Shown: positions 1 through 64,000 of the stretch, one piece after another
Layout: every line of letters starts with the position of its first letter
How positions within the stretch are numbered: the stretch's first letter is position 1
Assembly (NCBI RefSeq): GCF_055900595.2
Contig: NZ_CM148325.1
Direction: 5' to 3' (one strand)
DNA length: 64,000 nucleotides
Notes under the pieces: generated by a model
Seen by the model: only the letters and a program-made list of their open reading frames with translations
What the model was told of the DNA's origin: nothing
Databases searched by the model: none
Translations under genes and position numbers: made by a program

Positions 1-573
1 GGTTTTACCGGCATAACCGAAGACATGTTAGCCCACTGGCAGTCATCGCTGGTTCTGCTGGCGCGTGACGCAAAAGGCTTTGCTTCGGTCTGTTATGACG
101 ACGAAGGGGCAATCAAAATCCTGATGCAACGGCTGTATGACCAGGGGCATCGTAATATCAGTTATCTCGGCGTACCGCACAGTGACGTGACGACCGGTAA
201 GCGACGTCACGAAGCCTACCTGGCGTTCTGCAAAGCGCATAAACTGCATCCCGTTGCCGCTCTGCCAGGCCTTGCGATGAAGCAAGGCTATGAGAACGTA
301 GCAAAAGTGATTACGCCTGAAACTACCGCGTTACTGTGCGCAACCGACACGCTGGCACTTGGCGCAAGTAAATACCTGCAAGAGCAACGCATCGACACCT
401 TGCAACTGGCGAGCGTCGGTAATACGCCGTTAATGAAATTCCTCCATCCGGAGATCGTCACCGTTGACCCAGGTTACGCCGAAGCTGGACGCCAGGCGGC
501 CAGCCAGTTAATTGCGCAGGTAACCGGGCGCAGCGAACCGCAACAAATCATCATCCCTGCCACCCTATCCTGA
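1..573 (+). CDS. treR: Trehalose operon repressor TreR, C-terminal part (5' end outside window)
   Basis: ORF 25..573 is in frame with position 1; LacI-family C-terminal sugar-binding domain; sits immediately upstream of treB-treC as in E. coli. Confidence 0.85.
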   Translation, partial: GFTGITEDMLAHWQSSLVLLARDAKGFASVCYDDEGAIKILMQRLYDQGHRNISYLGVPHSDVTTGKRRHEAYLAFCKAHKLHPVAALPGLAMKQGYENVAKVITPETTALLCATDTLALGASKYLQEQRIDTLQLASVGNTPLMKFLHPEIVTVDPGYAEAGRQAASQLIAQVTGRSEPQQIIIPATLS

Positions 574-612
574 TCGTTTCCTGAACGATAAATTGTGATC
601 TTCGCTGCGTTT

Positions 613-626
613 CGGGAACGTTCCCG
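613..626. promoter_or_regulatory. Perfect 14-bp palindrome CGGGAACGTTCCCG in the treB promoter region; candidate TreR operator
   Basis: Palindrome read directly in the sequence, about 65 bp upstream of the treB start; a TGTGA CRP half-site lies just upstream near 588-592. Confidence 0.5.
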
Positions 627-691
627 TTTTTAAATTTTTCCGCGCACTATATTCTGCAGCCAACCAAAAATGTCATCTGCCATGGGGCTTT

Positions 692-2113
692 ATGATGAGC
701 AAAATAAACCAAACGGATCTCGATCGGTTGATTGAACTGGTCGGCGGGCGCGGCAACATTGCGACGGTGAGCCACTGTATTACTCGCCTGCGCTTTGTCC
801 TCAACCAACCGGCCAATGCCAGACCGAAAGAGATTGAGCAACTCCCCATGGTGAAAGGCTGTTTCACCAATGCCGGGCAATTTCAGGTGGTAATTGGCAC
901 CAACGTGGGTGATTACTATCAAGCGCTGATAGCGACGACCGGACAGGCGCAGGTTGATAAAGAGCAGGTGAAAAAAGCTGCCCGGCAGAATATGAAATGG
1001 CATGAGCAGTTGATCTCTCATTTCGCGGAGATCTTCTTCCCGCTGCTGCCCGCGTTGATTAGTGGTGGTTTGATCCTCGGTTTTCGCAATGTGATCGGTG
1101 ATTTGCCCATGAGCAACGGTCAAACGCTGGCGCAAATGTACCCTTCCCTGCAAACGATCTACGATTTTCTATGGTTGATCGGTGAAGCGATCTTCTTCTA
1201 CCTGCCGGTCGGAATTTGCTGGTCAGCGGTGAAAAAAATGGGCGGCACGCCGATCCTCGGTATCGTGCTTGGCGTGACGCTGGTTTCCCCACAGTTGATG
1301 AACGCTTATCTGCTCGGGCAGCAGCTACCGGAAGTATGGAACTTTGGCATGTTCAGCATCGCCAAAGTGGGCTATCAGGCACAGGTTATTCCGGCACTGT
1401 TAGCCGGGCTGGCGCTGGGCGTGATAGAAACTCGCCTTAAGCGTATCGTGCCGGATTATCTCTATCTGGTGGTGGTGCCGGTCTGTTCGCTGATCCTCGC
1501 GGTGTTCCTCGCCCATGCGCTGATTGGTCCGTTTGGTCGCATGATTGGCGATGGCGTTGCCTTTGCGGTGCGTCACCTGATGACCGGCAGCTTTGCCCCC
1601 ATTGGTGCGGCATTGTTTGGCTTCCTTTACGCACCGCTGGTGATCACCGGCGTACACCAGACCACGCTTGCTATAGATTTGCAGATGATTCAAAGCATGG
1701 GTGGCACGCCAGTGTGGCCGCTTATTGCGCTGTCGAATATCGCTCAGGGCTCCGCCGTGATAGGCATTATCATTTCCAGCCGCAAGAGCAATGAACGCGA
1801 GATCTCCGTACCTGCCGCTATCTCCGCCTGGCTTGGGGTCACTGAGCCTGCAATGTACGGCATCAACCTGAAATATCGCTTCCCGATGCTGTGCGCGATG
1901 ATTGGTTCTGGTCTGGCAGGATTGCTATGTGGTCTGAACGGCGTTATGGCGAATGGCATCGGCGTAGGCGGCCTGCCGGGAATTCTCTCTATTCAACCGA
2001 GCTACTGGCAAGTGTTTGTGCTGGCAATGGCTATCGCCATCATCATCCCGATTGTACTCACTTCGTTTATCTACCAGCGGAAATACCGCCTGGGTACGCT
2101 GGACATTGTTTAA
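692..2113 (+). CDS. treB: PTS trehalose-specific EIIBC component
   Basis: 473-aa ORF beginning MMSKINQTDLDRL, PTS EIIB cysteine motif followed by a multi-pass EIIC domain; located between treR and treC. Confidence 0.9.
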   Translation: MMSKINQTDLDRLIELVGGRGNIATVSHCITRLRFVLNQPANARPKEIEQLPMVKGCFTNAGQFQVVIGTNVGDYYQALIATTGQAQVDKEQVKKAARQNMKWHEQLISHFAEIFFPLLPALISGGLILGFRNVIGDLPMSNGQTLAQMYPSLQTIYDFLWLIGEAIFFYLPVGICWSAVKKMGGTPILGIVLGVTLVSPQLMNAYLLGQQLPEVWNFGMFSIAKVGYQAQVIPALLAGLALGVIETRLKRIVPDYLYLVVVPVCSLILAVFLAHALIGPFGRMIGDGVAFAVRHLMTGSFAPIGAALFGFLYAPLVITGVHQTTLAIDLQMIQSMGGTPVWPLIALSNIAQGSAVIGIIISSRKSNEREISVPAAISAWLGVTEPAMYGINLKYRFPMLCAMIGSGLAGLLCGLNGVMANGIGVGGLPGILSIQPSYWQVFVLAMAIAIIIPIVLTSFIYQRKYRLGTLDIV

Positions 2114-2162
2114 TTTTCTTCGGGGCGCAATTGCGCCCCCTCGCATTTGCAGGAATAACGTA

Positions 2163-3818
2163 ATGACGAATCTTCCCCACTGGTGGCAAAACGGCGTTAT
2201 CTACCAGATTTATCCCAAGAGTTTTCAGGACACCACGGGCAGCGGTACCGGCGATTTACGTGGCGTTATCCAACGCCTGGACTATCTGCAAAAACTGGGC
2301 GTCGATGCTATCTGGTTGACCCCCTTTTATGTCTCTCCCCAGGTCGATAACGGATACGACGTAGCGAACTATACGGCGATAGATCCCACTTACGGTACGC
2401 TGGACGATTTTGACGAACTGGTGACGCAGGCGAAATCGCGCGGCATTCGTATCATTCTCGATATGGTGTTTAATCATACTTCTACCCAACATACCTGGTT
2501 TCGCGAGGCGCTGAGCAAAGAAAGCCCTTACCGTCAGTTTTATATCTGGCGCGATGGTGAACCAGAAACGCCACCGAATAACTGGCGTTCAAAATTTGGC
2601 GGTAGTGCGTGGCGCTGGCATGCGGAAAGCGAACAGTACTATTTGCATCTCTTTGCACCAGAACAGGCGGATCTCAACTGGGAGAATCCGACGGTACGCG
2701 CAGAACTGAAAAAAGTCTGTGAGTTCTGGGCCGATCGCGGGGTCGATGGGTTACGCCTGGATGTAGTGAATTTGATCTCTAAAGATCCGCGTTTTCCTAA
2801 TGACCTGGATGGCGACGGGCGTCGCTTCTACACCGACGGGCCACGAGCACACGAGTTTTTGCACGAGATGAACCGCGATGTGTTTACGCCTCGCGGTTTA
2901 ATGACCGTGGGTGAAATGTCCTCCACCAGCCTTGAGCATTGCCAGCGATACGCGGCACTAACAGGCAGTGAATTGTCGATGACCTTTAATTTTCATCACC
3001 TGAAGGTCGATTATCCCGGTGGTGAAAAATGGACGCTGGCTAAACCTGACTTTGTGGCGTTGAAAGCATTGTTCCGCCACTGGCAACAAGGAATGCACAA
3101 CGTGGCATGGAATGCCTTGTTCTGGTGTAACCACGATCAGCCGCGCATTGTTTCTCGTTTTGGTGATGAAGGGGACTACCGCGAACCTGCGGCAAAAATG
3201 CTGGCGATGGTGCTGCATGGCATGCAGGGAACGCCATATATCTATCAGGGCGAAGAGATTGGCATGACTAACCCACATTTCACGCGCATTACTGACTATC
3301 GCGACGTGGAGAGCCTCAATATGTTTGCCGAACTGCGCAACGATGGGCGTGACGCCGAGGAGTTATTGGCAATCCTCGCCAGTAAATCCCGTGACAATAG
3401 TCGCACGCCAATGCAATGGAGCAACGGCGATAATGCCGGGTTTACAACGGGTGAACCGTGGATTGGCCTGGGCGATAACTATCAAGAAATCAACGTAGAA
3501 GCCGCGCTGGCCGATGAGTCCTCGGTGTTTTACACCTACCAAAAGTTAATCGCACTGCGTAAGCAAGAAGCCGTCCTGACATGGGGCAATTACCAGGATC
3601 TGCTGCCAGACAGCCCTGTATTGTGGTGCTATCGCCGTGAATGGAAGGGGCAAACCTTGCTGGTCATTGCCAACCTTAGCCGTGAGATCCAACCCTGGCA
3701 GCCAGGGCAAATGCGCGGAAACTGGCAGCTTGTGATGCATAACTACGAAGAAGTCTCAGCACAACCCTGTGCCATGACTTTACGGCCTTTTGAGGCCGTC
3801 TGGTGGTTACAGAAGTAA
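2163..3818 (+). CDS. treC: Trehalose-6-phosphate hydrolase (GH13 alpha-glucosidase family)
   Basis: ORF-track start 2016 trimmed to the ATG at 2163 (MTNLPHWWQNGVIYQIYP), giving the recalled 551 aa; GH13 motifs present. Confidence 0.9.
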   Translation: MTNLPHWWQNGVIYQIYPKSFQDTTGSGTGDLRGVIQRLDYLQKLGVDAIWLTPFYVSPQVDNGYDVANYTAIDPTYGTLDDFDELVTQAKSRGIRIILDMVFNHTSTQHTWFREALSKESPYRQFYIWRDGEPETPPNNWRSKFGGSAWRWHAESEQYYLHLFAPEQADLNWENPTVRAELKKVCEFWADRGVDGLRLDVVNLISKDPRFPNDLDGDGRRFYTDGPRAHEFLHEMNRDVFTPRGLMTVGEMSSTSLEHCQRYAALTGSELSMTFNFHHLKVDYPGGEKWTLAKPDFVALKALFRHWQQGMHNVAWNALFWCNHDQPRIVSRFGDEGDYREPAAKMLAMVLHGMQGTPYIYQGEEIGMTNPHFTRITDYRDVESLNMFAELRNDGRDAEELLAILASKSRDNSRTPMQWSNGDNAGFTTGEPWIGLGDNYQEINVEAALADESSVFYTYQKLIALRKQEAVLTWGNYQDLLPDSPVLWCYRREWKGQTLLVIANLSREIQPWQPGQMRGNWQLVMHNYEEVSAQPCAMTLRPFEAVWWLQK

Positions 3819-3828
3819 GTATCCGCTA

Positions 3829-3860
3829 AGCCCCGGTAATACTGGTCATTCCGGGGTTTT
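3829..3860 (+). terminator. Rho-independent terminator downstream of treC
   Basis: GC stem AGCCCCGG ... CCGGGGTTTT followed by a T-run. Confidence 0.5.
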
Positions 3861-3879
3861 GCCTTTCAGTATGTTGTTT

Positions 3880-4070
3880 TTGTTGATTTTATAATCAAAA
3901 AATTCATTAAAAAATTTACATAACGCTGTAGCGCCCGTCATCCGTACGCTCTGCTTTTTACTTTGAGCTACATCAAAAAAAGTTCAAACATCCTTGATGC
4001 AAAGCACTATATATAGACTTTAAAATGCGTCCCGACCCAATATGTTGTATTAATCGACTATAATTGCTAC
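3880..4070 (+). promoter_or_regulatory. nrdDG promoter region with AT-rich palindromes; candidate NrdR boxes
   Basis: AT-rich tract upstream of nrdD containing palindromic CACTATATATAG (about 4005-4016), a CATCAA/TTGATG inverted pair (3971-3999) and TTGAT-N6-ATCAA (3883-3898); motif assignment is tentative. Confidence 0.35.
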
Positions 4071-4211
4071 TACAGCTCCCCACGAAAAAGGTGCGGCGTT
4101 GTGGATAAGCGGATGGCGATTGCGGAAAGCACCGGAAAACGAAACGAAAAAACCGGAAAACGCCTTTCCCAATTTCTGTGGATAACCTGTTCTTAAAAAT
4201 ATGGAGCGATC

Positions 4212-6350
4212 ATGACACCGCATGTGATGAAACGAGACGGCTGCAAAGTGCCGTTTAAATCAGAGCGCATCAAAGAAGCGATTCTGCGTGCAGCTAAAGC
4301 AGCGGAAGTCGATGATGCAGATTATTGCGCCACTGTTGCCGCGGTTGTCAGCGAGCAGATGCAGGGCCGCAGCCAGGTGGATATCAACGAGATCCAGACC
4401 GCCGTTGAAAACCAGCTGATGTCGGGTCCATACAAACAACTGGCTCGTGCTTACATCGAGTACCGTCACGATCGCGACATTGAACGTGAAAAACGCGGTC
4501 GCCTGAATCAGGAGATCCGTGGTCTGGTCGAGCAGACCAACGCCTCGTTGCTCAACGAAAACGCCAACAAAGACAGCAAGGTGATTCCAACCCAGCGCGA
4601 CCTGCTGGCCGGGATTGTGGCTAAACACTATGCACGTCAGCACCTGCTGCCGCGTGACGTGGTGCAGGCGCATGAGCGTGGCGATATTCACTATCACGAT
4701 CTCGATTACTCGCCGTTCTTCCCGATGTTCAACTGCATGTTGATCGACCTGAAAGGTATGCTGACCCAGGGCTTTAAGATGGGTAACGCCGAGATTGAAC
4801 CACCGAAGTCGATCTCTACGGCAACCGCGGTAACAGCGCAGATTATTGCTCAGGTCGCCAGTCATATTTATGGCGGCACCACCATTAACCGTATCGATGA
4901 AGTGCTGGCACCGTTTGTCACCGCCAGCTACAACAAACACCGCAAGACCGCAGAAGAGTGGAACATCCCGGACGCCGAAGGTTACGCTAACTCTCGTACC
5001 ATCAAAGAGTGCTACGATGCCTTCCAGTCGCTGGAGTACGAAGTAAACACCCTGCACACCGCCAACGGTCAAACACCGTTTGTGACCTTTGGTTTTGGTC
5101 TGGGCACCAGCTGGGAGTCTCGCCTGATTCAGGAGTCTATCCTGCGTAACCGTATCGCTGGCCTGGGTAAAAACCGCAAAACTGCGGTGTTCCCGAAACT
5201 GGTGTTTGCGATTCGCGATGGCCTGAACCATAAAAAAGGCGATCCGAACTACGACATCAAACAGCTGGCGCTGGAGTGCGCAAGCAAGCGCATGTATCCG
5301 GATATCCTGAACTACGATCAGGTAGTGAAAGTCACCGGTTCGTTTAAAACCCCGATGGGCTGCCGTAGCTTCCTCGGCGTGTGGGAAAATGAAAACGGCG
5401 AACAGATCCACGATGGTCGTAACAACCTCGGCGTGATCAGCCTGAACCTACCGCGCATTGCGCTGGAAGCGAAAGGCGATGAGGCCACCTTCTGGAAGCT
5501 GCTGGATGAACGTCTGGTGCTGGCACGTAAGGCGCTGATGACCCGTATCGCTCGTCTCGAAGGCGTTAAAGCGCGCGTGGCCCCGATCCTCTATATGGAA
5601 GGTGCTTGTGGCGTTCGTCTGAATGCTGACGACGACGTTTCTGAAATCTTCAAAAACGGTCGTGCGTCTATTTCGCTGGGTTACATCGGCATCCACGAAA
5701 CCATTAACGCGCTGTTTGGCGGCGAGCATGTGTATGATAACGAGCAGCTGCGCGCGAAAGGTATCGCCATTGTTGAACGTCTGCGTCAGGCGGTGGATCA
5801 GTGGAAAGAAGAAACGGGTTACGGTTTTAGCCTTTACAGCACGCCAAGTGAAAACCTGTGCGACCGCTTCTGCCGTCTCGATACCGCGGAGTTTGGCGTG
5901 GTGCCGGGCGTGACTGATAAAGGTTACTACACCAACAGTTTCCACCTCGATGTGGAGAAGAAGGTGAACCCGTACGACAAGATCGACTTTGAAGCGCCTT
6001 ACCCGCCGCTGGCGAACGGTGGCTTCATTTGCTACGGCGAATATCCAAACATTCAGCACAACCTGAAGGCGCTGGAAGATGTCTGGGATTACAGCTATCA
6101 GCATGTACCGTATTACGGCACCAATACGCCGATTGATGAGTGTTACGAGTGTGGTTTTACCGGTGAGTTTGAGTGCACCAGTAAAGGCTTCACCTGCCCG
6201 AAATGTGGTAACCATGACGCCTCCCGTGTGTCGGTGACTCGCCGCGTGTGCGGATATTTAGGTAGCCCGGATGCGCGTCCGTTTAACGCTGGTAAGCAGG
6301 AAGAAGTTAAGCGCCGCGTTAAACATTTGGGAAATGGGCAGATCGGTTAA
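4212..6350 (+). CDS. nrdD: Anaerobic ribonucleoside-triphosphate reductase (class III, glycyl radical)
   Basis: 712-aa ORF with an N-terminal ATP-cone, C-terminal cysteine zinc ribbon and a glycyl-radical motif (RVCGYLG). Confidence 0.9.
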   Translation: MTPHVMKRDGCKVPFKSERIKEAILRAAKAAEVDDADYCATVAAVVSEQMQGRSQVDINEIQTAVENQLMSGPYKQLARAYIEYRHDRDIEREKRGRLNQEIRGLVEQTNASLLNENANKDSKVIPTQRDLLAGIVAKHYARQHLLPRDVVQAHERGDIHYHDLDYSPFFPMFNCMLIDLKGMLTQGFKMGNAEIEPPKSISTATAVTAQIIAQVASHIYGGTTINRIDEVLAPFVTASYNKHRKTAEEWNIPDAEGYANSRTIKECYDAFQSLEYEVNTLHTANGQTPFVTFGFGLGTSWESRLIQESILRNRIAGLGKNRKTAVFPKLVFAIRDGLNHKKGDPNYDIKQLALECASKRMYPDILNYDQVVKVTGSFKTPMGCRSFLGVWENENGEQIHDGRNNLGVISLNLPRIALEAKGDEATFWKLLDERLVLARKALMTRIARLEGVKARVAPILYMEGACGVRLNADDDVSEIFKNGRASISLGYIGIHETINALFGGEHVYDNEQLRAKGIAIVERLRQAVDQWKEETGYGFSLYSTPSENLCDRFCRLDTAEFGVVPGVTDKGYYTNSFHLDVEKKVNPYDKIDFEAPYPPLANGGFICYGEYPNIQHNLKALEDVWDYSYQHVPYYGTNTPIDECYECGFTGEFECTSKGFTCPKCGNHDASRVSVTRRVCGYLGSPDARPFNAGKQEEVKRRVKHLGNGQIG

Positions 6351-6372
6351 TCTTCACTCTGCGCTAAGCAAA

Positions 6373-6500
<128 letters not shown>

Positions 6501-6507
6501 CGAAATA

Positions 6508-6972
6508 ATGAATTATCATCAGTACTATCCTGTCGACATCGTCAACGGCCCCGGCACTCGCTGCACCCTGTTTGTCTCCGGGTGTGTTCATGAATGCCCC
6601 GGTTGCTATAACAAAAGCACCTGGCGGGTAAATTCCGGTCAGCCATTTACCAAAGCAATGGAAGACCAGATCATTAACGATCTGAATGACACCCGCATCA
6701 AACGCCAGGGTATTTCCCTCTCCGGCGGCGATCCGCTGCATCCGCAAAACGTGCCGGATATTCTGAAACTGGTACAACGCATCCGCGCCGAATGTCCGGG
6801 TAAAGACATCTGGGTGTGGACAGGCTATAAACTCGACGAACTCAACGCTGCGCAAATGCAGGTTGTTGATTTGATTAACGTGCTGGTCGACGGCAAATTT
6901 ATGCAGGATCTAAAAGACCCTTCCCTGATCTGGCGCGGCAGCAGCAATCAGGTGGTGCATCATTTGCGTTAG
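6508..6972 (+). CDS. nrdG: Anaerobic ribonucleotide reductase activating protein (radical SAM)
   Basis: ORF-track start 6463 trimmed to MNYHQYYPVDIVNGPGTRC for the recalled 154 aa; radical-SAM cysteine cluster; follows nrdD. Confidence 0.85.
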   Translation: MNYHQYYPVDIVNGPGTRCTLFVSGCVHECPGCYNKSTWRVNSGQPFTKAMEDQIINDLNDTRIKRQGISLSGGDPLHPQNVPDILKLVQRIRAECPGKDIWVWTGYKLDELNAAQMQVVDLINVLVDGKFMQDLKDPSLIWRGSSNQVVHHLR

Positions 6973-7212
6973 TCACTCATCCAGTCGGACCTTAATGGCC
7001 TCCTGTGGGTTGGCCAGTCGTTCCCTGACAGTGCGTAACAAGGCTTCTTCACTATCACTGACAGTGAGCGTTTTTACCGGCATTCGTCCATTTTCCGCAA
7101 CGTACTGAAACAGCAGCCGCACTGCTTCAGTAGGCGTGATGTTTAATTTTTCCAGCACCGCATAAGCCTCATTTTTCAGTTTGTCATCCAGGCGGACGTT
7201 AAGTGTGGCCAT
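6973..7212 (-). CDS. RelB/DinJ-family antitoxin-like protein (ribbon-helix-helix), apparently solitary
   Basis: 79-aa ORF MATLNVRLDDKLKNEAYAVLEKLNITPTEAVRLLFQYVAENGRMP... that closely resembles E. coli RelB as I recall it; GGAGG Shine-Dalgarno 5 nt upstream; no toxin-sized ORF adjacent. Confidence 0.6.
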   Translation of the reverse strand: MATLNVRLDDKLKNEAYAVLEKLNITPTEAVRLLFQYVAENGRMPVKTLTVSDSEEALLRTVRERLANPQEAIKVRLDE

Positions 7213-7235
7213 TATGCCTCCGGTAATTATGAAAA

Positions 7236-7270
7236 GTGTAATGCATTATAGCATTACATATGCATTACAT
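7236..7270 (-). promoter_or_regulatory. Candidate promoter and operator of the RelB-like gene
   Basis: Inverted repeat GTAATGC/GCATTAC with the GCATTA(C/T)A motif three times; minus-strand TATAAT at 7245-7250 embedded in the palindrome, about 33 bp upstream of the start codon. Confidence 0.4.
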
Positions 7271-7402
7271 TCATTTCTGGAAAACGCCTCGCAAAAATGA
7301 GGACGACACGCAGGAATATGCCGTAGTGAAGATAGATATTGCGGTGATTTTACGAAGGGGAAGAAAGCGTTGGGCGGTAACGTTTCACCGCCCAATAAGG
7401 AA

Positions 7403-7792
<390 letters not shown>

Positions 7793-7841
7793 TCACTTCC
7801 TTTTTCTTATTAAGATTTGGCGCGGCAGGTCGCGCCTTTTT

Positions 7842-9194
7842 TTACTGCCCGGCGATTTTCATCTCCGGCAACAGCACAGAACCACACTGTATATTGCTGC
7901 GTGTTTCAATATCGTTACCGACGGTGACAATATTGCGCCACATATCTTTTAAATTACCTGCGATGGTGATTTCGCTAACCGGATACTGAATTTCGCCATT
8001 CTCTACCCAGAAGCCCGCAGCACCACGGGAATAATCACCGGTAATGGCACTCACGCCCTGGCCCATCAGTTCCGTCACCACCAGCCCGGTGCCCATCTCT
8101 TTGAGCATTTGTTCGAAGCTTAGCCCTTGTCCGGCAATCCGCCAGTTGTGAATACCGCCCGCATGTCCGGTGCTTTTCAGCCCCAGTTTCCGCGCCGAAT
8201 AGCTGGTCAGCAGCCACTGAGTCAGGATACCATCTTTGACGATATCGCGGCGCTCGGTGCGCACACCTTCGCTGTCGAATGGTGTAGATGCCAGTCCTTT
8301 CAGCAGATGCGGATGCTCTTCAATGGTCAGCCAATCCGGCAGAATTTGTTTACCCAGCGAATCCAGCAGGAAGGTGGATTTACGGTAAACCGATCCACCC
8401 GCTATCGCCCCCACCAAATGACCAAACAACCCTGTTGCCACTTCATTGGCAAAAATTACCGGCGCTTTCATGGTGGAAAGTTTACGCGGTGACAGGCGCG
8501 ATAAAGTACGGCGAGCACAGTCGGCCCCGACCCACTCTGGCGTCTGCAGATCGCTCATCGCGCGACCAATGGTGTAGGCGTAATCACGCTCCATATCGCC
8601 ATTTTCTTCGGCAATTACGCAGCTTGAGAGTGAATGACGCGTTGAGCAATAACCCTGCAACATGCCGTGGCTGTTGCCAAAAACTTTTACGCCGTAGTGG
8701 CTGTTAAAACTGCCGCCTTCGGTATTGGTGATGCGTTTATCCGCCTGTAATGCTGCCTGTTCTGCGCGAGCCGCCAGTTCAATAGCTTCATCCGGGGAAA
8801 CTTCCGCAGGGTGAAACAAGTCGAGATCCGGCGCGTCAAAGGCCAGCAGCTCTTTGTCTGCCACGCCGGCACAGGGATCTGGCGAGGTATAACGGGCAAT
8901 ATCCAGCGCTGCCTGTACGGTGCGGGCAATGGCCTGCGGGCTTAAATCGGTAGACGATGCGCTACCTTTACGGTTCTGGTGATAAACAGTGATCCCCAGC
9001 GCGCCATCGCTATTGAATTCAACATTCTCCACTTCACCATAACGCGTGCTTACGCTAATGCCGGTGGTCTTGCTGACGGCAACTTCCGCACCGTCCGATT
9101 TGCCTGAGGCCAACTCCAGCGCAGTGGAAACTGCTTCTTCCAGAATCTTGCGCTGCGCTTCAACTTGAGAGATTACTTTCATTGCAAGTGCCAT
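7842..9194 (-). CDS. pmbA: Metalloprotease PmbA/TldE
   Basis: 450-aa ORF starting [22 protein letters not shown]; TldD/PmbA family; conserved neighbourhood. Confidence 0.9.
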
Positions 9195-9287
9195 AATGTA
9201 GAGAGTTTCTCTGAAGTCTAACAGAGAACCGTTTTTCAGTGCGCATCTTAACTGGTAACATTAGCCTCTTTTTTTAAGGAGCCTGAG

Positions 9288-9839
9288 ATGACTAAGCAGC
9301 CCGAAGACTGGCTCGACGACGTTCCCGGTGATGACATCGAAGACGAAGACGATGAAATTATCTGGGTCAGTAAAAGTGAAATTAAACGCGATGCCGAGGA
9401 GCTAAAACGCCTTGGCGCAGAAATTGTTGATCTGGGGAAAAACGCGCTGGATAAGATCCCGTTAGACGCGGATCTGCGTGCGGCTATCGAGTTAGCCCAG
9501 CGTATTAAGATGGAAGGTCGCCGCCGCCAGTTGCAGCTCATCGGTAAGATGCTGCGCCAGCGCGACGTAGAACCGATCCGTCAGGCGCTGGATAAGCTGA
9601 AAAACCGCCACAACCAGCAAGTGGTGTTGTTCCATAAACTGGAAAACCTGCGCGATCGTCTGATCGAGCAAGGTGATGACGCCATCGCTGAAGTATTGAA
9701 TCTGTGGCCCGATGCCGATCGTCAGCAACTGCGAACTCTGATCCGCAACGCGAAGAAAGAGAAAGAAGGGAATAAGCCGCCGAAATCCGCGCGCCAGATT
9801 TTCCAGTATCTGCGTGAGTTAGCGGAAAACGAAGGGTAA
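9288..9839 (+). CDS. yjgA: Ribosome-associated protein YjgA (DUF615)
   Basis: 183-aa acidic/basic protein; sits between pmbA and mpl as in E. coli. Confidence 0.85.
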
Positions 9840-9859
9840 TTTTCGTTGTTGATGTGAGT

Positions 9860-9975
9860 ATGGTTTGCCGGATGCGGTGCACCTGTAGGCCTGATAAGAC
9901 GCATCAAGCGTCGCATCAGGCACTATGCTCAAATGCCGGATGCGGCGTGAACGCCTTATCCGGCCTACACACACT
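9860..9975. repeat. REP/BIME cluster between yjgA and mpl
   Basis: Two or more GCCGGATGCGG...TTATCCGGCCTACA units in inverted orientation; boundaries approximate. Confidence 0.7.
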
Positions 9976-9994
9976 ATATCAGGCTGAGGCAGAA

Positions 9995-11368
9995 TTACTG
10001 CGCGGCTTCCGCTTTCTTCGCTAGCCCATCCAGCAGTTTCTGATGAATTCCACCAAAACCGCCGTTGCTCATCACCAGAATATGGTCGCCAGGCTGAGCG
10101 GTTTTCACCACCATATCTGCCAGCGTATCAACATCGCCACTCCAGTGTGCAGGCTGAACGCAGGCTTCTGCCACTTCTGCGACCTGCCACGGAATATGCG
10201 CCGGTTGCAGCAGGAAGACTTCATCGGCACGACCTAATGAAGGTGCCAAATCGTCTTTGCAGATCCCCATTTTCATGGTGTTTGAGCGCGGTTCCAGCAC
10301 GGCAATAATGCGCGCCGTACCGCCAACTTTGCCGCGCAGCGCAGCCAGCGTTGCCAGAATCGCCGTCGGGTGATGGGCAAAATCGTCATACACCGTCACG
10401 CCATTTGCTTCTCCGCGCAACTCCAGACGACGACGAGCGTTAATAAACGAACCCAGCGCGTTAGCAGCATCTGCCGGCGCTACGCCAACATGACGGGCCG
10501 CCGCAATCGCCATCAGGCCGTTGTGCATATTATGTTCGCCCACCAGCGACCATTTCACTTCGCCCACTTTTTCGCCATCCAGCAAGACTTCCCATTCGGA
10601 AGCGTCAGTGGTCAGCTTTTTCGCCTGCCAGTGCCCCTGCTCGCCCACCAGCTCCTGCTCGCTCCAGCAGCCCATCGCCATGGTTTGTTTCAGGTTGATG
10701 TCGTTTTCCGGCCAGATAATACGCCCCTGCCCCGGAACGATACGCACCAGATGGTGGAACTGTTTCTGGATCGCTTTCAGGTCGTCAAAGATATCGGCAT
10801 GATCGAACTCAAGGTTGTTGAGGATCAGCGTACGCGGGCAGTAATGGACAAATTTAGAGCGTTTGTCGAAGAAGGCGCAGTCATACTCATCCGCTTCGAT
10901 AACAAAGAAGTCGCTTTCGCCTAAACGTGCCGAAACGTCAAAGTTCCCCGGAACACCGCCGATCACAAAACCCGGTTTATAGCCACACTGTTCCAGAATC
11001 CAGGTCGCCATTCCCGCCGTGGTGGTTTTGCCGTGTGTACCGGCAACGGCCAACACCCAGCGGTCACGCAGCACAAAATCGTGCAGCCACTGCGGGCCAG
11101 ACATATAAGGGATGTTTTTTTCCAGTACCGCTTCCACACACGGATTTCCACGGGTCATGGCGTTGCCAATGATCACCAGATCCGGCTGCGGGTCGAGCTG
11201 GCTGGCATCGTAACCCTGAATCAGTTCAATGCCTTGCTTCTCAAGTAAGGTGCTCATCGGCGGATACACATTGGCGTCCGAACCCGTTACTTCATGGCCT
11301 AACTGGCGCGCCAGCATCGCCAGACCGCCCATAAACGTGCCACAAATTCCTAAAATATGAATGCGCAT
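9995..11368 (-). CDS. mpl: UDP-N-acetylmuramate:L-alanyl-gamma-D-glutamyl-meso-DAP ligase (murein peptide ligase)
   Basis: 457-aa Mur ligase family protein with the GTHGKTTT P-loop. Confidence 0.9.
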   Translation of the reverse strand: MRIHILGICGTFMGGLAMLARQLGHEVTGSDANVYPPMSTLLEKQGIELIQGYDASQLDPQPDLVIIGNAMTRGNPCVEAVLEKNIPYMSGPQWLHDFVLRDRWVLAVAGTHGKTTTAGMATWILEQCGYKPGFVIGGVPGNFDVSARLGESDFFVIEADEYDCAFFDKRSKFVHYCPRTLILNNLEFDHADIFDDLKAIQKQFHHLVRIVPGQGRIIWPENDINLKQTMAMGCWSEQELVGEQGHWQAKKLTTDASEWEVLLDGEKVGEVKWSLVGEHNMHNGLMAIAAARHVGVAPADAANALGSFINARRRLELRGEANGVTVYDDFAHHPTAILATLAALRGKVGGTARIIAVLEPRSNTMKMGICKDDLAPSLGRADEVFLLQPAHIPWQVAEVAEACVQPAHWSGDVDTLADMVVKTAQPGDHILVMSNGGFGGIHQKLLDGLAKKAEAAQ

Positions 11369-11543
11369 ACGTCACTATCCTTTTTTAATCTGGCGCTCAT
11401 TTTACGCATATGTCGGGCAAGTGAGAAACGCATTTCAGGATAATCCGTAATTTGCTGGCGCGATTCACCTGAGCGCAACATTGAGATTATTTGTTAAGAT
11501 TGTTGCGGTCGCTTTACTCCATAAACATTGCAGGGAAAGTTTT

Positions 11544-12542
11544 ATGAAAACGTTAGGTGAATTTATTGTCGAAAAGCAGCACGAGTTTTCTCATGCTACC
11601 GGTGAGCTCACTGCTTTGCTGTCGGCAATAAAACTGGGCGCCAAGATTATCCATCGCGATATCAACAAAGCAGGACTGGTTGATATCCTGGGTGCCAGCG
11701 GTGCTGAGAACGTGCAGGGCGAGGTTCAGCAGAAACTCGACTTGTTCGCTAATGAAAAACTGAAAGCCGCACTGAAAGCACGCGATATCGTTGCGGGCAT
11801 TGCCTCTGAAGAAGAAGATGAGATTGTCGTCTTTGAAGGCTGTGAACACGCAAAATACGTGGTGCTGATGGACCCACTGGATGGCTCGTCCAACATCGAT
11901 GTTAACGTCTCTGTCGGTACCATTTTCTCCATCTACCGCCGCGTTACGCCTGTTGGCACGCCGGTAACGGAAGAAGATTTCCTCCAGCCTGGTAACAAAC
12001 AGGTTGCGGCAGGTTACGTGGTATACGGCTCCTCTACCATGCTGGTTTACACCACCGGATGCGGTGTTCATGCCTTTACTTACGATCCTTCGCTTGGCGT
12101 TTTCTGCCTGTGCCAGGAACGGATGCGCTTCCCGGAGAAAGGCAAAACCTACTCCATCAACGAAGGAAACTACATTAAGTTTCCGAACGGGGTGAAGAAG
12201 TACATTAAATTCTGCCAGGAAGAAGATAAGTCTACCAACCGCCCGTATACCTCACGTTATATCGGTTCACTGGTCGCGGATTTCCACCGTAACCTGCTGA
12301 AAGGTGGGATTTATCTCTACCCAAGCACCGCCAGCCACCCGGACGGCAAACTGCGTTTGCTGTATGAGTGCAACCCGATGGCGTTCCTCGCGGAACAAGC
12401 GGGCGGTAAAGCGAGCGATGGCAAAGAGCGTATTCTGGATATCATCCCGGAAACCCTGCACCAGCGTCGTTCGTTCTTTGTCGGCAATGACCATATGGTT
12501 GAAGATGTCGAACGCTTTATCCGTGAGTTCCCGGACGCGTAA
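11544..12542 (+). CDS. fbp: Fructose-1,6-bisphosphatase class 1
   Basis: ORF-track start 11481 trimmed to the ATG at 11544 ([15 protein letters not shown]), giving 332 aa; FBPase family. Confidence 0.9.
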
Positions 12543-12574
12543 TCTCCTGCGCCTCTCCATACGGAGAGGCGTTT

Positions 12575-13570
12575 TTATCGCTGCGCAATATTGACTCTTG
12601 TCACTGGCGAACTCTGGCGATTCTCCCACAGCACCGTTAATCCACGCTGTAAGGCAATAAAAATGAACAGCAAAATGCCGATGGCGATTTTCGTCCACCA
12701 GGAACTCAGCGTACCGTCAAAGTTGATATATGTCTGAATCAGTCCCTGAATCGCCACGCCAAAAAGCGTCCCAAGTACTGTTCCAACGCCACCGCTCAAA
12801 AGTGTACCGCCAATCACCACTGAGGCGATAGCGTCCAGTTCCACACCTACGCCCGCCAGCGCATATCCGGCTTGGGTATAAATCGAGAAAACAATCCCCG
12901 CCAGTGTTGCCAGCCCGGTGGAGAGCATATAAATGCGAATAGTGGTGCTGCGAGTGGAAATGCCCATCAGGTTCGCCGACGTCGCGTTGCCACCAATGGC
13001 GTATACCTGATTACCAAAACGGGTACGATGCGCGAGGAATATGCCGATAACCACCACCGCAAGCATCAGCAGCCCCATCGCACTTAAGCGACCGCCGCCA
13101 GGGATTTTCCATGCAAGGCTTGAGAGCGTGTCATAAACAGGATGATTTATCGGGATCGACTCTTCCGAAACGAGATAGCTGACGCCACGCAAAAAGAACA
13201 TTCCTGCCAGAGTAATGATAAACGCCGGGATCTTCAGGGCGTCGATCAAAAGCCCCATAAATGCGCCAAAGGCACAGCCCATCACCAGCACCAGTGGAAA
13301 CGCCAGCAGCGGCGAGAGGCCGAAATCGCCAATCACTTTTGCCAGAAACACGCCGGTAAAGGCGATCACCGAACCGACGGAGAGATCGATCCCACCGGAG
13401 AGGATCACAAAGGTCATGCCAACGGCGATGATCCCCAGAAAAGCGTTATCGGTCAGGATATTGCAGATCACTCTTGTGGAAGCAAAACCGGGAAACTGCG
13501 TCAGACAGTAGAGATAACCCAGCACAAAGACGCCGATGGTGATCATAAGCGGCAGGTTACGTTTTATCAC
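12575..13570 (-). CDS. yjfF: ABC transporter permease (galactofuranose-type sugar ABC system)
   Basis: 331-aa multi-pass permease; last gene of the ytfQRT-yjfF cluster. Confidence 0.85.
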   Translation of the reverse strand: MIKRNLPLMITIGVFVLGYLYCLTQFPGFASTRVICNILTDNAFLGIIAVGMTFVILSGGIDLSVGSVIAFTGVFLAKVIGDFGLSPLLAFPLVLVMGCAFGAFMGLLIDALKIPAFIITLAGMFFLRGVSYLVSEESIPINHPVYDTLSSLAWKIPGGGRLSAMGLLMLAVVVIGIFLAHRTRFGNQVYAIGGNATSANLMGISTRSTTIRIYMLSTGLATLAGIVFSIYTQAGYALAGVGVELDAIASVVIGGTLLSGGVGTVLGTLFGVAIQGLIQTYINFDGTLSSWWTKIAIGILLFIFIALQRGLTVLWENRQSSPVTRVNIAQR

Positions 13571-14582
13571 GGCTACGCACTCCTTTAATCAGACTGATAA
13601 AGCGTTGCGACTGAACAATCAGCACGCAAAGCACCACTACCGCTTTCACCACCTGGTTCATCTCTGGCGGAAAGCCAGAAAGTAAAATTCCGGTGTTCAT
13701 CCCCTGAATAATCAGCGCCCCTACCACTGAGAGCAGCAGGTTAAAACGCCCGCCCATCAGCGATCCGCCGCCAATCACCACCGCAAGAATGGCGTCCAGC
13801 TCCAGCCATAATCCGGCGTTGTTGGCATCGGCACCGCGAATATCCGCCGCCACGATAATGCCCGCAATCGCCGCACACAGCCCGCTCAACACATAAGTGA
13901 GCATGACGATGATTCGTGTGTTGACTCCGGCATTTTTTGCCGCCCGAATGTTGATACCAACGGCTTCGATAAACATCCCCAGTGCCGTTTTGCGGGTCAA
14001 CAGCCAGAAGAGGAGAAGCGTCAGTACCGCAATAATGACTGGTGTTGGCAGGAACACCAGCGATCCGCTGCCAAACCATGAGAGATCCGGCGAGTTAAAC
14101 GTGACGATCTGTCCGGAGGTGATCAGTTGCGCCACGCCGCGCCCGGCGACCATCAGGATCAGGGTGGCGACAAACGGCTGAATTTTGAGGATCGCTACCA
14201 GTATGCCGTTCCACAACCCCGCCAGGATGCCGGTGCCCAGGGCGCTTAACAAAACAATCGGCAGGCTGAATCCCGCGACCGTCATCGCAGCCGTTGTGGC
14301 TCCGGCGATAGCCATCACCGCCCCTACGGAGAGATCGATACCACCGGTGGCGATAACCAGCGTCATGCCAATCGCCAGTAGCGCAACCGGGGCGGCGCGA
14401 TTAAGAATGTCGATGGGGCTACCGAACAAACGCCCATCCTGAAGCACGACCTGCCAGAAATGCGGGGCCACCAGGCTATCGACCAGCAGCACCAGCAATA
14501 GCGCCGCCAGCTGCGGCATTCCCGTTGGCCAGCGAAAGCGCCTTTTCGACGGCGTAGTGTCCGGGAGAGATTGAGGCATCAC
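13557..14582 (-). CDS. ytfT: ABC transporter permease
   Basis: Permease ORF; start tentatively placed at the GTG at 14582 to give the recalled 341 aa (ORF track allows 14603); overlaps ytfR and yjfF ends. Confidence 0.8.
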   Translation of the reverse strand: MMPQSLPDTTPSKRRFRWPTGMPQLAALLLVLLVDSLVAPHFWQVVLQDGRLFGSPIDILNRAAPVALLAIGMTLVIATGGIDLSVGAVMAIAGATTAAMTVAGFSLPIVLLSALGTGILAGLWNGILVAILKIQPFVATLILMVAGRGVAQLITSGQIVTFNSPDLSWFGSGSLVFLPTPVIIAVLTLLLFWLLTRKTALGMFIEAVGINIRAAKNAGVNTRIIVMLTYVLSGLCAAIAGIIVAADIRGADANNAGLWLELDAILAVVIGGGSLMGGRFNLLLSVVGALIIQGMNTGILLSGFPPEMNQVVKAVVVLCVLIVQSQRFISLIKGVRSRDKT

Positions 14583-14592
14583 ACAGTTCTCC

Positions 14593-16095
14593 TTACGCCG
14601 CAATGGCGTTCATGATCGCCGGAACGGAAAGCTCTGCCAGCGGGATCTCCGCAACCTGTTTGCGATCGCGCATGATAATCACCCGGTCGGCATAGCCCAC
14701 CAGCTCTTCCAGTTCGGAGGAGATCACCAGCAGCGCCAGACCATCGGCGCATAGCGTTTCAATCAGGAGGATGATCTCAGCGTGGGCACCAACATCAATG
14801 CCGCGCGTTGGCTCGTCGAGGATCAGAAATTGTGGACGAGTCAGCAGCCAGCGAGAGAGCAGCACTTTTTGCTGATTGCCACCGGAGAGAAACTCAATCG
14901 GCTGTTCGGTGGAAGGTGTGCGAATGCCAAGCTGGCGGATAAAGCGTTCGGCAATCTCTTGCTGTTCTTTGCGCGAAATCGGCCGTAACCAGCCGCGCTG
15001 GGCCTGGAGAGCGAGGATGATATTTTCCCGCACCGAGGCGGCGGCGATGATGCCATCGGTTTTCCTGTCTTCCGGGCAGAAGCCGATACCCAGTACCGAC
15101 GCCTGATGTGGGGATCGCAGGGTTTGCTGTTTGCCTTTGATCAACGCCGTGCCGCTGTCAGCAGGTTTGATACCGAAGATCACTTCGGCGGTTTCGGTAC
15201 GTCCTGATCCCAGCAGACCTGCCAGTCCGACGATCTCGCCGGGGCGCACTTCGAGATCGAACGGTGCGATTGTTCCTTTTTTGCCGTAATTTTTGAACGC
15301 GGCAACGGGTTTGTCGCTTAACAATGTTCGCCCGGCACGCTGCAGCGCGTGGGTGTCCAGTTCGCGCCCCAGCATCATTTTTACCAGTTCGATCTGCGGT
15401 AGCTCGCGGGTTTCCCGACAGCCAACAAAACTGCCGTTGCGTAAGACAGTGATCCGATCGCTGACCTGATAGACCTGATCGAGAAAGTGAGTGACAAAGA
15501 TCAGGCTGACGCCGCGATCGCGCAACTGATGCATCAGGCCAAACAGTAACTCTACTTCCTGAGTGTCGAGGCTGGCGGTGGGTTCATCGAGGATCAGCAC
15601 TTTGGCGGAGAGATCAATGGCCCGACAAATGGCGACTATTTGCTGCATCGCCACCGAAAAGCGGTTGAGCGGTTCCCGCACGTCGAGGGAGAAACCGTAA
15701 GATGCCATCAGTTCGGTGGCGCGCTTTTCCATCTCTTTACGGCGTAGAAGGCCGAAACGTTTGGGTTCGCGACCTATGAATAGATTATCAGCGACCGACA
15801 TATTGGGTAGCAGGTTGACTTCCTGATAGACGGTGCCGATGCCGAGTTGTTGTGCGTGGGCGGTATTTTTCGGTGAGATAGTCTGGCCTTCCAGCCAGAT
15901 GGTGCCACGATCGGCGTGGTAGACACCGGTTAATGCTTTGATTAGCGTTGATTTTCCCGCCCCGTTTTCACCGAGCAGCGCCATGATTTCACCACGGCGC
16001 AGGCTGAAATCAACGTTGTCTAACGCTTTGACGCCGGGGAAAAATTTACTTAATCCTTCGGTGCGGAGGATTTCCTGGTGTTGGTTAGTATTCAT
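14593..16095 (-). CDS. ytfR: ABC transporter ATP-binding protein with duplicated ATPase domains
   Basis: Two Walker A/ABC signature sets (GENGAGKST ... LSGGNQQK); start trimmed to MNTNQHQEIL to give the recalled 500 aa. Confidence 0.85.
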   Translation of the reverse strand: MNTNQHQEILRTEGLSKFFPGVKALDNVDFSLRRGEIMALLGENGAGKSTLIKALTGVYHADRGTIWLEGQTISPKNTAHAQQLGIGTVYQEVNLLPNMSVADNLFIGREPKRFGLLRRKEMEKRATELMASYGFSLDVREPLNRFSVAMQQIVAICRAIDLSAKVLILDEPTASLDTQEVELLFGLMHQLRDRGVSLIFVTHFLDQVYQVSDRITVLRNGSFVGCRETRELPQIELVKMMLGRELDTHALQRAGRTLLSDKPVAAFKNYGKKGTIAPFDLEVRPGEIVGLAGLLGSGRTETAEVIFGIKPADSGTALIKGKQQTLRSPHQASVLGIGFCPEDRKTDGIIAAASVRENIILALQAQRGWLRPISRKEQQEIAERFIRQLGIRTPSTEQPIEFLSGGNQQKVLLSRWLLTRPQFLILDEPTRGIDVGAHAEIILLIETLCADGLALLVISSELEELVGYADRVIIMRDRKQVAEIPLAELSVPAIMNAIAA

Positions 16096-16104
16096 AGTTT
16101 CCCC

Positions 16105-16225
16105 CGTTGTAAAGCGTGCGCCAGATAAGACACAACAGCGTCGCATCAGGCATCTCGCACAACCGCCGGATGCGGCGTGAATGCCTTATCCGGCGGCCCA
16201 CAAGTCGGCATCAGGCATTGATGCC
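16105..16225. repeat. REP/BIME cluster between ytfQ and ytfR
   Basis: GCCGGATGCGGCGTGAATGCCTTATCCGGC units plus inverted partner; boundaries approximate. Confidence 0.65.
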
Positions 16226-16227
16226 CC

Positions 16228-17184
16228 TCAATACCCCATGTTTTTCTTCTTCTCTAACTCTTCTTTTGCAGTATCAGGCAGGTAAAGGGTGGACTTGGTC
16301 AGGGTCAGCTTTTCAGGCATGGTGCCGTCTTTTTTATATTTCTCCAGCGCATCAAAAGCGGGGCCTGCCATGTTCGGCGTCAGTTCAACGCTGGCGTTCG
16401 CTTCGCCATCAATCATCGCTTTGTAGATGTCCGGCACGCCGTCGATAGAGCCTGTCAGGATATCTTTGCCCGGTTTCAGGCCCGCTTCTTTAATTGCCTG
16501 AATTGCACCAATCACCATGTCATCGTTATGGGCGTAAACCATGCAGATGTTTTTGCCGTTGTTTTCCGCTTTGATAAAGCTCTCCATCACTTCTTTGCCT
16601 TTGCTGCGGGTGAAGTCACCTGACTGCGAGCGGATAATTTTGATATTTGGCGCATTCTTAATGGCTTCGGCAAAGCCTTTCTTACGGTCAATGGCGACGC
16701 TGGCCCCAACGGTGCCCTGCAGCTCCACCACGTTGCATGGTTTGCCATTCACTTCTTTTACCAGCCAGTCACCGATCAATTTGCCTTCGAGGATGTTGTC
16801 GGCAGTGACGGTGGTCATATAGAGAGATTTGTCTTTCACATCGATGGAACGGTCAAGCAAGAAGACCGGGATTTCGGCATCTTTCGCCTCTTTTAATACC
16901 GGCTCCCAACCGGTCGCTACCACCGGAGCGATAAAGATCGCATCCACCCCTTGCGCGACGAAGGAACGTACCGCTTTAATCTGGTTTTCCTGCTTTTGCT
17001 GACCATCGGCAATTTTCAACGTAATTCCGCGCTTTTCGGCTTCACTTTTCGCCACATTGGTTTCTGCGGCGCGCCAGCCGGATTCCGATCCGACCTGCGA
17101 AAATCCTACGGTTAATGGAGCGGCCAACGCCATAGACGACATGGCTGCCGAGACTGCAGAGACTACAAGTAAGCGTTTCCACAT
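16228..17184 (-). CDS. ytfQ: Periplasmic sugar-binding protein (galactofuranose-binding)
   Basis: 318-aa ORF with a signal peptide and periplasmic binding protein fold; first gene of the ABC cluster. Confidence 0.9.
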   Translation of the reverse strand: MWKRLLVVSAVSAAMSSMALAAPLTVGFSQVGSESGWRAAETNVAKSEAEKRGITLKIADGQQKQENQIKAVRSFVAQGVDAIFIAPVVATGWEPVLKEAKDAEIPVFLLDRSIDVKDKSLYMTTVTADNILEGKLIGDWLVKEVNGKPCNVVELQGTVGASVAIDRKKGFAEAIKNAPNIKIIRSQSGDFTRSKGKEVMESFIKAENNGKNICMVYAHNDDMVIGAIQAIKEAGLKPGKDILTGSIDGVPDIYKAMIDGEANASVELTPNMAGPAFDALEKYKKDGTMPEKLTLTKSTLYLPDTAKEELEKKKNMGY

Positions 17185-17493
17185 AGGGTTGTCCTCGTCG
17201 GGGTAATTATTATTGGTGAAAAGATGTTCGCGAAAAAACTATAGACAATTCGTTATGTAACGGATTGCGTTACATCACACTTCAAAAAAGTAAATAAAAC
17301 GTTAATCACAAGTTTGTAATCGCTTTCATCTCACTATGAAAAATGCGGCTACGGTTATGGATTTTCCTGCTCTGTAAACCTTCTTAAAACTGGCGAAAAA
17401 GGAAAATGAAGACGAAAACAAGCGAAGACATTCGGCGCGAGTTGGCTATAATACTCGGCACTTGTTTGCCACATATTTTTAAAGGAAACAGAC

Positions 17494-18024
17494 ATGAGCT
17501 TACTCAACGTCCCTGCGGGTAAAGATCTGCCGGAAGACATCTACGTTGTTATTGAGATCCCGGCTAACGCAGATCCGATCAAATACGAAATCGACAAAGA
17601 GAGCGGCGCACTGTTCGTTGACCGCTTCATGTCCACTGCGATGTTCTATCCGTGCAACTACGGTTACATCAACCACACCCTGTCTCTGGACGGTGACCCG
17701 GTTGACGTACTGGTCCCGACTCCGTACCCGCTGCAGCCAGGTTCCGTGATTCGCTGCCGTCCGGTTGGCGTTCTGAAAATGACCGACGAAGCCGGTGAAG
17801 ATGCGAAACTGATTGCTGTTCCGCACACCAAGCTGAGCAAAGAATACGATCACATCAAAGACGTTAACGATCTGCCTGAACTGCTGAAAGCACAGATCGC
17901 TCACTTCTTCGAGCACTACAAAGACCTCGAAAAAGGCAAGTGGGTGAAAGTTGAAGGCTGGGAAAACGCAGAAGCCGCTAAAGCTGAAATCGTTGCCTCC
18001 TTCGAGCGCGCAAAGAATAAATAA
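17494..18024 (+). CDS. ppa: Inorganic pyrophosphatase
   Basis: 176-aa [35 protein letters not shown]; family I PPase. Confidence 0.9.
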
Positions 18025-18038
18025 GTTCTTCTAGTGCC

Positions 18039-18078
18039 ATAACCCTGAACGCCGGGCTTCGGTTAGTAAGGGTTTTTT
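18039..18078 (+). terminator. Rho-independent terminator downstream of ppa
   Basis: Stem AACCCT ... AGGGTT followed by a T6 run. Confidence 0.5.
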
Positions 18079-18372
18079 ATGCCCGCGATAAATAAACTCT
18101 CTATTCCCCTATCATTATTCTCAGCGCTTGCAAGGCTTGAACGGTAAGAACAAGCAAACACGACCACCATTTTGCTGTTCATAGCCGCTTGCTGGAAATT
18201 AGCCGACCTCACTCATTCTCACCGTTCAAAGCATGCCCCCGTTTTACCCCTACGTAATTGTGAACGCCAGCAGAGTTTTTTATGCGTTTACGGATATGGA
18301 AAGCGGCTCGGAGAGAAAAGCTAAAGATGGGGAAGTTACAAAAAAAATCGCGAGATACATCGCATAAAACAA

Positions 18373-18400
18373 CGCCACCCGAAGGTGGCGTGCTTTTATT
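18373..18400. terminator. Hairpin terminator downstream of ytfP, possibly bidirectional
   Basis: GCCACC-CGAA-GGTGGC stem flanked by A/T runs immediately after the ytfP stop. Confidence 0.45.
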
Positions 18401-18401
18401 A

Positions 18402-18743
18402 TTACTTATCCCTGTCTAACCAGTCGCCGCTTTCAATTAGCTTTAATCCATCGACGGGTCGTTGATAAACGTACATCCATGCACTCCCGTACGGCGTCTG
18501 AATCAACTGGCGCGCGTATTCACCGCCCCTGGTGCGCAAGGCATCAAGTTCGGCCAGCGTGGCGTTGTCAATACGATAAACTTCACCGTGTACTGTTCCG
18601 TTCCCCGGAACTGCGCCTGGATAGTGGCCCAGGCTATACAACTGGTAGTTATCGATACTGAAATCGCCCAGTAACTGGGCATTGGTCATCCAGTGACTGT
18701 TGCCTTGTTTGTGGCGTAAACTGCCGTAGACAAATATTCGCAT
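18402..18743 (-). CDS. ytfP: Gamma-glutamylcyclotransferase-family protein
   Basis: 113-aa ORF MRIFVYGSLRHKQGNSHW (AIG2/GGCT-like); directly downstream of tamB. Confidence 0.85.
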   Translation of the reverse strand: MRIFVYGSLRHKQGNSHWMTNAQLLGDFSIDNYQLYSLGHYPGAVPGNGTVHGEVYRIDNATLAELDALRTRGGEYARQLIQTPYGSAWMYVYQRPVDGLKLIESGDWLDRDK

Positions 18744-18745
18744 TG

Positions 18746-24297
<5,552 letters not shown>

Positions 24298-24460
24298 TTA
24301 AACGGCTTAACAAAAATCCAGTAATATGGATTAAAAAGCAGACTAAACCCCAAATATTTCTTATGTTTTACTTTAGACCTATTCACGGTGGTTATTGTGT
24401 GCAAATACGTCTCTTGTTACAACCTTAACCCCAATGACCGATTTTCGGGAGAGCGACACC

Positions 24461-25099
24461 ATGAGTTTATTTGATAAAAAGCATCTGGTTTCCCCCGCCG
24501 ATGCCCTGCCTGGACGTAACACCCCGATGCCCGTAGCCACGCTGCATGCGGTCAATGGTCACTCAATGACCAATGTACCTGACGGAATGGAGATTGCCAT
24601 TTTTGCGATGGGTTGTTTCTGGGGTGTGGAGCGTCTGTTCTGGCAGTTACCCGGCGTTTACAGCACCGCCGCAGGTTACACCGGCGGATATACGCCAAAC
24701 CCCACTTATCGGGAAGTGTGCTCCGGTGATACTGGTCATGCCGAAGCGGTGCGCATTGTTTACGATCCTTCCGTCATCAGCTATGAGCAGTTGCTACAAG
24801 TATTTTGGGAGAATCACGATCCCGCCCAGGGAATGCGTCAGGGCAATGACCACGGCACGCAGTATCGTTCAGCGATTTATCCGCTGACCCCAGAACAGGA
24901 TGCCGCCGCTCGTGCCAGTCTGGAGCGTTTTCAGGCGGCGATGCTTGCCGCCGATGACGATCGTCACATCACCACGGAAATCGCTAACGCCTCACCATTT
25001 TATTATGCCGAAGATGACCACCAGCAATATCTGCATAAAAACCCATATGGTTACTGTGGAATTGGCGGAATTGGCGTCTGTCTGCCGCCGGAAGCATAG
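24461..25099 (+). CDS. msrA: Peptide methionine sulfoxide reductase A
   Basis: ORF-track start 24395 trimmed to the ATG at 24461 ([18 protein letters not shown]), giving 212 aa; GCFWG active-site motif. Confidence 0.9.
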
Positions 25100-25144
25100 C
25101 GTTACGGTTACAAATTCAGATTGTTGATAAAGTGAGCTTTGTAT

Positions 25145-25250
25145 ATGCCGGATGCGGCGTAAACGCCTTGCCAGGCCTACAAAACCCTCAAAATTCAATG
25201 TATTGCAGAGACTTCGTAGGCCTGAACAGCATAGCGCATCAGGCAGTTTT
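25145..25250. repeat. REP/BIME elements downstream of msrA
   Basis: GCCGGATGCGGCGTAAACGCCTTGCCAGGCCTACA and a downstream partial inverted unit; boundaries approximate. Confidence 0.6.
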
Positions 25251-25421
25251 GCATTTATCAGTCGTCTGAATTTTAACCCTCTGGCGACTTTACAGTACCT
25301 TACGCTATACTAGCCACTGAAAATGCCGGTTCACTTTCTTCGAATCGGCTTTCAATGTGTATTTCACACAAATTAATCAACTTCCCCTTCCGAGGATCTG
25401 GCCTGAAAGGTCGGATAAGAT

Positions 25422-26765
25422 ATGTTAAACAGTATTTTTGTCATACTCTGCTTGATCGCTGTAAGTGCGTTCTTCTCGATGTCCGAGATCTCACTTGCCG
25501 CTTCACGCAAAATCAAACTAAAACTGCTGGCTGATGAAGGCAATATAAATGCCCAACGCGTTCTGAATATGCAAGAAAATCCTGGCATGTTCTTTACCGT
25601 GGTACAAATCGGTCTTAACGCAGTGGCGATTCTCGGCGGTATTGTCGGTGATGCGGCGTTTTCTCCAGCTTTTCACAGCCTGTTTTCCCGCTATATGTCG
25701 GCGGAACTCTCTGAGCAACTGAGCTTTATTCTCTCTTTCTCGTTAGTAACTGGCATGTTTATCCTGTTTGCGGATTTAACTCCGAAACGCATCGGTATGA
25801 TTGCGCCAGAAGCGGTGGCTTTGCGTATCATCAACCCGATGCGCTTCTGCCTGTACGTTTGCACCCCGTTGGTGTGGTTCTTCAACGGCCTGGCGAATAT
25901 GATCTTCCGTATCTTTAAACTGCCAATGGTACGTAAAGATGACATCACTTCTGATGACATCTATGCAGTTGTGGAAGCAGGTGCACTGGCGGGCGTGTTA
26001 CGTAAACAGGAACACGAGCTGATAGAAAACGTCTTTGAGCTGGAATCCCGTACCGTTCCGTCGTCAATGACACCGCGTGAAAACGTGATTTGGTTTGATC
26101 TCCACGAAGATGAGCAAAGTCTGAAGAATAAGGTGGCGGAACATCCGCACTCGAAATTTCTCGTCTGTAATGAAGATATTGACCACATCATCGGCTATGT
26201 CGATTCTAAAGACCTGCTGAACCGCGTGCTGGCTAACCAAAGCCTGGCACTGAACAGCGGCGTACAAATTCGCAACACACTGATTGTGCCGGATACATTA
26301 ACCCTTTCAGAGGCATTGGAAAGTTTTAAAACTGCGGGTGAAGACTTCGCGGTGATCATGAACGAGTACGCGCTGGTCGTGGGGATCATCACCCTCAACG
26401 ACGTAATGACCACACTAATGGGCGATCTGGTCGGTCAGGGACTGGAAGAGCAGATTGTCGCCCGTGATGAGAACTCATGGTTGATTGATGGCGGCACCCC
26501 GATTGACGACGTAATGCGTGTGCTGGATATTGATGAGTTCCCGCAGTCAGGCAACTACGAAACCATCGGCGGCTTTATGATGTTTATGCTGCGTAAAATC
26601 CCGAAACGCACCGACTCGGTGAAATTCGCCGGCTACAAATTTGAAGTGGTGGATATCGATAACTACCGCATCGACCAGTTGCTGGTAACGCGGATCGACA
26701 GCAAGGCCACCGCCCTTTCGCCCAAACTGCCTGACGTTAAAGATAAAGAAGAAAACGTCGCGTAA
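25422..26765 (+). CDS. ytfL: CNNM/HlyC-CorC family membrane protein (DUF21 + CBS pair + CorC domain)
   Basis: 447-aa ORF with an N-terminal membrane domain followed by CBS and transporter-associated domains. Confidence 0.85.
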   Translation: MLNSIFVILCLIAVSAFFSMSEISLAASRKIKLKLLADEGNINAQRVLNMQENPGMFFTVVQIGLNAVAILGGIVGDAAFSPAFHSLFSRYMSAELSEQLSFILSFSLVTGMFILFADLTPKRIGMIAPEAVALRIINPMRFCLYVCTPLVWFFNGLANMIFRIFKLPMVRKDDITSDDIYAVVEAGALAGVLRKQEHELIENVFELESRTVPSSMTPRENVIWFDLHEDEQSLKNKVAEHPHSKFLVCNEDIDHIIGYVDSKDLLNRVLANQSLALNSGVQIRNTLIVPDTLTLSEALESFKTAGEDFAVIMNEYALVVGIITLNDVMTTLMGDLVGQGLEEQIVARDENSWLIDGGTPIDDVMRVLDIDEFPQSGNYETIGGFMMFMLRKIPKRTDSVKFAGYKFEVVDIDNYRIDQLLVTRIDSKATALSPKLPDVKDKEENVA

Positions 26766-26779
26766 CCCCAAGAAACATC

Positions 26780-26810
26780 AACGGCTCCTGAATCAGGAGC
26801 CGTCTTATTT
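26780..26810. terminator. Hairpin terminator between the convergent ytfL and ytfK
   Basis: CGGCTCCTGA-ATC-AGGAGCCG stem followed by a T-rich tract. Confidence 0.5.
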
Positions 26811-26827
26811 ACTGCATAGCACTTTGG

Positions 26828-27034
26828 TTAAGCCATCTCTGTTTGCAGACGCATAACCTGACGGTTAACTTCGGACATCACTGACAAATGCAGCTTATCC
26901 TTCACTTTTGGGATAAGAATCTTACCCTTATCAAATTCAAAAGCGCCAACGTCCTTGATGTATAACCGTCCACGGAACAGGATCTTTACGTACTTCGCCA
27001 CCTGCAGTGGGTTGTACCGTTGGAAAATTTTCAT
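26828..27034 (-). CDS. ytfK: Small protein YtfK (DUF1107)
   Basis: ORF-track start 27100 trimmed to [17 protein letters not shown], giving 68 aa. Confidence 0.8.
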
Positions 27035-27359
27035 TGTTATCTCCTGCTGAGTATTACGCCTTTGCGGTGCCACAATCGGCCCAACTATTATGAGGCGCAA
27101 ATTTTAATGCTTAGTGACTATAGACTATCCGGGTAATGTTTCCACCGCGTATAACTTTTTTTACCTAAAGGTTACAATTATTCAGAATTATCTTTTTACC
27201 GAAGCGCGGTCTTCAGTATAAGCATTCATTTTTCATATGATTTGTGCGCTTGACCGCAAACTGGCATCACACTTGCGGGAAATTCGATAAATAGCACATA
27301 TGATTAAAAGTCAGACCCCAAGTGGTCGGATCACCTGCATATCATAAGAAGGATACACC

Positions 27360-27914
27360 ATGACCCTACGTAAGATTCTGGCACTCACCTGCCTGCTGTT
27401 GCCGATGATGGCTTCCGCACATCAGTTTGAAACCGGTCAACGAGTGCCACCGATAGGCATTACCGATCGGGGCGAGTTAGTGCTTGATAAAGATCAGTTT
27501 AGCTACAAAACCTGGAACAGCGCGCAGTTAGTGGGAAAAGTGCGAGTACTGCAACATATTGCTGGTCGCACCTCTGCAAAAGAGAAAAACGCGACGCTGA
27601 TTGAAGCGATTAAATCAGCAAAGTTACCGCACGATCGTTACCAGACCACCACCATTGTGAACACCGACGACGCGATTCCGGGTTCTGGCATGTTTGTGCG
27701 CAGCAGTCTGGAGAGTAATAAAAAGCTTTATCCCTGGTCGCAGTTTATTGTCGATAGCAATGGCATCGCGCGCGGTGCCTGGCAGCTAGATGAAGAAAGT
27801 TCCGCTGTAGCGGTGCTGGACAAAGACGGTCGAGTGCAATGGGCCAAAGACGGTGCGCTCACTCAGGAAGAGGTGCAGCAAGTGATGAACCTGCTGCAAA
27901 AGTTGCTCAAATAA
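27360..27914 (+). CDS. ytfJ: Periplasmic protein YtfJ
   Basis: 184-aa ORF with a signal peptide; conserved neighbour of ytfK. Confidence 0.85.
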   Translation: MTLRKILALTCLLLPMMASAHQFETGQRVPPIGITDRGELVLDKDQFSYKTWNSAQLVGKVRVLQHIAGRTSAKEKNATLIEAIKSAKLPHDRYQTTTIVNTDDAIPGSGMFVRSSLESNKKLYPWSQFIVDSNGIARGAWQLDEESSAVAVLDKDGRVQWAKDGALTQEEVQQVMNLLQKLLK

Positions 27915-27945
27915 TGTTAATAACATAAATTCTGGAAAAATAAAT

Positions 27946-27976
27946 TTCCCCTATCGATATATATGGGATAGGGGAA
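27946..27976. terminator. Hairpin between the convergent ytfJ and ytfI-like genes
   Basis: TCCCCTATC ... GATAGGGGA inverted repeat; weak T-run. Confidence 0.4.
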
Positions 27977-28014
27977 TTAAGTCTCTGAGTTTTTACGCCG
28001 AACTCATACTAGTA

Positions 28015-28938
28015 TCAATAACCCTTATTCGCGTTTAACGGTTTTACCTCTTTTTTAAACGCTTCAATGGTAGATTTATATTTCTCGGAAATCTTTTCTT
28101 CGGTATAATTACCGTTTGCGGCCAGATTTGCACTTATAATCGCTTCCACTTGCTCGGTTATTTCCACTTGTTGGTAACCTGCATTAACCAGAAAATTATA
28201 AATAAGAGAGTAATCTTCACCCTGCAAAAAAATATAAGAGCCAGTTCGAAATTCCTCATCCCCTCCATAGATTTTAAGAGCAAAGCCCAAAGATTCTATG
28301 ACCATGGCATAATTTCCATTATTTATTTTCTCGCAAAAATACCATCCTTCACATTCTTTAATGCTACCTCCTGGCCCTTCAAGTTCAAATTTACCCCGTT
28401 TTAATTTGCTTACTACATTCTCAAAATAAGCAGAACCGTAAGACAAGCCACCCGCCGCCGTCCGAAAATAACCGTTAATCCTTTCAGGTATGTCAGACTG
28501 TTTTTTCTGCAAAATATCATAGGCATACAATCTTCTATTTTGTGCTAGTGGAAATTCACGGTTCTTAAAGTCTATAAATGAGTTATACTCATTTATTGTT
28601 ATAGAGATTTCTTCGTATTCAAATCCATTGCCTCGCAATGTCATTGTATATTCGGCACCGTTATCTTTAAGGCGGAAGCTGATAAGAAAATTATCCATGG
28701 CGTGAACGGTTTCATCTTTTGATGAAAGCACCTGATAACTATTTTTATCGATCTGTGTTGCTCTAAGAAAGAACTCCCTTAAAATTAACAGACTATCATA
28801 ATTCGAAATCCAATCCCTTTTCTTAAATGCATGCTGAATATTATTAAAGAAATTATTTGAATGTATTTTTGTATGCGATGACTTTACAAATAACTCCACT
28901 GCACCAAAAAAATTATTGTGTCTGATCTTGGGTAACAT
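28015..28938 (-). CDS. ytfI: Uncharacterized protein, AT-rich gene (YtfI-like by position)
   Basis: 307-aa ORF in a markedly AT-rich stretch with Asn/Lys/Tyr/Phe-rich composition; position between cysQ and ytfJ matches K-12 ytfI; no domain recognised. Confidence 0.6.
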   Translation of the reverse strand: MLPKIRHNNFFGAVELFVKSSHTKIHSNNFFNNIQHAFKKRDWISNYDSLLILREFFLRATQIDKNSYQVLSSKDETVHAMDNFLISFRLKDNGAEYTMTLRGNGFEYEEISITINEYNSFIDFKNREFPLAQNRRLYAYDILQKKQSDIPERINGYFRTAAGGLSYGSAYFENVVSKLKRGKFELEGPGGSIKECEGWYFCEKINNGNYAMVIESLGFALKIYGGDEEFRTGSYIFLQGEDYSLIYNFLVNAGYQQVEITEQVEAIISANLAANGNYTEEKISEKYKSTIEAFKKEVKPLNANKGY

Positions 28939-29150
28939 ATGACAACCTTATTATATTTGGTTATTCTATGTCGCCATTAAATATCTTGTTAAAGAAGTAA
29001 ACTATCAAAAAACGCTCATTATTAAAATATAACTTATTAGCGTTAGAATATTTACACTTTAAATACAATCCCTTTATATCTATAACTTTTTAGGTTGGAA
29101 ACAAATCAGGATGGCAGAATCAGGAAATACACTGTTTCTGCCATCTGTAT

Positions 29151-29891
29151 TTAATAAATAGAGACTCTGAACCCAGGATTCAGGAACGACTCGCGCGGGG
29201 TATAATCCAGCGGTTTACCCTGCCAGTCGTGAACGTGCGCTCCGGCCGCTGCCGCAACTGCGTGACCGGCAGCGGTATCCCAAATATTAGTTGGCCCGAA
29301 ACGCGGATAGAGTTGAGCCTGCCCTTCCGCCACCAGGCAGAATTTCAGCGAAGAGCCGATAGACGTGGTTTGATGTTCGCCAAGCTGTTGCAGATACTCT
29401 TTCAGCTCCGCATCCGCATGGGAACGGCTGATCACCACCAGCGGCGGGCGCGCATCGCGGACCTGAATCTGCTTGCGTACACCGCACTCTTCTTTCCAGG
29501 CTTTGCCGTCTGCCGCGCTGTACATTACGTTCATTACCGGCGCATACACCACACCTAAAATCGGTTTGCCGTGGTCGATGAGCGCAATATTAACGGTGAA
29601 TTCACCATTACGTTTAATAAACTCTTTAGTACCATCCAGCGGGTCTACCAGCCAGTAACGCTGCCAGTGTTGACGGACTTCCCAACCGGGAGGATCTTCT
29701 TCAGAAAGGACCGGAATATCCGGTGTCAGCGTACGTAAACCGTCCATGATAACGGTGTGTGCGGCAATATCCGCTGCCGTTACCGGAGAATTGTCCGCTT
29801 TGCTGACGACGTCCATCGGTTTCGTCCCGTCGTAGACCTGCATAATGGCATCGCCTGCATTCCGTGCAAGCTGGCATACTTGATCTAACAT
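29151..29891 (-). CDS. cysQ: 3'(2'),5'-bisphosphate nucleotidase
   Basis: 246-aa inositol monophosphatase-family ORF with the WLVDPLDGT motif. Confidence 0.9.
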
Positions 29892-30080
29892 TTCTCCACC
29901 TCGTCTCTGTGAGCGGTGTTAACTTGTTGTTTTACTTATACCCTATCGTTAAAGAATGCGCCAACTGTGATAGTGTCATCATTTTCAAAGCGTTAAATTG
30001 TGGCATTCTTCACTGTTCTAAAAGTAAGAGGTTTATTCTCCCTTTTCTTTCGAATTCCCGATGATAAAAGGATGTCCCTG

Positions 30081-32024
30081 ATGATTAAGTTTAGCGCAAC
30101 GCTCCTGGCCACGCTGATTGCCGCGAGTGTGAATGCAGCGACGGTCGATCTGCGTATCATGGAAACCACTGATTTGCATAGCAACATGATGGATTTCGAT
30201 TATTACAAAGACACCGCCACGGAAAAATTCGGACTGGTACGTACGGCAAGCCTGATTAACGATGCCCGCAATGAAGTGAAAAACAGCGTACTGGTCGATA
30301 ATGGCGATTTGATTCAGGGGAGTCCGCTAGCGGATTACATGTCGGCGAAAGGATTAAAAGCCGGAGATATTCACCCTGTCTATAAGGCATTGAATACGCT
30401 GGACTATACCGTCGGCACACTCGGTAACCACGAGTTTAACTACGGTCTGGATTACCTGAAAAATGCACTGGCAGGAGCAAAATTCCCTTATGTAAACGCC
30501 AACGTCATTGACGCTAAAACCAAACAGCCCATGTTTACACCGTATTTGATTAAAGACACCGAAGTGATCGATAAAGACGGAAAAAAACAGACGCTGAAGA
30601 TTGGCTATATTGGCGTCGTACCGCCGCAGATTATGGGATGGGATAAAGCTAATTTATCCGGGAAAGTGACGGTGAATGATATTACCGAAACCGTGCGCAA
30701 GTACGTGCCTGAAATGCGCGAGAAAGGTGCCGATCTCGTTGTCGTTTTGGCGCATTCTGGTCTGTCTGCCGATCCGTATAAAGTGATGGCGGAAAACTCA
30801 GTTTATTACCTCAGTGAAATTCCGGGCGTTAACGCCATTATGTTTGGCCATGCTCACGCCGTTTTCCCAGGTAAAGATTTTGCTGATATTGAAGGGGCTG
30901 ATATCGCCAAAGGCACGCTGAACGGCGTTCCGGCGGTAATGCCGGGCATGTGGGGCGATCATCTCGGCGTGGTCGATCTGCAACTCAATAATGACAGCGG
31001 AAAATGGCAGGTGACGCAGGCGAAAGCGGAAGCACGCCCGATTTACGATATCGCCAATAAAAAATCTCTCGCGGCGGAAGACAGTAATCTGGTCGATACG
31101 CTTAAAGCCGATCACGAGGCCACACGCCAGTTTGTCAGCAAACCAATCGGTAAATCTGCCGACAATATGTATAGCTATCTGGCGCTGGTGCAGGACGATC
31201 CGACCGTGCAGGTGGTAAACAACGCACAAAAAGCGTATGTCGAACATTACATTCAGGGCGATCCGGATCTGGCAAAACTGCCGGTGCTTTCAGCTGCCGC
31301 ACCGTTTAAAGTCGGTGGTCGCAAAAATGATCCGGCAAGCTATGTGGAAGTGGAAAAAGGCCAATTAACCTTCCGTAACGCCGCCGATCTTTACCTCTAT
31401 CCCAATACGCTGATTGTGGTGAAAGCCAGCGGTAAAGAGGTGAAAGAGTGGCTGGAATGCTCCGCCGGACAGTTTAACCAGATTGATCCCAACAGCACGA
31501 AACCACAGTCACTCATCAACTGGGATGGTTTCCGCACCTATAACTTTGACGTCATTGATGGTGTGAATTATCAGATTGATGTTACTCAGCCCGCCCGCTA
31601 TGACGGCGAGTGCCAGGTGGTTAATGCCAATGCGGAAAGGATTAAGAACCTGACCTTTAACGGCAAGCAGATTGATCCGAACGCGATGTTCCTCGTTGCC
31701 ACCAATAACTATCGCGCTTACGGCGGCAAATTTGCAGGTACGGGCGATAGCCATATCGCTTTTGCTTCACCGGATGAGAACCGCTCGGTGCTGGCAGCGT
31801 GGATTGCAGATGAGTCGAAGCGTGCGGGGGAAATTCACCCGGCGGCAGATAACAACTGGCGTTTAGCACCGATTCCTGGCGATAAGAAACTGGATATCCG
31901 TTTCGAAACCTCTCCGTCAGACAAAGCCGCGGCGTTTATTAAAGAGAAAGGACAATATCCGATGAATAAAGTCGCGACCGATGATATCGGCTTTGCGATT
32001 TATCAGGTGGATTTGAGTAAGTAA
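30081..32024 (+). CDS. cpdB: 2',3'-cyclic-nucleotide 2'-phosphodiesterase / 3'-nucleotidase (periplasmic)
   Basis: ORF-track start 30000 trimmed to the ATG at 30081 ([19 protein letters not shown]), giving 647 aa; calcineurin-like metallophosphatase plus 5'-nucleotidase C-terminal domain. Confidence 0.9.
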
Positions 32025-32047
32025 AACACTTTTCCCGTCTATAAATA

Positions 32048-32146
32048 TGAACCGCATCCGGCATTTATTGGCGGATGCGGTGCTGCTGCATCTTATCCGC
32101 CCTACAGGTCATGAACCGTAGGCCGAATAAGCGCAGCGCATCTGGC
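32048..32146. repeat. REP/BIME elements between cpdB and ytfH
   Basis: REP-like units around GGCGGATGCGG...CTTATCCGCCCTACAGG; boundaries approximate. Confidence 0.6.
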
Positions 32147-32148
32147 TG

Positions 32149-32529
32149 TTATGCCGCACGTTCATCCCGCACTGCCAACACCTCAGGCAAATTCAACTCA
32201 ATCCAGTCCGCCAGTGCAGCAACCTTTTCGCTCACCTGCTCGCCCAGCGGCGTGAGGCTGTATTCCACATGCGGCGGCACCACCGGATAAGAGATACGGT
32301 TAAGAAACCCATCCTGCTCTAACGCCTGTAACGACTGCGCAAGCATCTTTTCACTCACCCCACCCATCTTGCGGCGCAGGTCGCTAAAACGGTGCGTACC
32401 TTCGCGAAGCGCGACCAGAATCAATACCCCCCAACGGCTGGTGACGTGTTTCAACACCTCGCGCGACGGGCACTGTTCGGCGAAGAGGTTACCCTCTTTC
32501 AGTTGTTGCGACAGGCTAGCCTGGCTCAT
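32149..32529 (-). CDS. ytfH: HxlR-family transcriptional regulator
   Basis: 126-aa winged-helix ORF divergent from qorB. Confidence 0.85.
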   Translation of the reverse strand: MSQASLSQQLKEGNLFAEQCPSREVLKHVTSRWGVLILVALREGTHRFSDLRRKMGGVSEKMLAQSLQALEQDGFLNRISYPVVPPHVEYSLTPLGEQVSEKVAALADWIELNLPEVLAVRDERAA

Positions 32530-32616
32530 TCATACTTACCTTTTTGTACGTACTTACTAAAAGTAAGTTTAGGTGGTAGCGTATTTAAACACAAGACAAA
32601 CCGATGGAGGCTTCCC

Positions 32617-33477
32617 ATGATCGCAATTACCGGCGCAACCGGCCAACTTGGTCACCATGTTATTAACTCCTTACTGAAAACCGTTCCTGCCAGCCAAATA
32701 GTGGCTATCGCACGTAACCCGGCAAAAGCGCAGGCATTGAGCGCGCAAGGCATTACTGTACGTCAGGCTGAATACGGCGATGAGGCCGCACTGACATCTG
32801 CGCTTCAGGGAGTGGAAAAACTGCTGCTGATCTCTTCCAGCGAAGTGGGGCAACGTGCCCCGCAGCATCGAAATGTTATTAATGCCGCTAAGGCGGCGGG
32901 CGTGAAATTTATCGCTTATACCAGCCTGCTACATGCTGATACCTCCCCGCTCGGCCTCGCCGATGAGCACATCGAGACGGAGAAAATGCTGGCTGTTTCT
33001 GGCATCGCTTACACCTTGCTGCGCAACGGCTGGTACACCGAAAACTATCTCGCCAGCGCCCCGGCAGCACTGGAGCACGGCGTATTTATCGGTGCCGCGG
33101 GCGATGGCAAAATTGCCTCAGCTACGCGAGCTGATTATGCGGTAGCTGCGGCGCGCGTAATTAGCGAAGCAGGTCACGAAGGCAAGGTTTATGAACTGGC
33201 AGGTGATAGCGCCTGGACACTGACACAGTTAGCGGCGGAACTCACCAAACAGAGCGGCAAACAGGTTACCTATCAAAACCTGAGCGAAGCTGATTTCGCC
33301 GCGGCGCTGAAAAGCGTCGGTCTGCCTGACGGGCTGGCGGATATGCTGGCGGATTCTGACGTTGGCGCATCGAAAGGCGGCCTGTTTGATGACAGCAAAA
33401 CGCTTAGCAAATTGATTGGCCGCCCAACGACAACATTAGCCGAGAGCGTAAGCCATCTTTTTAATGTTAATAACTAG
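32617..33477 (+). CDS. qorB: NAD(P)H:quinone oxidoreductase (NmrA-like)
   Basis: ORF-track start 32392 trimmed to the ATG at 32617 (MIAITGATGQLGHHVI), giving 286 aa; Rossmann GATGQLG motif. Confidence 0.85.
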   Translation: MIAITGATGQLGHHVINSLLKTVPASQIVAIARNPAKAQALSAQGITVRQAEYGDEAALTSALQGVEKLLLISSSEVGQRAPQHRNVINAAKAAGVKFIAYTSLLHADTSPLGLADEHIETEKMLAVSGIAYTLLRNGWYTENYLASAPAALEHGVFIGAAGDGKIASATRADYAVAAARVISEAGHEGKVYELAGDSAWTLTQLAAELTKQSGKQVTYQNLSEADFAAALKSVGLPDGLADMLADSDVGASKGGLFDDSKTLSKLIGRPTTTLAESVSHLFNVNN

Positions 33478-33576
33478 TTAATTAAAGTGGCATCCTCCCG
33501 TATCCTCTCTGATAATGACGGGATGCGGGGAACGACTACGGTTGTTCCCTGAATATTTCTTCTGACAGATCAATGG

Positions 33577-34551
33577 ATGCCAGTAATGATTAGCGGCGTG
33601 CTGTACGCCCTGTTAGCAGGGTTGATGTGGGGGCTTATATTTGTCGGGCCGTTGATCGTGCCGGAATACCCGGCGATGTTGCAGTCGATGGGGCGTTATC
33701 TGGCGTTAGGGTTAATTGCGCTGCCCATTGCCTGGCTGGGACGCGTGCGTCTGCGTCAGTTGGCGCGTCGCGACTGGCTTACCGCCTTGATGCTCACTAT
33801 GATGGGCAACCTTATCTATTACTTCTGTCTTGCCAGTGCCATTCAACGTACTGGCGCGCCTGTTTCCACGATGATTATTGGCACCCTGCCGGTGGTGATT
33901 CCCGTTTTTGCCAATCTGCTTTATAGCCAGCGTGACGGTAAACTCGCGTGGGGGAAACTCGCCCCGGCGCTGGTTTGTATTGGCATCGGCCTTGCATGTG
34001 TAAATATTGCTGAGTTAGACCACGGACTCCCCGATTTTGACTGGGCACGTTATACCTCTGGCATCGTGTTGGCGTTAGTTTCCGTGGTCTGCTGGGCGTG
34101 GTATGCCTTGCGCAACGCCCGTTGGCTGCGGGAAAACCCAGACAAACATCCGATGATGTGGGCAACGGCGCAGGCGCTGGTCACGCTGCCGGTTTCTCTC
34201 ATCGGCTATCTCGTCGCCTGTTACTGGCTGAATACGCAAACGCCGGGCTTCTCCCTACCTTTTGGCCCCCGTCCGCTGGTGTTTATTAGTCTGATGATTG
34301 CGATAGCCGTGCTTTGCTCATGGGTTGGCGCACTCTGCTGGAACGTCGCCAGCCAGCGATTACCGACGGTTATCCTCGGACCGTTGATTGTTTTCGAAAC
34401 GCTGGCAGGTTTGCTGTACACCTTTTTACTCCGCCAGCAAATGCCGCCGCTAATGACGCTGAGCGGTATCGCGCTGTTAGTGATTGGCGTGGTCATTGCG
34501 GTCAGAGCCAAACCGGAAAAGCCTTTAACTGAACCTGTCTCAGAAAGTTGA
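33577..34551 (+). CDS. ytfF: EamA/DMT-family inner membrane transporter
   Basis: Roughly 321-324 aa multi-pass membrane protein; start could be 33577 or 33586. Confidence 0.8.
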   Translation: MPVMISGVLYALLAGLMWGLIFVGPLIVPEYPAMLQSMGRYLALGLIALPIAWLGRVRLRQLARRDWLTALMLTMMGNLIYYFCLASAIQRTGAPVSTMIIGTLPVVIPVFANLLYSQRDGKLAWGKLAPALVCIGIGLACVNIAELDHGLPDFDWARYTSGIVLALVSVVCWAWYALRNARWLRENPDKHPMMWATAQALVTLPVSLIGYLVACYWLNTQTPGFSLPFGPRPLVFISLMIAIAVLCSWVGALCWNVASQRLPTVILGPLIVFETLAGLLYTFLLRQQMPPLMTLSGIALLVIGVVIAVRAKPEKPLTEPVSES

Positions 34552-34658
34552 CACGCTGGCAGTGAGTTAAATAAGCCTCTGCTACGTAAGGGTTATAGCA
34601 TTTGCCTTAAAGATGCATTTAAAATACATCTTATATTATTAAGAATGAGGTATCAGCT

Positions 34659-35321
34659 ATGGCTTATCGCGACCAACCTTTAGGTGAACTGGCGCTCTCT
34701 ATTCCTCGCGCTTCGGCTCTGTTTCGTAAATATGATATGGATTACTGCTGCGGCGGTAAGCAAACGCTGGCGCGTGCGGCGGCACGTAAAGAACTGGATG
34801 TTGACGTCATTGAAGCCGAACTGGCAAAGCTTGCTGAACAACCGATTGAGAAAGACTGGCGTAGCGCCCCACTGGCGGAAATCATCGACCATATCATCGT
34901 GCGCTACCACGATCGTCACCGCGAGCAGTTGCCGGAGCTGATCCTGCAAGCTACCAAAGTCGAGCGCGTTCACGCCGACAAACCGAGCGTGCCAAAAGGG
35001 CTGACAAAATACCTGACCATGCTGCATGAAGAGCTTTCCAGCCACATGATGAAAGAAGAGCAGATCCTCTTCCCGATGATCAAACAAGGCATGGGTAGCC
35101 AGGCGATGGGGCCAATTAGCGTAATGGAAAGCGAGCACGATGAAGCGGGCGAACTGCTGGAAGTGATTAAACACACCACCAATAACGTCACACCGCCGCC
35201 GGAAGCCTGCACCACCTGGAAAGCGATGTATAACGGTATTAATGAATTGATTGATGACCTGATGGATCACATCAGCCTGGAAAACAATGTACTGTTCCCA
35301 CGCGCGCTGGCGGGTGAGTGA
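34659..35321 (+). CDS. ytfE: Iron-sulfur cluster repair di-iron protein (RIC)
   Basis: 220-aa [36 protein letters not shown]; hemerythrin-like. Confidence 0.9.
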
Positions 35322-35365
35322 TCTAAAAGCTGGATGGCATTGCGCCATCCAGCATGATAAAGCCG

Positions 35366-36778
35366 TTACTTCCGCAGTTCAGCAGTCCGCTTCTTACCAA
35401 TAAACAACCAGCCCAACCCCAGCGCGATAAACCACAGCGGGGTAACCAGCAGCGCCTGGCGAGTGTCATCTTCCAGTGTCAGCAACACGACCACGAACAC
35501 AAAGAACGCCATACATACCCAGCACATCAGCTTGCCGAGCGGCATCTTGTAGATCGACTTCTCATGCAGATGAGGTCGCTGTTTGCGATACACCAGGTAT
35601 GAGCAAAGGATAATCGTCCAGACGAACATAAACAGAATCGCGGAAACAGTCGTGATCATCGTGAACGCGCCAATTACACTTGGATTCACATACAACATCA
35701 CCACGCCGCCGAGCAGACAGATACAAGAGAAGGTCAGCCCTTTCGCGGGCACGGCGCGCTTAGAAAGTTTAGCGAACGCTTTCGGCGCAACACCTTCCTG
35801 GGCCAGACCAAACAGCATACGGCTGGTAGAGAAGACGCCGCTGTTAGCGGAAGACGCCGCAGAGGTCAGCACCACAAAGTTGATTACGCTGGCAGCCGCA
35901 GGCAAACCCACCAATACAAAAAGTTCAACGAACGGGCTTTTCTCCGGGACTACTGAACTCCACGGCGTCACGGACATAATCACAATCAGCGCGAAGACGT
36001 AGAACATAATGATACGGATCGGAATGGAGTTAATCGCGCGTGGCAGTGATTTCTCCGGATCTTTGGTTTCCGCAGCGGTTGTACCGACCAGCTCAATCCC
36101 CACGAAAGCGAATACCGCTATCTGGAATCCGGCAAAGAAGCCACTTAAACCTTTCGGGAACCAGCCGCCGTCATTCCACAAATGCGCAAACGACGCTTCC
36201 ACACCGGTCGGTGACTGGAAGTGCATCATGACCATGATCAAACCGACAACAATCAGTGACACGATGGCGACAATTTTGATCATCGCAAACCAGAACTCCA
36301 TCTCACCGAACATTTTCACGGTAGCGAGGTTGAGCGTCAGCAGCAGCACTATCACCGCCAGCGAGGCGACCCAGTCGGAGAGATCGGGGAACCAGAACTG
36401 AGCATAGGCCGTGATGGCCACCACGTCCGCCATACCGGTAACCACCCAACAGAACCAGTAGGTCCAGCCAGTAAAATACCCTGCCCACGGCCCCAGTAGA
36501 TCGGAAGCGAAGTCACTAAAAGATTTGTATTCCAGATTCGAAAGCAGCAATTCCCCCATTGCCCGCATCACGAAAAAGAGCATAAAACCGATGATCATAT
36601 AAACGAAGATGATCGACGGTCCGGCAAGACTGATTGTTTTACCGGAACCCATAAACAGCCCTGTACCAATGGCCCCACCAATGGCAATAAGCTGGATATG
36701 TCGGTTTGTGAGATTGCGCCGTAGCGACTGTTCAGCCGGAGCCTGTTCTTCGGCAACGACTTTTACCTGATCTACCAT
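35366..36778 (-). CDS. cycA: D-serine/D-alanine/glycine transporter (APC family)
   Basis: 470-aa 12-TM amino acid permease. Confidence 0.9.
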   Translation of the reverse strand: MVDQVKVVAEEQAPAEQSLRRNLTNRHIQLIAIGGAIGTGLFMGSGKTISLAGPSIIFVYMIIGFMLFFVMRAMGELLLSNLEYKSFSDFASDLLGPWAGYFTGWTYWFCWVVTGMADVVAITAYAQFWFPDLSDWVASLAVIVLLLTLNLATVKMFGEMEFWFAMIKIVAIVSLIVVGLIMVMMHFQSPTGVEASFAHLWNDGGWFPKGLSGFFAGFQIAVFAFVGIELVGTTAAETKDPEKSLPRAINSIPIRIIMFYVFALIVIMSVTPWSSVVPEKSPFVELFVLVGLPAAASVINFVVLTSAASSANSGVFSTSRMLFGLAQEGVAPKAFAKLSKRAVPAKGLTFSCICLLGGVVMLYVNPSVIGAFTMITTVSAILFMFVWTIILCSYLVYRKQRPHLHEKSIYKMPLGKLMCWVCMAFFVFVVVLLTLEDDTRQALLVTPLWFIALGLGWLFIGKKRTAELRK

Positions 36779-37086
36779 GTTTTTTTCTTCCTGTACCTGT
36801 CTGTGTTGTTCAGGCTCTGCGGCCTTTAGTCAGTCTATGATACGACGAATCTGTATCGGGACTCATCGATATTAGGTAACAATACGCGGGATGAATACTA
36901 AGATTTAGATCTAATGTTAATTTTATGTTTAAAGTGAGTGTCATATCACGGTGATAACGCGAAACAGCTCACAAAAATACACGCTTACGTGGTCTTTGCA
37001 ACACAAAATAGCGCCATTTGGCAAACTGAAGGGTTTATTGCTGAATGCCTGCTCCCCTCTGGCTCGAGGGGAACAGAATGCGCTGC

Positions 37087-37707
37087 TTAGAGGATTTCCA
37101 GCAGTTCGACTTCAAACACCAGGGTGCTGAACGGAGGGATGGACGCGCCTGCGCCACGCTCGCCATATGCCAGTTCCTGCGGGATAGTCAGTTCCCATTT
37201 AGAACCTACCGGCATCAGAGTCAGTGCTTCAATCCAGCCAGGGATCACGCCGTTAACCGGGAATTCAGCTGGCTCGCCGCGAGCGACGGAGCTGTCAAAC
37301 ACGGTGCCGTCGATCAGTTTTCCGGTGTAATGAACACGAACGCGGTCGGTACGTGCCGGAATTGCGCCTGCACCCTGGTTGATCACGCGGAATTGCAGGC
37401 CAGATTCGGTGCTATTCACACCTTCTTTTTTGGCGTTTTCTTCCAGGTATTTCACACCTTCAGCAGCCATCGCCTGGAAACGCTGACGACGAACGGCATC
37501 GGCGCGTTCGTGGATTTCACGCAGCGCGCGGTGCACCACATCAACCGGAACAGCCGGATGTTTGCCTTCCAGCGCATCGGCAATGCCTGCAACCAGTGCT
37601 TCTGGCAGCAGCCCTTCCAGGCCTGATTCACTCAGTTGTTGCCCTACCTGCAAACCAATGCCGTAGCTTGCTTGCGCTTCGATGGTGTCAAAAGTTGGGG
37701 TGGTCAT
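37087..37707 (-). CDS. fklB: FKBP-type peptidyl-prolyl cis-trans isomerase
   Basis: ORF-track start 37866 trimmed to [20 protein letters not shown], giving 206 aa; FKBP domain. Confidence 0.9.
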
Positions 37708-37924
37708 CGTATTTCCTTTCTTAGGGTATAAAGTAGCGGGCAGCATATCAGCCACACTTCTTTGGGTAAAACTTTGTCGCGGGAATGATGACAAATCCCG
37801 GGGAAAAAGAAACAATAGCAATATCCCGTATGAATATAATAAAGGCGGGTTTACCACGGACATCATAGCGTTAGCTTATTCATAGGCTATGATTGAGGAA
37901 CAAGACGCGGAGCAGGAGGAAACC

Positions 37925-38563
37925 ATGCCCGGGCGCTTTGAACTAAAACCAACCCTGGAGAAAGTCTGGCACGCGCCGGACAATTTTCGCTTCATGGACC
38001 CGCTACCGCCGATGCATCGTCGGGGGATCATTATTGCCGCTATTGTATTGGTGGTCGGATTTCTACTCCCGTCTGATGATACGCCAAACGCGCCGGTGGT
38101 GACGCGTGAAGCACAGTTAGATATTCAGTCGCAATCACAACCGCCGACAGAAGAACAGCTGCGGGCGCAATTAGTCACACCACAAAATGATCCTGATCAG
38201 GTGGCTCCGGTCGCTCCAGAACCGATACAGGAAGGCCAACCGGAAGAGCAGCCGCAAACCTCGCAAGTGCAACCTTTCCAGCCAGATAGCGGAATTGACA
38301 ATCAATGGCGCTCTTATCGTGTCGAACCCGGTAAAACAATGGCGCAGCTGTTCCGCGACCACGGACTGCCCGCTACCGATGTCTATGCAATGGCGCAGGT
38401 AGAAGGCGCAGATAAGCCACTGAGTAATTTGCAAAATGGGCAGATGGTGAAAATCCGCCAGAACGCCAGCGGCGTGGTGACGGGCTTAACCATTGATACG
38501 GGAAATAATCAACAGGTCCTGTTTACCCGCCAGCCGGATGGCAGTTTTATTCGCGCGCGGTAG
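37925..38563 (+). CDS. ytfB: OapA/LysM-domain cell-division-associated protein
   Basis: Start trimmed to [15 protein letters not shown] (about 212 aa); TM anchor, Pro/Gln-rich linker, C-terminal OapA-like domain. Confidence 0.75.
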
Positions 38564-39194
38564 ATGAAGGGTCAACCAGAAGCCAGCTAAGGATCGTCTC
38601 TTTGATGACCTTACGCCTGGCTTCCAGTGCCTGCGGTGAAACCATACTGATGTGATAAACCAGGCCAAGCGTATGTTGGTTGATCAAATAATATCCTCCA
38701 AGAGCAGCAATATTAATATTCACCTGCAACGGGTCGATATCTGGCTTAAAAATATTGCGCCGTTTGCCTTCAGCTAATAATGACTCCATTAACTGTAAGT
38801 GTGCGTGGTTAATTTCTAAAAGGCGCTGTGATTTTGCATAATGCACCCCTTTACTCTGGTTTTCACTATGCACAATTTTTAAAAACCAGGGGTTAGCAAT
38901 GTAATAATCCCAGGTGAAATCGATAATTTTCTCAATGGCTTTTTGTGGCGGAAGACCTGAGAAATCAAGGGATTTTTCTTTTTGCCGAATATCATTCCAG
39001 GTATATTCCAGCACTTCGATAAATAAATTTTCTTTATTACCAAAGTGATGATAAACCGTCTGTTTACTGCACTCCGCGGCCTTGACGATATTATCGACTC
39101 TGGCCCCTTCGTAACCATATTCGGCAAATTCATTAACCGCACATAACAACAGCTTTTCCTTCAGGCTTTGTACGTTGCTGGTATCAAGATACAT
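38547..39194 (-). CDS. TetR/AcrR-family transcriptional regulator, divergent from the island operon
   Basis: N-terminal TetR HTH ([45 protein letters not shown]); ATG at 39194 favoured over the GTG at 39254; occupies the position of K-12 ytfA. Confidence 0.7.
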
Positions 39195-39299
39195 TCCGCT
39201 TCCCCACGTCTTCTTCGTGATGACTATCTTAACCCGATTTGTTAGAAGCTCCACTAAAATGGCTAAAAACTCGCAATTTCATCGGGTTATCAAATGCTC

Positions 39300-39315
39300 T
39301 GTGATCATTATCGCA
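39300..39315. promoter_or_regulatory. CRP-like site TGTGA-N6-TCGCA in the divergent promoter region
   Basis: One mismatch to the TGTGA-N6-TCACA consensus; read by eye. Confidence 0.3.
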
Positions 39316-39316
39316 T

Positions 39317-39338
39317 ATCAACCAACTAGATGGTTGAT
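39317..39338. promoter_or_regulatory. Perfect inverted repeat ATCAACCA-N6-TGGTTGAT; candidate operator for the TetR-family regulator
   Basis: 22-bp palindrome between the divergent regulator and SDR genes, about 70 bp upstream of the SDR start. Confidence 0.4.
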
Positions 39339-39405
39339 CTTTCTTGCCACACATTGCAAGCTAATCGTCACTTAAGGAAATAATATTCAAAAAGAGGGTT
39401 ATTGT

Positions 39406-40197
39406 ATGAAGTCAACACGTCCTGTTGCTGTCATCACTGGAGCCGCACGTGGTATTGGAAAGGGCTGTGCACTGGAACTTGCGCGTGGCGGATTTAATCT
39501 GCTGATTAATGATCGTCCGGATGCCGACAGCGTAGAAAAATTACATGCCACACAACAAGAATGTCTGGCGGAAGGCGTGGAAGTGATTTGCTTCCCTGCT
39601 GATGTTGGCGATCTCTCCCTTCATGAAGAGATGCTCGACGCGGCGCAAAACCAGTGGGGACGTCTGGACTGTCTACTCAACAACGCAGGCATTTCAGTGA
39701 AAAAACGCGGTGACCTCCTCGACCTCGAACCAGACAGCTTCGACCAAAACATTGCCATTAACACCCGTGCGCCGTTCTTCCTTGCTCAGGCATTCAGTAA
39801 GCGATTACTGGCACAGCCGAAACCGGAAGCAGAACTGCCGCACCGCTCGATTATTTTTGTCAGTTCCATAAACGCCATCATGCTGGCGATGAATCGCGGC
39901 GAATATACCATTGCCAAAACTGCCGTCTCCGCCGCAGCTCGCCTGTTTGCCGCTCGCCTTTGCAATGAACAAATTGGCGTTTATGAAGTGCGCCCTGGCC
40001 TAATCAAAACCGATATGACCATTCCGGCAACGGCTTATTACGACGAACTGATTGCTAAGGGGTTAGTGCCGTGGGGACGTTGGGGTTATCCGGCTGATAT
40101 TGCCTCAACGGTCCGCGCGATGGCGGAAGGCAAACTGATTTACACCTGTGGTCAGGCGGTCGCCATCGACGGCGGCTTAAGTATGCCGCGCTTCTGA
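39406..40197 (+). CDS. Short-chain dehydrogenase/reductase (SDR)
   Basis: 263-aa ORF with the TGAARGIGKG Rossmann motif; AAGAGGG Shine-Dalgarno upstream. Confidence 0.75.
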   Translation: MKSTRPVAVITGAARGIGKGCALELARGGFNLLINDRPDADSVEKLHATQQECLAEGVEVICFPADVGDLSLHEEMLDAAQNQWGRLDCLLNNAGISVKKRGDLLDLEPDSFDQNIAINTRAPFFLAQAFSKRLLAQPKPEAELPHRSIIFVSSINAIMLAMNRGEYTIAKTAVSAAARLFAARLCNEQIGVYEVRPGLIKTDMTIPATAYYDELIAKGLVPWGRWGYPADIASTVRAMAEGKLIYTCGQAVAIDGGLSMPRF

Positions 40198-40206
40198 GGC
40201 TGAATC

Positions 40207-41049
40207 ATGAGAGATCTGTTACAACGCCCGGATTTATTCAGTATCAATACTGCGACACTGGGCTATAAAACACCGCTACCTGCCATTATTGATGCCTGCG
40301 CCGCACGCGGTATTGGCGCGATTGCCCCCTGGCGCAGGGAGTTACAGGGTGAAGATCTCCAACAAATCGCCCGCCAGCTTGCTGCCAGTAACATGAGCGT
40401 TTCCGGTTTGTGCCGTAGCACCTATTACACCGCGCCGACGCTGACGGAACGCAAACTGGCGATTGATGATAACCGCCGGGCGCTGGACGACGCCGCTGTA
40501 CTAAACGCCGCCTGTTATATGCAGGTGGTTGGCGGTCTGCCAATGGGAACAAAAGATCTGTACGAAGCGCGGGAACAAGTGAAACAAGGGATTCGCCAGT
40601 TGCTGCCACATTCGAAAGATGTCGGCGTGCCAATTGCGCTGGAGCCGCTGCACCCGATGACAGCTGCCGATCGCTCTTGCCTGTGCACGTTACGTCAGGC
40701 GCTGGACTGGTGTGATGAACTCGATCCCGATGGGGAGTTTGGCCTCGGCGTGGCGGTAGATGTCTACCACGTTTGGTGGGATCCGGATCTCGCCAGTCAG
40801 ATCCTGCGTGCCGGAAAACGCATCCTCGCGTTTCATGTTTCCGACTGGCTGGTGCCAACCACCGATTTAGTCAATGACCGGGGAATGCCGGGAGATGGCG
40901 TAATCAATATTCCGTCTATTCGTCGCCAGGTAGAAAATGCCGGATTTAACGGTGCTGTGGAACTGGAAATTTTCTCACCGTACTGGTGGCAGCAAGATAT
41001 TAACAGCACGTTGGATATTAGCGTCGATCGCATCGCGCATTATTGCTAA
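40207..41049 (+). CDS. Sugar phosphate isomerase/epimerase-like TIM-barrel protein (xylose isomerase-like fold)
   Basis: 280-aa ORF whose length and motif pattern fit the xylose isomerase-like TIM barrel family; 9-bp gap after the SDR gene. Confidence 0.65.
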   Translation: MRDLLQRPDLFSINTATLGYKTPLPAIIDACAARGIGAIAPWRRELQGEDLQQIARQLAASNMSVSGLCRSTYYTAPTLTERKLAIDDNRRALDDAAVLNAACYMQVVGGLPMGTKDLYEAREQVKQGIRQLLPHSKDVGVPIALEPLHPMTAADRSCLCTLRQALDWCDELDPDGEFGLGVAVDVYHVWWDPDLASQILRAGKRILAFHVSDWLVPTTDLVNDRGMPGDGVINIPSIRRQVENAGFNGAVELEIFSPYWWQQDINSTLDISVDRIAHYC

Positions 41050-41052
41050 GGA

Positions 41053-41835
41053 ATGATCATGAGTGACCAACCCGTTCTGTTCAGCAGAGCGGCGGCTTCC
41101 TGCCGCCTGACATTGAACCGTGAAGATAAATGTCATGCTATTAATGAAGAAATGATCGAATCTCTCGACCATTATTTAAATGAAATTGAAAACGACACCA
41201 CATTACGATTAGTCGAATTAACGGCAACCGGCGATAAATTCTTTTGTGCGGGCGGCGATATTAAATCGTGGTCGGCCTATTCGCCATTAGATATGGGCAG
41301 AAAATGGATTAAACGCGGCAATGACGTTTTTAATCGCCTGCGCAACTTACCCCAATTAACGGTTGCGAATCTCAACGGTCATACCATCGGCGGCGGTATT
41401 GAACTTGCCTTGTGCTGCGATATTCGTATTGCCCGCCCCAGTGCGAAATTCTCTAATCCGGAAGTAATGCTCGGCATGGTGCCTGGCTGGATGGGCATTG
41501 AACGCGTGCTTAATCAGGTCGGTCCGGTGGTCGGTCGCCAGATGCTGATGCTGGGTAAACGCCTGACGGCGCAGGAAGCTCAGGCGGCGAATTTAATTGA
41601 TGAAGTGGTAGAAAAAGAACAGGTGGAAAGCTGGATGGCGAATCAGTTAGCGCAGCTGGAAAAATGCGGTCCGGTGGCGCTCGCACATATCAAGCAACTG
41701 ATTCTGGCTCTAGAAAATAAACATGCTGATTACCCGCACCAGTTACTGGCTGGATTAATGTCCGCCACTCAGGATTGCCAGCAGGCGACGCGCGCATTTG
41801 CCGAAAAAAGTAGCGTGAGCTTCCAAAATCAATAA
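41053..41835 (+). CDS. Enoyl-CoA hydratase/isomerase (crotonase) family protein
   Basis: 260-aa ORF with FFCAGGDIKSW and GHTIGGGIELALCCD crotonase motifs. Confidence 0.75.
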   Translation: MIMSDQPVLFSRAAASCRLTLNREDKCHAINEEMIESLDHYLNEIENDTTLRLVELTATGDKFFCAGGDIKSWSAYSPLDMGRKWIKRGNDVFNRLRNLPQLTVANLNGHTIGGGIELALCCDIRIARPSAKFSNPEVMLGMVPGWMGIERVLNQVGPVVGRQMLMLGKRLTAQEAQAANLIDEVVEKEQVESWMANQLAQLEKCGPVALAHIKQLILALENKHADYPHQLLAGLMSATQDCQQATRAFAEKSSVSFQNQ

Positions 41836-41844
41836 GGAAATTGT

Positions 41845-43386
41845 ATGCGTAAGATAACAACCGCCGAGACACTGGCGGCGCAAATTCAGGACGGCGCAAC
41901 CATTGCCATTAGCGGTAATGGCGGCGGCATGGTGGAAGCGGACCATATTCTGGCTGCTATTGAAGCGCGTTTCCTGCAAACCGGACACCCGCGCGATCTG
42001 ACATTAATCCACTCACTGGGCATTGGCGATCGCGACTGCAAAGGCACTAACCGCTTCGCTCATGCAGAGATGCTCAAACGCATCATTGCCGGACATTTTA
42101 CCTGGTCGCCCAAGATGCAGGATCTGGTGAAAAACAATGCTATTGAAGCCTACTGCTTCCCTGGTGGCGTAATTCAGGCACTGCTGCGGGAGATCGGTGC
42201 CGGACGTCCAGGGCTTTTTACCCACGTTGGGCTGGGATCGTTTGTTGATCCGCGCAACGGCGGCGGTAAGTCGAACGCTAGCAGCACTGAGGATCTGGTA
42301 GAACTGATTGAAATCGACGGTGAAACCAAACTTCGTTATCGCCCCTTCAAAGTGGACTACGCGATTTTGCGTGGCACTTATGCCGATCCGCGTGGCAACG
42401 TCAGCCTCGAAGAAGAGGCGATTGATATGGATAGCTATTCCATGGCGCTGGCAGCACACAACAGCGGCGGCAAAGTGTTCGTACAGGTGCGCGATGTGCT
42501 GGAAGCTGGTGCCATTGAACCACGCCGGGTCAAATTACCGGGCATTCTGGTTGATGGCATCGTTGAACACCGCGAACAACCGCAAACCTATCTTGGCGGT
42601 TACGACCTGACCATCAGCGGTCAGCATCGCCGTCTAAGTTCTAACGACGCAATTGAACTGGTTAGTCATCCGGTGCGCCGCCTGATTGCCCGTCGGGCAG
42701 CACGCGAACTGGTGGCTGGCGCTTCAACCAACTTTGGCTTTGGCATTCCCGGCGGCATTCCTGGGGTTGCACTGCGCGAAGGCGTGCCTTATCAAAGTTT
42801 ATGGCTGAGCGTAGAACAGGGTGTACATAACGGCATGATGCTGGATGATGCTCTGTTCGGCTGCGCCCGCAACGCCGATGCCATTATTCCATCACTCGAT
42901 CAATTCGAATTCTACAGTGGCGGAGGGATCGATATCACCTTCCTCGGCATGGGAGAGATGGATCAGTACGGTAACGTCAACGTCTCCCATCTCAATGGCA
43001 ATCTCATTGGCCCCGGCGGATTTCTCGAAATTGCGCAAAACGCCCGTAAAGTGGTGTTCTGCGGCACGTTCGACGCCAAAGGTAGCACGATTGATGTAAC
43101 ACCAGATGGCTTGCATATCGCCCAGTCAGGTCAAATCCCTAAACTGGTTACCCAGGTGGAAAAAATCACTTTTAGCGCCGCCTACGCACAGCAAAGCGGT
43201 CAGGAAGTGTTGTATATCACTGAACGTGCAGTATTCCAGTTAACAGCAGAAGGCGTTGAATTAATTGAAATCGCACCAGGTGTGGAGATTGAGCGCGACA
43301 TTCTGCCGCATATGGCCTTCCGTCCAATTATCAATCAGCCACGCCTGATGGAAAGTAGCCTGTTTACGCCGATGGAGGATGCATGA
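41845..43386 (+). CDS. CoA-transferase family protein (fused alpha/beta, family I-like)
   Basis: 513-aa ORF with Gly-rich motifs typical of acyl-CoA:acetate/3-ketoacid CoA transferases and citrate lyase alpha-like proteins; 4-bp overlap with the next gene. Confidence 0.65.
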   Translation: MRKITTAETLAAQIQDGATIAISGNGGGMVEADHILAAIEARFLQTGHPRDLTLIHSLGIGDRDCKGTNRFAHAEMLKRIIAGHFTWSPKMQDLVKNNAIEAYCFPGGVIQALLREIGAGRPGLFTHVGLGSFVDPRNGGGKSNASSTEDLVELIEIDGETKLRYRPFKVDYAILRGTYADPRGNVSLEEEAIDMDSYSMALAAHNSGGKVFVQVRDVLEAGAIEPRRVKLPGILVDGIVEHREQPQTYLGGYDLTISGQHRRLSSNDAIELVSHPVRRLIARRAARELVAGASTNFGFGIPGGIPGVALREGVPYQSLWLSVEQGVHNGMMLDDALFGCARNADAIIPSLDQFEFYSGGGIDITFLGMGEMDQYGNVNVSHLNGNLIGPGGFLEIAQNARKVVFCGTFDAKGSTIDVTPDGLHIAQSGQIPKLVTQVEKITFSAAYAQQSGQEVLYITERAVFQLTAEGVELIEIAPGVEIERDILPHMAFRPIINQPRLMESSLFTPMEDA

Positions 43387-45455
43387 GTCAGCTTGATGAC
43401 ACCCTCCTTGATGCGCTGACGCACGTCACTTTCCCGAAGGGTTTTGCACAGGCAGAACCCGCATGGGTTGTCACGGTAGACGGTGTTGATTACCCACTCT
43501 GGCAAACAGATGCCCTGGTAGTCGGCAGTGGTGCAGCCGGGCTGCGTGCAGCTGTGGAACTTAAGCGCCGCCAGCAAAATGTGCTGATCGCCACCGCCGG
43601 GTTATATATGGGGACATCGGCATGTTCTGGTTCCGATAAACAGACGCTGTTTACCGCCGCTACCGCGGGCAACGGCGATAACTTCGCCAAACTGGCAGAG
43701 GCACTGGCGAGCGGCGGCGCAATGGATCACGATACCGCTTATGTTGAAGCGGTTGGTTCCCTGCACACTCTTGGCGGGTTGCAATATCTTGGTCTGGAAT
43801 TACCGGAAGATCGCTATGGCGCAATTCTTCGTTATCAAACCGACCATGACGAAGCCGGGCGAGCAACCTCGTGTGGGCCGCGGACCTCAAGGTTAATGGT
43901 GAAAGTACTGCTGGAAGAAGTACAGCGTCTCGCCATTCCAGTGTTGACCAGTGCAACAGTAATTAAACTGCTGCATCAGCGTGACGAAAACGGTGAAGAC
44001 CGCGTGGCGGGGGCAATCCTCGCGACCGGTCATCGTGCCCATAACCCATGGGGGCTGGCAATTGTGACTGCGCCCAATGTGGTACTGGCAACAGGAGGGC
44101 CTGGCGAGCTTTATCGTGACAGTGTGTACCCACACAAATGTTTCGGCTCGCTGGGGCTGGCGCTGGAAGAAGGTCTGACGTTAACGAATCTGACCGAAAG
44201 CCAGTTTGGTATAGGCACGCCGCGCAGCACCTTTCCGTGGAATTTATCCGGGACTTATGTACAGGTGATCCCATACATCTATTCGGTGGATGCCGGGGGC
44301 AACGAGTATAACTTCCTCGCAGATTACTATCGCACCACCCAGGAGCTGGCTTCAAACATCTTCCGTAAAGGCTATCAGTGGCCGTTTCACGCCACACGAG
44401 TGATGGATTTTGGCTCCAGCTTGTTAGATATGGCAGTAGCGCAAGAGCAGCAATCAGGACGTCAGGTATTTATGGATTTCAATCGCAATCCTGAACCTGT
44501 GCCGGGTGACCTGCCGTTCTCATTAGATCGACTGGACGACGACGTTCGCGCGTATCTGGAAAATAACGACGCTCTGGCACCATCGCCCATCGAACGACTG
44601 CAACGAATGAATCCGCTGTCTATCTCGCTGTATAAGATGCACGGTTACGATCTCACCACGCAGCCATTGCAGTTTGCCATGAATAATCAGCATATGAATG
44701 GCGGCATTGAAGTGGATATCTGGGGGCAAACCTCCCTGTCCGGCTGTTTCGCCGTGGGGGAAGTTGCTGGCACACACGGCGTCACTCGCCCTGGTGGTGC
44801 GGCATTGAATGCCGGGCAGGTTTTTGCTGTTCGTCTGGCACGTTTTATTGGTTGCACGCAAAAACGTAATATTGATGGAGATATAGCACAGCTGGTAGCT
44901 CCGGCACTGGCTTCTATAAGAGAGATCATTACTCAGGCGCACGATAACGGGACCGGGATGCCGTTGTCGGTTGTGAGGGAAAAAATTCAGGCACGAATGT
45001 CTGACCATGCGGGATTTATTTGTCATGCCGATAAAGTCCGACGCGCCACTCGTGATGCCCTGCTATTGAACGAATTTGTGCAACGGCATGGATTGGCAAT
45101 CAAACATGTGGGTGAAGTTGCCGAGCTGTTTATGTGGCGGCATATGGCGCTGACTTCTGCCGCGGTATTAACACAATTAACGCATTATATTGATGCTGGT
45201 GGTGGTAGCCGTGGGGCGCGTATGGTTATTGATCCACAAGGCAAATGCCTACCACAAACTCGTCGCGGCGCAAAAGAAGAATGGCGTTTTCGCTCTGAAC
45301 TCGCTGAAGACAAAAATCACAAATTAACAATTCAATATTCGCAAGGTTCTTTTATTACCGAAGTAAAGTCTTTACGTATGCAACCGTGTATTAACGGTAT
45401 TTACTTTGAAAAAAACTGGCCAGACTTTTTAAAGGGAGACATTTACACACAGTAA
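43383..45455 (+). CDS. FAD-dependent oxidoreductase of the succinate dehydrogenase/fumarate reductase/L-aspartate oxidase flavoprotein family, with a C-terminal extension
   Basis: 690-aa ORF with N-terminal VVGSGAAGLRAA dinucleotide-binding motif and C-terminal GEVAGTHGVTRPGGAALNAG motif. Confidence 0.7.
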   Translation: MSQLDDTLLDALTHVTFPKGFAQAEPAWVVTVDGVDYPLWQTDALVVGSGAAGLRAAVELKRRQQNVLIATAGLYMGTSACSGSDKQTLFTAATAGNGDNFAKLAEALASGGAMDHDTAYVEAVGSLHTLGGLQYLGLELPEDRYGAILRYQTDHDEAGRATSCGPRTSRLMVKVLLEEVQRLAIPVLTSATVIKLLHQRDENGEDRVAGAILATGHRAHNPWGLAIVTAPNVVLATGGPGELYRDSVYPHKCFGSLGLALEEGLTLTNLTESQFGIGTPRSTFPWNLSGTYVQVIPYIYSVDAGGNEYNFLADYYRTTQELASNIFRKGYQWPFHATRVMDFGSSLLDMAVAQEQQSGRQVFMDFNRNPEPVPGDLPFSLDRLDDDVRAYLENNDALAPSPIERLQRMNPLSISLYKMHGYDLTTQPLQFAMNNQHMNGGIEVDIWGQTSLSGCFAVGEVAGTHGVTRPGGAALNAGQVFAVRLARFIGCTQKRNIDGDIAQLVAPALASIREIITQAHDNGTGMPLSVVREKIQARMSDHAGFICHADKVRRATRDALLLNEFVQRHGLAIKHVGEVAELFMWRHMALTSAAVLTQLTHYIDAGGGSRGARMVIDPQGKCLPQTRRGAKEEWRFRSELAEDKNHKLTIQYSQGSFITEVKSLRMQPCINGIYFEKNWPDFLKGDIYTQ

Positions 45456-45547
45456 TTTTCAATATTTACTCTGTACCTGATTTTTATTGCCTATTACATG
45501 GAAATACCAACAACCAGGGTTTATTAATATAATTAAAAGGTTTAAAA

Positions 45548-46825
45548 ATGAATAAAATAAAGAATTATCGATGGCATATGATTGCCCTCGTATGCTTTAT
45601 CACTGTAATCAATTATCTGGACAGAACGGCGTTAGGTATTGCGGCTCCAACGATTATGGAGACAACCGGAATAACCAAAGAACAATATTCATGGATTGTC
45701 AGTGCATTCCAGTTGGCCTATACATTGGGGCAACCGGTAATGGGCTTCTTTATTGATACCGTGGGTCTGAAGTTAAGTTTTGCGATATGTGCCGCAATCT
45801 GGGGCCTGGCGACAATGGGGCATGCCTTGACAGGAACATGGTCAGGTCTGGCATTTATGCGCGCCCTGATGGGTTTCAGCGAAGCATCGGCAATTCCTGC
45901 GGGTGTAAAAACCGCATCAACATGGTTCCCGGCAAAAGAGCGTGGCGTGGCGACAGGTGTTTTCAATATGGGCACCTCACTCGGCGCGATGCTTGCTCCA
46001 CCGTTGATTGCCTGGTGCATTATGTTTCATAGCTGGCAATTTGCGTTTATTGTCTCAGGTAGCCTTGCTTTACTCGCGGCTTTATTTTGGTTCTTTTGTT
46101 ATAAAGATCCAAAAGATGCTAAACGCCTTTCTGATGAAGAGCGCCACTATATTGAGTCTGGGCAAGAACAGCATCTTAAAACAGATAAGAAAGAAAAAAC
46201 GTCAATCAAGCATATCCTCAGCCAACGTAATTTCTGGGGGATTGGCATCGCGCGTTTTCTCGCTGACCCGGCATGGGGAACCATTAACTTCTGGGTACCG
46301 ATTTTCTTCGTCGAAACGCTGCATTTTAGCCTGAAAGAAATTGCCATGTTCGTCTGGCTGCCTTTCCTGCTGGGCGATCTCGGCTGTTTAGCCAGTGGTT
46401 TTGTCGCGAAGTTCTTCCACGATCGCGGCGTGAGTTTAATTAACTCACGAAGAATTACCTTCACTATTGCAGCCGTCATTATGATGACGATTGGTCTGGT
46501 GAGTATTGTCGAAAATCCCTACATCGCCGTATTACTGATTAGCATTGGCGCATTCTCGCATCAATGTCTTTCTACTGTTGCAGCAACTCTGGGCGGTGAC
46601 CTATTCAAAAAAGACGAAGTAGCTACCGCTGTGGGTATGGCAGGAGCCTGTGCATGGAGCGGTCAGTTGATTTTCAACCTGTTTATCGGGGCATTCGTTC
46701 ACATTATTGGCTTCGCGCCGTTCTTTATTGCCCTGGCTTTCTTTGACATTATTGGTGCTATTGCGTTGTGGACGCTTATCAAAGTTAAAGATGAAGAACC
46801 ACAAGTACAGTTAGCTACCCACTAA
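45548..46825 (+). CDS. MFS transporter, anion:cation symporter (ACS) family, ExuT/GudP-like (acidic sugar or organic acid uptake)
   Basis: 425-aa 12-TM ORF whose N-terminus (NYLDRTALGIAAPTIME) resembles hexuronate/glucarate transporters. Confidence 0.8.
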   Translation: MNKIKNYRWHMIALVCFITVINYLDRTALGIAAPTIMETTGITKEQYSWIVSAFQLAYTLGQPVMGFFIDTVGLKLSFAICAAIWGLATMGHALTGTWSGLAFMRALMGFSEASAIPAGVKTASTWFPAKERGVATGVFNMGTSLGAMLAPPLIAWCIMFHSWQFAFIVSGSLALLAALFWFFCYKDPKDAKRLSDEERHYIESGQEQHLKTDKKEKTSIKHILSQRNFWGIGIARFLADPAWGTINFWVPIFFVETLHFSLKEIAMFVWLPFLLGDLGCLASGFVAKFFHDRGVSLINSRRITFTIAAVIMMTIGLVSIVENPYIAVLLISIGAFSHQCLSTVAATLGGDLFKKDEVATAVGMAGACAWSGQLIFNLFIGAFVHIIGFAPFFIALAFFDIIGAIALWTLIKVKDEEPQVQLATH

Positions 46826-47094
46826 TTATTTTAAATAAAAACGCTATAATTGAGGTTATGGCGTTTTTAAAGAAGCTTGAGTTATCGAACCTAGCTTACC
46901 AACGCGTTGTCAGTCATCTCCCCCCTCCCTGGTGCATCGTTATATCCGTGATGAGCGATTTTTGATATTAATATCTTTCACCATCCGCTATTTTCACCAC
47001 TTCAGAAAACAAACTTATTTTTATTAATATCAATTCTTTTTCTTTGAACATTCAACTGCGATATTTGTAAAAATATTAAACAGGCAACAATAAA

Positions 47095-47889
47095 ATGACA
47101 TTACCAACAACTATTTATTCATTCCCCGCATATTTACCTCGTTTTTCGTCCACCGACAAACCAGCAAAACTAAAATTTCATCAATACGCACGCGCTACAT
47201 TACTGTCAAATCGTGGAAGAGATCATAATTGCGATGGCAGACGTACTGTTGAGATCCACAAACTAGATCTCTCAGACTGGCAAGCATTCAATAAGCTAGC
47301 GACGAGGTGTAATACTTACGATGGAATAACAATGAATGGTGATAATTCTTTTGGATGGAACCATGAAGCTACATTAGATAATATTCACGCCCAGAAATAC
47401 AATAAAGCTTACGCGGGTGCGCGGTTAACCGCAGAACTGAAATATTTATTGCAAGATGTCGAATCCTTCGAACCCAACAGTAAATACACAATACACGAAG
47501 TGGTTTTGGGACCTGGTTATGGTACTCCAGACTATACCGGCCAAACGATAGGATACGTTGTAACCCTTCCTGCCCAAATGCCTAATTGCTGGTCATCTGA
47601 ACTACCAACAATCGATCTTTATATCGACCAACTTCGCACTGTTACAGGCGTTTCTAATGCCCTCGGATTCATCATTGCTGCATTGCTAAACGCGTATTCT
47701 GATTTACCCCATGATTTGAAAATTGGTCTACGTTCCTTATCAAATTCAGCCGCAATCTACTCGGGTTTAGGTTTCGAGCGAGTGCCGCAGGACCGAGACA
47801 TAAGGAGTGATCGTATGCATCTAACGCCAGCAAACCATCCTGACTTATGGACACAAGAGAATGGTGAATGGATCTACTTGCGAAATTAA
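47095..47889 (+). CDS. yjfZ: Uncharacterized protein YjfZ
   Basis: 264-aa ORF in an AT-rich context; length and position next to rplI match K-12 yjfZ as I recall it. Confidence 0.65.
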   Translation: MTLPTTIYSFPAYLPRFSSTDKPAKLKFHQYARATLLSNRGRDHNCDGRRTVEIHKLDLSDWQAFNKLATRCNTYDGITMNGDNSFGWNHEATLDNIHAQKYNKAYAGARLTAELKYLLQDVESFEPNSKYTIHEVVLGPGYGTPDYTGQTIGYVVTLPAQMPNCWSSELPTIDLYIDQLRTVTGVSNALGFIIAALLNAYSDLPHDLKIGLRSLSNSAAIYSGLGFERVPQDRDIRSDRMHLTPANHPDLWTQENGEWIYLRN

Positions 47890-47910
47890 TGCCTGACGAA
47901 AAATAGAAAG

Positions 47911-47939
47911 CAAAACGCCGACCAATGGTCGGCGTTTTT
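47911..47939. terminator. Bidirectional rho-independent terminator between yjfZ and the rpsF operon
   Basis: ACGCCGACC-AATG-GGTCGGCGT stem flanked by AAAA upstream and TTTTT downstream. Confidence 0.7.
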
Positions 47940-47959
47940 ACGTCTCGTTGAATAACGAA

Positions 47960-48421
<462 letters not shown>

Positions 48422-48450
48422 TCAAAGTCGTATTAATGGACCGTGACCGA

Positions 48451-48997
<547 letters not shown>

Positions 48998-49003
48998 CAG
49001 AAA

Positions 49004-49417
<414 letters not shown>

Positions 49418-49726
49418 TTATTCAGCCTCCTGTCTGGGTCAGCCGAATCCCGGGGAGGCAAGGAACGTGTTAAAGGTCGGCTGAAAAATGACGCGTTATA
49501 GTACTGACATACCCCGCTAAACTCAAGGCCAGCCGACAAATAAATCTCATCTTTCACCAAATCGTACTAACACGCTGATTTGAAGTTCATCACACTTCAT
49601 CATGGTGTTTTTTTGAACAACTGCATCAGAAATGGTCACCATCCACTTCTTTATCATTGATTAAAATTAAATCAGAAGATCACCACAAGAGGAGAGCACA
49701 CAAAGTCAGCCGTCGAGGAGGTATCT

Positions 49727-50002
49727 ATGTTCAGCCGTGTTTTAGCCCTTCTGGCTGTGCTTTTGCTAAGTGCAAATACATGGGCAGCCATTGAAATTAA
49801 TAACCACCAGGCCAGAAATATGGACGATGTGCAAAGCTTAGGCGTGATTTATATCAATCATAATTTCGCCACTGAAAGCGAAGCGCGTCAGGCATTAAAT
49901 GAAGAGACAAATGCGCAGGGCGCAACGTACTACCACGTGATTCTGATGCGGGAACCGGGGAGTAACGGCAATATGCACGCCAGCGCGGATATTTATCGCT
50001 AG
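49727..50002 (+). CDS. yjfY: DUF1471 (YdgH/BhsA/McbA-like) small periplasmic protein
   Basis: 91-aa ORF with a signal peptide; matches K-12 YjfY as I recall it. Confidence 0.8.
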   Translation: MFSRVLALLAVLLLSANTWAAIEINNHQARNMDDVQSLGVIYINHNFATESEARQALNEETNAQGATYYHVILMREPGSNGNMHASADIYR

Positions 50003-50040
50003 CACCAGGTATAACCAACGAAACATTGCCATAGTTTGCT

Positions 50041-50068
50041 TTGCCCCCTTCTCAGGGGGCTTTTTTAT
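50041..50068. terminator. Bidirectional hairpin terminator between yjfY and the YagU-like gene
   Basis: GCCCCCTTCTCAGGGGGC stem followed by TTTTTT. Confidence 0.5.
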
Positions 50069-50075
50069 GCGCCAT

Positions 50076-50627
50076 TCAACGAATAACGACTTCCGGATCC
50101 GGCTCATGAGTAATGCGATTACGTAAGTCGCGGCGCATAATTTCTATTATCCAGAACCAGAAAATGTGCCCAAGGATTTCAGATGCATATTCGTCAAAAG
50201 GCAATTGAGTGAGCGGCGGCGTTAAATTCAGCGCCGGGCAAAATATACCGTGGACTGCCACTGTCACAATAAGCCCTGCTAATATCCCCTGCCATAATTT
50301 CACTTTCGGGAAAATTTCCGCGACCACACAATACCCTATCGCAAAAACCAGTGAGAAGATGATATGCGTCACCATCACCGGGTTGATAATATGTTCCGAG
50401 AATGTATACACAGTTTGGGTTGGGTCGATCCCTAAATAATCCCGTAGAAAGATATACGGCGGATTAAACTCATCGCGACCACCGGAAAATGTGCGCGGTG
50501 GCAAGGGAACTTCCGCTCCCCATTTAACAAATGCTGAAATAATTCCTGAAAGTACACCCACAAGTAACGCAACGCCATAACGGCGACGCTGCGGATCCGT
50601 TCTGACAAACAATCCGTTGATAGCCAT
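50076..50627 (-). CDS. YagU/DUF1440-family inner membrane protein
   Basis: 183-aa ORF with RRRYG...[15 protein letters not shown]...[12 protein letters not shown]...RRDLRNRIT, resembling YagU as I recall it; I do not recall a gene here in K-12. Confidence 0.65.
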
Positions 50628-50723
50628 AAAAACACCTGTTGTTTATACGATTTTTTAACTGAAACGGCCCCGGAATCAGACCAATTACATCCCGCAGGAG
50701 GTAATAATTCCGGGGCGCACTGC

Positions 50724-51410
50724 TTACTTCTGCCCGTAATAGGCGTTAGGACCGTGCTTACGCATGAAGTGTTTATTCATGAGATAGCTGTCGATGTGAT
50801 TCAGTTGTGGGTTAATGCCGCGGGCAATCCACGCCATTTTCGCCACTTCTTCCATCACCACCGCGTTATGCACCGCATCGTGAGCATCTTTCCCCCAGGC
50901 GAATGGCCCGTGCTGATACACCACAATTCCCGGCGTATGCAGCGGCTCGGCGTCACCCAGCGTTTCGATAATCACTTTGCCAGTGTTTAGCTCGTATTCC
51001 CCCTGCACTTCTTCTTCGCTTAACCCGCGCGTACAGGGGATATCGCCAAAGAAGTAGTCAGCATGCGTGGTGCCTAATGCCGGGATCGCCAGCCCCGCTT
51101 GCGCCCATGCGGTGGCATGCGTGGAATGGGTATGGACAATGCCGCCAAGCGACGGATAACGACGGTAGAGTTCAAGATGCGTCGCAGTGTCGGAAGACGG
51201 ACGATACTCCCCTTCCACCACCTTGCCGCTCATATCAACCACCACCATATCGTTCGCTTTCATGCTTTCGTAGGCGACGCCGCTGGGCTTGATCACCACC
51301 AGCCCGCGTTCGCGGTCAATGGCGCTGACGTTGCCCCAGGTAAAGGTCACCAGCCCGTAATGCGGCAGATCCATATTGGCTTCAAACACCTGCTGTTTTA
51401 GCTTTTGCAT
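50724..51410 (-). CDS. ulaF: L-ribulose-5-phosphate 4-epimerase
   Basis: 228-aa class II aldolase/epimerase ORF; last gene of ulaABCDEF. Confidence 0.9.
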
Positions 51411-52264
51411 TATGCCGCCTCCACCATGCCGGCTTTAGCCATGCGCGCTTTCACCCAATCACGCGCTTTCGCCACTTCTGCCGCCGGGTCTTCCGCCGTT
51501 TCGCTCCACATCTCAATCAGGTACGGCCCGCAATAGCCACTCTGTTTGAGCGTTTCAAAGCAACGTTCGAAATCCACTACGCCTTCGCCAAACGGCACGT
51601 TTTTGAAGACGCCTGGTTTGGTGTCTTTCACATGCACCGCGACGATATGCCCGATCCCGGCCTGCAACTCCATCTGCACGTCGTTATCCCACGCCGATAA
51701 GTTGCCGATATCCGGGTAGAGCTGGAACCACGGGTTGTTGAGATAGTGCGCGTAACCCAGCGCCTTGCTGATGGAGTTCATCAACGGGTAATCCATGATC
51801 TCCATTGCCAGCGTCACCTGCGCGCGGCTCGCCATCTCAACGCTCTCTTTCAGGCCGTCACGGAAACGACGACGCGTTTCGTTATTGGCTTCCTGATAGT
51901 AAACGTCGTAGCCCGCCAGTTGGATCACGCGAATACCGACATCCTGGGCGAACTGGATAGCTTTGCGCATAATCTCCAGCCCCTGCGCCCGCACTGCGTC
52001 ATCTTCGCTGCCCAGCGGGAAACGACGATGAGCAGAAAGGCACATGGATGGTACGCGCACGCCGGTTTCAACAATCGCGTTCACCAGCGCCAGACGCTGC
52101 TCGCGGCTCCAGTCAAGGCGCGAGAGGCGATCGTCCGTTTCATCTACCGACATCTCGACAAAATCGAAGCCTAACGTTTTTGCCAGTTGCAGCCGTTCCA
52201 GCCAGCACTCCCCGGCGGGGAGCGCTTTTTCGTAGATGCCAAGCGGGATTTGTTTGGACAACAT
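51410..52264 (-). CDS. ulaE: L-ribulose-5-phosphate 3-epimerase
   Basis: 284-aa TIM-barrel ORF; 1-bp overlap with ulaF. Confidence 0.9.
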
Positions 52265-52273
52265 ATCCGCTCC

Positions 52274-52924
52274 TTAGCCCCACAGTTCGGCGATGGAACG
52301 TTTGAACTGACGCGCGGCTTCAACCGGAGAGGCGGCATCACGGATACTACGCCCAGCGATAAACACATGAATCGGAATGCCTTTGAACAGCGGCAGGTCT
52401 TCCAGCGCCAGGCCACCGGTGACGGTGACTTTGAAGCCCATATCGGAAAGACGTTTGATCGCGGTGATATCCGCTTCGCCCCACGCCACGCCTGCGGCCT
52501 GCGCGTCACGGCTGCGGTGATAAACAACCTGTTGAATGCCTGCGTCGCGCCACTGCTGCGCCTGTTCCCAGGTCCAGTAACCGGTCAGTTCGATCTGCAC
52601 GTCGCCATTAAACTCTTTTGCCACGTCCAGCGCGCCTTTGGCTGTGTTGATATCTGCACAGCAAATTACGGTCACCCAGTCAGCGTTGGCTTCAAAGCAC
52701 ATACGAGAAAGGATTTTTCCGGCATCGGCGATTTTGGCGTCTGCCAGCACGATTTTGTGCGAATAAAGCGCTTTCAGATCGCGAACCGCACGCACGCCTT
52801 CGCCCACGCACAGAATGGTGCCCACTTCGATAATGTCGACTTCTTCGGCAATCAGGCGAGTAGTTTCGTAGGCGCTAGCCATAGTCTGGTTGTCCAGCGC
52901 GACTTGCAACATCGGTAATGACAT
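52274..52924 (-). CDS. ulaD: 3-keto-L-gulonate-6-phosphate decarboxylase
   Basis: ORF-track start 53077 trimmed to [19 protein letters not shown], giving 216 aa. Confidence 0.9.
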
Positions 52925-52937
52925 TTTCAATTCCTTC

Positions 52938-53402
52938 TTAAGCAGCCGCGTTGGTGCGGTCAATGAGATCCAGGACTTCCTGCTCGGTACGGCAGGCGCG
53001 TAAACGGTCGAAATTCTCTTCATCTTCAAACAGGTTGACGATCTGCATGATGCCCACTTCCTGATGCGTGTTGGCATCGACTGCCGCCATCGTGATGAGG
53101 ATATCCACCGGGTCGTTATCTTCGTGGTTGAACTCCAGCGGCTTTTTCAGCGTCACCAGTGCAAAACCGGTTTTCTTGACGCCCTCTTCCGGGCGACCAT
53201 GCGGCATTGCCAGGCCCGGTGCGAGCACAAAGTACGGGCCGTGTTGTTCAACCGCATCCAGAATCGCCTGGTAGTAACGCGGCTCGACAACATCCGCCGC
53301 CACCAGCAGGTCAACGCCGATTTTCACTGCGTCCTGCCATGTCTCAGCTTCAGCCTGCAGACGGATAGATTTATTCTCCGCCAGCGAATCACGTAATTTC
53401 AT
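52938..53402 (-). CDS. ulaC: Ascorbate-specific PTS EIIA component
   Basis: 154-aa [29 protein letters not shown]. Confidence 0.9.
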
Positions 53403-53411
53403 AGCGCGCCC

Positions 53412-53717
53412 TTACTTCACGTCCTGCGGGAAATGTTCTTTGATCACTTCCAGCAGTTTCGGGCCAAAGTCAGCAGGAGAGAGCATGTTGCGCACGCCAA
53501 CGACATATTTGTTGCCGGTCACGGTGATCTCGCCCGCGATGTGCGTAGAAGCGATGATGATATCCGCGCCGCTCAACTCGCTTTTGTATTCACCAACCGC
53601 GCAGCTGTTTACCGTGTGGTCGATGTTCGACTGGGTTAAAAACTGGTCCACTTTCATCTTCATGATCATGGAACTGCCTTGTCCGTTACCACACACAGCC
53701 AGAATACGTACGGTCAT
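53412..53717 (-). CDS. ulaB: Ascorbate-specific PTS EIIB component
   Basis: Start trimmed to [16 protein letters not shown], giving 101 aa. Confidence 0.9.
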
Positions 53718-53732
53718 AATCAAAACTCCTTA

Positions 53733-55484
<1,752 letters not shown>

Positions 55485-56549
55485 ATGAGTAAAGTGAAAA
55501 GTATCACCCGTGAATCCTGGATCCTGAGCACTTTCCCGGAGTGGGGTAGCTGGTTGAATGAAGAAATTGAACAAGAACAGGTAGCTCCTGGCACATTCGC
55601 GATGTGGTGGCTAGGCTGCACCGGGATCTGGCTGAAATCTGAAGGAGGCACCAACGTTTGCGTCGATTTCTGGTGTGGTACTGGCAAACAAAGTCACGGT
55701 AACCCACTAATGAAACAGGGTCACCAGATGCAGCGCATGGCTGGCGTGAAAAAACTGCAACCGAACCTGCGTACCACCCCATTTGTTCTTGATCCGTTTG
55801 CGATTCGCCAGATCGACGCGGTACTGGCAACTCACGATCACAACGATCATATCGACGTCAACGTCGCTGCTGCCGTGATGCAGAACTGCGCTGATGACGT
55901 GCCATTTATCGGGCCGAAAACCTGCGTGGATTTGTGGATTGGCTGGGGTGTGCCGAAAGAACGTTGCATCGTGGTCAAACCGGGCGATGTCGTTAAAGTG
56001 AAAGACATTGAAATTCATGCCCTTGACGCGTTTGACCGTACTGCACTGATCACTTTGCCTGCCGATCAAAAAGCGGCTGGCGTACTGCCAGACGGCATGG
56101 ACGATCGCGCGGTAAACTACCTGTTCAAAACGCCGGGCGGTACCCTGTATCACAGTGGCGATTCCCACTACTCTAACTACTATGCGAAGCACGGTAACGA
56201 GCATCAGATCGACGTGGCATTAGGTTCATACGGTGAAAACCCTCGTGGTATCACCGACAAAATGACCAGTGCTGATATCTTGCGTATGGCAGAAGCGCTG
56301 AATACAAAAGTGGTTATCCCGTTCCACCATGATATCTGGTCAAACTTCCAGGCCGATCCGCAAGAGATCCGCGTACTGTGGGAGATGAAAAAAGATCGCC
56401 TGAAGTATGGCTTCAAGCCGTTTATCTGGCAGGTCGGTGGCAAATTTACCTGGCCGCTGGATAAAGACAACTTCGAGTACCACTATCCACGTGGTTTTGA
56501 CGATTGCTTCACCATTGAACCGGATCTGCCGTTCAAGTCGTTCCTGTAA
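55485..56549 (+). CDS. ulaG: L-ascorbate-6-phosphate lactonase (metallo-beta-lactamase fold)
   Basis: Start trimmed to [21 protein letters not shown], giving 354 aa; HDHNDH metal motif. Confidence 0.9.
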
Positions 56550-56656
56550 TCTGTCGTTTATACCGGATGGCGTGGAGAAGTTCGCGCTATCCGGCGTAGT
56601 ATTTCCTGGCTATTTCAAATATCATCTAAAAAAATCAAATTTTATCGGAATAGCTC

Positions 56657-57412
56657 ATGACTGAAGCACAAAGACATCAAATTCTCCTGGAAATGCTCGC
56701 ACAATTGGGCTTTGTGACCGTTGAGAAAGTCGTTGAGCGTCTGGGAATTTCGCCTGCTACCGCTCGACGCGATATCAATAAACTTGACGAAAGCGGCAAA
56801 CTGAAAAAAGTGCGCAATGGCGCAGAAGCCATCACCCAGCAGCGCCCACGCTGGACGCCGATGAATCTGCATCAGGCGCAGAACCATGATGAAAAAGTAC
56901 GTATCGCTAAAGCAGCCTCGCAGCTGGTGAATCCCGGCGAAAGCGTCGTCATCAACTGCGGTTCCACCGCGTTTCTGCTTGGGCGGGAAATGTGTGGCAA
57001 GCCAGTGCAAATCATTACTAATTATCTACCGCTGGCGAATTACCTGATCGATCAGGAGCATGACAGCGTGATTATCATGGGCGGCCAATACAACAAAAGC
57101 CAGTCCATCACCTTAAGTCCACAGGGCAGCGAAAACAGTCTCTATGCCGGGCACTGGATGTTTACCAGTGGCAAAGGACTGACCGCAGAAGGGTTGTATA
57201 AAACCGATATGCTGACGGCAATGGCAGAGCAGAAGATGTTGAGCGTGGTAGGGAAACTGGTGGTACTGGTTGATAGCAGTAAGATCGGCGAACGTGCGGG
57301 GATGCTCTTTAGTCGTGCAGATCAAATCGATATGCTGATCACCGGCAAAAATGCTAACCCGGAAATCCTGCAACAACTGGAAGCGCAAGGGGTCAGCATT
57401 CTGCGTGTTTAA
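56657..57412 (+). CDS. ulaR: DeoR-family repressor of the ula regulon
   Basis: 251-aa ORF with an N-terminal DeoR HTH and C-terminal sugar-phosphate-binding domain. Confidence 0.9.
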
Positions 57413-58158
57413 AGATGCTGCTGGAAAAATGTCACGGCAGCATCTAATGCCTCAGGCGTAATGCGGTGACGCACGCCTGGCTGCCATGAACAGGTTAGCA
57501 GTTTATCCCGTCCCGTCTCGCTTAAGGCCTGCTGCAAACGTAGTGATTCGTCGGCAGGCACGACGTCATCGTCAAGGCCATGCCACAGCAGTAGAGGTCT
57601 GTCACCAAGTTGTTCCAGGTGGTTTGTCGCTTCCCACTCTGCCAGCGGCGCGACAATGTTATTGAATTCATTCTGCTGTGCTGCCGTTTCAGGTATCAGC
57701 GGTGGAAACAGTGAACGGGCGAGCGATGTAAAATAGCCCGATCCCATCATGCTGGCGGTACATTTCACCGTGGGGTGGCGAGCGGTAATTCCCAGTGCCG
57801 TCATCGCGCCCATCGACGCGCCACCGACTGCCAGACGGTCAGCAAGCAGCCAGTTTTCTTCGGCTATTGCCGCACGTAAGGTAGTGAATTCCTGCATACT
57901 TTGTAGCAAAATTTGCCAAAATTGATTTAACCGCCGCGCTGCGTCGCCCCTAAAACGGCTACCGTGATCGGGCGCATCCGGCATGATCACCCGCAAACCA
58001 GCCTGCGCCAGCGCAACGGCAAAATAGCTATACACCAGACTGGACGAAGTAAAGCCGTGATAAAAAATCACGCACGGTAACGGGGTATCTTTTTGCCCGA
58101 CAGGATAAGCATGAAGAACGGGAATATCTGCCAGCACGCGCGAGTCTATTTCAATCAT
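57409..58158 (-). CDS. yjfP: Alpha/beta-hydrolase esterase
   Basis: 249-aa ORF with the GASMG nucleophile elbow. Confidence 0.85.
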
Positions 58159-58339
58159 CTGTCTCTCCTTTTTGTCTGGTATGACATGAAGAAATCCTTA
58201 GCACAAGTTTCTGCTGGCGGTATTAGTTCATAATGTTGAGATGTGGGTTACGCTTTCATCACGTTTTCATTCGAAAATCGCGTACCAGGTAACAATTCGG
58301 GAACATTCCCCCAAAGTTAAATTAATAAGGCACTACACT

Positions 58340-58669
58340 ATGGTTAGCAGGAAACGTAATAGCGTTATTTACCGGTTTGCCAGTTTATTATTGGTGTTGA
58401 TGTTAAGTGCCTGTAGCGCACTGCAAGGTACGCCACAGCCAGCACCGCCAGTAACGGACCATCCGCAAGAGATTCGCCGCGACCAGACGCAAGGGTTACA
58501 GCGAATAGGTAGCGTAAGCACGATGGTTCGGGGTTCTCCGGATGACGCATTAGCAGAAATCAGAGCGAAAGCTGTCGCTGCAAAAGCTGATTATTACGTT
58601 GTCGTCATGGTGGACGAAACCATTGTGACAGGACAGTGGTATTCACAAGCTATTTTATACCGTAAATAA
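58340..58669 (+). CDS. bsmA: Biofilm/stress-associated lipoprotein (DUF1471)
   Basis: ORF-track start 58241 trimmed to the ATG at 58340 (MVSRKRNSVIYRF...LSAC lipobox), giving 109 aa. Confidence 0.75.
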   Translation: MVSRKRNSVIYRFASLLLVLMLSACSALQGTPQPAPPVTDHPQEIRRDQTQGLQRIGSVSTMVRGSPDDALAEIRAKAVAAKADYYVVVMVDETIVTGQWYSQAILYRK

Positions 58670-58817
58670 ATCAGACAACTTATACAGCCAGCTTTACATT
58701 GCTTTGCGTCCCTATGCGTTTACCTGTGCACAATAAATTACCAGCTGGAAGCTCGGGCGTTTATTACCGCGATGGAATGCCCTGCAACATGTGGGGAAAC
58801 GAAAAATGGAGCTGACG

Positions 58818-59093
58818 ATGAAACAATTACTTGCCTCACCCTCGCTGCAATTAGTGACTTATCCTGCGAGCACCACGGCACAGTCTGCAGAATTCGCCAG
58901 TGCTGACTGCGTGACGGGCCTGAATGAAATAGGTCAGATCTCGGTTAGCAATATTTCAGGGGATCCGCAGGACGTGGAACGTATCGTGGCGTTAAAGGCC
59001 GATGAACAAGGTGCATCATGGTACCGCATTATTACCATGTACGAAGACCAGCAGCCTGATAACTGGCGCGTACAGGCGATCCTGTATGCGTGA
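58818..59093 (+). CDS. yjfN: DUF1471 family small secreted protein
   Basis: Start trimmed to MKQLLASPSLQL, giving 91 aa; paralogous in type to yjfY and bsmA. Confidence 0.75.
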   Translation: MKQLLASPSLQLVTYPASTTAQSAEFASADCVTGLNEIGQISVSNISGDPQDVERIVALKADEQGASWYRIITMYEDQQPDNWRVQAILYA

Positions 59094-59114
59094 GTGTCAT
59101 CTACAGCAAATGAA

Positions 59115-59155
59115 CAATGCCGGATGCGGCACCTGTGCCTTATCCGGCCAACAGT
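59115..59155. repeat. Single REP-like element downstream of yjfN
   Basis: GCCGGATGCGGCACCTGTGCCTTATCCGGCC. Confidence 0.5.
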
Positions 59156-59242
59156 TCCTGAAATTTCATTGTGTTAGTTGATAACACGTAATGCTGCTGT
59201 TGCCATTATAAGACGCGCTAGAATCACATCTGGCTGACTCGT

Positions 59243-60868
59243 TTATAAACATACTCCCCCCGTCGCCCGCAGCAATAAATCATTCTGGATCTGCTCTGAC
59301 AACCGCACGCCGCCGCGCGTATCAAACATCATCTGACACCACGCCTGCGCCATTGGCGGAGAGGCATATTTCAACATTTGCGCGCCGCAACCCAGCAGGA
59401 ATAGCTGACGAGTAATCTCTCGCCCCATTTCTTCAGCTGGCTTACGCAGTTGCTGCTGCAAACGACGAACCGCGCGATCAAAATAGCGATCCTGCCCTTT
59501 CACTTCCATAAACGCTTCCGACAGTAAGTCGTATACACCCGCCTGCTTATTAAGAACGCGCAATACATCCAGGCACATAATATTGCCAGAACCTTCCCAG
59601 ATGCTGTTCACCGGCATTTCCCTGTAAAGCCGCGGCAGCTCGCTCTCCTCGCAATAACCAATACCGCCCAGCACCTCCATCGCTTCGGCCACAAACGGCA
59701 TACCACGTTTGCAGATAACAAATTTCGCCGCAGGCGTAAATAAACGCGCCCACAAGGCTTCTTTGGCATCGGCACGCCGATCCCACGCTCGCGCAAGACG
59801 AAACAGCAACGCCGTTTGCCCTTCAAGCTGGAGAGCCATGCGGCTTAAGACATGACGCATCAGAGGCTGTTGGATCAATGGATTACCAAAAACATGGCGT
59901 TGATGTGCATGATAAATCGCCAGTGAGAATGCACGGCGCATCATGGCATGGCTGCCCAGAGCACAATCAAAACGTGTCATCCCGCCCATTTTCAGGATCA
60001 GGTGAATTCCTTCCCCTTCCTGCCCCAATAACCAGCCTATGGCATCCTGAAACTCCACCTCGCCGCTGGCGTTGGAGCGATTGCCCAGCTTATCTTTCAG
60101 CCGCTCCAGGCGAATCGCGTTGCGTTGCCCGTCAGGCAAAAAGCGCGGCACAAAAAAGCAGGACAAACCGCCAGTGGTCTGCGCCAGTACCAGATGCGCA
60201 TCGCTTTGCGGCACCGAGAAAAACCATTTATGCCCCACCAGCCGATAAGAGCCATCGTCCAGACGCTCTGCGCGGGTAGTGTTGCTCATCACATCGGAAC
60301 CGCCCTGCTTTTCCGTCATGCCCATGCCAATCAACAAACCGCGTTTTTGCCCACCTGGCAATAAGTGGGAATCGTAGCGATCGCTCAACAGCGGCGTGGT
60401 CCAGTCCTGAAACGGTGCGGGTAACATCTGTAATAACAATGGCGTGGCGGCAAAGGTCATCGTTATCGGGCATAACGACCCAGCCTCAACCTGTGCGTGC
60501 AACATAAAACGCGCCGCTCGCGCCACAAATGCGCCGGAGCGAGCGTCTTCTTCCCAGGCCAGATTGTGTACCCGATTGGTACATAACGCCTGCATCAGCA
60601 GGTGCCAGGCGGGGTGAAAACGCACATCGTCCAGACGGCGTCCTTGCGCATCGTAGCGCAATAATTCGGGCGGATTCACATTCGCCAGTCGCCCCAGTTC
60701 AAGGGATTCAGCCGTTCCTAACTGCTGACCAATACTGGCGAGAAAATCGCTATCCCAGCCAGCACCTTCACGCGTTACCGCTTCGCAGAGCGCGCCATCA
60801 GACAGGTATAAGTTGCTGTTATTTAATGGTATAGGTTGATTAAAAACGGTGTGAGTTTGCCAGTGCAC
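59243..60868 (-). CDS. aidB: Adaptive-response protein AidB (acyl-CoA dehydrogenase family)
   Basis: Start placed at the GTG at 60868 (VHWQTHTVFNQPIPL) to give the recalled 541 aa; the ORF track allows 60886. Confidence 0.85.
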   Translation of the reverse strand: MHWQTHTVFNQPIPLNNSNLYLSDGALCEAVTREGAGWDSDFLASIGQQLGTAESLELGRLANVNPPELLRYDAQGRRLDDVRFHPAWHLLMQALCTNRVHNLAWEEDARSGAFVARAARFMLHAQVEAGSLCPITMTFAATPLLLQMLPAPFQDWTTPLLSDRYDSHLLPGGQKRGLLIGMGMTEKQGGSDVMSNTTRAERLDDGSYRLVGHKWFFSVPQSDAHLVLAQTTGGLSCFFVPRFLPDGQRNAIRLERLKDKLGNRSNASGEVEFQDAIGWLLGQEGEGIHLILKMGGMTRFDCALGSHAMMRRAFSLAIYHAHQRHVFGNPLIQQPLMRHVLSRMALQLEGQTALLFRLARAWDRRADAKEALWARLFTPAAKFVICKRGMPFVAEAMEVLGGIGYCEESELPRLYREMPVNSIWEGSGNIMCLDVLRVLNKQAGVYDLLSEAFMEVKGQDRYFDRAVRRLQQQLRKPAEEMGREITRQLFLLGCGAQMLKYASPPMAQAWCQMMFDTRGGVRLSEQIQNDLLLRATGGVCL

Positions 60869-60951
60869 TGTGTCTCCCTCCATCAATGGCAGTTACCATT
60901 AGTATGGTCACTGCCACGGATTCCTGACAGAAAGAGATTGCTAAAACATTC

Positions 60952-62115
60952 TTAGCCAGCAATATAATGCGGAACGAAACGTGAGGTGTCTTTGGTGATC
61001 AGCGTGTTATCTTCACGGATCCCCATTCCGCACGCTTCATCATCAACAATCCAGCTACCAATGAGTGTGTAGCTATCGCCAAATCGTGGCAGAGGTTGAA
61101 ATGCCTGGTAGATCATCGGTTCATCGGCATAATCACCCTCAGCGTGGTCAACGACGTTATTCTGACCATCGAAAATGGTGACGTTACCGCCCTCGCGTGA
61201 GTAGATCGGTTTACGCACATAGCTTTCGCCAGCGGCAATCTGCGGTTTTTCGCCATCAAACCAGGATGCAAGTAGGTTAGGATGACCAGGAAAGAAGCGC
61301 CAAAGCAGCGGCATTAACCCTTTGTTGCTCAAGATACTTTTCCATAACGGCTCCACCCATTGCTCGCGGCGCTTGCGCAGCAGCGGACCGTTATCGTCAC
61401 GCATCATCCATTCCAGCGGATACAGCTTAAATGCACGCTGGATGACATTATCATCAAGATCGGTCAGTACACCGCCGACGCCTAAACCGAGATCTTCAAT
61501 GTAGATAAACCGTGACTCCTGCCCAGCCTGCTGAGCGCAGTCCTGCAAGTACAGCACAGTACTCCTGTCTTCGTCGGTATCCTGACAACAGCAGAAATAA
61601 AACGGTTCCCGACTGTAAAGCTCGCTAAAACGCGAAATCAGGCGTTCCTGAATGGCATTGTACTGATCGGCATCACGCGGAATACTGCCGCTACGCCGCG
61701 CATCTTCCAGCCACAGCCACTGGAAATAAGCCGACTCATACAATGAGGTCGGCGTATCGGCGTTGTACTCCAGCAGCTTCACCGGCGCATTACCACACCA
61801 GGCAAAATCCATCCGACCATACAGCGAAGGATCGCGTGCGCGCCAGCTTTCAGCGATCACATCCCAGTACAGCGGGGGGATCGCCAGTTGCGTCAGGATC
61901 TCTTCGTCTTGAACCGCACGATCCACCACCTCAAGGCACATCTGATGCAGTTCCGCAGTTGGTTTTTCGATCTGCTCTTCTATCTGCCGCAGAGTAAAGC
62001 GGTAAGCCAGACTCTCATCCCAATAAATTTCATTATCGATGATATGAAAGTCGAAACCGTTGTCGGCGGCGATCTGGTCCAGATCCCGTCGTACAGGAAC
62101 GTTGTGTCTCAGCAT
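60952..62115 (-). CDS. yjfC: Glutathionylspermidine synthase-like ATP-grasp protein
   Basis: 387-aa ORF; last gene of the yjfJKLMC cluster. Confidence 0.85.
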   Translation of the reverse strand: MLRHNVPVRRDLDQIAADNGFDFHIIDNEIYWDESLAYRFTLRQIEEQIEKPTAELHQMCLEVVDRAVQDEEILTQLAIPPLYWDVIAESWRARDPSLYGRMDFAWCGNAPVKLLEYNADTPTSLYESAYFQWLWLEDARRSGSIPRDADQYNAIQERLISRFSELYSREPFYFCCCQDTDEDRSTVLYLQDCAQQAGQESRFIYIEDLGLGVGGVLTDLDDNVIQRAFKLYPLEWMMRDDNGPLLRKRREQWVEPLWKSILSNKGLMPLLWRFFPGHPNLLASWFDGEKPQIAAGESYVRKPIYSREGGNVTIFDGQNNVVDHAEGDYADEPMIYQAFQPLPRFGDSYTLIGSWIVDDEACGMGIREDNTLITKDTSRFVPHYIAG

Positions 62116-62117
62116 GA

Positions 62118-62756
62118 TTAGCCTCCCCAGTGCCCACGGGCGCTGGAAGAACGACCATAGCCGCCGCGAGAAACAGTTGACGCTTTTCTGGTGGTAAAGC
62201 CGCCCGAGGAGTAAGACTCTTTTTTGCCAGAACCGGAGCGCCAGGAGTAATCACCGGAAGTATTGCGCCAGACGGGGCGGGAAGCAAATGAGGATCCACC
62301 GCTGTTATAAACGAACGGCTCATCGCGATCTTTACGAATAACCCGGCTTAATAAAAATCCAGAAATGACCGGGATCCAACTCTGTTCAACATTGTCGTAG
62401 TAGCAATTTTCGTACTTAGACTGACAATTCTGCTGAGTCATATTCTTCGGAACATCGGCATAAAATGCCGCTTTGGCATTGTTCCAGCCATGAGCACAGA
62501 TATCTGAATTATTACCGTCATCAATACAATCCTGCACTGTCGAGTAAAACGTTCCGTCACCGTCGTTATCGACATCACCACTATCGCCACAACCTTTCAA
62601 TACAAAAAAAGCTGCACCGCCCATTAGCGCCAACGTTAAGTATTTTTGTGCGTAGCGATTGCGTCGCGGCTCAAAAGGATTATTAGGTCTTCCAATGCGA
62701 CTGATCGCTCCGTGACCAATTTTACTGTTATTTCTTGATTTGCGTTTTCTGGCCAT
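62118..62756 (-). CDS. yjfM: DUF1190 protein
   Basis: 212-aa ORF with an N-terminal hydrophobic segment and a Gly/Ser-rich C-terminus. Confidence 0.8.
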   Translation of the reverse strand: MARKRKSRNNSKIGHGAISRIGRPNNPFEPRRNRYAQKYLTLALMGGAAFFVLKGCGDSGDVDNDGDGTFYSTVQDCIDDGNNSDICAHGWNNAKAAFYADVPKNMTQQNCQSKYENCYYDNVEQSWIPVISGFLLSRVIRKDRDEPFVYNSGGSSFASRPVWRNTSGDYSWRSGSGKKESYSSGGFTTRKASTVSRGGYGRSSSARGHWGG

Positions 62757-62765
62757 GATCGTCCA

Positions 62766-63164
62766 TTACCATGTCATACAAGCTGCGTTAAAAATACCGC
62801 CAGCCAGCGCGGCGGTTCCCATAAACATTCCTGCTGCGGTATTGTGATTAATAATTTTTTCGCTTAATGCTGGCATATAAAGTCTGACGCCAGCAAAAAC
62901 GAGTAACTGAATCACCAGTGCGATCCCGCCCCAGGCAAAATAATCCGGAATACTCACCGCATTGATTGCCGCACTAGATAATGGGATCACGTAACCCAAC
63001 AATGTACCACTGAACGCCAGTGCCGCCGCGGTATTATTGTTTTTAATTAACTGCCATTCGTTGTGCGGTGTAATTTTGGAGTAGATAAACAGAAAAATAA
63101 TCACCATAGCCACGCCAATAAAAAAATAGGCGCTAAAGGCAAGAAGTGAATCCAGTATATGCAT
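62766..63164 (-). CDS. yjfL: DUF350 small membrane protein
   Basis: 132-aa ORF with about four predicted TM helices. Confidence 0.8.
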   Translation of the reverse strand: MHILDSLLAFSAYFFIGVAMVIIFLFIYSKITPHNEWQLIKNNNTAAALAFSGTLLGYVIPLSSAAINAVSIPDYFAWGGIALVIQLLVFAGVRLYMPALSEKIINHNTAAGMFMGTAALAGGIFNAACMTW

Positions 63165-63181
63165 CGTAAACGTCCTTGTAA

Positions 63182-63841
63182 TTAACCAATAATATGAAGT
63201 GATGTCAGTGGGATATCAACACCCAGTGCGCGCGAAAATAACCACTCCGGCTCGCCGAGATCGTTAAAAGATTCCTCACCATTTAACAGCAAATATTCAC
63301 AGGTATCTTCGGTCACCTGCCGTTCATAGCCCATGGTAAAATTATGCACTTCCCATTTGGCGTGGTTTTGATTTTCAACTTTTTCCAGCATATAGACGGG
63401 TTCGATATTCCCCGGTTCTTCGCTGTTAAAAAATCGCTGCCAGCGTTTTTCCTGCCAGTTTAAAGTCATTGCCCCCATCGCTTTGGCATTGATCGCCTCG
63501 CGCCAGTGGCTCTCTTTACTGATACCGTAGCTCTCTTCATAGACAAAGAGCTTGATATCATCAATGTCATCAATATCTTCGCCGCCGGTGGTATTGATTT
63601 GCAGAAATTCATCGCCCGAAGTGTAGTAGCGGAAAATCTGACTACCGCCGCCCAGATCGATGTGGCTGACAGCGGCTACCGTAAATTCTTCACCCGGCAG
63701 CGCAATCAGCAATTCATCTTCCAGCAAACGAAACGCTAACGTGTCGAGCGTAAAGCCGCTATTGAGATGAAGTCCCAGTGGGCCACGTGCGATTGCAGGT
63801 TTATCATCCTTACCAAACAGACGCTTGAAAAAACTTGTCAT
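63182..63841 (-). CDS. yjfK: DUF2491 protein
   Basis: 219-aa soluble ORF; start codon overlaps the yjfJ stop (ATGA). Confidence 0.8.
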   Translation of the reverse strand: MTSFFKRLFGKDDKPAIARGPLGLHLNSGFTLDTLAFRLLEDELLIALPGEEFTVAAVSHIDLGGGSQIFRYYTSGDEFLQINTTGGEDIDDIDDIKLFVYEESYGISKESHWREAINAKAMGAMTLNWQEKRWQRFFNSEEPGNIEPVYMLEKVENQNHAKWEVHNFTMGYERQVTEDTCEYLLLNGEESFNDLGEPEWLFSRALGVDIPLTSLHIIG

Positions 63842-64000
63842 ATGCTTCCCTCAATGTCCTGCCATGCCACTTCTTCAGCCAAAATACGGTTATTGCCAAT
63901 AAGATGCAGCCACATACCGCCTTTAACTTCCGTTGCAATGACTGGATTCAGTTCCATTCCCCTACCATTTTTACAACTGCTTATTCCCAGGACGGTGGCA
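63838..64000 (-). CDS. yjfJ: PspA/IM30-family protein YjfJ, C-terminal end (5' end outside window)
   Basis: Open frame running from the window edge to the TGA at 63838-63840; too short for the ORF track; assigned by gene order. Confidence 0.5.
   Translation of the reverse strand, partial: ATVLGISSCKNGRGMELNPVIATEVKGGMWLHLIGNNRILAEEVAWQDIEGSI

What the first reader, a model, noticed from the sequence alone, without database searches (positions are those of the whole stretch)
41053..45455. Crotonase, CoA-transferase and fumarate-reductase-like flavoprotein module with translational coupling
The CoA-transferase and flavoprotein genes overlap by 4 bp (ATGA at 43383-43386), suggesting co-expression and possibly a complex. 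A fumarate-reductase-family flavoprotein, rather than an acyl-CoA dehydrogenase fold, next to a crotonase and a CoA-transferase suggests enoyl-CoA or enoate redox chemistry. The CoA-transferase shows VEQG where I recall family I enzymes having an ENG-type catalytic glutamate motif, so the catalytic residue placement needs checking. The flavoprotein has about 200 extra C-terminal residues beyond the recalled core family.
Basis: inference. Interest (0 to 1): 0.65.

Follow-up and report, generated by a model that had tools for sequence, protein, structure and literature searches.

The report
Uncharacterised uronate-type sugar-acid operon
The three flagged genes are the middle of a seven-gene, repressor-controlled operon, carried by over half of E. 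coli strains but deleted in K-12, that most likely breaks down a uronic-acid-like sugar acid using an unstudied branch of the succinate-dehydrogenase flavoprotein family.

Summary
The ORFs, the ATGA overlap (43383-43386), the VEQG motif and the long flavoprotein tail are all real, but each is ordinary. VEQG carries the catalytic glutamate (E324), which aligns with YdiF E333 and the SENG motif of SCOT. The "extra" C-terminal residues are the normal helical and C-terminal domains of SdhA/FrdA/NadB-type flavoproteins. Four-base overlaps and tight gene spacing are common in this window.

The real unit is 38547-46825: TetR | SDR, TIM-barrel, crotonase, CoA-transferase, flavoprotein, transporter. 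It sits between ytfB and yjfZ/rplI in Escherichia, Klebsiella and Salmonella. About 58% of complete E. coli genomes have it. K-12 keeps only the ytfA remnant.

The transporter is 47% identical to the hexuronate transporter ExuT. In an alternative E. coli haplotype it is replaced by a TRAP system whose binding protein falls with glucuronate/galacturonate binders.

Across 73 loci the flavoprotein's usual partners are sugar-type oxidoreductases, not CoA enzymes. It keeps the flavin-side His/Arg pair but lacks the covalent His and the capping-domain His, so it is not a fumarate reductase.

Best reading: a catabolic operon for a hexuronate-like acid. The exact chemistry, and the role of the CoA-transferase/crotonase pair, remain open.

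The parts
38547..39254 (-). TetR/AcrR-family repressor, divergently transcribed. RefSeq orthologue starts at the equivalent of 39194. The K-12 pseudogene ytfA is its 3' remnant.
   Evidence: ORF. TetR_N/TetR_C_29 in orthologues. RefSeq annotation in L001. K-12 remnant mapping.
39300..39315 (+). CRP-like site TGTGATCATTATCGCA in the divergent promoter region.
   Evidence: One of only 2 matches (<=1 mismatch) in 64 kb. The GTGA-N6-TC(A/G)CA core is kept in Klebsiella and Salmonella intergenic regions.
39317..39338 (+). 22-bp palindrome ATCAACCAACT/AGATGGTTGAT, the probable TetR operator.
   Evidence: Inverted repeat, 91% complementary. Almost invariant across Escherichia, Klebsiella and Salmonella while the flanks diverge.
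39406..40197 (+). Classical SDR (PRK12745 type, FabG/KduD-like). This is the flavoprotein's most frequent partner across phyla.
   Evidence: NCBIfam NF009386, 420 bits, above cut-off; KduD models below cut-off. SDR within 6 kb of the flavoprotein in 29 of 73 loci.
40207..41049 (+). Xylose-isomerase-like TIM barrel (AP_endonuc_2), a keto-sugar isomerase/epimerase/dehydratase type.
   Evidence: PDB 3qc0/3ju2 at E about 1e-85, both of unknown function; weak IolI and ketose 3-epimerase hits. Weak IolO and hydroxypyruvate isomerase hits. Near the flavoprotein in 12 of 44 close loci.
41053..41835 (+). Crotonase / enoyl-CoA hydratase with both catalytic Glu (E117, E137) and the FCAGGD oxyanion motif. 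RefSeq start is 41059.
   Evidence: NCBIfam and PDB hits; best is 3-hydroxypropionyl-CoA dehydratase 5zai, 1.5e-40. Motif positions.
41845..43386 (+). Fused alpha/beta family I CoA-transferase, a YdiF/propionate-CoA-transferase-type paralogue. The catalytic Glu324 codon is 42814-42816.
   Evidence: 39% identity to K-12 YdiF over the full length, E=7e-126. PDB 2ahu E=9e-114, with SVEQG aligned to TVETG and to SCOT SENG.
43383..43386 (+). ATGA start/stop overlap between CoA-transferase and flavoprotein, preceded by GGAGG at 43374-43378.
   Evidence: Sequence. Conserved in L085, L086 and L093.
43383..45455 (+). 690-aa soluble FAD flavoprotein, an uncharacterised clade of the SdhA/FrdA/NadB superfamily. 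Features: GSGAAG 48-53; Thr78 where FrdA has the covalent His; invariant GSDKQT 83-88; Gly276 where FrdA/NadB have the capping His; KGYQWPF 329-335; His437 and Arg469; GGGSRG 606-611.
   Evidence: Pfam. Family alignment A1. AF2 model, pLDDT 92. Foldseek against PDB and AFDB. Profile alignments. 419 50%-identity clusters at E<1e-30.
45548..46825 (+). ACS-family MFS transporter, a paralogue of the hexuronate transporter ExuT.
   Evidence: 47% identity to K-12 ExuT over the full length, E=1e-151. TIGR00893, 315 bits. Replaced by TRAP DctQMP in 1481 E. coli genomes.

Best explanation
The flagged genes are the centre of a seven-gene catabolic operon (38547-46825). Control: a divergent TetR repressor acting on a conserved 22-bp palindrome, probably with CRP. 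Substrate: most likely a hexuronate-like, polyhydroxylated carboxylic acid.

Shown:
- The operon is ancestral at the ytfB-rplI position in Escherichia, Klebsiella and Salmonella.
- It is under strong purifying selection.
- K-12 has lost it by deletion.
- Its importer is either an ExuT paralogue or a TRAP system whose binding protein belongs with the glucuronate/galacturonate binders.
- The CoA-transferase is a normal YdiF-type family I enzyme with its catalytic Glu324.
- The crotonase has both catalytic glutamates.
- The flavoprotein has the full four-domain SdhA/FrdA/NadB fold and keeps the flavin-side His437/Arg469 pair that clamps a carboxylate. It lacks the covalent-FAD histidine, the capping-domain histidine and any Fe-S partner.

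Inferred:
- The SDR, TIM barrel and flavoprotein form the conserved core. They work on the free sugar acid around a keto intermediate.
- The SDR interconverts hydroxyl and ketone. The TIM barrel isomerises, epimerises or beta-eliminates next to the ketone.
- The flavoprotein transfers hydride between FAD N5 and the carbon alpha or beta to the carboxylate or carbonyl. That means either alpha-hydroxy-acid to 2-keto-acid oxidation (as L-aspartate oxidase does on its amine) or C=C desaturation/reduction.
- In anaerobes an OYE-like FMN/[4Fe-4S] protein, sometimes fused to the flavoprotein, supplies or removes the electrons.
- The product is a 2-keto(-3-deoxy) acid that enters KdgK/Eda-type routes.
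- The CoA-transferase/crotonase pair is a recurrent add-on. It probably activates a carboxylate as a thioester so that a beta-hydroxyl can be eliminated or added, as CaiB/CaiD do. This is the least certain step.

The ATGA overlap reflects ordinary polycistronic packing, not a special complex.
For: Operon and synteny:
- Annotation of E. coli EC42405, K. oxytoca, Salmonella and E. coli L65.
- 3150 of 5426 complete E. coli genomes carry the region.
- dN/dS is 0.013-0.047 for all five enzyme genes between the two E. coli haplotypes, with dS 0.16-0.40.
- K-12 deletion remnant.

Regulation:
- Palindrome and CRP-like site, both conserved across three genera.

Substrate class:
- MFS is 47% identical to ExuT.
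- The alternative TRAP cassette is in 1481 genomes, the MFS in 1692.
- The TRAP binding protein's top 14 PDB hits (180-243 bits) include 4x8r, 4n8y, 4n15, 4n91 and 4mhf; the next hit drops to 156 bits.
- Ligands of those structures: 4N8Y galacturonate and 4X8R glucuronate (PMC11668362); 4N91 and 4MHF glucuronate/galacturonate, 4N15 used as template for a hexuronate binder (PMC7660916).
- A minimal metagenomic cluster, TetR-SDR-flavoprotein-TIM-TRAP, has a binding protein of the same clade.
- Other loci carry organic-acid MFS transporters.

Core partners:
- In 73 loci: SDR 29, GMC pair 21, Gfo/Idh/MocA 25, OYE-like 16, KdgK-like PfkB 13, TIM 12, Eda 10, CoA-transferase 6, crotonase 6.
- OYE::flavoprotein fusion P0147.

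Flavoprotein anatomy.

CoA-transferase.

Background: PF00890 enzymes reduce enoates using a carboxylate-binding Arg (bioRxiv 10.1101/2022.12.26.521950).
Against: - No experiment or paper on this operon or flavoprotein clade was found in ten literature searches, so the substrate is inferred from transporters and neighbours only.
- E. coli already has the Uxa/Uxu and KduID routes for glucuronate, galacturonate and unsaturated uronates. A second uronate system needs a different substrate or condition, which I cannot name.
- The role of the CoA-transferase and crotonase is not explained by the core model. Yet in enterobacteria they sit between the TIM barrel and the flavoprotein, and the transferase overlaps the flavoprotein.
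- The catalytic proton-donor Arg of the capping domain could not be located by sequence.
- Flavoprotein contexts are heterogeneous: sugar ABC importers, a FucP-like MFS, an aromatic-acid-type MFS in Brenneria. The family may not have one substrate.
- The ligands of 4ovr and 4nx1/4ovp are recalled from memory, not verified.
Confidence: 0.5

Rival explanations
1. The acid is activated by the CoA-transferase. The crotonase dehydrates the 3-hydroxyacyl-CoA. The flavoprotein then reduces the enoyl-CoA, or desaturates the acyl-CoA in a beta-oxidation-like cycle with the SDR as 3-hydroxyacyl-CoA dehydrogenase. It may act as a transferase-flavoprotein complex.
For: - Gene set and order: SDR, crotonase, CoA-transferase and flavoprotein with tight spacing and a 4-nt overlap.
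- The overlap is conserved in three genera.
- The transferase and crotonase recur near the flavoprotein in distant lineages: L012, L032, L043, L049, L068.
- L012 and L068 add acyl-CoA dehydrogenase, MaoC and ETF genes.
- K-12 ydiN-ydiB-aroD-ydiF-ydiO places the paralogous transferase next to a flavin dehydrogenase in the same way.
Against: - 67 of 73 flavoprotein loci have no transferase or crotonase within 6 kb. These include the closest non-Escherichia relatives, Brenneria and Pseudescherichia, whose clusters are TetR-SDR-(GFO)-TIM-flavoprotein.
- The minimal TetR-SDR-flavoprotein-TIM-TRAP cluster has no CoA enzyme.
- The E. coli flavoprotein shares all family-invariant residues with those proteins.
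- No thiolase is present.
- The TIM barrel is unexplained by this model.
- A linker-fused AF2 model gave pTM 0.62 with a poorly folded transferase half, so it offers no support.
Confidence: 0.2
2. The substrate is a hydroaromatic or alicyclic acid (quinate/shikimate-like, a carbocyclic look-alike of a pyranuronate). The SDR makes the ring ketone. The TIM barrel dehydrates or isomerises. The flavoprotein reduces or introduces the ring C=C next to the carboxylate or ketone, as shikimate enoate reductases and KstD/cyclohexanone dehydrogenase do. The CoA steps resemble cyclohexanecarboxyl-CoA metabolism.
For: - PF00890 flavin reductases reduce the enoate of shikimate in gut bacteria (bioRxiv 10.1101/2022.12.26.521950).
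- The Brenneria cluster ends in a PcaK-like aromatic-acid/H+ symporter.
- TIM shows weak similarity to inosose isomerase IolI.
- The YdiF paralogue sits beside quinate/shikimate dehydrogenase and AroD in K-12.
- Gfo/Idh/MocA partners resemble inositol dehydrogenases.
Against: - The E. coli transporters are specifically ExuT-like (47% identity) or fall in the hexuronate-binding TRAP clade.
- KdgK-like kinase and Eda aldolase neighbours point to open-chain keto-deoxy sugar acids.
- TIM gave no hit to 3-dehydroshikimate dehydratases at E<0.01.
Confidence: 0.12
3. The island is a decaying or silent remnant with no current function, and its features are incidental.
For: It is lost in K-12 and absent from about 42% of complete E. 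coli genomes. Some alleles carry in-frame transferase::flavoprotein deletions, P0003 and P0030.
Against: - dN/dS is 0.013-0.047 at dS up to 0.4 in all five enzyme genes.
- ORFs are intact in three genera at the same locus.
- Regulatory sites are conserved.
- The transporter cassette has been exchanged while the enzymes were kept.
Confidence: 0.03

Closest known systems
E. coli YdiF (PDB 2ahu/2ahv/2ahw) and propionate-CoA-transferase-type family I CoA-transferases
   Same: Single-chain fused alpha/beta architecture. 39% identity over the full length. The catalytic glutamate is in the same position: E324 against E333, with (S/T)VE(Q/T)G aligned to SCOT SENG.
   Different: It is a paralogue in a different operon, and its substrate is unknown. 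YdiF itself has no established physiological role (my own knowledge).
FrdA/SdhA flavoprotein subunits and L-aspartate oxidase NadB
   Same: Four-domain fold (Foldseek probability 1.0, TM 0.78-0.79 on FrdA). GxGxxG motif. The flavin-domain His and Arg (H437/R469, aligned to the HYxMGG and HGxNRxG motifs). The SRG motif of the helical domain. Non-covalent FAD is expected, as in NadB.
   Different: - 15-18% identity.
- Thr in place of the flavinylated His.
- Invariant Gly in place of the capping-domain His of QFHPT.
- A capping domain about 40 residues longer, with its own invariant motifs (WNLSGTY, KGYQWPF).
- About 40 extra N-terminal residues.
- No Fe-S or membrane subunits.
- All curated NCBIfam models score far below cut-off.
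NADH:enoate reductases that combine an OYE-like module with a PF00890 module (acrylate and cinnamate reductases), and the gut respiratory flavin reductases
   Same: In the distant half of the family an OYE-like FMN/[4Fe-4S] protein is adjacent (16 of 29 loci) or fused (P0147). PF00890 enzymes reduce C=C next to a carboxylate.
   Different: Those enzymes use the short flavocytochrome-c3/UrdA-type PF00890 domain, without the helical domain, and often an FMN_bind module (partly my own knowledge). The E. coli operon has no OYE partner and no secretion signal.
E. coli cai operon (CaiT, CaiA, CaiB, CaiD)
   Same: The logic is a transporter, a CoA-transferase, a crotonase dehydratase and a flavoprotein acting on the resulting C=C (my own knowledge of the pathway).
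   Different: CaiB is a family III transferase and CaiA has an acyl-CoA dehydrogenase fold. Here the transferase is family I and the flavoprotein is FrdA-like. The SDR and TIM barrel have no counterpart in cai.
Hexuronate systems of E. coli: ExuT with UxaC/UxuAB/UxaAB, and KduI/KduD
   Same: The transporter is an ExuT paralogue (47%). The SDR is KduD/FabG-like. A TIM-barrel isomerase-type enzyme is present.
   Different: There is no UxaC, UxuA/UxaA dehydratase or KduI homologue. The SDR scores far below the KduD cut-offs (117 against 339 bits). The regulator is TetR, not ExuR or KdgR.

Membership tests
Family I CoA-transferase (YdiF/SCOT type) | CoA_trans fold in both halves of a fused chain | tested here: met
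   PF01144 over residues 6-241. pcaI_scoA and pcaJ_scoB models hit residues 4-244 and 278-483. Full-length alignment to YdiF.
Family I CoA-transferase (YdiF/SCOT type) | Catalytic glutamate in the (S/V)E(N/T/Q)G motif of the beta half | tested here: met
   E324 in SVEQG aligns with E333 of YdiF TVETG and with the E of pig SCOT QSENG (position). The catalytic role of YdiF E333 is from my own knowledge.
Family I CoA-transferase (YdiF/SCOT type) | CoA-transfer activity through a glutamyl-CoA thioester | not testable with these tools
   Needs enzymology.
SdhA/FrdA/NadB flavoprotein superfamily (PF00890) | N-terminal dinucleotide-binding motif and FAD_binding_2 domain | tested here: met
   PF00890 over residues 43-475, E=2e-25. 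G48/G50/A52 are invariant in A1.
SdhA/FrdA/NadB flavoprotein superfamily (PF00890) | Four-domain architecture: FAD, capping, helical, C-terminal | tested here: met
   AF2 model pLDDT 92, pTM 0.93. Foldseek against FrdA/SdhA gives 660-700 aligned columns, TMt up to 0.79. The helical-domain SRG motif aligns.
SdhA/FrdA/NadB flavoprotein superfamily (PF00890) | Flavin-domain His and Arg that bind the substrate carboxylate (FrdA H355/R390; NadB H351/R386) | tested here: met
   QH437MNGG and THGVTR469PGG align to HYxxGG and HGANR. Both residues are invariant in 41 sequences.
Fumarate reductase / succinate dehydrogenase proper | Covalent 8-alpha-histidyl FAD (FrdA H44) | tested here: not met
   The H of the W. 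succinogenes FrdA RSHS motif aligns with Thr78.
Fumarate reductase / succinate dehydrogenase proper | Capping-domain His of QFHPT (FrdA H232; NadB H244) | tested here: not met
   The query has ESQFG276IG. Gly276 is invariant in the family, and profile alignments stop at QF.
Fumarate reductase / succinate dehydrogenase proper | Capping-domain proton-donor Arg (FrdA R287) | tested here: inconclusive
   The capping domain does not align by sequence. R405 aligns with the non-catalytic RLP/RFP position instead. Model coordinates could not be inspected.
Fumarate reductase / succinate dehydrogenase proper | Fe-S (SdhB/FrdB/TfrB) partner subunit | tested here: not met
   None in the operon or its orthologues.
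L-aspartate oxidase (NadB) | Score above the curated equivalog cut-off | tested here: not met
   TIGR00551 scores 99.6 bits against a cut-off of 452.75. Other NadB models are likewise far below cut-off.
Crotonase / enoyl-CoA hydratase | ECH fold with two catalytic glutamates and the oxyanion-hole motif | tested here: met
   72 NCBIfam crotonase models hit, none reaching an equivalog cut-off. PDB hits include rat ECH 1dub. GGGIE117L, NPE137VMLG and FCAGGD are at the expected spacing (motif assignment from my own knowledge).
Hexuronate uptake systems (ExuT; hexuronate-binding TRAP proteins) | Close homology to a transporter or binding protein with shown hexuronate specificity | tested here: met
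   47% identity to ExuT. The TRAP binding protein of the alternative haplotype scores 205-243 bits to 4x8r, 4n8y, 4n15, 4n91 and 4mhf, whose ligands are given in PMC11668362 and PMC7660916. Specificity itself was not tested.
KduD (2-dehydro-3-deoxy-D-gluconate 5-dehydrogenase) | Score above the curated cut-off | tested here: not met
   TIGR01832 scores 116.9 bits against a cut-off of 338.85. The SDR is instead an above-cut-off member of PRK12745, a family with no known function.

The most novel reading that the evidence does not exclude
More than half of E. coli strains, plus Salmonella and Klebsiella lineages, carry a so-far undescribed route for a uronic-acid-type sugar acid. In it, a new clade of FrdA/NadB-like flavoenzymes oxidises or desaturates the acid next to its carboxylate. 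A family I CoA-transferase and a crotonase carry out thioester-assisted (de)hydration. That would be CoA-dependent sugar-acid chemistry with no described precedent for hexuronates. It could account for uronates whose bacterial fate is unclear, such as L-iduronate or other C5/C4 epimers.
Probability: 0.3. Interest if true: 0.75.

Novelty: new variant of a known kind. Interest (0 to 1): 0.55.

Why it matters
K-12 lost this operon, which is probably why a seven-gene metabolic unit has gone unstudied. It is present in about 58% of complete E. coli genomes and is syntenic in Salmonella and Klebsiella.

Uronic and other sugar acids are major gut carbon sources from host glycans, glucuronides and diet. 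A second, mechanistically different system would bear on niche use and colonisation.

The flavoprotein defines a large clade with no characterised member: 419 clusters at 50% identity, from Proteobacteria to Planctomycetota, Verrucomicrobiota and gut Firmicutes. Its active-site signature differs from that of fumarate reductase and aspartate oxidase. Assigning one member would annotate thousands of genes.

The natural MFS/TRAP cassette swap also gives an easy handle, the soluble binding protein, for finding the ligand.

Tried and rejected
- **Deoxyribonate acyl-CoA cluster of K. michiganensis.** I suspected the operon was this cluster. The paper describes a different gene set (CoA synthetase, hydroxyacyl-CoA dehydrogenase, thiolase, glycerate kinase). 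Rejected.
- **Literature.** Ten searches (gene names ytfA/ytfB/yjfZ, protein accessions, PDB codes 7VPF/3QC0/3JU2/SMc04130, enzyme combinations, quinate/shikimate, dihydroshikimate) found nothing on this operon or flavoprotein clade. ytfA appears only as a variably present TetR gene.
- **R405 as the catalytic Arg.** The ERLQRMNP stretch resembles GERFM, but the HMMER alignments place it at the RLP/RFP position before the His motif. Rejected.
- **TIM barrel as 3-dehydroshikimate dehydratase.** No such PDB hit at E<0.01. The close homologues are structural-genomics entries of unknown function.
- **BNR_4 protein in Phycisphaerae loci.** Pfam gives only a BNR_4 domain and no substrate clue.
- **Contigs for distant homologues.** Mostly too short to be informative.
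- **Transferase-flavoprotein complex.** I ran a 1200-residue linker fusion with a partly paired alignment. pTM was 0.62. The flavoprotein half was confident, but the transferase half had pLDDT 25-80 because only 9 transferase sequences were available. Inconclusive, and no interface metrics are returned.
- **Horizontal acquisition.** Not supported. GC content is normal and synteny holds across three genera.

Full report
**Observation**

The window is an Escherichia chromosome. The region 41053-45455 matches 3150 of 5426 complete E. coli genomes at 90-97% identity.

The transferase stop and the flavoprotein start overlap as ATGA at 43383-43386, behind a GGAGG at 43374-43378. This is real but ordinary. 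Another 4-nt overlap lies at 22522-22525. Of 39 same-strand neighbour pairs in the window, 18 are within 15 nt. The other junctions of this operon are 9, 3 and 9 nt.

**The real unit**

RefSeq annotation of a near-identical E. coli shows the flagged genes inside a block between ytfB and yjfZ/rplI:

- divergent TetR regulator
- SDR ('3-ketoacyl-ACP reductase')
- xylose-isomerase-like TIM barrel
- enoyl-CoA hydratase
- CoA-transferase
- FAD oxidoreductase
- MFS transporter

The same seven genes sit at the same chromosomal place, with the same 4-nt overlap, in K. oxytoca and Salmonella enterica. The operon is therefore old and vertically inherited, not a recent island.

K-12 has a deletion here. 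Only the 3' part of the TetR gene (annotated as pseudogene ytfA) and a 102-bp SDR fragment remain.

Between the two E. coli haplotypes, dS is 0.16-0.40 and dN/dS is 0.013-0.047 for all five enzyme genes. The genes are under strong purifying selection.

The divergent promoter region holds a CRP-like site (39300-39315) and an adjacent 22-bp palindrome (39317-39338). Both are conserved in Klebsiella and Salmonella while the flanks drift. This is the signature of a TetR-repressed, catabolite-controlled operon.

**CoA-transferase**

It is a fused alpha/beta family I enzyme, 39% identical over its whole length to K-12 YdiF (PDB 2ahu E=9e-114). In those alignments SVEQG (E324) lies on YdiF TVETG (E333) and on pig SCOT QSENG. 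The catalytic residue is where it should be, so there is no anomaly.

**Flavoprotein**

Pfam sees only FAD_binding_2 over residues 43-475. Every curated NCBIfam model (TfrA, NadB, SdhA/FrdA) scores far below its cut-off.

A search of 1.84 billion representatives found 419 clusters at E<1e-30. Most are 640-700 aa and match end to end, so the length is a family trait.

An AF2 model from a 41-sequence alignment is confident (pLDDT 92, pTM 0.93). Foldseek aligns it over 660-700 columns to FrdA and SdhA, with TM 0.78-0.79 on the target at 15-18% identity.

Residues 476-690 are therefore the usual helical bundle and small C-terminal domain. The family GGGSRG motif aligns with ESRGAH of W. succinogenes FrdA. 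The true additions are about 40 N-terminal residues and a capping domain roughly 40 residues longer.

Active-site reading by alignment:

- H437 (QHMNGG) and R469 (THGVTRPGG) correspond to the flavin-domain His and Arg that hold the substrate carboxylate in FrdA and NadB. Both are invariant.
- The flavinylated His of FrdA aligns with Thr78, so FAD should be non-covalent, as in NadB.
- The capping-domain His of QFHPT is an invariant Gly276.
- The rest of the capping domain carries its own invariant motifs: WNLSGTY, KGYQWPF and GSDKQT near the flavin.
- No Fe-S partner is encoded nearby.

It is a member of the superfamily, but it is neither a fumarate reductase nor an aspartate oxidase. AFDB50 neighbours are all unnamed. 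They include gut Firmicutes, Succinatimonas and many PVC bacteria.

**Genomic company of the flavoprotein**

I fetched 80 loci from GTDB species representatives. In the 73 loci with at least 9 kb, I counted relatives of candidate partners within 6 kb.

| Partner | Loci (of 73) | Restricted to |
|---|---|---|
| SDR of this type | 29 | – |
| Pair of GMC oxidoreductases | 21 | the 44 close (≥50% identity) loci |
| Gfo/Idh/MocA oxidoreductases | 25 | the 44 close loci |
| OYE-like FMN/[4Fe-4S] protein | 16 | the 29 distant (<50% identity) loci |
| KdgK-like PfkB kinase | 13 | the 44 close loci |
| TIM barrel | 12 | the 44 close loci |
| KDPG-type aldolase (Eda) | 10 | the 29 distant loci |
| CoA-transferase | 6 | – |
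| Crotonase | 6 | the 44 close loci |

One representative, P0147, is an OYE-like::flavoprotein fusion.

The nearest non-Escherichia relatives have TetR-SDR-(GFO)-TIM-(MFS)-flavoprotein with no CoA enzymes. These are Brenneria, Pseudescherichia, Mangrovibacter and Phytobacter. A metagenomic contig has the minimal set TetR-SDR-flavoprotein-TIM-TRAP.

So SDR, TIM barrel and flavoprotein are the conserved core, and that core does not need CoA esters.

The transferase/crotonase pair nevertheless recurs with the flavoprotein in unrelated lineages:

- Rhodobacter and Rubellimicrobium operons: GFO-flavoprotein-PfkB-transferase-crotonase-ALDH-sugar ABC importer.
- Devosia.
- A betaproteobacterium with TRAP, MaoC, acyl-CoA dehydrogenase and ETF genes.
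- A Desulfobacterales MAG.

These are documented. The pair is therefore a real but optional module.

**Substrate class**

The operon's MFS is 47% identical, end to end, to ExuT, the E. coli hexuronate transporter.

E. coli has a second haplotype. In it, the MFS and yjfZ are replaced by a TRAP transporter (DctQ, DctM, DctP) directly after the flavoprotein. In complete genomes, 1692 carry the MFS form and 1481 the TRAP form.

The TRAP binding protein's 14 best PDB matches score 180-243 bits, and the next hit drops to 156 bits. Those whose ligands I could check are glucuronate/galacturonate binders:

- 4N8Y binds galacturonate and 4X8R binds glucuronate (PMC11668362).
- 4N91 and 4MHF bind glucuronate/galacturonate, and 4N15 was used as the template for the hexuronate binder STM3169 (PMC7660916).

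The binding protein of the minimal metagenomic cluster belongs with the same group. Klebsiella and Salmonella carry a third ExuT-family variant, 51% identical to the E. coli MFS. Other loci have organic-acid MFS transporters.

Three independent importer types therefore point to a hexuronate-like polyhydroxy carboxylate.

**Mechanism**

Shown: the parts list, the conservation, the regulation sites, the catalytic residues of the transferase and crotonase, and the fold and partial active-site conservation of the flavoprotein.

Inferred:

- The SDR interconverts hydroxyl and ketone.
- The TIM barrel acts next to that ketone. Its only functional hints are weak matches to inosose isomerase, ketose 3-epimerases and 5-keto-L-gluconate epimerase.
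- The flavoprotein moves hydride between FAD N5 and the carbon alpha or beta to the clamped carboxylate. One possibility is alpha-hydroxy-acid to 2-keto-acid oxidation, the hydroxy analogue of the NadB reaction. That would fit the neighbouring 2-keto/KDG-type kinases. The other is C=C desaturation or reduction, which would fit the OYE partners and the known enoate chemistry of PF00890 enzymes.
- The transferase and crotonase most plausibly activate a carboxylate as a thioester to allow beta-hydroxyl elimination or addition, as in the carnitine system. The crotonase's best structural relative is 3-hydroxypropionyl-CoA dehydratase.

I could not assign this step with confidence.

**Rivals**

The core's independence from CoA enzymes counts against it.
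- A hydroaromatic-acid (quinate/shikimate-like) substrate is a chemically similar alternative (0.12). It is hinted at by the Brenneria PcaK-like transporter, by the K-12 ydiB-aroD-ydiF-ydiO arrangement and by known shikimate enoate reductases. The ExuT-like and uronate-type TRAP importers argue against it.
- A dead island is excluded by the selection data.

**Complex question**

A linker-fused AF2 prediction gave pTM 0.62 with an under-determined transferase half. It neither supports nor refutes a complex.

**Verdict**

The locus itself is an uncharacterised, widespread sugar-acid operon built around a new clade of a known flavoprotein superfamily.

Noticed in passing
window 45200-47900; L005 11103-13946; L093 9501-12345: E. 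coli carries two alternative 3' ends of the operon: an ExuT-like MFS plus yjfZ (1692 complete genomes) or a TRAP DctQMP cassette (1481). The exchange boundary lies inside the flavoprotein gene. The two flavoprotein alleles are 98-100% identical up to about residue 600, then only 64% and 44% identical in the last 90 residues.
   Followed up: yes
L087 (K-12 MG1655) 4088-4596 against window 38547-38949 and 39495-39596: The K-12 pseudogene ytfA is the 3' remnant of this operon's TetR gene. It is followed by a 102-bp fragment of the SDR gene. About 8 kb (window 38950-46926) is deleted in K-12.
   Followed up: yes
proteins P0003 (1078 aa) and P0030 (1043 aa), E. coli: Some E. coli carry an in-frame deletion that fuses the first ~395 residues of the CoA-transferase to residue 6 onward of the flavoprotein. 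This looks like a deletion allele rather than a functional fusion.
   Followed up: partly
protein P0147 (1084 aa); loci L064, L067, L077, L078, L080, L084: In anaerobe and PVC relatives, an OYE-like FMN/[4Fe-4S] protein is fused to or adjacent to the flavoprotein. In some it carries an added GltD-like NAD(P)H module. This suggests a dedicated electron-transfer partner that E. coli lacks.
   Followed up: partly
window 38501-45446 against L093: The two E. coli operon haplotypes differ by about 9% at the DNA level (dS up to 0.40). I believe this is far more than typical E. coli core-gene divergence, though that comparison was not computed here. It suggests old allelic lineages or import from a sister species.
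   Followed up: partly
window 41053-41061: The crotonase has two in-frame ATGs (ATGATCATGAGT). RefSeq orthologues start at the second one (41059), 9 nt after the TIM-barrel stop.
   Followed up: no
window 18746-24255, minus strand: Two large ORFs (18746-22525 and 22522-24255) share the same kind of 4-nt start/stop overlap as the flagged pair. Gene identities were not checked.
   Followed up: no
window 28001-30000 and 46001-48000: Two local G+C dips (0.416 and 0.422 against about 0.51 elsewhere). The second covers the end of the MFS gene and yjfZ (DUF2686).
   Followed up: no
L085 11128-12405; L086 11127-12404: The Klebsiella and Salmonella operons end in an ExuT-family MFS only about 51% identical to the E. 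coli one. By contrast, the transferase-flavoprotein sequences are about 84% identical. The transporter slot has therefore been exchanged more than once.
   Followed up: partly

Follow-up and report, generated by a model that had tools for sequence, protein, structure and literature searches.

Between the last gene of an accessory operon and the convergent ribosomal protein gene rplI, the 64,000-nucleotide stretch of DNA analysed here (the window) carries a single AT-rich gene, yjfZ. The original prediction held that this gene may mark the boundary at which an island was inserted, or may itself be part of the acquired DNA. The locus thus raises the question of whether yjfZ belongs to the operon, delimits it, or is an independent gene, and of what its product might do.

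Identity and setting of yjfZ

The open reading frame list of the window placed yjfZ at 47095–47889 on the plus strand, running from ATG to TAA and encoding 264 amino acids. The GC content of the coding sequence was 42.4% (35.5% at third codon positions) against 51.1% for the window, a value within the bottom 4.7% of 795-bp windows that bore out the description of an AT-rich gene of exactly this extent. The flanking genes were also as first described. Upstream lies the MFS transporter gene (45548–46825, plus strand), which ends the six-gene accessory operon (39406–46825, plus strand). As annotated in the 99.7% identical strain RMDEC465, the operon encodes an SDR reductase, a sugar-phosphate isomerase/epimerase, an enoyl-CoA hydratase, a CoA transferase, a FAD-binding protein and the MFS transporter. 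Its TetR/AcrR regulator gene is divergent (38547–39254, minus strand), and what remains of its 3′ portion in K-12 is the pseudogene ytfA. Downstream, the convergent rplI (47960–48409, minus strand) is followed by rpsR, priB and rpsF.

The yjfZ product matched DUF2686 (Pfam PF10887) with an E-value of 1.7e-151 and 503.4 bits, against a gathering cutoff of 25, in an alignment spanning residues 5–264 of the protein and positions 17–285 of the profile. All 12 of the aligned YjfZ/YjiC family members matched the same profile. The RefSeq name for this open reading frame in E. coli genomes is yjfZ, the protein of the window was 96% identical to YjfZ of the K-12 strain DH1, and a position convergent to rplI is common to both genes. 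Judged from sequence and position, the gene is the ortholog of K-12 yjfZ, an already catalogued y-gene. No function was reported in the literature that mentions it.

Limits and haplotypes of the yjfZ segment

Long AT-rich spacers had been described on both sides of the gene, which was accurate for the upstream side only. The upstream spacer (46826–47094) measured 269 bp with 32.7% GC, whereas the downstream stretch (47890–47959) was 70 bp with 44.3% GC and consisted largely of a hairpin. This hairpin (47912–47938) has perfect 13-nt arms and was identified in a terminator scan as a bidirectional intrinsic terminator common to the convergent yjfZ and rplI. It was found in 5,424 of 5,426 genomes and, as a conserved element, bounds all haplotypes on the right. 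A terminator-like hairpin of the MFS gene was located on the plus strand at 46836–46869, where TTTTTA comes after 14-nt arms that are 93% complementary. The MFS-gene terminator thus takes up the first 44 bp of the upstream spacer (46826–46869), which lie outside the yjfZ segment. The MFS-gene hairpin separates yjfZ from the operon transcript and bounds the variable segment on the left.

Homology break-points, an empty site and GC content delimited a variable yjfZ cassette of 1,037 bp (46870–47906) with 40.7% GC. In pairwise BLAST, Nissle-type DNA (L003) followed the window as far as 46869 and rejoined it at 47907, giving break-points at 46869/46870 and 47906/47907, and the intervening 46870–47906 was replaced by a hipA/HTH module of 2,209 bp. 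In genomes without yjfZ, the match to the window started only at 47904–47907. The AT-rich region of the cassette upstream of yjfZ (46870–47094, plus strand) comprises 225 bp with 34.7% GC and is presumed to hold the gene's own promoter. K-12-type strains keep only 46927–47094 of this region, and these 168 bp nearest the gene (29.8% GC) were present in all yjfZ-bearing strains.

No integrase, transposase, tRNA or tmRNA site, or target duplication was found between ytfB and rplI in the window-type haplotype, and the cassette ends showed no direct or inverted repeats beyond an 11-nt terminator tail. This tail, GGCGTTTTTA[A/C], is shared by both terminators and is the sole repeat common to both cassette edges. 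In the empty haplotype, the sequence between the genes was not a simple sum of the flanks in the window. Exchange of the cassette presumably occurred by allelic replacement through homologous recombination in the conserved flanks, which we infer as the most economical reading. A mobile-element origin of yjfZ was considered and rejected given the lack of end repeats and of matches in phages and true plasmids; phage sequences contained no yjfZ match, and the nominal plasmid matches were only non-mobilizable E. coli records of 0.37–4.9 Mb, several of them chromosome-sized. Searches of the spacers against Rfam returned only sub-threshold matches to the terminator hairpin and no RNA element.

Three annotated E. 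coli genomes displayed three different arrangements of the interval. RMDEC465 carries ytfB, the divergent TetR gene, the six-gene operon ending with the MFS gene, yjfZ and rplI. DH1 carries ytfB, a TetR gene annotated as "missing N-terminus" (the pseudogene ytfA), yjfZ and rplI, and a derivative of Nissle 1917 has the operon and MFS gene with genes for a HipA-family toxin and an HTH protein where yjfZ would be. The hipA gene of the Nissle derivative is frameshifted, and an intact allele exists elsewhere among the strains. Two further arrangements were an empty site (L010), with just 101 bp from the MFS gene to rplI, and a TRAP version (L009, L011), in which a three-gene TRAP transporter replaces the MFS gene and the operon abuts rplI directly.

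The haplotypes were counted with diagnostic junction queries (coverage of at least 80%) in 5,426 complete E. coli genomes, a collection biased to clinical and laboratory strains, so that the percentages describe the database and not nature. The K-12 type, with a TetR remnant and yjfZ, was found in 2,228 genomes and the operon-TRAP type in 1,478. The operon and MFS gene were followed by hipA/HTH in 1,041–1,047 genomes (including B2-type strains), by the empty site in 360, and by yjfZ, the window type, in 289 (5%). Together the five haplotypes accounted for ~99.5% of genomes and are therefore essentially exhaustive and mutually exclusive. The yjfZ coding sequence was present in 2,538 of the 5,426 genomes (47%) and absent from 53%, with a full-length match in 2,523. 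About 88% of the yjfZ-bearing genomes were without the operon, and ~2,880 operon-bearing genomes were without yjfZ.

These counts show that yjfZ is an accessory gene that assorts independently of the operon. The slot behaves as though its alleles were interchangeable, being occupied by yjfZ, by the hipA/HTH toxin-antitoxin module or by nothing. The comparison of the ytfB–rplI interval that had been proposed as a check was made on complete E. coli genomes, where yjfZ proved variable and was not linked to the operon. Uniform conservation with ordinary composition, independent of the island, had been named as the outcome that would speak against an island gene; independence was observed, but neither uniform conservation nor ordinary composition.

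Comparison of DH1 with the window indicated how the most frequent haplotype arose. Homology covered ytfB and the 3′ portion of the TetR gene as far as window position 38949, a stretch of ~100 bp was 81% identical to 39495–39596 within the first operon gene, and homology resumed at 46927. At the sequence level, the K-12 state corresponds to the window state minus two deletions, 38950–39494 and 39597–46926. Because K-12 retains a 3′ fragment of the TetR gene and a scrap of the first operon gene, the operon was lost rather than never inserted. The second of these deletions reaches 57 bp into the yjfZ segment (46926/46927), and the K-12 haplotype therefore descends from an operon-MFS-yjfZ arrangement like that of the window. 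The operon "island" is thus ancestral DNA that was lost by K-12-type strains. In O157:H7 and some other strains, IS609 (TnpA/TnpB) is additionally present inside the TetR remnant.

Family, selection and regulation

YjfZ was 42% identical over residues 40–262 to YjiC (b4325), which was identified by the uxuA-uxuB-uxuR context of 35–62% identical fragments and which has a longer N-terminus (276 amino acids versus 264). The yjiC gene was present in 4,895 of the 5,426 genomes (90%), compared with 2,538 for yjfZ. It occupies a fixed site beside uxuR and iraD, with synteny conserved in E. albertii, whose protein is ~61% identical to E. coli YjiC. In the family tree, YjfZ branched outside all YjiC-type sequences. 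Since YjfZ is only 34–39% identical to every YjiC type, either the YjfZ/YjiC split would predate the divergence of E. coli and E. albertii, or yjfZ would have come from an unsampled relative. Expression of yjiC is induced ~11-fold by AZT, independently of LexA (PMC11228462). YahL and YdjO, which have been listed together with YjfZ (PMC11057252) and are of similar length, were considered as paralogues and rejected, as alignment and Pfam showed no relation.

When 1.84 billion representatives were searched exhaustively with phmmer, the only matches were YjfZ/YjiC fragments and one false match, a repetitive, low-complexity protein of 3,635 amino acids with 12 matching stretches. A word-indexed search returned close YjfZ copies. 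A pattern scan of one genome from each of 100,044 species yielded only the yjiC-like gene of E. albertii and one mis-binned contig, a 1.3-kb sequence labelled Collinsella that matched K-12-type E. coli DNA at 95.5% identity. By these searches, DUF2686, which comprises YjfZ and YjiC and is named the YjfZ/YjiC family at NCBI, is limited to Escherichia.

Five distinct yjfZ alleles from diverse strains all retained the intact 264-residue frame, at dS values of up to 0.11. Pairwise dN/dS was 0.16–0.52, below 1 in every pair, and several-fold higher than in the neighbouring MFS gene, rpsF and ulaF (0.00–0.17). The gene is under purifying selection, albeit several-fold weaker than that acting on its neighbours. 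One window-type strain (L019) carried a 1-bp frameshift near codon 63, and the databases held many clusters of truncated yjfZ-type open reading frames. We conclude that yjfZ is a functional gene that strains can do without and sometimes lose; the higher dN/dS and the frameshifted copy are compatible with drift toward loss.

A consensus promoter scan upstream of yjfZ found nothing, and a relaxed scan found weak sigma-70-like sites with only 8 of 12 matches. Shimada et al. placed the K-12 yjfZ/ytfA spacer among RpoD constitutive-promoter sites and flagged it as an H-NS site (PMC3946193); the hexamers printed there had no match in the window. For the paralogue, the spacer between yjiC and iraD is a "promoter island" bound by H-NS (PMC3661553). 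In view of the H-NS data, which are from K-12, and the ~30% GC of the retained 168 bp, xenogeneic silencing by H-NS is the likely default state of yjfZ in the window strain. The gene resembles the H-NS-silenced, AT-rich orphan genes of E. coli in its low GC and GC3, its H-NS site in K-12, its Escherichia-only range and its presence/absence polymorphism. It differs from them in that its site is free of mobility genes, repeats and tRNA genes, that it was not found on phages or true plasmids, and that it has no nameable donor lineage.

Predicted fold and competing explanations

Structures were predicted with AlphaFold2 from a 12-sequence family alignment with YjfZ as query and from an 11-sequence alignment with YjiC as query. 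The YjfZ model had a mean pLDDT of 52 and a pTM of 0.54, with 10-residue-block means of roughly 55–80 in the C-terminal half. The YjiC model reached a mean pLDDT of 55 and a pTM of 0.60, and its C-terminal block means were mostly 70–91. Both models had the order β1-α1-α2-β2-β3-β4-α3-β5-α4-β6 followed by a C-terminal hairpin, although they share one shallow alignment of two subfamilies, are hence not independent, and leave the N-terminal ~110 residues unmodelled. This mixed α/β element order is that expected of a GNAT. Consistent with this, the named top matches in a Foldseek search of the viral structures in BFVD were almost all GNAT acetyltransferases (best E-value 1.7e-5).

The sequence features of the family were compared with this predicted fold. 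YjfZ and YjiC, although only ~40% identical, shared 59 invariant columns, which clustered in predicted core elements, with a concentration of invariant residues on the predicted β4-α3. The longest invariant block in the family, TV-x-GV-[S/A]-N-x-x-GF-x-x-AALLNA (residues 182–200), fell on the predicted β4-loop-α3. In GNATs, the β4-α3 loop (motif A, Q/R-x-x-G-x-G/A) binds the pyrophosphate of acyl-CoA. The predicted β4-α3 junction reads T182-V-T-G185-V-S187 in YjfZ and T-V-T-G-V-A in YjiC, with no variation at T, V, G, V, N188 or G191 of the predicted loop. The G and [A/S] positions fit motif A, whereas T takes the first position, which in GNATs is usually Q/R.

Sequence searches returned no similarity to a recognised GNAT family. 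A Pfam scan at E ≤ 10 of the 12 family members found DUF2686 only, NCBIfam gave nothing, phmmer and hmmsearch against the PDB gave no GNAT and nothing significant, and PHROGs and PADLOC gave no matches. An hhalign comparison with a purpose-built RimJ-family profile, the sole GNAT family compared profile to profile, gave a probability of 0.65%. A match of residues 21–66 to ribosomal protein uS12 was discarded as not significant (E 0.6–1.3). The remote-homology and structure checks suggested at the outset thus gave no sequence link beyond DUF2686 but did give a GNAT-like predicted fold.

From the models, YjfZ and YjiC probably have the fold of a GNAT acyl-CoA N-acyltransferase, and the models suggest acyl-transfer activity of YjfZ far more tentatively. 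Compared with known GNATs (DfoC, BH2621, RimJ/RimL-type and AAC(6′) enzymes), YjfZ has no detectable sequence similarity and is predicted to have a disordered N-terminus of ~50 residues, some 30 residues inserted between helices α1 and α2, and an additional β-hairpin at the C-terminus. The N-termini of DUF2686 proteins are rich in Ser, Thr and Pro and nearly devoid of acidic residues, which leaves a little room for a secreted-effector reading.

On balance we favour, with modest confidence, the reading of yjfZ as a stand-alone, Escherichia-restricted, H-NS-bound gene for a divergent GNAT-fold acyltransferase that is neither part of the operon nor its boundary. The AT-rich segment of ~1 kb is wedged between the terminators of the MFS gene and rplI, and yjfZ would be transcribed as a monocistronic message from its own AT-rich, H-NS-bound promoter, presumably within the region upstream of the gene. 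Owing to the H-NS-bound promoter, the gene would be largely silent in standard culture. YjfZ would be cytoplasmic and may transfer the acyl group of an acyl-CoA to an amine on a small molecule or macromolecule; the gene context offers no clue to the substrate, yjfZ being monocistronic. The common K-12 haplotype is derived from operon-MFS-yjfZ by deletion of the operon.

Three other explanations were weighed against this reading. That yjfZ is the edge or cargo of a metabolic island inserted horizontally between ytfB and rplI would account for its AT-richness, for its position next to the operon and for the lack of the operon in K-12, but the TetR fragment and decayed first-gene scrap of K-12-type strains mark a deletion, whose end-point at 46926/46927 lies inside the yjfZ segment and not at its edge. 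With a terminator between the MFS gene and yjfZ, neither integrase nor flanking repeats at the site, and the large majorities of yjfZ genomes lacking the operon and of operon genomes lacking yjfZ, this explanation is very improbable. The proposal that yjfZ marks an insertion boundary was accordingly abandoned on the K-12 deletion remnants, the independent assortment and the intervening terminator. The proposal that yjfZ was itself acquired survives in part: the 1,037-bp segment is variable, AT-rich and foreign-looking, but it is not part of the operon. It is likewise unlikely, though less so, that yjfZ is a decaying or functionless remnant, a fast-evolving yjiC duplicate or import kept by drift, for which the GNAT-like prediction would be meaningless. 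Its absence from more than half of the genomes, a dN/dS above that of its neighbours, the frameshifted copy and truncated clusters, and H-NS silencing in K-12 all fit such a remnant. They are countered by dN/dS values below 1 in all pairs, by five alleles that keep the frame despite their synonymous divergence, by the concentration of invariant YjfZ/YjiC columns in predicted core elements, and by the 2,523 genomes with a full-length match.

A toxin is suggested by the predicted fold and by the other occupant of the slot, a kinase toxin of the HipA family paired with an HTH protein. TacT, AtaT and KacT are tRNA-acetylating toxins, and YjfZ could be a solitary GNAT toxin of this kind in a slot for growth-arrest modules, without an antitoxin and harmless through H-NS silencing. 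Structural matches of the model to KacT-, TacT- and AtaT-type toxins and the AT-rich, H-NS-associated nature of the gene agree with this. However, these matches were no better than those to siderophore, aminoglycoside and ribosomal-protein acetyltransferases, and YjfZ is ~90 residues longer than the matched GNAT toxin chains of 154–180 residues, including KacT (7byy). The adjacent antitoxin gene of a type II toxin-antitoxin system was not found: 46826–47094 contains no open reading frame of at least 40 codons, only chance frames of 26–35, and the downstream stretch is the rplI terminator. Neither PADLOC nor PHROGs recognised the protein, and the paralogue yjiC, unlike a toxin-antitoxin module, sits at a fixed syntenic site in 90% of strains. 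A toxin of this kind is therefore improbable. We give as little credence to a broader scheme in which DUF2686 would be an Escherichia-only, sequence-unrecognisable GNAT branch with a new acceptor, yjfZ a silenced growth-modulating or toxin-like acyltransferase, and the gap between the MFS gene and rplI a swap site for growth-arrest modules, GNAT against HipA kinase with HTH.

Under the favoured reading of a stand-alone GNAT-fold gene, the biology of yjfZ, a known y-gene, is little changed, and the main gain is a corrected reading of the locus. The description of five haplotypes, the Escherichia-only range from an exhaustive search and the GNAT-fold prediction are new. In the ytfB–rplI interval K-12 is a deletion derivative and is therefore ill suited as a reference for telling island from backbone there. 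The predicted fold would make two uncharacterised E. coli proteins cheaply testable for acyl-CoA binding and acyl transfer. Present in just under half of the complete genomes in the database, yjfZ is no conserved E. coli signature gene. Its range bears on marker design, as the qPCR primers and probe published under the name "YjfZ" in fact sit in the paralogue yjiC.

A published YjfZ assay and the paralogue yjiC

The qPCR primers, probe and Sanger sequencing primers published for 'YjfZ' (PMC11057252) were all placed within yjiC (b4325), the paralogue of yjfZ in E. coli K-12 (locus L008, 6542-7313), with 0-1 mismatch. None of these oligonucleotides could be placed in yjfZ itself (window 47095-47889) at ≤2 mismatches, and the assay therefore detects yjiC. 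Among 5,426 complete E. coli genomes, yjiC was present in 90%, versus only 47% for true yjfZ, which at that frequency would serve poorly as a universal E. coli marker.

The YjfZ family profile repeatedly matched a single segment of ribosomal protein uS12 (…KP…AR.RL…G.GHN…VV.IR) weakly through residues 21-66 (window ~47155-47292), and yjfZ adjoins a ribosomal-protein operon. The matches were not significant (E 0.6-1.3) and most likely arose by chance.

Decay and replacement of yjfZ

In GCA_026649785.1, a strain carrying the window-type arrangement, a 1-bp insertion frameshifted yjfZ at approximately codon 63 (L019, 4951-6085), and no gene was called there. Together with four places similar to this locus, which were collapsed together in the search output, the frameshift suggests that pseudogenisation of yjfZ is recurrent. 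A 1,283-bp contig labelled 'MAG: Collinsella sp.' (L012, JAIJJM010000835.1) aligned over its full length with 95.5% identity to the E. coli K-12-type ytfA-yjfZ-rplI region, and is almost certainly E. coli DNA mis-binned into an actinobacterial MAG.

In B2-type strains the place of yjfZ was taken by a gene for a HipA-family toxin and a partner encoding a 163-aa HTH_31/HipB-like protein. The toxin gene was frameshifted in SYNB1934, a derivative of Nissle 1917 (L003, 5889-7158), and intact in other strains, where it encoded 422 aa (L028, 5846-7114, was compared). The top NCBIfam match of the toxin was YjjJ, at 41.5 bits, far under the model cutoff of 401.

Remnants of the operon region in K-12-type strains

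The K-12-type strains, in which the six-gene operon is deleted, kept a scrap of ~100 bp from its first gene, the SDR reductase (L002, the DH1 locus, 7902-8003, corresponding to window 39495-39596). Identity to the window was only 81% within this scrap versus ~94% in the flanks, and the operon lost by these strains was either a divergent allele or had decayed before or after the deletion. In O157:H7, as in several further strains of the K-12 type (L016, 231-1878; L014, 2932-4561; also L017, L020, L021 and L025), the remaining TetR (ytfA) pseudogene was cut into two pieces by an IS609-type element encoding an IS200/IS605 TnpA and a TnpB RNA-guided nuclease.

Other accessory and AT-rich DNA near the locus

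A 183-aa ORF annotated 'YagU family protein' lay on the minus strand between yjfY and ulaF (window 50076-50627). It was present in the window and in the close relative RMDEC465, was not found in the yjfY-ulaF interval of DH1, the Nissle derivative or the other strains examined, and had no NCBIfam match. This ORF is another small accessory insertion near the ribosomal operon.

Two further AT-rich troughs were located close to yjfZ. The trough at window 38750-39050 (GC 0.36) fell inside the gene for the TetR regulator, on the upstream side of the divergent promoter region between this gene and the operon, and that at 45350-45650 (GC 0.32) stretched across the DNA separating the FAD-binding gene from the MFS transporter gene. 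The MFS gene had a GC content of 46%, lower than that of the remaining operon genes, and was substituted by a TRAP transporter in other strains.

Follow-up and report, generated by a model that had tools for sequence, protein, structure and literature searches.

A strain-variable, short-loop YagU/DUF1440 membrane-protein gene between ulaF and yjfY in Escherichia coli

The DNA considered here is a 64,000-nucleotide stretch of contig NZ_CM148325.1 (assembly GCF_055900595.2), hereafter the window, which encodes, between the genes yjfY and ulaF, a small inner-membrane protein of the YagU (DUF1440) family. Taken together, the evidence makes it probable that this is a functional and already catalogued accessory gene of a short-loop type, which was ancestrally located at the 3' end of the ula operon and has been deleted from K-12-type genomes, and for which expression by read-through and a role in stress tolerance may be proposed. 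Public annotation already records the gene, the family to which it is assigned and its variable presence among strains, none of which is therefore new.

The interval 50003-50723 runs exactly from the stop codon of yjfY (50002) to that of ulaF (50724). Within it the sole long open reading frame, which begins with ATG, lies at 50076..50627 on the minus strand, and it is the 183-aa frame that the first-pass annotation of this DNA had placed between yjfY and ulaF. In this arrangement ulaF is immediately upstream of the gene on the same strand, across a gap of 96 nt, and the stop codon of the gene falls 10 nt past the terminator of yjfY, which is on the opposite strand. The features of the locus are as follows.

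49727..50002, plus strand: yjfY (DUF1471 family), convergent with the DUF1440 gene (ORF, RefSeq, matches to NCBIfam DUF1471-type models)
50043..50066, plus strand: intrinsic terminator of yjfY, GCCCCCT-TCTC-AGGGGGC and then T6 (terminator scan)
50067..50656, no strand: segment of ~590 bp that is missing in K-12-type genomes (manual junction comparison)
50076..50627, minus strand: coding sequence of the short-form YagU-family (DUF1440) inner-membrane protein, 183 aa (ORF, Pfam, BLASTP, RefSeq)
50633..50637, minus strand: Shine-Dalgarno sequence AGGTG, five bases 5' of the ATG (read from the sequence)
50667..50716, minus strand: hairpin in the 3' untranslated region of ulaF, with a 10-bp stem and a 30-nt loop (inverted repeat and fold)
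50724..51410, minus strand: ulaF, the last gene of ulaABCDEF (ORF and RefSeq annotation)

The AGGTG Shine-Dalgarno sequence is kept both in gene-bearing E. coli and in E. whittamii.

The short form of the YagU family

The membership of the protein in the DUF1440/YagU family, which had been put forward from sequence motifs, is borne out by formal comparison. All four of the motifs quoted at that stage are found in the translation of the reading frame, and the relationship to DUF1440 proteins is unambiguous in both profile and pairwise alignment, and is further supported by an alignment of 58 family sequences. In hmmscan the Pfam model DUF1440 (PF07274) matches the protein with E 4.6e-45 and 153.4 bits, residues 29-163 being aligned to model positions 1-135 of 135, i.e. 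to the full model. BLASTP against the YagU of K-12 (204 aa, the reference sequence being taken from a K-12 record) gives 57% identity at E 1e-81. A scan of NCBIfam with this protein and with YagU found no family model, the matches to CbtA, TIGR04086 and MurJ being at chance level (E ~0.02).

The gene is a paralog of K-12 yagU (b0287) and not its ortholog. The yagU locus adjoins paoA and ykgJ, in the order paoA-yagU-ykgJ, whereas the gene described here lies between ulaF and yjfY. Moreover, a genome which matches the window at 100% contains two matching places for the query, and yagU-like sequence occurs in 4958 of 5426 genomes.

In terms of topology, the protein is predicted to have four transmembrane helices with both of its termini in the cytoplasm. 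A Kyte-Doolittle profile contains three strong hydrophobic segments and one amphipathic segment, and lysine and arginine are concentrated at both termini and in the 107-113 loop, a pattern which fits an N-in/C-in arrangement. An AlphaFold2 model (mean pLDDT 81.8, pTM 0.78) has long helices at residues 17-39, 83-105, 115-132 and 144-173, together with a short helix at 56-65. Among the 58 family members there are 45 invariant alignment columns, and the protein has all 45 of the residues in question. Those within helices are H88, Y99, C100, E104, H126, E150, H154 and E162, and further invariant residues are K35-W36-G37, P43-P44-R45, N55-P56-P57 and W157-F158-W159. A search of PDB sequences with a profile built from the 58 sequences returned no match at E up to 1, and Foldseek against AFDB50 returned DUF1440 proteins only and no functional lead; in other words, the PDB and fold searches yielded neither a solved structure nor an informative fold neighbour.

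The protein is 21 aa shorter than YagU. The BLASTP alignment accounts for this with one gap of 20 residues right after PLPPR and one gap of a single residue, in agreement with the earlier remark that an internal segment seemed to be lacking. From the hydropathy and charge distribution (four helices, both ends cytoplasmic), the missing insert can be placed in the first periplasmic loop. In the 58-sequence alignment the family falls into two forms, a long form, in which YagU is included, and a short form of 183-187 aa. Long-form members carry a variable insert of 15-31 aa with two conserved cysteines (C...C), and all short-form members are without it. Short-form homologs of 183-187 aa are present in Citrobacter, Serratia, Hafnia, Klebsiella oxytoca, Raoultella, Providencia, Rahnella, Budvicia and some Vibrio, and orthologs of the same length range and with the same short loop, 75-92% identical to the protein, occur in Salmonella and Pseudocitrobacter as well as in all of these except Vibrio.

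It might be supposed that a protein with an internal gap, 21 residues short of YagU and encoded by a gene that is missing from most strains, is the product of a decaying, internally deleted yagU copy, that is, a pseudogene or non-functional remnant. This explanation is effectively refuted by the selection and subfamily data and we consider it extremely improbable. The reading frame is intact in each copy examined, the Pfam match spans the full model, every family-invariant residue is kept, the homologs of many genera share the short loop, and dN/dS is 0.019 against the E. whittamii ortholog and 0.025 against that of Salmonella. A short loop which is widespread in the Enterobacterales, coupled with a dN/dS of ~0.02, means that the gene is not a decayed copy. 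Judged from these sequence comparisons, the short loop is a subfamily trait, maintained across the Enterobacterales under strong purifying selection, and not damage; absence of the segment is what defines the subfamily and is not a sign of truncation.

Two arrangements of the ulaF-yjfY spacer

The first-pass annotation stated that K-12 has no gene at this position and took its presence to vary among strains, and both statements hold. In a K-12-lineage genome the yjfY-ulaF spacer is 129 bp in length with nothing annotated inside it. Of 5426 complete E. coli genomes, 603 (11%), one of which is O104:H4 C227-11, carry the 590-bp gene segment and have the gene annotated in every case, while the K-12-type, gene-less junction is found in 4820 (89%), such that the two arrangements cover 5423 of the 5426 genomes. 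The allele of the window is the rarer of the E. coli alleles, with 9 genomes at least 99% identical to it and 594 at 95-99%. The interval has a 100% match in the complete E. coli genome NZ_CP098223.1, where the reading frame is annotated as 'YagU family protein' (WP_032304369.1), and the exact protein is found on 404 contigs under the name 'MULTISPECIES: DUF1440 domain-containing protein [Escherichia]'.

Two hairpins lie near the ends of the interval and had been regarded as flanks of an insert. The first, reported at 50041-50068, corresponds well to a stem at 50043-50060 (7 pairs, 6 of them G-C) with a T6 run directly after it, at 50061-50066; the terminator scan identified it as an intrinsic terminator, and it is 98-100% identical in all E. 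coli examined, whether the gene is present or absent. The second inverted repeat is likewise real, with 10-nt arms that are 100% complementary around a 30-nt loop, but its arms are at 50667-50676 and 50707-50716, ~10 nt to the right of the approximate span of 50657-50704 first given for it. It folds with an MFE of -29.1 kcal/mol (z -1.9). Across six haplotypes or species, compensatory double changes occur at 5 of its 10 stem pairs, and 96.7% of cells are paired in the true register, compared with 28-53% in slid controls. On the strength of this covariation the ulaF 3' hairpin is under structural selection. An Rfam scan of 49350-50850 left it unmatched, returning only the RpsF leader and a sub-threshold STnc280 match on the yjfY terminator. 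Since both hairpins also occur in gene-less genomes, neither is the border of an insert; they are, respectively, the terminator of yjfY and a conserved hairpin at the 3' end of ulaF. The latter is followed by CCGUUUCAGUU in gene-bearing E. coli and by CCGUUUUUC in gene-less Escherichia, the gene-bearing version of the hairpin being of the CCCCGG type and the gene-less one of the CTGCGG type. In Pseudocitrobacter, which is gene-bearing, the hairpin is followed by U8 and forms a good terminator.

The junctions of gene-bearing and gene-less genomes were compared directly by hand. In the 129-bp gene-less spacer the yjfY terminator is retained, as is a hairpin homologous to that of ulaF, and what is missing is exactly the stretch between two T6 runs, 50061-50066 and 50651-50656, by which the segment is bounded. 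On our reading of the junctions, slippage between these T6 runs predicts a spacer of the length observed in K-12. The 590-bp segment contains no mobile-element genes (integrase or transposase), and its borders have no terminal repeats, target-site duplication or long repeats, the T6 runs being all that is present; the search for border repeats gave short, chance-level matches only.

Beyond E. coli, the order ulaD-E-F, gene, yjfY, rpsF is found in contigs of Salmonella enterica, in Pseudocitrobacter and in E. whittamii, and ulaABCDEF is followed by the gene in two Hafnia and two Budvicia species. In all of these, as in E. coli, the gene is co-directional with ulaF and directly 3' of it. This linkage to ula is not universal, since outside the six ula-linked species and Salmonella the short-form gene stands in unrelated contexts. 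Adjacency to ulaF was not seen for the short-form genes of Citrobacter, Klebsiella, Raoultella, Serratia, Providencia and Rahnella, and that of Citrobacter follows a DctA-like transporter and a cystathionine beta-lyase. The species scan of contigs relied on exact 8-residue peptide patterns, such that a species missing from its output may still have the gene.

Absences are found closer to E. coli as well. E. albertii and E. fergusonii, which were checked directly, are without the gene and have the K-12-type hairpin, an observation which speaks against ancestral presence. The gene is also absent from at least one divergent Salmonella lineage, and probably from Salmonella LT2, where yjfY is STM4389 and yjfN is STM4378, because the consecutive locus tags from STM4378 to STM4389 leave none for an extra gene (PMC4092069). 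The identification of STM4389 as a DUF1440 membrane protein of LT2 was considered and rejected, STM4389 being yjfY (PMC4092069). In view of E. albertii, E. fergusonii, the divergent Salmonella lineage and probably LT2, the gene is patchy within both Escherichia and Salmonella.

The arrangement had originally been described as an insertion, and a recent horizontal insertion, by which a minority of E. coli gained the gene in a ulaF-yjfY spacer ancestrally without it, would account for several of the observations. The gene is present in little more than a tenth of the complete E. coli genomes and is missing from the outgroups E. albertii and E. fergusonii, which have the gene-less type of hairpin; dS among the E. 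coli copies is high, at 0.11-0.15; the G+C content of the gene is 46.7% as against 51.1% for the window; and the hairpin is 23-25% diverged while its flanks are nearly identical, which fits the recombinational import of a diverged segment. We nevertheless regard such an insertion as unlikely. Salmonella enterica, Pseudocitrobacter and E. whittamii have an ortholog in exactly this place, and Hafnia and Budvicia have one beside ulaF. At 80% DNA identity and with dS saturated, the gene and its Salmonella counterpart diverged no more recently than the flanking genes, for which identity is 82-86%. Neither an integrase nor an IS element, long repeat or target-site duplication accompanies the segment, and the low G+C content is shared by yjfY, at 47.5%.

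With regard to polarity, therefore, the word 'insertion' is probably wrong. The shared site and the adjacency to ulaF across genera make an ancestral gene which was lost in the K-12-type haplotype the simplest reading, and ancestral presence followed by loss is also the more economical in view of the synteny, a divergence no smaller than that of the genes on either side and the lack of mobile-element features. Most likely, the gene has long stood at the 3' terminus of the L-ascorbate (ula) operon of the Enterobacterales, and the K-12-type arrangement would most likely have arisen from a deletion of ~590 bp between two short homopolymer runs.

Within E. coli, two sharply distinct haplotypes segregate, and homologous recombination appears to exchange them. 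Between the haplotypes the hairpin region (66 bp) is 75-77% identical, in comparison with 98-100% for the adjoining yjfY-terminator spacer. The 3' end of ulaF is 99.0% identical between gene-bearing and gene-less genomes in the case of A17 vs O26, and 92-96% identical in other pairs, and one allele of the UlaF protein, WP_001170812.1, is found both with and without the gene. This pattern of identities and the shared UlaF allele point to two old alleles and short recombination tracts, and not to repeated fresh deletions. It is possible that E. coli regained the gene-bearing allele through homologous recombination with a relative in Escherichia that carries the gene.

Expression and putative function

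Expression of the gene probably depends, partly or wholly, on read-through of the ula transcript. We infer this from three features, namely the lack of a consensus promoter in the gap that separates the gene from ulaF, an eroded U-tract in gene-bearing E. coli, and the short, hairpin-free gap in Hafnia. A scan for the sigma-70 consensus, which is crude and detects consensus sites only, found no site in the 96-nt gap and two sites in all, both intragenic. In gene-bearing E. coli this gap contains the conserved hairpin without the U-tract that follows it in gene-less genomes, and in Hafnia the distance from the ulaF stop codon to the ATG is ~26 nt, with AAGGAGG or AAGGAAGG and no hairpin.

A different account would give the gene a stress-responsive promoter of its own and make it a separate transcription unit, in which case adjacency to ulaF is synteny only and implies no tie to ascorbate. 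This is a somewhat doubtful but serious possibility, not least because in Escherichia and Salmonella ulaF and the gene are set apart by a conserved, covarying hairpin, and because the Pseudocitrobacter hairpin carries a U8 tail despite the presence of the gene, which suggests an independent promoter in that organism. Moreover, in most genera the short-form gene is not beside ula, and the established ula pathway, which comprises PTS uptake, a lactonase, a decarboxylase and two epimerases, needs no extra membrane protein. The lack of a sigma-70-like promoter in the 96-nt gap (on the crude, consensus-only scan), the eroded U-tract after the hairpin in gene-bearing E. coli and the ~26-nt Hafnia gap all count against it. 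A search for CpxR boxes (GTAAA-N5-GTAAA, with at most two mismatches) gave one upstream match, at 50644-50658 and with two mismatches, which is not evidence since such matches occur at about chance frequency, 71 being observed in the window against 48 +/- 9 expected by chance.

As regards function, YagU itself is linked to acid tolerance, as the first-pass annotation had noted. Acid induces the yagU gene 16-fold, external pH being the signal to which it responds (PMC2270276), and a yagU::kan strain survives pH 2 at 19% as opposed to 70% for its parent, a roughly threefold reduction (PMC1626474). In addition, yagU is a direct target of CpxR (PMC7657598) and is bound by OmpR (PMC5217608). By analogy, the protein described here may contribute to tolerance of envelope or acid stress by means of its membrane-embedded histidine and glutamate residues, for example through the handling of protons or other ions, although the assignment of proton or ion handling to the conserved intramembrane His and Glu is speculation. 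The regulation of yagU by acid, CpxR and OmpR is not transferable to the gene, since its upstream region is unrelated to that of yagU, and the regulatory analogy is accordingly weak. No acid-induction or pH 2 data for the short paralog were found in literature searches that were not aimed directly at it.

A stress role had also been seen as fitting a cluster of DUF1471 proteins nearby. Of these, yjfY is adjacent to the gene, but BsmA (ORF 58241-58669) and a YjfN-like ORF (58791-59093), both of which match NCBIfam DUF1471-type models, are ~8 kb away, with the ula genes in between, and 'cluster' is therefore loose wording. Any functional link between the DUF1440 gene and the DUF1471 genes is positional only.

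A bolder conjecture joins these threads, in that the short-form gene may be an ancestral seventh ula gene, cotranscribed with ulaF and useful in ascorbate fermentation, with the presence of the gene and the version of the hairpin together making up an ancient selected polymorphism. We think this improbable, and offer it as a long shot. If it were true, the gene could counter the acid or envelope stress that is caused by ascorbate fermentation, and the polymorphism would be kept in Escherichia and Salmonella by selection, not by drift.

Significance and comparison with known systems

The finding is real but ordinary, and it matters little beyond housekeeping. Gene-bearing E. coli, O104:H4 C227-11 among them, have two YagU-family proteins, and for this reason the phenotypes of yagU mutants may be masked by the paralog in such strains. 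For mutagenesis, the invariant His and Glu residues within the membrane are the natural choice. What interest remains is in a two-allele locus with a co-varying RNA hairpin, and in the recurrent linkage of DUF1440 to ula. In this regard, the locus is a clean presence/absence polymorphism of two haplotypes with an abrupt boundary, and a hairpin that varies together with the state of the gene. As a small and tractable example it lends itself to the study of how old indel alleles are maintained by recombination, and it is also a natural experiment on the ulaF hairpin as a terminator or otherwise.

Three known systems offer themselves for comparison. With respect to the ulaABCDEF operon (sgaTBAHUE), the gene is co-directional and directly downstream in Escherichia, Salmonella, Pseudocitrobacter, Hafnia and Budvicia. 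In K-12, however, the operon is defined as ending at ulaF, which leaves the gene outside it, and in Escherichia and Salmonella the conserved hairpin separates the two. We know of no role for a DUF1440 protein in the ula pathway. With YagU the protein shares its Pfam family, its helix layout, the N-terminal RRRYG, the NPPYIFLRD motif and a further loop motif, and the C-terminal tail; it differs in that the 20-residue periplasmic insert of YagU, with its two conserved cysteines, is missing, and in that the gene has no YagU-type upstream region. The closest likeness is to the short-form YagU-family proteins of the Enterobacterales (for example WP_032304369.1 and WP_000996728.1), from which there is no real difference, the protein of the window being WP_032304369.1 itself.

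The hairpin downstream of ulaF

The 3' end of ulaF is followed by a hairpin that is shared by Escherichia, Salmonella and Pseudocitrobacter and has no entry in Rfam.

Window 50667-50716, minus-strand RNA sense: hairpin downstream of ulaF, with homologs in the comparison loci L001, L058, L006, L067, L069 and L070

The stem carries compensatory changes, its arms being variously CCCCGG, CTGCGG, CTCCGG and CCCCGTCG, and the loop is conserved in part (GGGAUGUAAUUGGUC). The two E. coli versions of the hairpin, gene-bearing and gene-less, share only 75-77% identity. Yet identity in the adjoining yjfY-terminator spacer is 98-100%, and for the 3' end of ulaF strains A17 and O26 agree at 99.0%.

Other elements near yjfY, rpsF and bsmA

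Three further matches lie in the surrounding region.

Window 49397-49481 (-): RpsF leader (Rfam RF02893) upstream of rpsF, a full-length model match scoring 110 bits
Window 49999-50072 (+): sub-threshold match to the Salmonella sRNA STnc280 (Rfam)
Window 58693-58707 (-): CpxR-box-like sequence GCAAAGCAATGTAAA, 1 mismatch

The RpsF leader is an already known element. The STnc280-like match, with 21.6 bits (gathering score 80) and E 0.62, overlaps the stop codon and terminator of yjfY, and is probably mere terminator similarity. The candidate CpxR box sits between the bsmA ORF and a yjfN-like ORF; the CpxR iModulon is reported to include yjfN (PMC7657598). As a separate observation, yjfY is truncated by ISEcp1 in an ST131 genome (E. 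coli O25:H4 strain 18044; L063, 1-849).

The DUF1440 gene in other genera

The following loci concern the short-form DUF1440 gene outside E. coli.

L065:2501-3058 and L058:4001-4558: Salmonella enterica ortholog, 185 aa
L015:3974-4001 and L054:3973-4001: ulaF-DUF1440 gap, Hafnia alvei and H. paralvei
L007-L011 and L053, about 150-5900: short-form gene context, Citrobacter spp.

The called start of the Salmonella ortholog is GTG, and whereas the E. coli copy has a Shine-Dalgarno sequence, none is obvious upstream of this start (...TATAGAATCATACTATTGTG). Presence varies within Salmonella, the divergent lineage L070 being without the gene, as is, probably, LT2, judging from its locus-tag numbering (PMC4092069). 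In Hafnia, because only ~26 nt separate the ulaF stop codon from the DUF1440 start codon, and this gap holds AAGGAAGG or AAGGAGG and no hairpin (L015, L054), the gene looks, from its arrangement, like a true seventh ula cistron.

The long-form paralog, yagU, is truncated by IS600 in one genome (strain 12689; L004, 1257-2617).

The Citrobacter context differs from the ula context: there co-directional genes for a DctA/SstT-like transporter and for a cystathionine beta-lyase (NCBIfam PRK08114, 753 bits) precede the short-form gene, which is third in line, with a divergent LysR-type regulator upstream and convergent mdtM downstream.
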